From assembly GCA_030390025.1 (NCBI GenBank), contig CM059452.1, positions 16,616,001 through 16,649,592 of the forward strand: a stretch of DNA of 33,592 nucleotides, in the 5' to 3' direction. Each line of letters begins with the position of its first letter. Within the stretch, counting starts at the first letter, position 1. Below are positions 1 to 33,592 of this stretch, piece after piece. The notes below the pieces were generated by a model. The model was not told the origin of the DNA and ran no database searches. It saw only the letters and a list, made by a program, of their open reading frames with translations. Both the position numbers and the translations under genes were made by a program. The stretch is from Squalus acanthias (Eukaryota).

Positions 1-3000
1 AGGGGGGGTACAGTGGGTTAATTAATGTCCTGTCCCCTCTCACTGGTTGGGGAGTGGGAGGTACAGTGGGTTAACAATTGCACATTCCCCTCTCTCTGGT
101 GGCGGAGTGGAGTACAGTCGGTTAATTCATGTCCTGTCACCTCTCACTGGTGGGGAAGTGGGGGTACAGTGTGTTAACAATTGCCCTTTCCCCTCTCTCT
201 GGTGGGGGATTGGGGTACAGTGGGTTAACAATTGCCCTTTCCGCTCTCTCTGGTGGGGAAGTAGGGGGTACAGTGGGTTATCAATTGCTCTTTCCCCTCT
301 CTCTGGTGGGGGAGTGGGGGTAGAGTTGCTTAACAATCGCCCTTTCCCCTCTCTCTCGTGGGGGAATGGGGTACAGTGGGTTAACAATTGTCCTTCCCCC
401 TCTCTCTTGTGGGGGAGTGGGGTACAGTGGGTTAACAATTTCCCGTTCCCCTCTCTCTGTTGGGGAGTGGGAATACAGTGGGTTAACAATTGCCCTTCCC
501 CCTCTCTGGTGTAGGAGTGGTGTGCAGTGTTTTAACAATTACACTTTCCCCTCTCTCTGGTGGGGGAGAGGGGATCATTGGGTTAACAGTTGCTCTTTCC
601 TCTCTCTCTGGTGGGGGAGTGGAGTGCAGTAGGTTAACAATTGCCCTTTCTCCTCTCTCTCTTGGGGGAGTGGGGGTACAGTGGGTTAACAATTGCACTT
701 CCCCCTCTCTCTGGTGGGGGAGTGGGGATACGGTGGGTTAACAATTGCCCTCTCCCCTCTCTCTGGCGGGGAGAGGGGGTACAGTTGGTTAACAATTGCC
801 CTTTCCACACACTCTGGTGGGGTGGGTGGGTACAGTGGGTTAACAATTGCCAAATCCCCCTCTCTCTGGCGGTGGAGTGGGGAAACATGGGTTAACAATT
901 GCCCTTTCCCCTTTCTCTGGTGGGGGACTGTTGCTACAGTTGCTTAAGAGTCGACCTTTCCAGTCTCTCTATTGTCGGAGTGGGTTACATTTGGTAAAGA
1001 GTCGACTTTTCCTGTCTCTCTGGTGGGGGAGTGTTGCTACAGTTGGGTAAGAGTCGATCTTTCCAGTCTCTCTGTTGTGGGAGTGGGTTACAGTTGGTTA
1101 ACAATTTCCCTTTCATCTCTCTCTGGTGGGGGAGTGGGGGAACAGTCGGTTAACAATTGCCCTTTCCTCTCTTTCTATGGGTGAGTGGGGATACAGTGGG
1201 TTAACAATTGCTCTTTCCTCTCTTTCTATGGGGGAGTGGGGGTACAGTGGGTTAACAATTGCTCTTTCCCCTCTCTCAGGTGGGGTCTGGGGTTACAGTG
1301 GGTTTACAAATGTCCTTTACAGTCTCTCTGGTGTGGGAGCGGGGGAGCAGTGGTTTAACAATTGGCTTTCCTCTCTCTCTGGTGGGGGACTGGGGGTACA
1401 GTGGGGATACAGTGTGCTAACAATTGCCCTTTCCTCTCTCTCTTGTGGGGGAGTGAAGTACAGTGGGTTAACATTTGTCCTTCCCCCTCTCTCTTGTGGG
1501 GGAGTGCGGTACAGTGGGTTAAAAAATTGCCCTTCCCCCTATCTCTGGTGGGGGAGTGGGGGTACAGTGGGTTAACAATTGCCCTTCCCCATCTCTGGTG
1601 TGGGAGTGGGGGGTACAGTGGGTTATCAATTTCCCTTCCTCTCTCTCTGGTGGGGAGTGGGGATCAGTGTGTTAACAATTGCCCTTTCCCCACTCTCTGG
1701 TGGGGCAGAGGGGGTACAGTGGGTTATCAATTGCCCTTTCCCCTCTCTCTGGTGGGGGAGTGGAGTGCAGTATGTTAACAATTGGCCTTTCCCCTCTCTC
1801 TGGTGGGGAAGTGGGGGTACAGTGGATTAACAATTGCCCTTTCCCCTCTCTCTGGTGGGGGAGTGGGGGGTACATTGTGTTAACAATTGCTCTTTCCTCT
1901 CTCTCTGGTGGGGGAGTGGGGGTACATTGGGTTAACAATTGCCCTTTCCTCTCTTTCTGGTGGGGGAGTGGGGGGTACATTGTGTTAACAATTGCTCTTT
2001 CCTCTCTCTCTGGTGGGGGAGTGGGGGTACAGTGGGTTAATAATTGCCCTTTCCTCTCTTTCTATTGGAGAGTGCGGGTACAGTGGCTTAACAATTGCCC
2101 TTTCCTCTCTTTCTATGGGGGAGTGGGGGTACAGTGGCTTAACAATTGCCCTTTCCTCTCTTTCTGGTGGGGGTCTGGGGTTGCAGTTGGTTAAAAATTG
2201 CCCTTTCCCCTCTCTCTGGTGGGTGTCTGGGGTTACAGTGGTTTTACAATTGTCCTTTACAGTCTCTCTGGCGTGGGAGCGGTGGTGCAGTGGGTTAACA
2301 TTTGGCTTTCCTCTCTCTCTGGTGGGGGAATGTGGGTACAGTGGTTTAACAATTGACAACCCTCTCTCTCTGGCTGGGGAGTGGAGGTACTGTGATTTAA
2401 CTATTGCCCTTGCCTCCCTCTCTGGTGCGGGACTGGGGTTCAGTGGGTTAACAATTGCTCTTTCCCCTTTCTCTGTTGGGGGAGTGTTGCTGCAGTTGGT
2501 TATGTCTCGACCTTTTCAATCTCTCTGTTGTGGGAGTGGCTTACAGTTGGTTAACAATTTCCCTTTCATCTCTCTCTGCTGGGGGAGTGGGGTTACAGTA
2601 GGTTAACAATTGCCCTTTCCCCACTCTCTGGTGGGGGAGTGCGGGCACATTGGGTTACAATTGCCAAATACCACTCTCTCTGGTGGGGGAATGGGGAACA
2701 TTGGTTAACAATTGCCCTTTCTCCATTCTCTGGTGGGGGAGTGTTGCTACATTTGGTTAAGAGTCGACCTTTCCAGTCTCTCTGTTGTTGCAGTGGGTTA
2801 CAGCTGGTTAGGAGTCGACCTTCCAGTCTCTCTGGTGGGGGAGTGTTGCTACAGCTGGGTAAGAGTGGACCTTTCCAGTCTCTCTGTTGTGGGAGTGGTG
2901 TACATTTGGTTAACAATTTCCCTTTCATCTCTCTCTGCTGGGGGAGTGGTGGTACAGTGGGTTAACAATTGCTCTTTCCTGTCTTTCTGGTTGGGGATTG

Positions 3001-6000
3001 GGGCACATGGGTTAACAATCGCCCTTTCCCCTTTCTCTGGTGTGGGAGTGTTTCTACAGTTGGTTAAGAGTCGACCTTTCCAATCTCTCTGTTGTGGGAT
3101 TGGGTTACAGTTGTTTAACAATTTCCATTTCATCTCTTTCTATAGGGTAGTGGGGGTACAGTGGGTTAACAATTGCCATTTCCCCTCTCTCTAGTGGGGG
3201 AGTGGGTGTACAGTGGTTTAACAATTGCCCATTCCCCTCTCTCTGGTGGCGGAGGGGCCTACAGTTGTTTAACAATTGCTGTTGCCCCTCTCTCTGGTGG
3301 GGGAGTGGGTGCACTGTGGGTTAACAGTTGCCCTTTTCTCTCACACTGGTGGGGGAGTGGGAGGTACAGAGTTTTAAAAATTGCCCTTTGCCCTCTCTCT
3401 GGTGGGGAGTGGGGGTACAGCGGTTTAATAATTGCTATTCCCCTCTCTCTGGTGGGGGAGTGGGGGGTACAGCGGTTTAATAATTGCTATTCCCTCTCTC
3501 TGGTGGGGGAGTGGGGGGTACAGCGGTTTAATAATTGCTATTCCCCTCTCTCTGGTGGGGAGTGGGGGGTACAGCGGTTTAATAATTGCTATTCCCCTCT
3601 CTCTGGTGGGGGAGTGGGGGTACAGCGGTTTAATAATTGCTATTCCCCTCTCTCTGGTGGGGGAGTGGGGGGTACAGCGGTTTAATAATTGCTATTCCCC
3701 TCTCTCTGGTGGGGGAGTGGGGGGTACAGCGGTTTAATAATTGCTATTCCCCTCTCTCTGGTGGGGGAGTGGGGGGTACAGCGGTTTAATAATTGCTATT
3801 CCCCTCTCTCTGGTGGGGGAGTGGGGGGTACAGCGGTTTAATAATTGCTATTGCCCTCTCCCTGGTGGGGGAGTGGGGGGTTACAGCGGTTTAATAATTG
3901 CTATTCCCCTCTCTCTGGTGGGGGAGTGGGGGGTACAGCGGTTTAATAATTGCTATTCCCCTGTCTCTGGTGGGGGAGTGGGGGGTACAGCGGTTTAATA
4001 ATTGCTATTCCCCTCTCTCTGGTGGGGGATTGGGGGGTACAGCGGTTTAATAATTGCTATTCCCCTCTCTCTGGTGGGGGAGTGGGGGGTACAGCGGTTT
4101 AATAATTGCTATTCCCCTCTCTCTGGTGGGGGAGTTGGAGGTACAGCGGTTTAATAATTGCTATTCCCCTCTCTCTGGTGGGGGAGTTGGAGGTACAGCG
4201 ATTTAATAATTGCTATTCCCCTCTCTCTGGTGGGGGTGTGGGGAACAGTGGGTTAACAATTTCCCTACTCCTCTCTCCGGTGCGGGAGTTGGGATACAGT
4301 GTGTGAATATTTGCCCTTTCCCCTCTCTCTGGTGGGGGTACAGTGGGCTAACAATTGTCCTTTCCCCTCTCTCTGGTGGGGGAGTTGGAGTTACAGCCGT
4401 TTAACAATTGCCGTTTCCCCTCTCTCTGGTGGCGGAGGGAGAGTGAAGTAGGTTCACAATTGCGCTTGTTCCTCTCTGGTGGGGGAGTGGGGGTACAGTG
4501 GATTAACAATTGCCCTTTCCCCTCTCTCTGTTGGGGGAGTGGCGTTACAGTGGATTAACAATTGCCCATTCCCCTCTCTCTGTTGGGGGAGTGAGGTACA
4601 GTGGGTTAACACTTGCCCTTTCCCCCCTGTCTCTGGTGGTGGAGTGATGTACAGTGGGTTTACAATTGTCCTTCCGCCTCTCTCTGTTGGGGGAGTGAGG
4701 TACGGTAGGTTAACAATTGCTCTTTCCCCTCTCGCTGGTGGGAGTTGTAGTACAGTGGGTTAAAATTGACCTTCCCCGTTTCTCTGGTGGGGGAGTGGGG
4801 TACAGTGGGTTAACAATTGTCCTTCCCACTCTCTCTGATGGGGGAGTGAGTTACAGTGGGTTAACAATGGCCCTTTTCCCTCTCTCTGGTGGGAGAGTGG
4901 GAGATACAGTGGGTTAACAATTGCCCTTTCTCCTCTCTCTGGTGCGGCAGCGGGTACAGTGGGTTAACAACTGCCCATTCCCCTCTCGCTGGTGGCGGAG
5001 GGGGGTACAGTGGGTTCATTGATGTCCTGTCCCCTCTCACTGGTTGGGGAGTGGGAGGTACAGTGGGTTAACAATTGCACATTCCCCTCTCTCTGGTGGC
5101 GGAGTGGAGTACAGTCGGTTAATTCATGTCCTGTCACCTCTCACTGGTGGGGAAGTGGGGGTACAGTGTGTTAACAATTGCCCTTTCCCCTCTCTCTGGT
5201 GGGGGATTGGGGTACAGTGGGTTAACAATTGCCCTTTCCCCTCTCTCTGGTGGGGAAGTAGGGGGTACAGTGGGTTATCAATTGCTCTTTCCCCTCTCTC
5301 TGGTGGGGGAGTGGGGGTAGAGTTGCTTAACAATCGCCCTTTCCCCTCTCTCTCGTGGGGGAATGGGGTACAGTGGGTTAACAATTGTCCTTCCCCCTCT
5401 CTCTTGTGGGGGAGTGGGGTACAGTGGGTTAACAATTTCCCGTTCCCCTCTCTCTGTTGGGGAGTGGGAATACAGTGGGTTAACAATTGCCCTTCCCCCT
5501 CTCTGGTGTAGGAGTGGTGTGCAGTGTTTTAACAATTACACTTTCCCCTCTCTCTGGTGGGGGAGAGGGGATCATTGGGTTAACAGTTGCTCTTTCCTCT
5601 CTCTCTGGTGGGGGAGTGGAGTGCAGTAGGTTAACAATTGCCCTTTCTCCTCTCTCTCTTGGGGGAGTGGGGGTACAGTGGGTTAACAATTGCACTTCCC
5701 CCTCTCTCTGGTGGGGGAGTGGGGATACGGTGGGTTAACAATTGCCCTCTCCCCTCTCTCTGGCGGGGAGAGGGGGTACAGTTGGTTAACAATTGCCCTT
5801 TCCACACACTCTGGTGGGGTGGGTGGGTACAGTGGGTTAACAATTGCCAAATCCCCCTCTCTCTGGCGGTGGAGTGGGGAAACATGGGTTAACAATTGCC
5901 CTTTCCCCTTTCTCTGGTGGGGGACTGTTGCTACAGTTGCTTAAGAGTCGACCTTTCCAGTCTCTCTATTGTCGGAGTGGGTTACATTTGGTAAAGAGTC

Positions 6001-9000
6001 GACTTTTCCTGTCTCTCTGGTGGGGGAGTGTTGCTACAGTTGGGTAAGAGTCGATCTTTCCAGTCTCTCTGTTGTGGGAGTGGGTTACAGTTGGTTAACA
6101 ATTTCCCTTTCATCTCTCTCTGGTGGGGGAGTGGGGGAACAGTCGGTTAACAATTGCCCTTTCCTCTCTTTCTATGGGTGAGTGGGGATACAGTGGGTTA
6201 ACAATTGCTCTTTCCTCTCTTTCTATGGGGGAGTGGGGGTACAGTGGGTTAACAATTGCTCTTTCCCCTCTCTCAGGTGGGGGTCTGGGGTTACAGTGGG
6301 TTTACAAATGTCCTTTACAGTCTCTCTGGTGTGGGAGCGGGGGAGCAGTGGTTTAACAATTGGCTTTCCTCTCTCTCTGGTGGTGGACTGGGGGTACAGT
6401 GGGGATACAGTGTGCTAACAATTGCCCTTTCCTCTCTCTCTTGTGGGGGAGTGAAGTACAGTGGGTTAACATTTGTCCTTCCCCCTCTCTCTTGTGGGGG
6501 AGTGCGGTACAGTGGGTTAAAAAATTGCCCTTCCCCCTATCTCTGGTGGGGGAGTGGGGGTACAGTGGGTTAACAATTGCCCTTCCCCATCTCTGGTGTG
6601 GGAGTGGGGGTACAGTGGGTTATCAATTTCCCTTCCTCTCTCTCTGGTGGAGGAGTGGGGATCAGTGTGTTAACAATTGCCCTTTCCCCACTCTCTGGTG
6701 GGGCAGAGGGGGTACAGTGGGTTATCAATTGCCCTTTCCTCTCTCTCTGGTGGGGGAGTGGAGTGCAGTATGTTAACAATTGGCCTTTCCCCTCTCTCTG
6801 GTGGGGAAGTGGGGGTACAGTGGATTAACAATTGCCCTTTCCCCTCTCTCTGGTGGGGGAGTGGGGGGTACATTGTGTTAACAATTGCTCTTTCCTCTCT
6901 CTCTGGTGGGGGAGTGGGGGTACATTGGGTTAACAATTGCCCTTTCCTCTCTTTCTGGTGGGGGAGTGGGGGGTACATTGTGTTAACAATTGCTCTTTCC
7001 TCTCTCTCTGGTGGGGGAGTGGGGGTACAGTGGGTTAATAATTGCCCTTTCCTCTCTTTCTATGGGGGAGTGCGGGTACAGTGGCTTAACAATTGCCCTT
7101 TCCTCTCTTTCTATGGGGGAGTGGGGGTACAGTGGCTTAACAATTGCCCTTTCCTCTCTTTCTGGTGGGGGTCTGGGGTTGCAGTTGGTTAAAAATTGCC
7201 CTTTCCCCTCTCTCTGGTGGGTGTCTGGGGTTACAGTGGTTTTACAATTGTCCTTTACAGTCTCTCTGGCGTGGGAGCGGTGGTGCAGTGGGTTAACATT
7301 TGGCTTTCCTCTCTCTCTGGTGGGGGAATGTGGGTACAGTGGGTTAACAATTGACAACCCTCTCTCTCTGGCTGGGGAGTGGAGGTACTGTGATTTAACT
7401 ATTGCCCTTGCCTCCCTCTCTGGTGCGGGACTGGGGTTCAGTGGGTTAACAATTGCTCTTTCCCCTTTCTCTGTTGGGGGAGTGTTGCTACAGTTGGTTA
7501 TGTCTCGACCTTTTCAATCTCTCTGTTGTGGGAGTGGGTTACAGTTGGTTAACAATTTCCCTTTCATCTCTCTCTGCTGGGGGAGTGGGGTTACAGTGGT
7601 TAACAATTGCCCTTTCCCCACTCTCTGGTGGGGGAGTGCGGGCACATTGGGTTACAATTGCCAAATACCACTCTCTCTGGTGGGGGAATGGGGAACATTG
7701 GTTAACAATTGCCCTTTCCCCATTCTCTGGTGGGGGAGTGTTGCTACATTTGGTTAAGAGTCGACCTTTCCAGTCTCTCTGTTGTTGCAGTGGGTTACAG
7801 CTGGTTAGGAGTCGACCTTCCAGTCTCTCTGGTGGGGGAGTGTTGCTACAGCTGGGTAAGAGTCGACCTTTCCAGTCTCTCTGTTGTGGGAGTGGTGTAC
7901 ATTTGGTTAACAATTTCCCTTTCATCTCTCTCTGCTGGGGGAGTGGTGGTACAGTGGGTTAACAATTGCTCTTTCCTGTCTTTCTGGTTGGGGATTGGGG
8001 CACATGGGTTAACAATCGCCCTTTCCCCTTTCTCTGGTGTGGGAGTGTTTCTACAGTTGGTTAAGAGTCGACCTTTCCAATCTCTCTGTTGTGGGATTGG
8101 GTTACAGTTGTTTAACAATTTCCATTTCATCTCTTTCTATAGGGTAGTGGGGGTACAGTGGGTTAACAATTGCCCTTTCCCCTCTCTCTAGTGGGGGAGT
8201 GGGTGTACAGTGGTTTAACAATTGCCCATTCCCCTCTCTCTGGTGGCGGAGTGGGCCTACAGTTGTTTAACAATTGCTGTTGCCCCTCTCTCTGGTGGGG
8301 GAGTGGGGGCACAGTGGGTTAACAGTTGCCCTTTTTCTCTCACACTGGCGGGGGAGTGGGAGGTACAGAGTTTAATAATTGCTATTCCCCTCTCTCTGGT
8401 GGGGGAGTGGGGGGTACAGCGGTTTAATAATTGCTATTCCCCTCTCTCTGTTGGGGGAGTGGGGGGTACAGCGGTTTAATAATTGCTATTCCCCTCTCTC
8501 TGGTTGGGGAGTGGGGGGTACAGCGGTTTAATAATAGCTATTCCCCTCTCTCTGGTGGGGGAGTGGGGGGTACAGCAGTTTAATAATTGCTATTCCCCTC
8601 TCCCTGGTGGGGGAGTGGGGGGTACAGTGGTTTAATAATTGCTATTCCCCTCTCCCTGGTGGGGGAGTTGGAGGTACAGCAGTTTAATAATTGCTATTCC
8701 CCTCTCTCTGGTGGGGGAGTGGGGGGTACAGCGGTTTAATAATTGCTATTCCCCTCTCTCTGGTGGGGGAGTGGGGGGTACAGCGGTTTAATAATTGCTA
8801 TTGCCCTCTCTCTGGTTGGGGAGTGGGGGGGTACAGCAGTTTAATAATTGCTATTGCCCTCTCTCTGGTGGGGGAGTGGGGGGTACAGCGGTTTAATAAT
8901 TGCTATCCCCCTCACTCTGGTGGGGCAGTTGGCGGTACAGCGGTTTAATAATTGCTATCCCCCTCACTCTGGTGGGGCAGCTGGCGGTACAGCGGTTTAA

Positions 9001-9050
9001 TAATTGCTATTCTCCTCTCGCTGGTGGGGGAGTTGGAGGTACAGCCGTTT
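1..9050. repeat. Higher-order direct duplication within the 52-bp array, period 4997-4998 bp
   Basis: The ORF track repeats with a constant offset (47/5044, 127/5124, 847/5844, 1679/6677, 2712/7709, 2849/7846) and near-identical translations. Sequence 1-~4200 matches ~4998-~9050 with scattered substitutions. Confidence 0.95.
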
Positions 9051-12000
9051 AATAATTGCCCTTTCCCCTCTCTCTGGTGGGAAAGTTGGAGGTGCAGCCG
9101 TTTAACAATTTCCCTTTCACCTCTCGCTGGTGGTGTGTGGGGATACATTGGGTTAACAACTGCACTTCCCCCACACTCTGGTGGGGAGTGGGGCTAAATT
9201 GGGTTACCAATTGCCCTTTCCCCTCTCTCAGTGTGGGAGTGGAGTACAGTGTGTTAACAATTGCCCTTTCCCCTCTCTCTGGTGGGGGAGAGTGGGATCA
9301 GTGGGTTAACAATTTCCCCTTCTCCTCTCTCTGGTGCGGGACTGGGGGTACAGTGGGTTAACAATTGCCCTTTCTCCTCTCTCTGGTGGGGGAGTGGGAG
9401 GTACAGTGCATTAAAAATTGCCCTTCCCCCTCTCTCTGGTGCGGGACTGGGGGTACAGTGGGTTAACAAATGCCTTTTCTCCTCTCTCTGGTGGGGGAGT
9501 GGGAGGTACAGTGGGTTAACAATTGCCCTTTCTCCTCTCACTGGTGGGGGAGTGGGAGTTACAGTTGGTTAACAATTGCCCTTTCCTCTCTCTCTTTTGG
9601 GGGAGTGGGGGTACAGTGGATTAACAATTGCCCTTTCCTCTCTCTCTGGTGGTGGAGTGCGGGTATAGTGGGTTAACAATTGCCCTTTCATCTCTCTCTC
9701 TTGGAGGAGTGGGGGTACAGTGAGTTAACAATTCTCATTTTCCCTATCTCTGGTGGGGGAATGGGGTACAGTTGGTTAGCAATTACCCTTGCCCCTCTCG
9801 CTGGTGGGGGACTGAGCGTACAGTGGTTTAACAGTCGCCCTTTCCCCTCTCTCTGGTGCGGGAGTTGTGATACAGTGGGTTAACAATTGCCCTTTCCTCT
9901 CTCTAAGGTGTGGGAGTGGGGGTACACTGGGTGAACAATTGTCCTTTCCTCTCTCTCTGGTACGGCAGCGTGTACAATGGGTTAACAATTGCCCTTTCCC
10001 CTCTCTCTGGTGCGGGACTGGGTACAGTGGGGTAACAATTGCACTTTCCGCGCTCTCTGATATGGGCGTTTCGGTACCGTAGGTTAACAATTGCCCTTTC
10101 CGCTCTCTCTGGTGGGGGACTGGGGTACAGTGGGTTTACAATTGCCCTTTCCGCGCTCTCTGATATGGGCGTTTCGGTACCGTAGGTTAACAATTGCCCT
10201 TTCCTCTCTCTCTGGTGTGGGAGTGGGCTACAGTTGGTTAACAATTGCCCTTTCCGCGCTCTCTGATATGGGCGTTTCGGTACCGTAGGTTAACAATTGG
10301 ACTTTCCTCTCTCGCTGCTTGGGGAGCGGGGATTCAGTGGTTTAATAATTGCGCTTTCCCCTCTCTCTGGTGGGGGAGTTGAGTACAGTGTGTTAACAAT
10401 TGCCCTTTCCCCTCTCTCTGGTGGGGAGTGGGGGTACAGGTGGTTAACAGTTGCCCTTTCTCCTCTCTATGGTGGGGGTGTGGGGGTACAGTGGGTTAAC
10501 AATTGCACTTTCCCCTTTCTCTGGTGGAGGATTGCAGGTACAGTTAGTTAACAATTGCCCTTTCCTTTTTCTGCGGTGGGGGAGTGGGGGTTCCGTTGTT
10601 TAACAATTGCCCATTCCATTCTCTCTGGTGGCGGAGGAGGGCTGTAAATTGGTTAACAATTGCCCTTTCCCCTCTCTCTGCTGTGGGAGTGGGGGGTACA
10701 GTGGGTTAACAGTTGCTCTTCCCCCTCTCTCTGGTGGGGGAGTGAGGGTACAGTTGTTAACAATTGTCCTTTCCTCTCTCCAAGGTGGGGGAGTGGGGAT
10801 ACACTAGGTGAACAATTGCCCCTCCCTCGCTCTCTGGTGGGGGAGTGGGATATACAGCTGGTTAACAAGTCCCCTTTCTCCTCTCTCTGGTGGGTGAGTG
10901 TGGTTACAGTGAGTTAACAATTGCCCTTTCCTCTCTCTAAGGTGGTGGAGTGGGGGTACACTAGGTGAACAATTGCCCTTCCCTCTCTCTCTGGTGGGGG
11001 AGTGGGATATACAACTTGTTAACAATTCCCCTTTCTCCTCTCTCTGGTGGGGGACTGGGCTGTACAGCGGGTTAACAATTGCCCGTTTCCCTCTCTCTGG
11101 TGGAGGAGTGGGCGTACAGTGAGTTAACAATTGCCCGTTCTACTCTCGGTTTTGGGGAGTGGGGGTACAGTTAGTTAACAATTGCCCTTTCCCCTCTCTC
11201 TGTTGGGGTGGTTGGTGGAACAGTGGGTTAACAATTGCCCTTTCCCCTCTCTGTGGTGGGGGTGTGGGGGTACATTAGGTTAACAGTTGCCCTTTCCTCT
11301 CTCTCTGGTGGGGGAGTGGGTGTACAGTGGGTTGACAGTTGCACTTTCCCCTCTCTCTGTGCGGGGAGTGGGGGGTGCAGTGGGTTAACAATTGCCCTTT
11401 CCTCTCTCTGTTGGGGAGTGGGTGTACAGTGAGTTAACCATTGCCCTTTCCTCTCTCTGTTGGGGAGTGGGTGTACAGTGGGATAACAATTGCCCTTTCC
11501 CCTCTCTCTGTTGGGGTGTGGGGGTACAGTGGGTTAACAATTGCCCTTCCCCCTCTCTCTTTTGGGGGAGTGGAGGTACAGTGGTTTAACAGTTGCCCAT
11601 TCCTCACTCTCTAGTGGGGGAGTGGGGGTACAGTGGGTTAACATTAGTCCTTTCCCCTATCTCTGGTGGGGGAGTAGCGGTGCATTGGATTAACAATTGC
11701 CCTTACGCCTCTCTCTGGTGGGGAAGTGGGGGTACAGTTGTTTAACAATTGCCCTATCCCCGCTCTCTGGTTGGGGATTGGGGATACAGTGAGGTAAAAA
11801 TTGCCCTTCCCCTCTCTCTGGTGGTGTAATGGGGGTACAATGTGTTAACAATTACCCTTACCCCTCTCGCTGGTGGGGGACTGGGGGTACAGTGGTTTAA
11901 CAGTCGCCCTTTCCCCTCTCTCTGGTGCAGGAGTTGTGATACAGTCGGTTAACAATTGCGCTTTCCTCTCTCTAAGGTGGGGGAGTGGGGGTACACTGGT

Positions 12001-15000
12001 TGAACAATTGTCCTTTCCTCTCTCTCTGGTACGGCAGCGGGTACAATGGGTTAACAATTGCCCTTTCCCCTCTCTCTGGTGCGGGACTGGGGTACAGTGG
12101 GTTAACAATTGCCCTTTCCTCTCTCTAAGGTGGGGGAGTGGGGGTACACTAGGTGAACAATTGCCCCTCCCTCTCTCTCTGGTGTGGGAGTGGGATATAC
12201 AGCTGGTTAACAATTCCCCTTTCTCCTCTCTCTGTTGGGGTGGTGGGCTTTACAGTGGTTTAACAATTGCCCTTTCTCCTCTCTCTGCTGGGGTCTGGGG
12301 GTACATTCGGTTAACAGTTGCCCTTTTCCCTCTCTCTGGTGGAGGATTGGGGGGTACAGTGACTTAACAATGGCCCTTTTTCTCTCTCTGTTGGGGTGGT
12401 GGGTGGAACAGCTGGTTAACAATTGCCCTTTCCTGTCTCTGTGGTGGGGGTGTGGGGGTACAGTAGGTTAACAGTTGCCCTTTCCTCTCTCTCTGGTGGG
12501 GTGTGGGTGTACAGTGGTTTAACAATTGCCCTTCCCCCTCTCTCTTTTGGGGGAGTGGAGGTACACTGGTTTAACAGTTGCCCATTCCTCTCTCTCTGGT
12601 GGGGGAGTGGGGGTACAGTGGGTGAACAATTGTCCTAACCCCTATCTCTGGTGGGGGAGTAGCGGTGCATTGGGTTAACAATTGCCCTTCCCCCTCTCTC
12701 TGGTTGGGGAGTGGGGGTACAGTTGTTTAACAATTGCACTTTCCCCTCTCTCAGTTGGGGGATGGGCGTACAGTGAGTTAAAAATTGCCCTTCCCCTCTC
12801 TCTGGTGGTGTCGTGGGGGTACAATGTGTTAACAATTACCCTTCCCCCTCACGCTGGTGGGAGTCTGGGGGTACAGTGGTTTAACAGTCGCCCTTTCCCC
12901 TCTCTCTGGTGCGGGACTGGGGGTACACTGGGTTAACAATTGCCCTTTCCCCTCCCTCTGGGTGGGACTGGGGGTACAGTGGGTTAACAAATGCCCTTTC
13001 CGCTCTCTCTGTTGGGGGAGGGGGAGGTACAGTTGGTTAACAATTGCCCTTCCCCCTCTCTCTGTTGCGGAGCTGGGGGTACAGTGGGGTAACAATTGCC
13101 CTTTCCCCTCTCTCTGTCGGGGTGTGGGGGTACAGTGGGTTAACAATTGCCCTTCCCCCTCTCTCTTTTGGGGGAGTGGAGGTACAGTGGTTTAACAGTT
13201 GCCCATTCCTCACTCTCTAGTGGGGGAGTGGGGGTACAGTGGGTTAACATTAGTCCTTTCCCCTCTCTCTGGTGGGGGAGTGGGGGTACAGTTGTTTAAC
13301 AATTGCCCTTTCCCTGCTCTCTGGTTGGGGATTGGGGATACAGTGAGTTAAACATCGCCCTTCCCCTCTCTCTGGTGGTGTAATGGGGGTACAATGTGTT
13401 AACAATTACCCTTACCCCTCTCGCTGGTGGGGGACTGGGGGTACAGTGGTTTAACAGTCGCCCTTTCCCCTCTCTCTGGTGCAGGAGTTGTGATACAGTC
13501 GGTTAACAATTGCCCTTTCCTCTCTCTAAGGTGGGGGAGTGGGGGTACACTGGTTGAACAATTGTCCTTTCCTCTCTCTCTGGTACGGCAGCGGGTACAA
13601 TGGGTTAACAATTGCCCTTTCCCCTCTCTCTGGTGCGGGACTGGGGTACAGTGGGTTAACAATTGCCCTTTCTTCTCTCACTGGTGGGGTAGTGGCAGGT
13701 ACAGTGGGTTAACAATTGCCCTTTCCTCGCTCACTGGTGGGGTAGTGGGAGGTACAGTGGGTTAACAATTGCTCTTTCCCCGCTCACTGGTGGTGGAGTG
13801 CGGGTATAGTGGGTTAACAATTGCCCTTTCATCTCTCTCTCTTGGGGGAGTGGCTGTACAGTGAGTTAGCAATTCTCATTTTCCCTCTCTCTGGTGGGGG
13901 AATGGGGTACAGTTGGTTAGCAATTACCCTTCCTCCTCTCGCTGGTGGGGGACTGGGGGTACAGTGGTTTAACAATTGCCCTTTCCTCTCTCTAATGTGT
14001 GGGAGTGGGGGTACACTGGATGAACAATTGTCCTTTGCTCTCTCTCTGGTACGGCAGCGTGTACAATGGGTTAACAATTGCCCTTTCCTCTCTCTCTGGT
14101 GTGGGAGTGGGGTACAGTTGGTTAACAATTGCCGTTTCCTCTCTCTCTGGTGAGGGTGATTCGGTACCGTAGTTTAACAATTGGACTTTCCTCTCTCGCT
14201 GCTTGGGTAGCGGGTATTCAGTGGTTTAATAATTGCTCTTTCCCCTCTCTCTGGTGTGGGAGTTGGGGTACAGTGTGTTAACAATTGCCCTTTCCACTCT
14301 CTCTGATGTGGGAGTGGGGGGTACAGTGTGTTAACAATTGCCCTTTCCCCTCTCTCTGATGTGGGAGTGGGGGGTACAGTGTGTTAACAATTGCCCTTTC
14401 CCCTCTCTCTGGTGTGGGACTGGAGTACAGTGTGTTAACAATTGCCCTTCCCCCTCTCTCTGATGTGGGAGTGGGGTGTACAGTGTGTTAACAATTGCCC
14501 TTTCCCTTCTCTCTGGTGTGGTACTGGAGTACAGTGTGTTAACAGTTGCTCTTCCCCCTCTCTCTGTTGGTGGAGTGAGGGTACAGTTGTTAACAATTGT
14601 CCTTTCCTCTCTCTAAGGTGGGGGAGTGGGGGTACACTAGGTGAACAATTGCCCCTCCCTCTCTCTCTGGTGGGGGAGTGGGATATACAGCTGGTTAACA
14701 ATTCCCCTTTCTCCTCTCTCTGGTGGGGGAGTGTGGTTACAGTGTGTTTACAATTGCCCTTTCCTCTCTCTAAGGTGGGGGAGTGGGATATACAGCTGGT
14801 TAACAATTCCCCTTTCTCCTCTCTCTGTTGGGGTGGTGGGCTTTACAGCGGGTTAACAATTGCCCTTTCCCCTCTCTCTGCTGGGGGGCTGAGGGTACAT
14901 TGGGTTAACAGTTGCCCTTTTCCCTCTCTCTGGTGGAGGATTGGGGGGTACAGTGACTTAACAATGGCCCTTTCCCCTCTCTCTGTTTGGGTGGTGGGTG

Positions 15001-16913
15001 GAACAGTTGGTTAACAATTGCCCTTTCCTGTCTCTGTGGTGGGGGTGTGGGGGTACAGTAGGTTAACAGTTTCCCTTTCCTCTCTCTCTGTTGGGGTGTG
15101 GGGGTACAGTGGTTTAACAATTGCCCTTCCCCCTCTCTCTTTTGGGGGAGTGGATGTACAGTGGTTTAACAGTTGCCCATTCCTCTCTCTCTGATGGGGG
15201 AGTGGGGGTACAGTGGGTGAACAATTGTCCTAACCCCTATCTCTGGTGGGGGAGTAGCGGTGCATTGGGTTAACAATTACCCTTCCCCCTCTCTCTGGTG
15301 GGGGAGTGGGGGTACAGTTGTTTAACAATTGCCCTTTCCCCTCTCTCAGTTGGGGGATGGGGGTACAGTGAGTTAAAAATTGCCCTTCCCCTCTCTCTGG
15401 TAGTGTCGTGGGGGTACAATGTGTTAACAATTACCCTTCCCCCTCACGCTGGTGGGAGTCTGGGGGTACAGTGGTTTAACAGTCGCCCTTTCCCCTCTCT
15501 CTGGTGCGGGACTGGGGGTGCACTGGGTTAACAATTGCCCTTTCCCTCCCTCTGGTGCGGGACTGGGGGTACAGTGGGTTAACAAATGCCCTTTCCGCTC
15601 TCTCTGGTGGGGGAGTGGGAGGTACAGTTGGTTAACAATTGCCCTTCCCCCTCTCTCTGTTGCGGGACTGGGGGTACAGTGGGGTAACAATTCCCCTTTC
15701 TCCTCTCTTTGTTTGGGGAGTGGGAGGTACAGTAGGATTAACAAATGCCCTTTCTCCTCTCACTGTTGGAGGAGTGGGAGTTACAGTGGGTTATCAATTG
15801 CCCTTTCTCCTCTCACTGGTGGAGGAGTGGGAGTTACAGTGGGTTAACAATTGCCCTTTCCTCTCTCTCTATTGGTGGAGTTGGGGTACAGTGGATTAAC
15901 AATTGCCCTTTCCTCACTCTCTGGTAGGGGAGTGCGGGTATAGTGGGTTAACAATTGCCCTTTCATCTGTCTCTCTTGGGGGTGTGGGGGTACAGTGAGT
16001 TATCAATTCTCATTTTCCCTCTCTCTGGTGGGTGAATGGGGTACAGTTGGTTAGCAATTACCCTTCCCCCTCTCGCTGGTGGGGGACTGGGGGTACAGTG
16101 GTTTAACAATTGCCCTTTCCTCTCTCTAATGTGTGGGAGTGGGGGTACACTGGATGAACAATTGTCCTTTGCTCTCTCTCTGGTACGGCAGCGTGTACAA
16201 TGGGTTAACAATTGCCCTTTCCGCTCTCTCTGGTGGGGGCATTTCGGTACCGTAGGTTAACAATTGCACTTTCCTCTCTTGCTGCTTGTGGAGTGGGGAT
16301 TCAGTAGTTTAATAATTGCCCTTTCCCCTCTCTCTGGTGTGGGAGTGGTGTTACAGTGGGTTAACAATTGCCCTTCTCCCTCTCTCTGTTGGGGTAGTGG
16401 GGGTACAGTGGGTTAACAATTATGCTTTCCCCTCTCTCTGTTGGGGGAGTGCGGGTACAGTTGGTTAACAATTGCTCTTTCCCCTCTCTCTGCTGGGGGA
16501 GTGGGGGTACAGTGGGTTAACAATCGCACTTCCCCATGTCTATGCAGGGGGTGTAGGAGGTTCTGTTGCTTAACAATTGCCTTTTGCCCTCTCTCTGGTG
16601 GGGGATTGGGGGTACAGTTGGTTAACAACTGCCCTTTCCCCTCTCTCTGGTGGGGGAGTGGGGTACAGTGAGTTAATAATTGCCCTTCCCCCTCTCTCTG
16701 GTGGGGTGGTGGGTGGTACAGTGGTTTAACAATTGCCCTTTCCCCTCTCTCTGGTGGGGGAGTTGGGGTGCAGTGAGTTAACAGTTGCTCTTTCCTTCCT
16801 CTCTGGTGGGGGAGTGGGAGCTACAGTTGGTTAACAGTTGCTCTTTCCCCTCTCTCTGGTGGGGGAGTGGGGAGTACAGTGTGTTAACACTTGCCTTTCC
16901 CCTCTCTCTGGTG
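1..16913. repeat. 52-bp minisatellite array, >=16.9 kb (open at the window start)
   Basis: Uninterrupted tandem copies of consensus GGTGGGGGAGTGGGGGTACAGTGGGTTAACAATTGCCCTTTCCCCTCTCTCT (52 nt; monomers 50-53 nt). Length/52 gives about 325 monomers. It ends abruptly at ...ctctctctggtg|agataca (16913). Confidence 0.98.
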
Positions 16914-17145
16914 AGATACAGTTCATGGTCCTCTGTGGCCCGCATTTCAGCTGGTGCGATGCTGCAAATTATAACTGTCCCATATTCTGATGGGATGGAC
17001 AACATGAGAAACAGCGAGACCGAGATCTTAATGTGCAGCCTTGGTTTGTCGGTAATGTGAATATTAAGATTCCCCCAGCGGAAGGAAATTTGCTCAAGTT
17101 ACTTTGAGGAATCCTGTAGTGAGAGAGCTTCACTCTGTCTCTAAC

Positions 17146-19334
17146 AAAGCAAACTACGAAGATATGAGGGGCGAGTTAGCTAAGGTAGATTAGTAAACTA
17201 CATTATAAGGTATGACAGTGGACGTGCAATGGCTGGCATTTAAAGAATTAATAAATCATTTACAACAAATATACATTCCTTTCCGGCACAAAAACCCCAC
17301 AGGAAAACTGGTCCAACCGTGGCTAACAAGAGAAGTTAAAGATCGTATTAAATCAAACGAAGAGACTGATAACGCTGCCAAAAGATTAGTAAGCCAGGGG
17401 ATTGGGAGGAATTTAGAATTCTGCAAAAGAAGACGAAGAAATTGATAAAGAAATGGAAAATAGAATATGAGAGTATACTAGTGAGAGACATAAAAACAGA
17501 CTGTAAAAGCTGCTATAGGTATGTAAAAATGTAAAGATTAGCGAAAATAAATGTGGGTCCCTTCCAGGCTGAGACAGGAGCAATTATAATGGGGAATAAG
17601 GAAATGGCTGAGCAATTAAGGAAATACTTTGTGTCCGTCTTCACGGAAGAAGACGCAAAAAGCTTCCTGGAAATAGGGGACAACAAGGGTCTAGCGAGAA
17701 TGAGGAACTGAAAGATATTAGTGTTGGTAAAAAAAGTAGTACTGGAGAAATTAATGGGACTGAAAGCCGATAAATCCGCTGGATGTGATGGCCTACATGC
17801 AAGAGTTGAAGGAGTTGGCTATCGAGATAGTGGTTGTCATTTTCCAAAATTCCATAGATTCCAGAACTGTTCCCCTGGATTGGAAGGTGGAAAATGAAAC
17901 TCCACTATTTAAGAGAGGAGGGAGAGAGAAATCGGGGAACAACAGACCAGTTAGAATTACATCAGTAGTAGGAAAAATGCTAAATTATTAAGGACGTGGT
18001 AACAGGGGACTTAGAAAATAATAATAGGATTGGGCAGAGTCAACACGGATTTATGAAAGGAAAATCGTGTTTGACGATTCTGTTCGAGTTTTGAGTTTAT
18101 AACTATCAGAATAGATCATGGGGAACCAGTGGATGTGGTGTATTTGGATTTTCAGAAGGCATTCGATAAGGTGCCACACAAGAGGTTATTAAACAAAATT
18201 AGGGCTCATGAGATTGTGGGTAATAAACTAGCATGGATTGAGGATTGGTTAACGGACAGAAAACAGAGAGTAGGAATGAACGGGTCATTTGCGGATTAGC
18301 AGGCTGTAACTAGTGGGGTACCCAAGGATCAGTGCTTGGGCCTCAGCTATTCCCAATTTACATCAATGATTTGGATGAGGGGACCAAATGGAATATTTCC
18401 AATTTTGCTGATGAAACAAGGCTGAGTGGGAATGTAAGTTGTGAGGAGGATTCAAAGAGGCTTCAAGGGGATATAGACAGGCTAAGTGAGTGGGCAACAA
18501 CATGGCAAATGGAATATAAGGTGGAGAAATGTGAAGTTATGCACTTTGGGAGGAAAAACAGAAAAGCAGAGTATTTTTAAATGGTGAGAGACTGGGAGAT
18601 GTTGGTGTTTAGAGGAGCTTGGTGTCCTTGTACACGAATCACTGAAAGGTAACATGCAGGTACAGCAAGCAATTAGGAAAGCAAATGGTATGTTGACCTT
18701 TATTACAAGAGGATTTGAGTGTAAGAGTAAAGACGTCTTACTGCAATTATATAGGGCCCTGGTGAGACCACACCTGGGTATTGTGTACAGCTCTGTTCTC
18801 CTTACCTAAGGAAGGGTATACTTGCCATAGAGGGAGTGCAACGAAAGTTCACCAGACTGATTCCTGGGATGGGGGGATTGTCCTATGAGGACAAATTGAG
18901 TAGACTAGGCCTATATTCTCTAGAGTTTTGAAGAATGAGAGGTGATCTCATTGAAACATACAAAATTTTACAGGGCTTGACAGTGTGGATGCAAGGAAGT
19001 TATTTCCCCTGGCTGAGGAGTCTAAAACCAGGGAGATCACAATCTCAGAATAAGGGGTCGGCCATTTAGGTCTGAGATGAGGAGCAATTTCTACACTCAG
19101 AGGATGGTGAATCTTTGGAATTCTCTACCCCAGAGGGCTGTGGAGGCTCAGTCGTTGAGTATATTCAAGACAGAGATCGATAGATTTTTGAGTATTAAGG
19201 GGGTCAAGGGATATGGGGATAGTTCAGGAAAGTGGAGATGAGGTAGAAGATCAGCCATGAACTTATTTAATGGCGGAGCGGGTTCGAAGCGCCAAATGGC
19301 CGACTCCTGCTCCTATTTCTTAAGTTGTTTATGT
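17146..19334 (+). mobile_element. 5'-truncated, decayed CR1-clade LINE (ORF2 linker plus RT domain plus 3' UTR)
   Basis: Broken ORF2 segments: QPWLTREVK, IFQNSIDSRTVPLDWKVENETPLFKRGGREKSGNNRPVRITSVVGKML, YLDFQKAFDKVPHKRL, LGPQLFPIYINDLDEG..FADETRL, WQMEYKVEKCEVMHFG. CR1-type 3' end ...gactcctgctcctatttcttaagttgtttatgt. Flanked by TCTAAC at 17140-17145 and 19335-19340. Confidence 0.95.
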
Positions 19335-19496
19335 TCTAACCCGTGATGTAATCTGAGCTGGGAGCGCTGGCGTTACAAGCCTTGTGCCCGAGAACCGCAA
19401 ACACCCTACTTCAGATAAACAGCTCCCCCTTGGCAAAAATGGGAAAACAATTAATTCAGCGGCTGTGTGTTTAACTCACGATCGGAAGAAAAGGCC

Positions 19497-19512
19497 TTTA
19501 TTGATTTTTATT
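19497..19512 (-). terminator. Tandem polyadenylation signals of the secretory mu transcript
   Basis: Two AATAAA hexamers on the minus strand (19507-19512 and 19497-19502), 22-37 nt downstream of the tailpiece TGA (19534-19536). Confidence 0.8.
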
Positions 19513-19533
19513 TAAGAACTGAGATGCAGTTTC

Positions 19534-19922
19534 TCATTGATAAGAATTGACAGTGTCCATCAGTACAAGGGAAATGTTCACAAGCATTGTTTACCGCTGG
19601 ATTTATTGATCGTTCTGGTGATGATCTTCAAGGGGAGCGCTTCATGTCCCACCACACAGGAGTAAGAAGCGCCGCTGGCCCACTCCTCCGCTGCAATGGA
19701 TAACAGGCTGTAAATGAAGAAGGAACTGCTGCCGTTCTCCGCCATCACCTCGGTGTTCTTGTAGTTGCTGGAATTCACCGGCTTGTCATTGACGATCATC
19801 TTGACGAAGATCTCTCGGGGGGAGAAACCTCTCCCTAAGCAGGTGAGGTGACGAACCTCTGAGCGGAGATTTCTTCTGCCGAGGGCAGGAGGACAGACAC
19901 GGACGTTTCCGCGTATCTTTAG
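19534..19922 (-). pseudogene. IGHM: IgM heavy chain CH4 exon plus secretory tailpiece, frameshifted
   Basis: Acceptor ...gtcctgcag|CT at 19922. Repaired translation: [126 protein letters not shown], closely matching recalled shark Cmu4 plus tail. It has three 1-nt deletions, the conserved Trp is replaced by Met, and the penultimate Cys is Tyr. The internal G|GTAAA donor used for TM splicing is retained (GT at 19593-19594). Confidence 0.95.
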
Positions 19923-20111
19923 CTGCAGGACAATTACAATAAAAAGGACAATAAACTGGAGAATTCCAGAGACAATGAAGCGGTGGTTAGATGTGACAGA
20001 AATGTGCTTTCCGCTGAATTTTAAAGGATTTATATTTCCCATCTGGGCCCTGTCCCATTTCCAGCCCGGAGCTGAGGGCTATTCCATCCTTGTCTCTGAG
20101 AGCTTGAAGAG

Positions 20112-20272
20112 TTGAATTTACAGCACAGAAACAGGCCATTCTGCCCAACAGATCTGTGCTGGTGTTTATGCTCCACAGGAGACTCCAACCACCTTAATTC
20201 ATCTAAACCCAATAACATATCCTTCTATTCCTTTTTCTCTCATGGACTTATCTAGTTTCCCATTAAGTGCAG
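20112..20272 (-). mobile_element. Short 3'-end fragment of a CR1-like LINE in the CH3-CH4 intron
   Basis: acagcacagaaacaggccattctgcccaac...gtttatgctccac...catatccttctattcc...ttatctagtttccc is the reverse complement of a CR1-type 3' terminus (compare gggccgaatggccgctttctgtgctgtaa at 28173-28201). Confidence 0.75.
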
Positions 20273-20417
20273 ATTATCGGGTGCCAGAGTGTTTAGTTAG
20301 TGGAATTACCAATCTGAATTATCAGAGTAGTCCATTGAAGCTCTTAATAGAACGAATTGGCACAAGGACAGCAAATAGTCACAATGTCTCACTTATTGCT
20401 ACAATTTCACCGCTCAC

Positions 20418-20726
20418 CTTTTTCCTTGTGGATGGAATTCCTTATAGGAGTCGGCATATCCTGATGGTTCACCACGCAGGTGAACTCATCCCCACTCAGC
20501 CAGGCTTGTGTCGAGATGTTGAAGTTGCTGATCACGCTGTTGGGATCCTCTCCGGTTTGAACGGCAATCTGTGATTTCAAAATATTCTTTCCTCTGGTCC
20601 AGGTCACGTTGACTCCATAAGGAGCATTAGACACGAAGCAGTTTAAGGTCATCGTGGCCTCCAGTAAGACCTGTTCTAGTGACGGTTACCGAAGAATAAT
20701 CACTGGACCGTTGCATGAGGAAGGAT
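20418..20726 (-). pseudogene. IGHM: IgM heavy chain CH3-type exon with an in-frame stop
   Basis: 309-nt phase-1 exon, tttctgtttcacag|AT...AAAG|gtgagc. Translation [102 protein letters not shown]. The C1-set Cys/Trp/Cys are intact, and the EQVLLEAT and CVVNHQ..PTP.R.SIHKE motifs are typical of shark Cmu3. TAA at 20686-20688. Confidence 0.93.
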
Positions 20727-21419
20727 CTGTGAAACAGAAATGAAAGTCAAGCAAGGCTTCATCTTCACAATCAGGATACCAGTGTTCAGCCATTACTGTC
20801 TCAAGGAGAATAAATCACCTTTGAGATATCACCCTCTCGCTGTTGCTTAAACACCATCATTAATGGAATGACAAGGAATTGGCAACGATTCCGGGAGACT
20901 CTTTAACATTTCCAGTGTATTTGCTCCCAGAGCCTCCTGTAATGGGCTGTGAGCAAATACGCGGCGTAACAAAATGAATAAATTCGGGTGCAATTGTTTT
21001 ACGCACTGAATAACGCTCTTCCCGAAATCCCTTGCTCCTTTATGCCAGTCTATAGACCCTTGAGCTCGATCACATCTCCGCTCATTATAATGGCGCCGCC
21101 CCCAGGGTCACGAGCTCGACACGAAAATTACACTCGTTCAAAACGTCTGTCAAACAAAATCCAGGATTTTAGGTGCAAAAAAGTTAATTTTCTGGTGACT
21201 TGTTGTAATTTTTGTCGCGATGAAAATTTGCAGGAACCAGTTGCAGCTCCCGTCAGAGAAAAAGTGAAAGGTCGAGAGAATGGAGTTCCAAGGGGTCTTT
21301 TGTGTTGGGGAAAAATGTGTAATGCCGGTGTGAGGTAGTTTGTTCATTTCTGTCATTAGTGAACGTTTATCGTGTCTGGTGAGAGAGTCTGAATGGAATA
21401 TGACCGCAGGGCATTAATA

Positions 21420-21955
21420 CCAACACAGGGACAGGAGGAGGTCATTCAGCGCCTCCAGCCTGTTCCGACATTTAATTACATCATGACTGATCTGCACCTC
21501 AACACCATCTACCCGCCTTGTTTCTGTAACCCTTGATACCCTTGTCGAACAAAAATCCAGCAAACTCAGTTTTGAAATTTTTAATTGACCCCCAGCCTCA
21601 ACAGCTTTTTGGGGGAGAGCAGTCCAGATTTCCACTACCCTTTGTGTGAAGGAATCCTTCCTGACATCACCGCTGCGGCCTAGCTCTAATTTTAAGGTTA
21701 TGCTCCTTGATCTGGACTCCCCCACCTATATCAACCCAATCAATTCCATTTATCAACTTAAACACCTCAATTAGATCACCTCTTAATCTTCTATACTCAA
21801 AGGAATACAAGCCTATTCTGTGCAACCTGTCCTCATTATTTTACACTTTTATCCGCGGTATCATTCTGGTAAATCTGCACTGTAGCCCCTCCAAGGCCAG
21901 TATATCCTGCCTGATGTGTGGTGCCCAGAATTGAACGCAGTTCTCTAAATAGGGT
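21420..21955 (-). mobile_element. 5'-truncated CR1 LINE 3' fragment
   Basis: The minus strand reads PYLENCVQFWAPHIRQDILALEGLQCRFTRMIPRIK...GESRSRSITLKL...VRKDSFTQRVVEIWTALPQKAVEAG, the CR1 ORF2 C-terminus, followed by a CR1-type 3' UTR. Confidence 0.9.
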
Positions 21956-22145
21956 AGATGCCCTTTCTAGCAGTCGGTTCCTGGACAGTTACCAGTAAAG
22001 GGTTCCAGACACCCACTGCCGCTCCGAATATGATCAGCCAACTCAGGAAAAACCTGCGACCAAGGACACCTCACTAACTGTCTGACACCAGAGCAGAGAG
22101 AAACATTCTTTGCCGAGATTAGTGAATCCTGAACCGTGAGGAATC

Positions 22146-22424
22146 CTGATTCAGAAGATCGTGGGTTCAAGTCCCACTCCAGAGACTTGAACACGAAATG
22201 TAAATCGACACTCCCAGTTCAGTACTGAGGGGGGCGCTGCACTGTCGGAGTTGCTGTCTTTCACATCAGATGTTAAACCGAGGATCCGCCTGCTCACGCA
22301 GGTGTGCGTAATAGATCCCATGGCACTATTTCGAGGAAGAGCAGGGGAGTTCTCCCGGTGTCCTGGCCAATATTTATCCCGAAACAAACATCACTAAACC
22401 AAAAGGTTATCTGGTCATTATCAC
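22146..22424 (+). mobile_element. tRNA-derived Deu-domain SINE (SacSINE1/AmnSINE1-like), truncated at both ends
   Basis: Pol III B box GGTTCAAGTCC at 22164-22174, then gctgcactgtcggag..gtctttc..gttaaaccgagg..agatcccatggcactatttcg..agagcaggggagttctcccggtgtcctggccaa, matching the recalled Deu-domain consensus. The A box is absent, and the element stops at ggtcattatcac where the 38-bp array starts. Confidence 0.85.
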
Positions 22425-25400
22425 CAGAACTGCGCACAGTATTCTAAGAGCGATATGGACAGCGTAACTCTACACAGTAATCTAAGTGTGATATGGAGAC
22501 CAGGACTGTGCAGAGTATTCAAAGTGTGATATGGAGACAGAACTGTGTACAGTATTCTAATTTTGATAAGTAGATCAGAACCGTGCATGATACTCTAAGT
22601 GTGAAATGGAGAACAGAACTGTCCACAGTATTCTGAGTGTGATAGGGAGATCAGAACTGTGCCGATAACACTAAATGTAATATGGAGATCAGAACTGTGA
22701 ACAGTATTCTAAGTGTGATATGGAAACCAGAACTCTATACAGTATTCTAAGTTTGATATGACACCAGAACTGTGCATATACCTCCAAGTGTGATACGGAG
22801 ACCAGAACTCTACACAGTATTCTAAATGTGATAGGAGAACAGACCTGTGCACAGAACTCTAAATGTGATATGAGACCAGAACTGTGTACAGCATTTCTAA
22901 GTGTGATATGGAGACCAGAACTGTGCACAGTTTTCTAAGTGTGATATGAGACCAGAACTCTACACAGATTTCTAAGTTTGATATGAGATCAGAACTGTGC
23001 ACAGAACTCTAAATGTGATATGAGACCAGAACTTTACACAGTATTCTAAGTGTGATATGGAGAACAGAACTCTGCACAGTATCCTAAATGTGATAGGAGA
23101 ACAACCTGTGCACAGAACTCTAAATGTGATATGAGACCAGAACTGTGTACAGCATTCTAAGTGTGATATGGAGACCAGAACTGTGCACAGTTTTCTAAGT
23201 GTGATATGAGACCAGAACTCTACACAGATTTCTAAGTGTGATATGAGACCAGAACTGTGCACAGAACTCTAAATGTGATATGAGACCAGAACTTTGCACA
23301 GTATTCTAAGTGTGATATGGAGATCAGAACTCTGCACAGTCTTCTAAGTATGATATGGAGATCAGAATTGTGCACAGTACTCTAAGTGTAATATGGAGAC
23401 GAGAACTCTACACAGTATTCTAAGTGCGTTATGGAGACCAGAACTCTGCACAATATTGTAAGTGATATATGGAGACCGGAACTCTTCACAGTACTCAAAA
23501 TGTGATATGGAGACCAGAGCTGTGCACAGTATTTTAAATGTGATATTGGGACCAGGACTGTGCAGAGTATTCAAAGTGTGATATGGAGACCAGAACTGTG
23601 CACAGTATTCTAAGTGTGATATGGAGACCAGAACTGTGCACAGTACTCTAAGTGTGATATGGAGACCAGAACTGTGCACAGTATTCTAAGTGTGATATGG
23701 AGACCAGAACTCTGCACAGTATTCTAAGTGTGATATGGAGACCAGAACTCTGCACAGGATTCTAAGTGTGATATAAGACCAGAACTGTGCACAGAACTCT
23801 AAATGTGATACGAGACCAGGACTGTGCACAGTATTCTAAGTGTGATATGGATACCTGAACTCTGCACTGTACAGTAAGTGTGCTATGGAGACCAGAATTG
23901 TGCACAATACTTTAAGTATGATATGGAAAACAGAACTGTGCAGAGTGTACTAAATGTGACATGGAGACCAGAATTCTGCACAGTACAGTAAGTGTGATAT
24001 GGAGAGCGGAACTATACACAATATTCTAAGTGTGATATGAGACCAGAATGTGCAAATAACTCTAAATATGACATGAGAACAGAACTGTGCTACAGTACAG
24101 TAAGTGTGATATGGTGACCAGAACTGTGCATATTATTCTAAGTGTGATATGAGACCAGAACTGTGCACAGAACACTAAATATGATTTGAGACTACAACTT
24201 TGCACAGTATTCTAAGTGTGATATGGAGACCAGAATTGTGCACAATACTTTAAGTATGATGTGGAGACCAGAACTCTGCACAGTACAGTAAGTGTGATAT
24301 GGAGACATGAACTGTGGACATTACTTTAAGTATGATGTGGAGACAAGAACTGTGCACAGTATTCTAAGTGTGATATGGAGACCAGAACTGTGCACAGTAT
24401 TCTAAGTATGATATGGAGACCAGAACTGTGCACAGTATTCTAAGTGTGATATGGAGACCAGAACTGTGCACAGTATTCTAAGTGTGATATGGAGACCAGA
24501 ACTGTGCACAGTATTCTAAGTGTGATATGGAGACCAGACTGTGCACAGTATTCTAAGTGTGATATGGAGACCAGAACTGTGCACAGTATTCTATTTGTGA
24601 TATGGAGACCAGAACTGTGCACAGTATTCTAAGTGTGATATGGAGACCAGTACAGTGCACAGTATTCTAAGTGTGATATGGAGACCACAACTGTGCACAG
24701 TATTCTAAGTGTGATATGGAGACCAGAACTGTGCACAGTATTCTAAGTGTGATATGGAGACCAGAACTGTGCACAGTATTCTAAGTGTGATATGGAGACC
24801 AGAACTGTGCACAGTATTCTAAGTGTGACATGGAGACCAGAACTCTGCACAGTATTCTAAGTGTGATATGAGACCAGAACTGTGCACAGAACTCTAAATG
24901 TGATATGAGACCAGAACTGTGCACAGTATTCTAAGTGTGATATGGAGACCAGAACACTGCACAGTATTCTAAGTGTGATATGGATACCTGAACTCTGCAC
25001 TGTACAGTAAGTGTGATATGAGACCAGAATTGTGCACAGTATTCTAATGTGATATAGAGACCTGAACTCTGCTCATTACAGTAAGTGTGCTATGGAGACC
25101 AGAATTGTGCACAATACTTTAAGTATGATATGGATACCAGAACTGTGCAGAGTGTACTAAATGTGACATGGAGACCAGAATTCTGCACAGTACAGTAAAT
25201 GTGATATGGAGAGCGGAACTATACACAATATTCTAAGTGTGATATGAGACCAGAACTGTGCACTTAACTCTAAATATGACATGAGAACAGAACTGTGCAC
25301 AGTCCAGTAAGTGTGATATGGTGAGCAGAACTGTGCATATTATTCTAAGTTTGATATGAGACCAGAACTGTGCACAGAACACTAAATATGATATGAGACT

Positions 25401-25917
25401 ACAACTGTGCACAGTATTCTAAGTGTGATATGGAGGCCAGAATTATGCACAATACTTTAAGTATGATATGGATACCAGAACTGTGCAGAGTGTACTAAAT
25501 GTGACATGGAGACCAGAATTCTGCACAGTACAGTAAGTGTGATATGGAGAGCGGAACTATACACAATATTCTAAGTGTGATATGAGACCAGAACTGTGCA
25601 CATAACTCTAAATATGACATGAGAACAGAACTGTGCACAGTACAGTAAGTGTGATATGGTGACCAGAACTGTGCATATTATTCTAAGTGTGATATGAGAC
25701 CAGAACTGTGCACAGAACACTAAATATGATGTGAGACTACAACTGTGCACAGTATTCTAAGTGTGATATGGAGACCAGAACTCTGCACAGTACAACAAGT
25801 GTGATATGGAGACCAGAACTGTGCACAGTATTCTAAGTGTGATATGGAGACCAGAACTATGCACAGTATTCTAAATGTGATATGGTGACCAGAACTGTTC
25901 ACAATACTCTAAGTGTG
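22424..25917. repeat. 38-bp minisatellite array derived from CR1 ORF2
   Basis: About 92 tandem copies (length/38) of CCAGAACTGTGCACAGTATTCTAAGTGTGATATGGAGA, with 36-nt variants. The near-perfect core lies at about 24350-24850. The minus strand translates as HLEYCAQFWSPY. Confidence 0.97.
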
Positions 25918-25965
25918 GACTAACCAAATTACTATAAAAGTTGAACATATCTCCTTACCTTATGA
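25880..25965 (-). mobile_element. CR1 ORF2 remnant running directly into the 38-bp array
   Basis: Minus strand from ATG at 25946-25948: MFNFYSNLVSPHLEYCEQFWSPY, collinear with the CR1 copies in this window (EVMLNLYKSRVRPQLKYCLQFW at ~27692; LYRALVRPHLEYCVQF at ~31469). Confidence 0.85.
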
Positions 25966-25996
25966 CAGTTTTAGCCCTGTATCCCACAACACTAAC

Positions 25997-26296
25997 TTGC
26001 CATTGTGATGTTCCAGATCGACTCACTTCGTCGACCCACGCAGTAGATTGTGCTGCTCCCCACCTCTGACTCGGTGAGGGTTAACTGGCTGCTCAGGGTT
26101 TAGGTTCCCCTCTTGTTGAGCACTGACAAGTAAATCTTCTATCCAGTGGTGAGCGGCTCTTTACCTTTCTTCCAGGAAAGGCTGGTGATTTCGGGGGAGT
26201 AGTCCATCGCCAAATAGCCGAAGGTGACGGAGCCGTCGGTGTTGGGTTGTTGACAGGAGGAGAGCAGGGTGAAGAGGGTGGGAGGAGACTGTGTCG
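25997..26296 (-). pseudogene. IGHM: IgM heavy chain CH1 exon with two in-frame stops
   Basis: 300-nt phase-1 exon, cattctttcccag|CG...GCAA|gttagt. Translation (A)[97 protein letters not shown], matching recalled shark Cmu1. TAG at 26139-26141, TAA at 26100-26102, and the first intradomain Cys codon is TAT (26214-26216). Confidence 0.95.
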
Positions 26297-26569
26297 CTGG
26301 GAAAGAATGGCCAATTGAACAAGTTAGAATCTGTAATCCGTGCTCATCAAACAACCAAACAACTCGAAATTTGACTCCGGGATAATCTCATTCCATCTTT
26401 TTTCCGCACAAAGACTACATCTTCATTTGAGCTTCTGTCAGTTCCATCATTGGCACCTGTAGAACCCCTGGTCAGGAACACACCTCTCTGTCCCCGAGCC
26501 CTAACACATTACAGAAATAAGAACCTTTGCTCCTCACCTCAATAAACTATCTTTTATTGGATCATAGAA

Positions 26570-26730
26570 TAGAAGAGCAGTCTCGTTTCCCTGCTATATC
26601 GGCCAGCATTTATTTCTCAATCCACGACACTTTCATTCATTCATTTCATTGCAGTTTTTGGAAATTTGCTCTGTGCCAATTTGCTGCTCCGTTTCCTTAC
26701 AAAACAACAGTGATTATACTTCAACAGTAA
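26570..26730 (+). mobile_element. Degenerate 3' half of a second Deu-type SINE
   Basis: agaagagcag...ggccagcatttatttctcaa parallels 22337-22385, then cattgcagtttttggaaatttgctctgtgccaatttgctgctccgtttccttacaaaacaacagtgattatacttcaa resembles the recalled SINE tail. Confidence 0.65.
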
Positions 26731-27212
26731 CAGCGTAATCCGTGCTTATAAAATTAGCTATAACTCCTCAAACCTTGACTAACATAGAACTGAACAGGGA
26801 ACTTATCCATGGCCTAGTTTCTAAGATTCAAGCTGCAGATGAATCGGGATTGATTCGAACATATCTCTTTCCTTCTCAGTATTTGAGGAAGAGTGATGTA
26901 TTTCAACGCATTGTGATTTGTGCTCTGTCCCATTCTATTGAATGGATGTCTCCTGAGTTTCCTCATCCCTCCCGCTAAATTAATAATCCGAATTAAATAC
27001 GATTCCCAAGCCCGGTCAATTGGAAGTGTCTCTTTAAATGGCCAATTTCATTTACCAAAGTACCTTCCGCCTCCCACCAGTGAGAAGAGGCGCTGCTTTT
27101 TGTGTCCTAACAGGAACCACTTGTTGCTGTTTGTACCGAGCATAGTCTAAACATCGGGGCAGGTTTCTTCTCTAAATATCTAATATTGGCAATCCTTAGA
27201 CATTACAAATCT

Positions 27213-28217
27213 ATAGGAGGCAGAGAATAGTGGTGAGCGGATGTTTTACAAACTGTAGAAAATGATGCAGTGGGGTCTCCCATGGATCGGTATGAGGACT
27301 ATTGTTGTTCTTGTTATATAAAAATTACCTGGTCTTGGGTATAGGGAGTACAATTTCGAAGTTTGCAGATGATACAAAACTTGGCAAAGATGCAAATAGT
27401 GAGCAGGATAGTAGCAGACTTCAGGAGGACATAAACATACTGGGAAAATGGACAGACACATGGCAGGTGCAATTTAATGCAGACAAGTGTGAAGCGATGC
27501 ACTTTGGGAGGAACAACATGGAGAGGCAGCATAATCTGAATGGTGCTATTTTGAGGGGATGTAAGAACAGAGAGACCTGGATTTGCATATTTACAAATCG
27601 TTGAGGATGGCAGTGCAAGTTGATAAAGCTGTTATGAAAGCGTATGAGATACTTGGCTTTGTAAATGGGGGCACTGCATATAAAAAACAATGAAGTTATG
27701 CTAAACCTTTACAAATCACGGGTTAGGCCTCAGCTGAAGTATTGTTTACAATTCTGGCACCACAATTTAGGAAGAAGGACTCGGCCTTGGAGAGGGTATC
27801 GAGGAGGTTTACCAGGATGATACCAGGGATGAGAGACTTCAGTTATGTGGAGAGATTGGAGAAGCTGGGATATTCTCCTTAGAGCTGAGGTTAAGTGGAG
27901 ACCTATTAGAAGTGTTCAAAGCTATGGGAGGTTTTGATAGAACAAATAGACAGAAACTCTTTCCTCTGGCAAGTCGGTCACAGATTTAAAATAATTGGCA
28001 AAGATCTAGAGGGGAAATTGGGGTAATTTTTTCACACAGAGAGTTGCTAATTTCTGAATGCACCAGGCAGCTGGACATGTAATTGAAGAGGACTCATTTG
28101 CAGCGTTACGAGGAAAAAGCTGGGGTGTTGGGTGAAATTGGACAGCTCTTTCAGAGGCGGCACAGGCAAGACGGGCCGAATGGCCGCTTTCTGTGCTGTA
28201 ATTTGCTCTGATTCTAC
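27213..28217 (+). mobile_element. 5'-truncated CR1 LINE of a different subfamily
   Basis: ORF 27302-27604 contains TISKFADDTKLG...RLQEDINILGKWTDTWQVQFNADKCEAMHFGRNN (RT C-terminal motifs). The downstream ORF2 tail is frameshifted. 3' end gggccgaatggccgctttctgtgctgtaatttgctctgattcta. Confidence 0.92.
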
Positions 28218-28939
28218 ATGAGTCAGCGGAAATAGTTCTTCCCGATTTAATGGAAGTAAGCGCTTCATATTCTGAACACTTTCTATCAGATTTATTTTAT
28301 TGTTTGTTATAATGAAAGAGAATTTTTAAAATAAAGGGATCTGAGCAATCTGACGCAAATGAGTGAATCGGTTACTGTTGTAAAGTCTTAAAGCTCATTA
28401 TGAATGACGGCTCATTGCAGGCTGACTGTCAATCTTTAAATGTTTCACAGAAGTGCAGCTCAGTGACTGTCTGCCTTGTGTTGTGACCCAGTCCAATAAC
28501 TGCAATTCGGCCGAATTTGTCCCTTTTCAAAAGAAAATTGAACAAAAATAATGGTTTCATACTTAAATTCCCATGATGGTAATTTGGAGTGGGGGAATCA
28601 ACATTCTCCATTTAAATTGTCAAAATAACTTCCAGCCTCTCGTCAGATCAGAACAGGCGCTGCTTTCTGGAGCGTTACAGACACTTCCTGAAACTGTTTG
28701 TTCTGAAAGTGAGCTCAGGATCAGGCCTATCTCATTCAATAATTATCTGATACTCAAAATGTGTCAACAGTAACAATTCATTCAAATTTGGGCATTTTTT
28801 TCAGAAAGAACGTTAACGTCAATTAAGGTGCGTTGTGTCATTGGGGCAATAGAACGATTTATGTTTATATGTCTGGCTCAAGCACCCGCTCCTTAGTAGT
28901 TAGATGCCGATTAAGATTCCTTCAATACTGTTGGAAAAA

Positions 28940-29325
28940 ATACTCTCATGTCAGATAGAGTACAGATACAATAGAGTAAATCTCGCTCTACACTGGCCTG
29001 TCACGCGCTGTAAGGTTAGGTATAGCAAAGGTTGAATTCACCTAAAACACCCTACTGCACTGCCCTGTCAGACACTCGTTTCAAATATAGCAAGGTTTAG
29101 GTTCCGAGTAAAGCTCCCTTTACACTTTCCCTTCAAACACTCCCAGGGCAGATACAGCACGGGTTAGATACAGAGTAAAGCTCCGTCGACACTGTCCCAT
29201 CAAACACTCCCAGGGCAGGTACAGCACGGGTTAGATACAGAGTAAAGCTCCCTCTACACTGTCCCATCAAACACTCCCTGGGCAGGTACAGCATGGGTTA
29301 GAAACTGATTAAAGCTCTATCTGCA
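28940..29325. repeat. 67-bp tandem repeat, about 5-6 copies with degenerate edges
   Basis: Unit ACAGCACGGGTTAGATACAGAGTAAAGCTCCCTCTACACTGTCCCATCAAACACTCCCAGGGCAGGT; acagcac recurs at 29154 and 29221 (period 67). I recall it as a common dispersed repeat in shark DNA. Confidence 0.9.
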
Positions 29326-31148
29326 GTCTCCCTGCAGTGTCTCTGAACTGCTCCTTCTGAATGTCACAAACTCATTTACTGATCTCATTTCCGAGGCGCC
29401 TCCTCAACCTTAAAGTTAACCGTTCAAGTTTCTCACAGATAAAAGTTTCTTAAATAACTGAGTCAGATTACACTCCCTGAAATAGAGGAGAACGAAACAG
29501 GTTTACAACCAGTCAGGAGGACTCCTGATTCTCACACTGTGTGCAGGCGCACGGAAACAGACACATACGGTGCAACAATGGTGCTCCCGGCAGATAGATC
29601 TGTTCAATCTGTCAATTTCAATCAAGCTGTTTGATTTCTAATTTTATTCTTGTCAGTTTCCGACCACCTCAAATCTGCATGTTCTTTAAAATAAATCTGG
29701 TATTAATGTGAAAATCGCTTCAACATCCAACAATTTATCCCTCTCTGTCGACAATCTTGCAAACCGTGTAAGATTTAATTTCCCTCAAGGCAAGTATCTC
29801 GAAATAATTCACATTCCAGGATAATTTGCTGCCCGTAACACGGGACTCAGCGGCGGAGTAAGAATTTAACAAACCAGGAGACAGTTACATTGAAAACCGA
29901 TTACCCACTGATGTGCTATAATTATATAATTAAATAAAACCTATAAAATCATCGAGGGAAATCATGAAGTTAATTCATTAAAATCTGCGGCGACACCTTA
30001 TCGAGCCGAGCACAGCTGATAGAGAAATGTATTGTATCCTAAATTCATTTCCGATTTCACTAAACATTCTCTGCATTCCTTGAGATTTTGCAGTAACTGT
30101 AATCCTGACCAATATACAACGCAATTGTGAGAGTTCATTTTCGTTTAATGAATTAGCACTGATGTTATGTTCTAAGTTAATCTTCATGTTAACTGATTTT
30201 ACGCTGTATCATTGAAAATATTCTGTGAGCCTACCGGCCCTTCCTCCTCATAACCACCCGCACCTGGAACTGGTGTAATTAAATTAATCTGCTTGAATTT
30301 CAGTGTGTTATTTGTCATCTCCAGCCTTATTAATAACATTAATTCACAGTAATTTCAAACCTGTTTGTGACAGATAACTTGTGATATATTAGGGTTTTAA
30401 TTAAATTATCATGACAATTAATCAATATTAAATTATTAAGCATCATATTAATACATATATACATTCAGACAATATATTACTTTTACTTAAATCGAATCAC
30501 ATTTGAATAATTTAAAATGATCACGAACGTCTAATACTGTCCAGTTCTCTACCTACACCTTTTTAAACTCTGCATGTTTCAGATCTCTATGATATAACAT
30601 AAACTCCGTCTATTCTCAGCGTGAAGTTCACATTATGGGTTTAGGAGTGGATTGTTTTAAATAGTTCAATGTCCGGGCGGGGTCACATCTTACTAACTAC
30701 CGACGGGCTGTAACACCGCCTGTTTACTAAAGCTGGACTCTCGAGTTTAAATATTCTCCTCAATCGTAACCATAAAAAATATGTTTATTAATTACAAACC
30801 ACCCGGGCAGTTTGCAGTCAGTAACAGAGCCTGCGCTATTTAATAACACAGACTATCTTTTATATTTTACTCCTGTAATTCACAGAATGCCCGTAAATTC
30901 ATTATTAAATATAGTCTGCTATTGATTGAAAATAAGATCCAGTGTAAAACTGGACGAGAACAATTCTTTCAGACAATCTGCGGCACTGAACCTTAATGAG
31001 AAAATGGAGGAGAGACATTGTTCATCAAATTAATATTAATAAGAATGAAACATAACTCTCAGATATAATCTGTCCTTTGTCTATCGTTCTATCCCGTAAA
31101 GAGCAGAGCTATGGGAGACAGGATGTCGTTTTATATTGAAAATAATAT

Positions 31149-32047
31149 GAATGTAAGTTGTGAGGAGGATGCAAGAAGGCTTCAAGAGGATATAGACAGG
31201 CTAAGTGAGTGGGCAAGAACATGGAAATGGAATATAATGTAGAGGAATGTGAAGTTATCCACTTTGGTAGGAAAAATAGTAAAGCAGAGTATTTTTTAAA
31301 TGGTGAGAGATTTTGGGAAATGTTGGTGTTCAGAGGGACCTGGTTGTCCTTGTACACGAATCACTGAAAGTTAACATGCAGGTACAGCAAGTAGTTAGGA
31401 AAGCAAATGGTATGTTGAACTTTATTCCAAGAGGATTTGAGTATAAGAGTAAAGACGGCTACTGTAATTATATAGGGCCCTGGTGAGACCACACCTAGAG
31501 TATTGTGTACAGTTTTACCTAAGCAAGGATATTCTTGCCATAGACGGAGTGCAACGAAGGTTTACCAGTGTGATTGCTGGGATGGGGGGATTGTCCTGTG
31601 AGGAGAGATTTGCAGACTTGGCCTATTTTCTCTAGAGTTTAGATGAATGAGAGGTGATCTCATTAAAACATACAAAATTCTTACAGAGATTGACAGGGTA
31701 GATGTAGGGAGGATGTTTCCCCTGGCTGGGGAGTCTAGAACCAGGGGTCACAGTCTCAGAATAAGGAGTCGGCCATTTAGGACTGAGATGAGGAGAAATG
31801 TCATCACTTAGAGGGTGATGAATCTTTGGAATTCCCTTCCCGAGAGGGTTGTAGAGGCTCAGTCGTTGAGTATATTCAAGACAGAGATCGATAGATTTTT
31901 GGATATTAGGGCAATCATGGGATATGGGTATAGGGCAGGAAAGTGGAGATGAGGTAGAAGATTAGCCATGATCTTATTGAAAGGCGGAGCAGCTCGAGGG
32001 GCCAACTGGCCTAATCCTGCTCCTAATTATTACGTTATTATGTGCTT
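31149..32047 (+). mobile_element. 5'-truncated CR1 LINE, same subfamily as 17146-19334
   Basis: Aligns by eye, almost ungapped, with 18430-19334 (gaatgtaagttgtgaggaggat...gagtatattcaagacagagatcgatagatttttg...cctgctccta). Confidence 0.95.
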
Positions 32048-32861
32048 AATACATGCTTTATCTCCCGCTGAAACCGATTACAAACTGGACATTTCTCTAC
32101 CCATTGGTAGCCGGGCTATGAGAGGGTTGTTCTGGAATCCAAATCAGCACAAATTTAACTGCGCAGTGCGCGGCTGCTAATCAGTAATAAGGGAGCCTTT
32201 GCTTTAAATCAGGCGCAGAACTCTGTGAGAATATTCAAGTAAGTGCAGCGGGTTCAAGGCAATTCCACCTCTGTTTTATTTACTTTGTGATTCCCACTCA
32301 TCTCATTACAGTGTGGGTATGGGGTTATTAAAATCTCTCTCCAGCACTTCATGCAGTGCTGAATAAACGGAATGAATTATCTAGAATTATCTTTATTTGA
32401 CAATAATTAAATTAAATGGCGCGTTGATCAATGTATTATTTCTGATCCTATTTTATAATATTGTGATCATAGAATTTACCGAAAATCATGCTTTAGAAGT
32501 TATGCCATGTGAAATGATTCTTACTTGTGTAAGAGCTACAGAATAATGTAATGTTGAAATAGTTAAAACCCCTCTTGCTCCCATTCATATTCACACTAAT
32601 CTACCGCACACAGTATTTGGCAGCAATCCAGCCAACTGCTGTTAGCGAGGCTCGAACGCCCAGTGTCATTTACAGGAAGCATCTGGGGTTTCAGTACAGT
32701 AAATCAAATATCTGTTTCCTCACTACTGACCGCTTGGCTGAAACCAACTTCAAACCCATTATATTGTCAATGAGGTCATGATGTGGAGATGCCGGCGTTG
32801 GACTGGGGTGGACAAAAATGAGAAGTCGCACAACACCAGGTTATAGTCCAACAGATTTATT

Positions 32862-32908
32862 TAATTTTACAAGCTTTCGGAGCTATCGCTCCTTCGTCAG
32901 GTAAGTTA
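32862..32908 (-). ncRNA. Second, identical hammerhead motif in the inverted arm
   Basis: Exact reverse complement of 33342-33388. Confidence 0.8.
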
Positions 32909-33341
32909 GCAATGAGAGAATCTCCCAGAATTCACAATTTAAACCCAGACAAAATCTATTCACATTATTCGCTACAACATTCAGCCTCGGATCTGCGGGT
33001 AAGGGTTCTCCAAGGCGGCCTTCGAGATACACGACAGCGCAAAATCATAGAGCAGAAACTGATAGCCAAGTTCCGCACTCATGAGGATGGCCTCAATCGC
33101 GATATCGGGTTCATGTCACGATACAGAACGTGACTTGACATCATGGCCGGTTTTCCCAGGTGTTTTTTTTTTAAAAACACAAGAACACGAATTGACAGGA
33201 TATGCAGCCAGCAGGTGGTTTGACACGCTGGACCCCCTGGGACACATCTCATTGTCTTGGCTGTGCTCTTTGTTGTAGCGAATAATGTGAATAGATTTTG
33301 TCTGGGTTTAAATTGTGAATTCTGGGAGATTCTCTCATTGC

Positions 33342-33388
33342 TAACTTACCTGACGAAGGAGCGATAGCTCCGAAAGCTTGTAAAATTA
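33342..33388 (+). ncRNA. Minimal type-I hammerhead ribozyme motif
   Basis: taac-TTAC-CTGACGA-A-GGAGC-gata-GCTCC-GAA-AGCT-T-GTAA-aatta: both core boxes, a 5-bp stem II, a palindromic AGCT in place of stem III, and a TTAC/GTAA stem I. This is the architecture known from PLE hammerheads. Confidence 0.8.
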
Positions 33389-33592
33389 AATAAATCTGTT
33401 GGACTATAACCTGGTGTTGTGCGACTTCTCATTATTGTCAATGAGGACAGTTTATATACAAATCTACCCAGCAACAGTACTGGAGTCAAATTTCATGTTT
33501 TAGTTGTGTAACTGTCTGTTACTTTTCACATCTCTGAGGAAAGGAAATATATCCAAAGTCTCAGACACCATGTCAGCTGGAGGATCTGTCCA

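Follow-up and report, generated by a model that had tools for sequence, protein, structure and literature searches.

Exons of the locus and their lesions

The window, that is the whole stretch of 33,592 nucleotides of Squalus acanthias contig CM059452.1 analysed here, contains a minus-strand locus with three Cmu exons (CH1, CH3 and CH4) followed by a secretory tail, in the order found in IgM (Table 1). Exon identity was established from trees and tblastn comparisons that included named shark IgM proteins; in the latter, horn shark P0002 is 70.5% identical to the locus in CH1, 74.0% in CH3 and, over the longer CH4 piece, 84.5% in CH4. The initial annotation had described three Cmu exons with intact phase-1 splice sites and without CH2, and tblastn and exon reading confirm the exon set and its place. 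The splice sites are also as described, with AG acceptors and GT donors present throughout the CH exons, all in phase 1, although position -1 of the CH1 donor is changed (G>A); the exons themselves are not intact.

Table 1. Features of the locus, numbered from the first letter of the window
Feature	Position	Strand	Basis
52-bp minisatellite in CH4-TM intron, 326.9 copies	4..16913		repeat search
CR1-like insertion, some 200 bp downstream of the tail	17146..19335		cluster alignment
Secretory tailpiece, frameshifted	19534..19594	-	exon reading
Cmu4 (CH4) pseudo-exon	19595..19922	-	tblastn, exon reading
Cmu3 (CH3) pseudo-exon	20418..20726	-	tblastn, exon reading
Retained 3' part of CH2-CH3 intron	20727..22424	-	co-linear with CH2-bearing clusters, 79-90%
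CR1-like piece in CH2-CH3 intron remnant	~21422-21950		label from earlier reading
SINE-like piece in CH2-CH3 intron remnant	~22146-22424		label from earlier reading
CH2-deletion junction, array's last unit joined to intron-2 DNA	22424..22425	-	cluster alignment, contigs
38-bp minisatellite, 92.8 copies	22423..25917		repeat search
Cmu1 (CH1) pseudo-exon	25997..26296	-	tblastn, exon reading
Retained 3' part of J-CH1 intron	26297..31151	-	co-linear with other IgM clusters
CR1-like piece at V-D-J deletion site	31152..32047		alignment with other clusters

CH1 contains two stops, TAG at codon 53 (26141-26139) and TAA at codon 66 (26102-26100), and its first cysteine is replaced (Cys28>Tyr, 26216-26214). 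CH3 has a TAA at codon 14 (20688-20686), and CH4 has lost one nucleotide near 19910 and another near 19848, its conserved tryptophan being changed as well (Trp43>Met, near 19797). With a further 1-nt deletion that shifts the frame of the secretory tail (near 19589), the locus totals three stops and three 1-nt deletions, and an open frame with a secretory tail is absent. Beyond the window, a TM1 exon matching shark IgM lies at about G000:C29:16596510-16596642, where the acceptor has been lost by a change of AG to AA. The locus is a dead IgM heavy-chain gene from which no antibody chain is predicted; with these exon lesions, splicing CH1 to CH3 would yield no protein.

An ORF-like stretch at 16778-17098 was considered as an Ig or TM exon and rejected, having no Ig or TM match and aligning with intron DNA of intact clusters. 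Contigs of four presumed-RNA runs from one study were aligned to the CH3-CH4 stretch only; the letters of the contigs listed are mostly those of other clusters, and one contig of 83 nt from X7 has a single difference from the window.

Copies of the locus and loss of V-D-J

Among the 53 clusters of this genome with a CH3 match, 49 have a CH2 upstream of it, and the remaining four are the window and its paralogs. The comparison with paralogous clusters proposed in the initial annotation shows three paralogs with the same CH2-less junction. The copies are 98% alike; the CH3 TAA and the CH4 Trp>Met change are present in all four, and the CH1 TAG and Cys>Tyr change in all three that retain CH1, this exon having been lost in copy C29:18.07M. 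Other exon sets have also been lost in the same genome, with CH1-CH3 missing from three other clusters; the C3:208.43M cluster consists of CH1-CH2 only, and CH1 was not found in the C1978 cluster as retrieved.

Upstream of the four copies, over 37.3, 17.8, 28 and 23.9 kb respectively, no V, D or J was detected at E<=1e-3. The question of a joined versus a split V-D-J upstream of the window is therefore answered by neither being present in 37.3 kb, the region having been deleted. This deletion runs from the promoter through leader, V, D, D and J into the first part of the J-C intron, about 4.5 kb by comparison with C449:340k and about 7.9 kb by comparison with C3:208.22M, and one CR1-like piece now separates upstream-of-V DNA from J-C intron DNA. 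Both the upstream-of-V flank and the J-C intron DNA that remain are co-linear with intact clusters, showing descent from a V-D-D-J-C cluster.

Contig C130 carries four clusters with duplicated CH3-CH4, and in a presumed-RNA contig CH4 is spliced to the second CH3. Duplication and splice together suggest a six-domain IgM, which is probably transcribed. Such a six-domain IgM would matter more than the locus described here, since in reviews the number of constant domains of shark IgM is four, with IgM1gj having three (PMC5192425, PMC4279169). The window was also considered as a collapsed recombinant of the a and b halves of the C130 duplication, and rejected since 84 diagnostic sites give no clean switch point.

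The CH2 deletion and the 38-bp array

A degenerate CH2 between CH1 and CH3 had been named beforehand as a test, and no trace of one is found in 20727-25996. Three CH2 proteins give no match at E<=1 in the interval, and five CH2 exon DNAs reach at best 22 bits (E 0.69), whereas in the control the CH2 exons of the other four clusters score 356-393 bits on a CH2-bearing intron. Relative to C449:340k about 0.9 kb is missing at the break (22425/22424), and relative to C3:208.22M 1.66 kb. Both ends of the deletion are purely intronic and leave the phase-1 sites in place, unique intron DNA has been removed from both sides of CH2, and microhomology at the junction amounts to only about 2 nt. The junction is identical in all four copies, and contigs from three of the four DNA runs compared (three studies) span it with no difference. 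Apart from the two repeat-like pieces listed in Table 1, the CH2-CH3 intron remnant is unique DNA; contig depth is very high over 21425-21949 and 22100-22399, which fits interspersed repeats. Run X8, labelled as another organism, also matches the junction exactly; its DNA may come from a different species or from the host within a mixed sample, and it was left out of dating.

The 38-bp array is found in intron 1 of all five CH2-bearing clusters aligned and so is an ancestral element of the CH1-CH2 intron; it has expanded here, where it has 92.8 copies, against 14.9 and 29.9 in the two CH2-bearing clusters measured. Since it coexists with CH2 in other clusters, the array did not replace CH2. 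The link between minisatellite and CH2 loss proposed in the initial annotation accordingly survives in part: the break does lie in the array's last unit, but the array neither took the place of CH2 nor came with its loss.

Two readings of the junction turn on this array. That a mis-assembled array hides CH2, a possible refutation named in advance, could be entertained for an interval holding a 3.5-kb tandem repeat; it is, however, ruled out for practical purposes by the independent contigs that cross the junction without mismatch, and the window has no N, the same junction recurs in copies differing by about 2%, and the break removed unique intron DNA from both sides of CH2. A reading that concerns the mechanism only, and that we hold to be possible but rather unlikely, is that the minisatellite caused the deletion through fragility or slippage at its end. 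The left break within the last unit, the greater length of the array here, and a second deletion, in copy C29:18.07M, that also ends within the array (window-equivalent 22557) speak for it. Against this, the CH2-bearing clusters with the array retain CH2, the CH1-CH3 deletion of three other clusters begins outside the array, two breaks are too few for enrichment, and the right break has no array-like sequence, so that unequal crossing-over between repeats is not the explanation.

Descent, order of events and known systems

The four copies form a group of their own (100/100) in the CH1+CH3+CH4 tree and fall within a 99/97 clade with CH2-bearing clusters of C3, C988 and C130. Two derived marks are common to the locus and CH2-bearing clusters. 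The 1-nt deletion in the tail is found in those on C130 (first CH4), C988 and C3, and C826 has an orphan CH4 that carries it too. The CR1 insertion 3' of the tail, judged by its alignment a shared derived mark, has the same insertion point in C988:517k and C3:208.22M and is absent from C130 and intact clusters. All four CH2-bearing clusters of the C988/C3 group have a germline-joined VDJ, an IgM1gj-like configuration. C3:208.22M has no stop codon in common with the four copies, and the gene may thus still have been alive at their split. Exon trees may be blurred by homogenisation within the genome.

Ig constant exons all join one another in the same phase, so that any intronic deletion stays in frame. 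We consider it highly probable that the locus is a dead IgM gene that lost CH2 and V-D-J in separate deletions and was copied into four pseudogenes, independently of IgM1gj and with decay likely preceding the loss of CH2. The two deletion junctions, the lesions of each exon, the presence of these in the other copies and the position of all four inside a group of CH2-bearing clusters of this genome are observed directly. The order of events that we infer begins with the tail frameshift, followed by the CR1 insertion behind CH4 in a CH2-bearing ancestor. On one branch, and in any order, the CH2 and V-D-J deletions, the CH1 and CH3 stops, Cys28>Tyr and Trp43>Met would then have arisen; copying, likely by segmental duplication, would have given the four pseudogenes, which acquired private lesions, including the loss of CH1 in one. 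A conventional end-joining event that linked the array's last unit to the SINE-like piece, with about 2 nt of microhomology, would account for the CH2 deletion itself. The independent genomic loss of CH2 offered as one option by the initial annotation is thereby upheld, by one shared junction and by the nesting among CH2-bearing clusters.

The other option, that the locus is by descent a dead orthologue of nurse shark IgM1gj, with a single ancient loss of CH2, is rejected and we regard it as exceedingly improbable. The two have the same domain set, CH1-CH3-CH4 (P0017; PMC5192425), and with an IgM1gj CH1-CH3 query the window CH3 reaches the joint top score of the genome (129.2 bits); dozens of ordinary clusters, however, lie within 3 bits of it, and the window CH1 is among the worst (92.3 versus up to 118.5 bits). 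The AU test on CH1+CH3+CH4 rejects grouping with IgM1gj (p 2.2e-8, log-likelihood 64.19 lower), and the locus groups with ordinary IgM, an outcome named in the initial annotation as refuting IgM1gj orthology. None of the per-domain trees suggested there unites the locus with nurse shark IgM1gj, the CH4 of which groups with nurse and bamboo shark IgM. Identity in CH1, CH3 and CH4 is 50.0, 57.0 and 74.8% to IgM1gj, as against 83.5, 78.4 and 84.0% to the CH2-bearing C3:208.22M, with which the intron DNA of the locus is 88-90% identical; on either side of the break, intron sequence matches that of this genome's CH2-bearing clusters at 79-90% identity. IgM1gj, moreover, retains its tail and cysteine, whereas in the lineage of the locus the tail appears to have gone first and CH2 later; upstream V, D and J segments are also missing. 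Elsewhere in the genome, no candidate IgM1gj orthologue stood out among the 90 of 1464 and the 150 of 553 candidates that were scored; the best CH1 and CH3 identities to IgM1gj among those scored were 52-60%, all in clusters already tabulated. Divergent Ig matches near the window were also considered as IgM1gj and set aside, being from their translations what we take to be IgNAR-type genes. A further reading, which we think improbable, keeps the independent loss and supposes that the CH2-less gene once functioned: a joined-VDJ cluster lost CH2 in frame, made a tail-less three-domain chain resembling IgM1gj by convergence, and was killed later. It gains from the germline-joined VDJ of the nearest CH2-bearing kin, from the intronic ends of the deletion with their phase-1 sites and from the absence of a stop common to the sister cluster. 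On the stem there is also a nominal excess of replacements, 28 non-synonymous against 2 synonymous (pN/pS 4.26, Fisher p 0.027), in a weak test in which a purifying phase is not visible; codons with outgroup disagreement were left out, which biases the count against synonymous sites, and controls gave 1.01-1.14 (1.14 for the intact cluster) with low power. The equal phases, however, make an in-frame result expected of any such deletion, the stem changes include two stops as well as replacement of one core Cys and one core Trp, and the members of the tail-frameshift group with a single CH3-CH4 that were read each have stops, frameshifts or a lost donor. It would be just as improbable, in its fullest form, that a second shark lineage independently evolved the IgM1gj design from a germline-joined IgM cluster by shedding the tail and then CH2, had for a time a monomeric, IgG-like three-domain antibody, and then saw it die and be copied four times.

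As a dead pseudogene without V, the locus is of little importance in itself; it does show that one intronic deletion can give a clean in-frame loss of CH2, a plausible model for the origin of IgM1gj, and that IgM1gj orthology should not be assigned on the CH1-CH3-CH4 layout alone. Had the CH2-less form once worked, sharks would have arrived at an IgG-like antibody a second time, and under the convergent reading, if true, pre-joined IgM would have lost CH2 repeatedly in these animals.

Nurse shark IgM1gj (P0017, named as such in NCBI nr) has Cmu1-Cmu3-Cmu4 without Cmu2 and derives from an IgM mini-cluster (PMC5192425, PMC4279169). Its VDJ is joined in the germline, its secretory tail is intact, and the antibody is expressed, in neonates and the epigonal organ. 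The locus resembles it in lacking Cmu2 and having three constant domains, and differs in that V-D-J is gone, all three exons carry stops or frameshifts, the tail is frameshifted and orthology is absent. The elasmobranch antigen receptor complex (AgRC) links IgM, IgW, IgNAR and TCR genes, and its main text mentions neither IgM1gj nor pseudogenes (Flajnik et al. 2025, PMC12227049). The contig of the locus is comparable: IgM clusters are numerous on it, and IgNAR-type genes lie at distances of about 70 kb and 1 Mb from the locus. With conventional elasmobranch IgM mini-clusters (V-D-D-J-Cmu1-4-TM) the locus shares exons, order, phases, introns and both minisatellites, and it departs from them in its deleted CH2 and V-D-J and in its four segmental copies. 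Three IgM pseudogenes are mentioned for nurse shark (PMC5192425). With ordered Cmu exons, tail, TM1 and inactivating lesions, the locus belongs among the pseudogenes of IgM mini-clusters.

Constant exons, CH2 and the deletion junction

The window, which spans 16616001-16649592 of contig C29 in a 3.71 Gb genome, carries a real IgM locus without CH2. As the initial annotation had proposed, three constant exons (CH1, CH3 and CH4) are found, with splice acceptors and donors in place and in phase 1, and horn shark IgM is the closest named protein, which makes the host a shark. Protein searches of the CH1-CH3 interval with three CH2 queries gave no match at E<=1, not even a degenerate one, and five CH2 exons compared as DNA with positions 20727-25996 reached at most 22 bits; as positive control, non-self exons scored 356-393 bits when compared with a control intron.

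Features of the window (window positions)
Feature	Position	Strand	Location	Evidence or remark
CH1	26296-25997	minus		six-frame translation and tblastn with named shark IgM domains
CH3	20726-20418	minus		six-frame translation and tblastn with named shark IgM domains
CH4	19922-19595, tail to 19534	minus		six-frame translation and tblastn with named shark IgM domains
38-bp array	22423-25917		CH1-CH3 interval	
52-bp minisatellite	4-16913		CH4-TM intron	greatly expanded

In co-linear alignment, the window tracks five CH2-bearing clusters of the same genome through CH1 into the 38-bp array, so the array belonged ancestrally to intron 1 (two CH2-bearing clusters have 14.9 and 29.9 copies of it). With C988:419k (contig and position of the cluster, as below), alignment resumes in the CH2-CH3 intron at 22154, and with the other four at 22424. 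At base level, the terminal array unit of C449:340k matches the last unit of the window, which abuts intron-2 DNA directly with an overlap of about 2 nt; measured against C449:340k the window lacks about 896 bp there, and against C3:208.22M it lacks 1656 bp. The proposed tie between CH2 loss and the minisatellite thus holds in part: the break falls in the last array unit, but the array itself was already present in intron 1.

The junction is identical in three paralogous copies on C29 (17.03M, 18.07M and 18.20M, sharing 98.0-98.1% identity with the window across 3.09 kb) and, among the contigs listed, is spanned by contigs from DNA sequencing runs X1, X3 and X8 (at least three of four DNA runs, from three studies, one run possibly being the assembly source), these contigs extending at least 31 letters to either side of it with zero differences. 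Such agreement between copies and contigs excludes a mis-assembled array hiding CH2.

Inactivation and surroundings of the window gene

The window gene is dead. Lesions were read by projecting the four copies (the window and its three paralogs) on an intact cluster: CH1 has a TAG at codon 53 and Cys28 replaced by Tyr in each of the three copies still possessing this exon, the 18.07M copy having lost it; CH3 has a TAA at codon 14 and CH4 has Trp43 replaced by Met in all four; a CH4 frameshift is found in three of the four, and one extra stop and one extra frameshift are private to the window. The secretory tail is frameshifted, and the transmembrane exon TM1, its acceptor AG changed to AA, lies about 39 kb downstream of CH4, versus 4-5 kb in intact clusters. 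The V-D-J region is gone: neither the joined VDJ nor the split V-D-D-J that was to be sought beyond 33592 is there, as the 37.3 kb upstream of CH1 contain no V, D or J match at E<=1e-3, and the upstream DNA of the other three copies yielded none at this threshold either. Positions 32775-32048 match a flank lying some 1.1 kb before V in intact clusters, and a single CR1-like piece separates this flank from the J-C intron match, which runs from 31151 onward.

Repeated ORFs reveal an internal repeat, about 5 kb long, in the 52-bp minisatellite. A 654-bp insertion at 32779-33433 has a duplication of about 17 bp resembling that of a target site, and the three paralogs lack the insertion here. IgNAR-type genes at C29:16.71-16.73M, 17.12M and 17.70M adjoin CH2-less pseudogenes, the 16.72M copy having a frameshifted constant exon and a weak V match; the like spacing (about 390 kb) of the pairs 16.64M/16.72M and 17.03M/17.12M suggests a shared segmental duplication.

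Exon losses and duplications among IgM clusters

A genome search for CH3, in which the best 150 of 330 candidates were scored, gave at least 101 matches; with 43 rows at <=36% identity dropped, two half-hits merged and the four second CH3 copies of contig C130 counted with their cluster, at least 53 IgM clusters with CH3 remained. The CH2 search (best 150 of 665 candidates scored) gave at least 66 matches, 52 of them IgM CH2 rows at 50 places and 14 dropped, again as lower bounds. At least 49 of these 53 clusters have a CH2 no more than 15 kb upstream of their CH3, and comparison with paralogous clusters, as the initial annotation had advised, leaves the window and its three copies as those of the 53 without it.

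Elsewhere, other exons have been lost. Three C29 clusters (near 7.916M, 8.060M and 9.052M) have one deletion of about 5.6 kb in common, which removes CH1-CH3, so that J remains together with the J-C intron, CH4 and its tail; the recombination signal of the one J read is lost, and two of the three have a TCR-like V and recombination signals upstream. No CH1 was seen in the one cluster examined of three on C1978, and at C3:208.43M CH1-CH2 alone were seen.

Four C130 clusters (near 146-163k, 272-290k, 538-555k and 696-711k) have a tandem CH3-CH4 duplication, in the order CH1-CH2-CH3a-CH4a-CH3b-CH4b. V to J spans about 1.3 kb in the two whose upstream DNA was examined, with a split V-D-D-J read in one; the CH1, CH3 and CH4 frames are open in three clusters, the fourth having a CH3b frameshift, and the CH4a tails are dead (frameshifted) and the CH4b tails intact. 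A 130-nt contig from run X9, a run guessed to be RNA, links a CH4 end to a CH3 start in frame; the two letters between its aligned parts fit CH4a exons only, among 32 CH4 exons compared, and its 16 differences from the window CH3 are those of three CH3b exons and one ordinary cluster. Further joints in presumed-RNA contigs fit CH3a-CH4a and CH3b-CH4b. Expression of a six-domain IgM from C130 is likely, as a lead and not as proof, because the CH4a-CH3b splice is read from one contig with 29 letters on its short side.

Relation to nurse shark IgM1gj

PMC5192425 and PMC4279169 describe IgM1gj as a neonatal, germline-joined nurse shark IgM without Cmu2, and descent from such a gene, or else an independent genomic loss of CH2, had been proposed for the window. 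We computed a CH1+CH3+CH4 tree (23 rows, 314 columns, LG+G4, elephant shark as outgroup) that took in four intact clusters only and left out the C130 b copies and clusters without two domains. The four copies form a clade (100/100), sister to the CH2-bearing C3:208.22M (89/86), and both nest with C988 and C130 in a 99/97 clade, outside which IgM1gj falls. A dead IgM1gj orthologue would accord with the window CH3 tying for the best score, among candidates scored, with the IgM1gj query, and the long branch of IgM1gj and the concerted evolution visible in CH4 count against a tree-based separation; however, a tree constrained to unite IgM1gj and the four copies is worse by 64.19 log-likelihood units (AU p 2.2e-8), and the single-domain trees, with weaker support, likewise never join them. 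Two non-coding marks settle the nesting without reliance on the exon tree: a tail deletion common to the window, C130a, C988, C3 and C826, and a CR1-like insertion, located 200 bp past the tail and common to the window, C988:517k and C3:208.22M. Because the C130, C988 and C3 clusters retain CH2, CH2 was lost after both events, in the lineage of the window. Orthology with IgM1gj is rejected by the constraint test and this nesting, and independent loss is supported by the nesting and the shared junction.

It is highly improbable that the CH2-less gene was once functional and convergent on IgM1gj. Germline-joined VDJ is found in all four CH2-bearing kin on C3 and C988, each damaged, so the ancestor of the four copies may have been joined too, and zero stops are common to the four copies and their sister cluster. 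Against this, the changes on the stem leading to those copies include two stops and the loss of a core Cys and a core Trp, which makes decay the simpler reading. The 28 replacement and 2 silent changes there (pN/pS 4.26, Fisher p 0.027) show no purifying phase, but this count is biased against silent sites and an intact-cluster control gave 1.14.

The joined-VDJ pseudogenes with CH2 (three C988 clusters and C3:208.22M) belong to two different V families and carry the same tail frameshift as the window. On C29 near 7.53M, 7.55M, 7.62M, 7.66M, 8.65M and 10.25M, V matches to the IgM1gj query extend to J-level residues and are probably further germline-joined V regions.

In the literature reached, with subscription journals thinly covered, we found no report of a CH2-less IgM pseudogene family, fragments of which table S1 of PMC12227049 may hold, nor of a six-domain shark IgM. 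PMC12227049 describes IgM, IgW, IgNAR and TCR genes as linked. Typical shark IgM has four constant domains, according to PMC5192425 and PMC4279169; the window gene belongs to a family of IgM pseudogenes that has undergone several deletions and lost CH2 independently, and its meaning is ordinary.

Follow-up and report, generated by a model that had tools for sequence, protein, structure and literature searches.

The window analysed here is a 33,592-nucleotide stretch of the Squalus acanthias genome (GenBank assembly GCA_030390025.1, contig CM059452.1, positions 16,616,001 to 16,649,592 of the forward strand), and all coordinates below are counted from its first letter. Shark IgM proteins mapped onto it placed three exons of an IgM heavy chain gene on the minus strand, and a long tandem array, delimited by Tandem Repeats Finder and by decomposition, lies between CH1 and CH3:

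26001-26297, minus strand: IgM CH1 exon, broken
22423-25917, minus strand: 38-bp minisatellite array
20413-20727, minus strand: IgM CH3 exon with one in-frame stop
19537-19909, minus strand: IgM CH4 exon and secretory tail, with two frameshifts

The CH1 exon contains two stops, a Tyr in place of its first Cys and a GC at the donor position. No CH2 exon was found with four shark IgM queries, each of which finds CH1, CH3 and CH4, and a CH2 profile search returned matches to paralogous domains only, with no decayed CH2 between CH1 and CH3. No V, J or TM exon was found within the window. The three stops, two frameshifts, the lost Cys and the absence of CH2 leave no open CH1-CH4 unit, and the host is an IgM pseudogene that lacks CH2. 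The original prediction had placed the array inside an Ig gene, which is correct in that IgM exons flank it, but the gene is a dead one. CH1 and CH3 are 5,268 bases apart, and the array takes up 3,495 of these, beginning about 80 bases behind CH1; the end of the CH1 exon lies about 30 bp from the LINE flank described below.

Tandem Repeats Finder gave a period of 38, 92.8 copies and 81% matches for 22423-25917 in this single haplotype, and decomposition by wrap-around alignment yielded 92 full monomers and one partial, which bears out the predicted 38-bp unit repeated about 92-fold. This head-to-tail arrangement of 92.8 copies of 38 bp is that of a minisatellite, for which units of about 11-60 bp and up to about 100 units are given in the relevant passages of two sources (PMC4992247, PMC6947457). 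The commonest 38-mer is represented exactly by 10 of the 93 monomers, the mean difference from it is 4.1 of 38 positions, and the base at monomer position 33 is missing in 26 of the 92. Read on the minus strand, the monomer consists of two nucleotides of a Pro codon followed by 12 codons that encode HLEYCAQFWSPY. Since 38 cannot be divided by three, no frame stays open through the array, whose longest stop-free stretch is 107 residues. Two further tandem arrays were reported by Tandem Repeats Finder elsewhere in the window.

A LINE fragment from the window, used as a query, matched 24 proteins, several of which have the reverse transcriptase domain PF00078 and one of which carries PF14529 and PF03372 besides it; five of the 24 are named as ray, shark or chimaera proteins (Hypanus, Chiloscyllium, Callorhinchus, Pristiophorus). 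The motif encoded by the monomer is present in 21 of these LINE ORF2 proteins. Among the 20 complete motifs, HLEYCAQFWSPY is identical at 12 of 12 residues to one, at 11 to two, at 10 to 13 and at 9 to four, in keeping with the original prediction that the minus strand encodes a conserved ORF2 motif. What is aligned is the post-RT motif of APE-RT ORF2 proteins, and the translation of the monomer fits it. An HMM built from the 21 ORF2 segments found 80 domain matches in 60 peptides of the array, each of them on the minus strand. The source gives the name CR1 to none of the 24 matched proteins; we take the LINE clade of the monomer and its flank to be CR1.

Four LINE copies in the window could be compared with the array:

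17140-19340 (boundaries approximate), plus strand: LINE copy A, with reverse transcriptase PF00078, a comparison copy
27200-28200 (boundaries approximate), plus strand: LINE copy B, a comparison copy and the best match to the flank
31149-32046, plus strand: LINE copy C, which shares 87% identity with copy A over 914 bp
21417-21955 (left boundary approximate), minus strand, as the array: LINE 3' fragment D, found as an ORF2 match

The fourth of these, on the array's own strand at 21953, had not been mentioned in the original prediction. The motif registers of copies A, B and C are at 18769, 27729 and 31490, on the strand opposite to the array. The monomer matches these three at only 22-23 of 38 positions, and since at least 23 of 38 was reached somewhere in the region by 119 of 1,000 shuffled monomers, this match is within the range of chance. 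Identity of the monomer to the LINE copies of the window ranges from 58 to 66%, so none of them is of the parental type.

At the right edge of the array the repeat runs into sequence that occurs once:

25918-25967, minus strand: LINE ORF2 flank that is not repeated and shares the reading frame of the first monomer (profile, HMM and register comparison)
25880-25917, minus strand: first monomer in the LINE sense, encoding HLEYCEQFWSPY (decomposition)

The minus strand from 25954 to 25880 reads without interruption as GDMFNFYSNLVSPHLEYCEQFWSPY. The 10 codons upstream of the His score 17.7 against the profile, a value equalled by 1 of 13,890 background peptides and by 0 of 20,000 shuffles, while none of the other 92 monomers is preceded by 10 codons that score above 4.8. 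The flank adds 11 bits to the score of the motif HMM (29.1 vs 17.8), and monomer and flank together do align to ORF2: the edge peptide matched the HMM of 21 ORF2 segments with an E value of 5.7e-8 among 1,827 window peptides, where a lack of such an alignment had been proposed as grounds for giving up the LINE origin. At the nucleotide level, with the register fixed by the motif, 40 bp of flank match copy B at 24/40 (0/20,000 shuffles), copy C at 22/40 (1/20,000) and copy A at 21/40 (1/20,000); the match to a monomer in the preceding position is only 8/40. It is only with the register fixed in this manner that the flank signal is significant. The flank alone gave no HMM match and no blastn match to the LINE copies of the window, and in free local alignment to copies A-C it reached scores that 260-409 of 2,000 shuffles also reached. 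The likeness to LINE sequence is clear to about 25957 and fades by about 25967-25977. The first monomer differs from the commonest one at four positions, at two of which (11 and 14) it agrees with copies B and C; the same two LINE-like bases also occur together in five other monomers.

These results agree with the original prediction that the last monomer runs unbroken into non-repeated LINE sequence, for about 40-50 bp in frame. The collinearity that it claimed with the copies at ~18765, ~27720 and ~31480 holds for the flank in fixed register; the match of the monomer to them is within the range of chance. The description of the array as caught with its parent, and as a clear record, went too far: a single flank of 40-50 bp is left, and the 3' part of the parent and a target-site duplication are absent. 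On comparison of the sequences, the derivation of the monomer and its right flank from a LINE ORF2 stands, because the identity of the 12-residue motif is joined by an unrepeated LINE flank in frame with it. One could argue instead that the array resembles CR1 by chance, with a decayed monomer as its flank, or that it is an artefact of assembly. The chance-level match of the monomer to copies A-C and the failure of blastn and the HMM to find the flank alone fit the former, yet chance would hardly produce the motif identity together with 80 HMM domain matches confined to one strand, and a decayed monomer was rejected because the flank is so much closer to the LINE copies than to the monomer. 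An artefact is opposed by the structured variants and small differences between blocks described below, which are unlike those of a collapsed or slipped assembly. We regard these explanations as extremely improbable, and as refuted to a good approximation.

Fragment D requires separate consideration. It matches the monomer at 25 of 38 positions, the best match in the window and one reached by 5 of 1,000 shuffles; it lies on the same strand about 470 bp beyond the left end of the array; and its ORF2 match sets in where the monomer does, at the Pro-His position. It might therefore be suggested that D is the parent's own 3' part, and that an insertion of about 470 bp has since interrupted a complete record. 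However, D has a motif of the WAPH type whose second half is closer to copy B than to the monomer, D and the monomer disagree at 13 of 38 positions where no monomer of the array departs from it at more than 11, and no target-site duplication longer than 6 bp was found between the flank and the end of D. The coincidence of start positions was noticed post hoc, and the alignment permits a weak upstream extension of D. We think it quite unlikely that D belonged to the parent. In view of its different motif type, and of the lack of a target-site duplication connecting it with the flank, we treat D as a probable separate insertion, which leaves the coincident start position unexplained.

The left end of the array falls inside a monomer and abuts a piece of a different kind:

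22146-22422, plus strand: SINE-like piece that contains a pol III B-box (22165)

This piece is a putative 3'-truncated, shark SacSINE1-like element. An Rfam search of 16900-33592 gave no matches, an ARAGORN search found no tRNA, and the comparison with a second SINE-like piece in the window scored 39.5, which is not significant (shuffle maximum 51.5). Next to the array there is no LINE 3' continuation. A search for a target-site duplication around it was negative; the longest shared word was 6 bp and lay away from the junctions. Since two elements converge on one junction at which both would lack their 3' ends, a deletion is suggested, which would have joined the array to the SINE and could also have taken CH2. 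The original prediction had allowed for a satellite-bearing CR1 derivative dispersed in the genome; because no LINE 3' end adjoins the array, a retrotransposing unit of this kind is unsupported, and a SINE-like piece stands where that 3' end and a target-site duplication were to be looked for. Of the earlier interpretation, the LINE ORF2 origin holds, while its wording on the Ig gene, the captured parent and the mobile derivative was overstated.

The internal organization of the array provides a record of its growth:

25090-25765, minus strand: 9-monomer higher-order block in two adjacent copies (monomers 5-13 and 14-22), 9 differences in 342
23883-24220, minus strand: a further copy of that block, the third, spanning monomers 46-54, with 9 and 11 differences in 342
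24335-24827, minus strand: homogeneous run (monomers 30-42), 0.69 differences per monomer
22793-23314, minus strand: duplicated 7-monomer block (monomers 70-76 and 77-83), 8 differences in 266

The three copies of the 9-monomer block show 9-11 differences in 342 among themselves vs about 50 from the commonest monomer; overall, block copies differ by 1.6-3.2% and are about 11% from the commonest monomer. Monomers that lie 32 or 41 units apart have on average 1.27 or 1.12 variants in common, more than the maximum of 1,000 permutations (1.03); at the 9-monomer offset alone the mean is 0.92, below that maximum. The array therefore grew by duplication of blocks of nine and seven monomers. The monomers at the left end (84-92) have the most private changes, 1.44 each vs 0.12-0.8 elsewhere, as expected of an old edge that escapes homogenisation. 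Unequal exchange and gene conversion give rise to locally organised blocks of variants in satellites, and they were probably the mode of growth at this locus as well.

How the first duplication came about is less clear from what survives. The commonest monomer contains a perfect 12-bp palindrome, a feature that was noticed post hoc, that 215 of 20,000 shuffled monomers also have and that has no counterpart of its length in 4,632 bp of LINE copies of the window. Perhaps the palindrome aided the first duplication. It is a weak lead, as is a hairpin, because the palindrome is intact in only 24 of the 92 monomers and missing from the first, and because a single monomer folds no better than its shuffles (z +0.55); three monomers fold modestly better (z -2.0 and -2.2; 7 and 9 of 200 shuffles) by way of pairing between monomers. 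In the Haber-Louis model, as described in passages of PMC6947457, a minisatellite originates from a unit bounded by direct repeats of 5-10 bp. No such repeats at 38-bp spacing were seen on the side of our array that survives and can be examined, where the upstream flank matches the end of the monomer at 2 of 13 positions, and for that reason the model is not confirmed here. Downstream of copies A, B and D at most the first base is in common with the start of the monomer; the downstream sequence of the true parent is missing.

We put at about even the chance that the array was born at this locus from a resident CR1-type LINE. The history that we infer under birth in place, with its deletion, its order of events and its neutrality, would run as follows. 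A short, probably 5'-truncated CR1-type LINE would have entered a shark IgM cluster immediately behind its CH1 exon, and a 38-bp stretch of its ORF2 would have been duplicated head to tail at this place, probably through slippage or a template switch with little microhomology. From there the array would have reached about 93 copies as individual monomers, and also blocks of 7, 9 or more of them, underwent unequal exchange or gene conversion. A later deletion would have fused its far end to the middle of the SINE, with the loss of the parental 3' part and probably of CH2. The array would be functionless and would persist because it lies in a dead gene within a repeat-rich region. Because a single flank is all that survives, and neither a 3' continuation nor a target-site duplication accompanies it, birth in place counts as a candidate history.

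The monomer may also have been born once elsewhere from CR1 and belong to a minisatellite family that is now dispersed. The array would then have been seeded at this locus when a resident CR1 took it up by ectopic recombination or conversion through the 38-bp motif, or when a block arrived together with its leader, or it would have come along as the IgM cluster was duplicated. Such seeding is a possibility that we take seriously, while rating it below an even chance. The SINE-derived satellites of squamates, according to passages of PMC10702118, have one extended terminal unit at most of their hundreds to thousands of loci, all of which share one unit; because a one-sided flank is typical of such dispersed satellites, anatomy cannot separate birth here from seeding. 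The four differences of the first monomer from the majority could mark where an incoming array joined a resident copy, and the two other tandem arrays of the window would also be in keeping with seeding. Landing sites abound, since CR1-group elements make up 22-34% of elasmobranch genomes (PMC13343379, in its passages on repeats). Against seeding, no second array was found, but in collections that hold no shark non-coding DNA one could hardly have turned up, and these blanks carry no weight on dispersal. An exact 22-mer had no match in bacterial and archaeal genomes, which likewise contain no shark non-coding DNA; a 62-residue peptide encoded by the array had no candidate among proteins of 34-109 residues; and none of 21 candidate stretches of LINE DNA in bacterial and archaeal contigs was confirmed. 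The 107-residue array peptide, searched against 1.84 billion proteins, gave one match (E 3.5e-5) to a repetitive protein of 2,343 residues that lacks the motif, which was rejected as chance. The block structure indicates a long local history and is compatible with birth in place and seeding alike.

The absence of CH2 has a parallel in the nurse shark, where IgM1gj is an IgM heavy chain that lacks the CH2 domain, according to passages of PMC5192425. Because IgM1gj also lacks CH2, the loss seen here may by analogy predate the array. The two share the missing domain, but IgM1gj is expressed and germline-joined, whereas the present gene is broken in all three exons and has no V, J or TM exon in the window; no protein named IgM1gj is among the shark IgM proteins matched. 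A bolder proposal takes the palindromic 38-bp stretch of CR1 ORF2 for a recurrent birth site of arrays in sharks and the present array for the seed of the CH2 deletion. This combination, which would be a LINE counterpart of the SINE-derived satellites of squamates with births told apart by phase and flank, we consider improbable; if true, it would offer a route to a three-domain IgM like IgM1gj. Taken as one array in an IgM cluster that is dead, the locus has no evident consequence for immunity.

What the locus does provide is a breakpoint known to the base on one side, a motif in the coding sequence by which the parent is identified, and block duplications from which its history can be read. 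This is of value as direct evidence that links interspersed and tandem repeats is limited, according to the squamate paper (PMC10702118, in part). If the unit were present genome-wide, sharks, with their 22-34% of CR1-group DNA, would be a good system in which to separate recurrent birth from dispersal. The conversion of transposable elements into tandem repeats, CR1 ORF2 included, is already covered in passages of reviews (PMC9659126, PMC6947457), and the array is a clean new example of this known process, retroelement to tandem repeat. We found no report of a CR1-derived minisatellite in sharks in the literature searched, which was mostly titles and abstracts, with few subscription journals and no repeat databases. 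The passages on elasmobranch repeats in PMC13343379 do not mention satellite or tandem, and the portion of PMC11406177 on such a unit describes a different, Y-linked one.

The closest parallel is that of the squamate sSat1-3 described by Vassetzky et al. (2023, PMC10702118, passages thereof). In both, an internal piece of a retroelement is repeated in tandem and one terminal unit extends into the parent, as it does here. The sSat arrays also consist of few to hundreds of units with locus-specific, alternating subvariants and a unit similarity of 82-94%. They differ in that their parent is a SINE and their unit about 70-290 nt, where ours is 38 bp of LINE ORF2 coding sequence; moreover, our leader of 40-50 bp stops short of the element terminus. 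The minisatellites that arose within Alu, B1 and MaLR elements resemble ours in having a short unit internal to a retroelement and in growing by slippage, conversion and unequal crossing-over (PMC6947457, in part). In the L1-derived satellites (cetacean common satellite, PROsat and Pvc 20), a LINE has likewise become tandem DNA, with ORF2 in two of them; however, these come from L1 instead of CR1 and are satellite families, not single intronic arrays (PMC9659126, in its passages on them). The chicken HinfI repeat (Li and Leung 2006) has a tandem unit with CR1 and partial ORF2 sequence, and the chicken Cen2, 3, 4, 7 and 11 repeats (Shang et al. 2010) likewise have CR1 sequence in the tandem unit, as summarised in portions of PMC9659126 and PMC6947457. 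However, the HinfI unit is larger and has the 3' UTR and part of ORF2 within it, and the Cen repeats belong to the centromeric satellites (same sources), whereas in the present array the whole unit is a 38-bp internal piece of ORF2, with its flank still attached, in the intron of a pseudogene.

The fourth LINE fragment in the window, D, lies on the minus strand, as does the array of the 38-bp monomer, and its match to ORF2 begins at the same position at which the monomer starts. LINE copies A (18430-19337) and C (31149-32046), both on the plus strand, are 87% identical across 914 bp and have a 3′ end in common, and copies B and D represent types more distant than this pair. Fragment D and the other features considered here are as follows.

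4-16913: 52-bp satellite, at least 327 copies, continuing past the left edge of the window
19537-26297, minus strand: pseudogene of an IgM constant region; exons CH1, CH3 and CH4 present, CH2 absent
21417-21955, minus strand: LINE fragment D
26560-26740: second SINE-like piece, upstream of CH1 and more decayed
28899-29332: tandem repeat with a 67-bp unit, present in 3.5 copies across 29085-29317 and, to the left of these, in decayed form
32811-33439: 169-bp inverted repeat, 99% complementary, spacing 291 bp

When the second SINE-like piece was aligned with the one that abuts the left end of the array (22146-22422), the score was not significant. The 67-bp tandem repeat is presumably one that is common across shark genomes. 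A 103-aa frame overlapping the inverted repeat had no Pfam match, and its end may resemble the tail of a Penelope-type GIY-YIG endonuclease.

The 52-bp satellite was not matched by the ORF2 motif HMM, a profile built from 21 LINE ORF2 protein segments carrying the monomer-encoded motif. Part of the satellite recurs almost unchanged 4,997-4,998 bp further along, including one uninterrupted run of 1,042 identical bases; either this duplication is very recent or it arose as an artefact of the assembly.

Two proteins annotated as Aeromonas, P0006 (a LINE ORF2 piece) and P0030 (an IgM piece), come from contigs of about 700 bp and are probably contaminating fish DNA within bacterial assemblies.

No TM exon of the IgM pseudogene was found in the interval from CH4 to the 52-bp satellite. 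The layout of this pseudogene, which lacks CH2, resembles that of IgM1gj, the nurse shark IgM heavy chain without a CH2 domain (PMC5192425).
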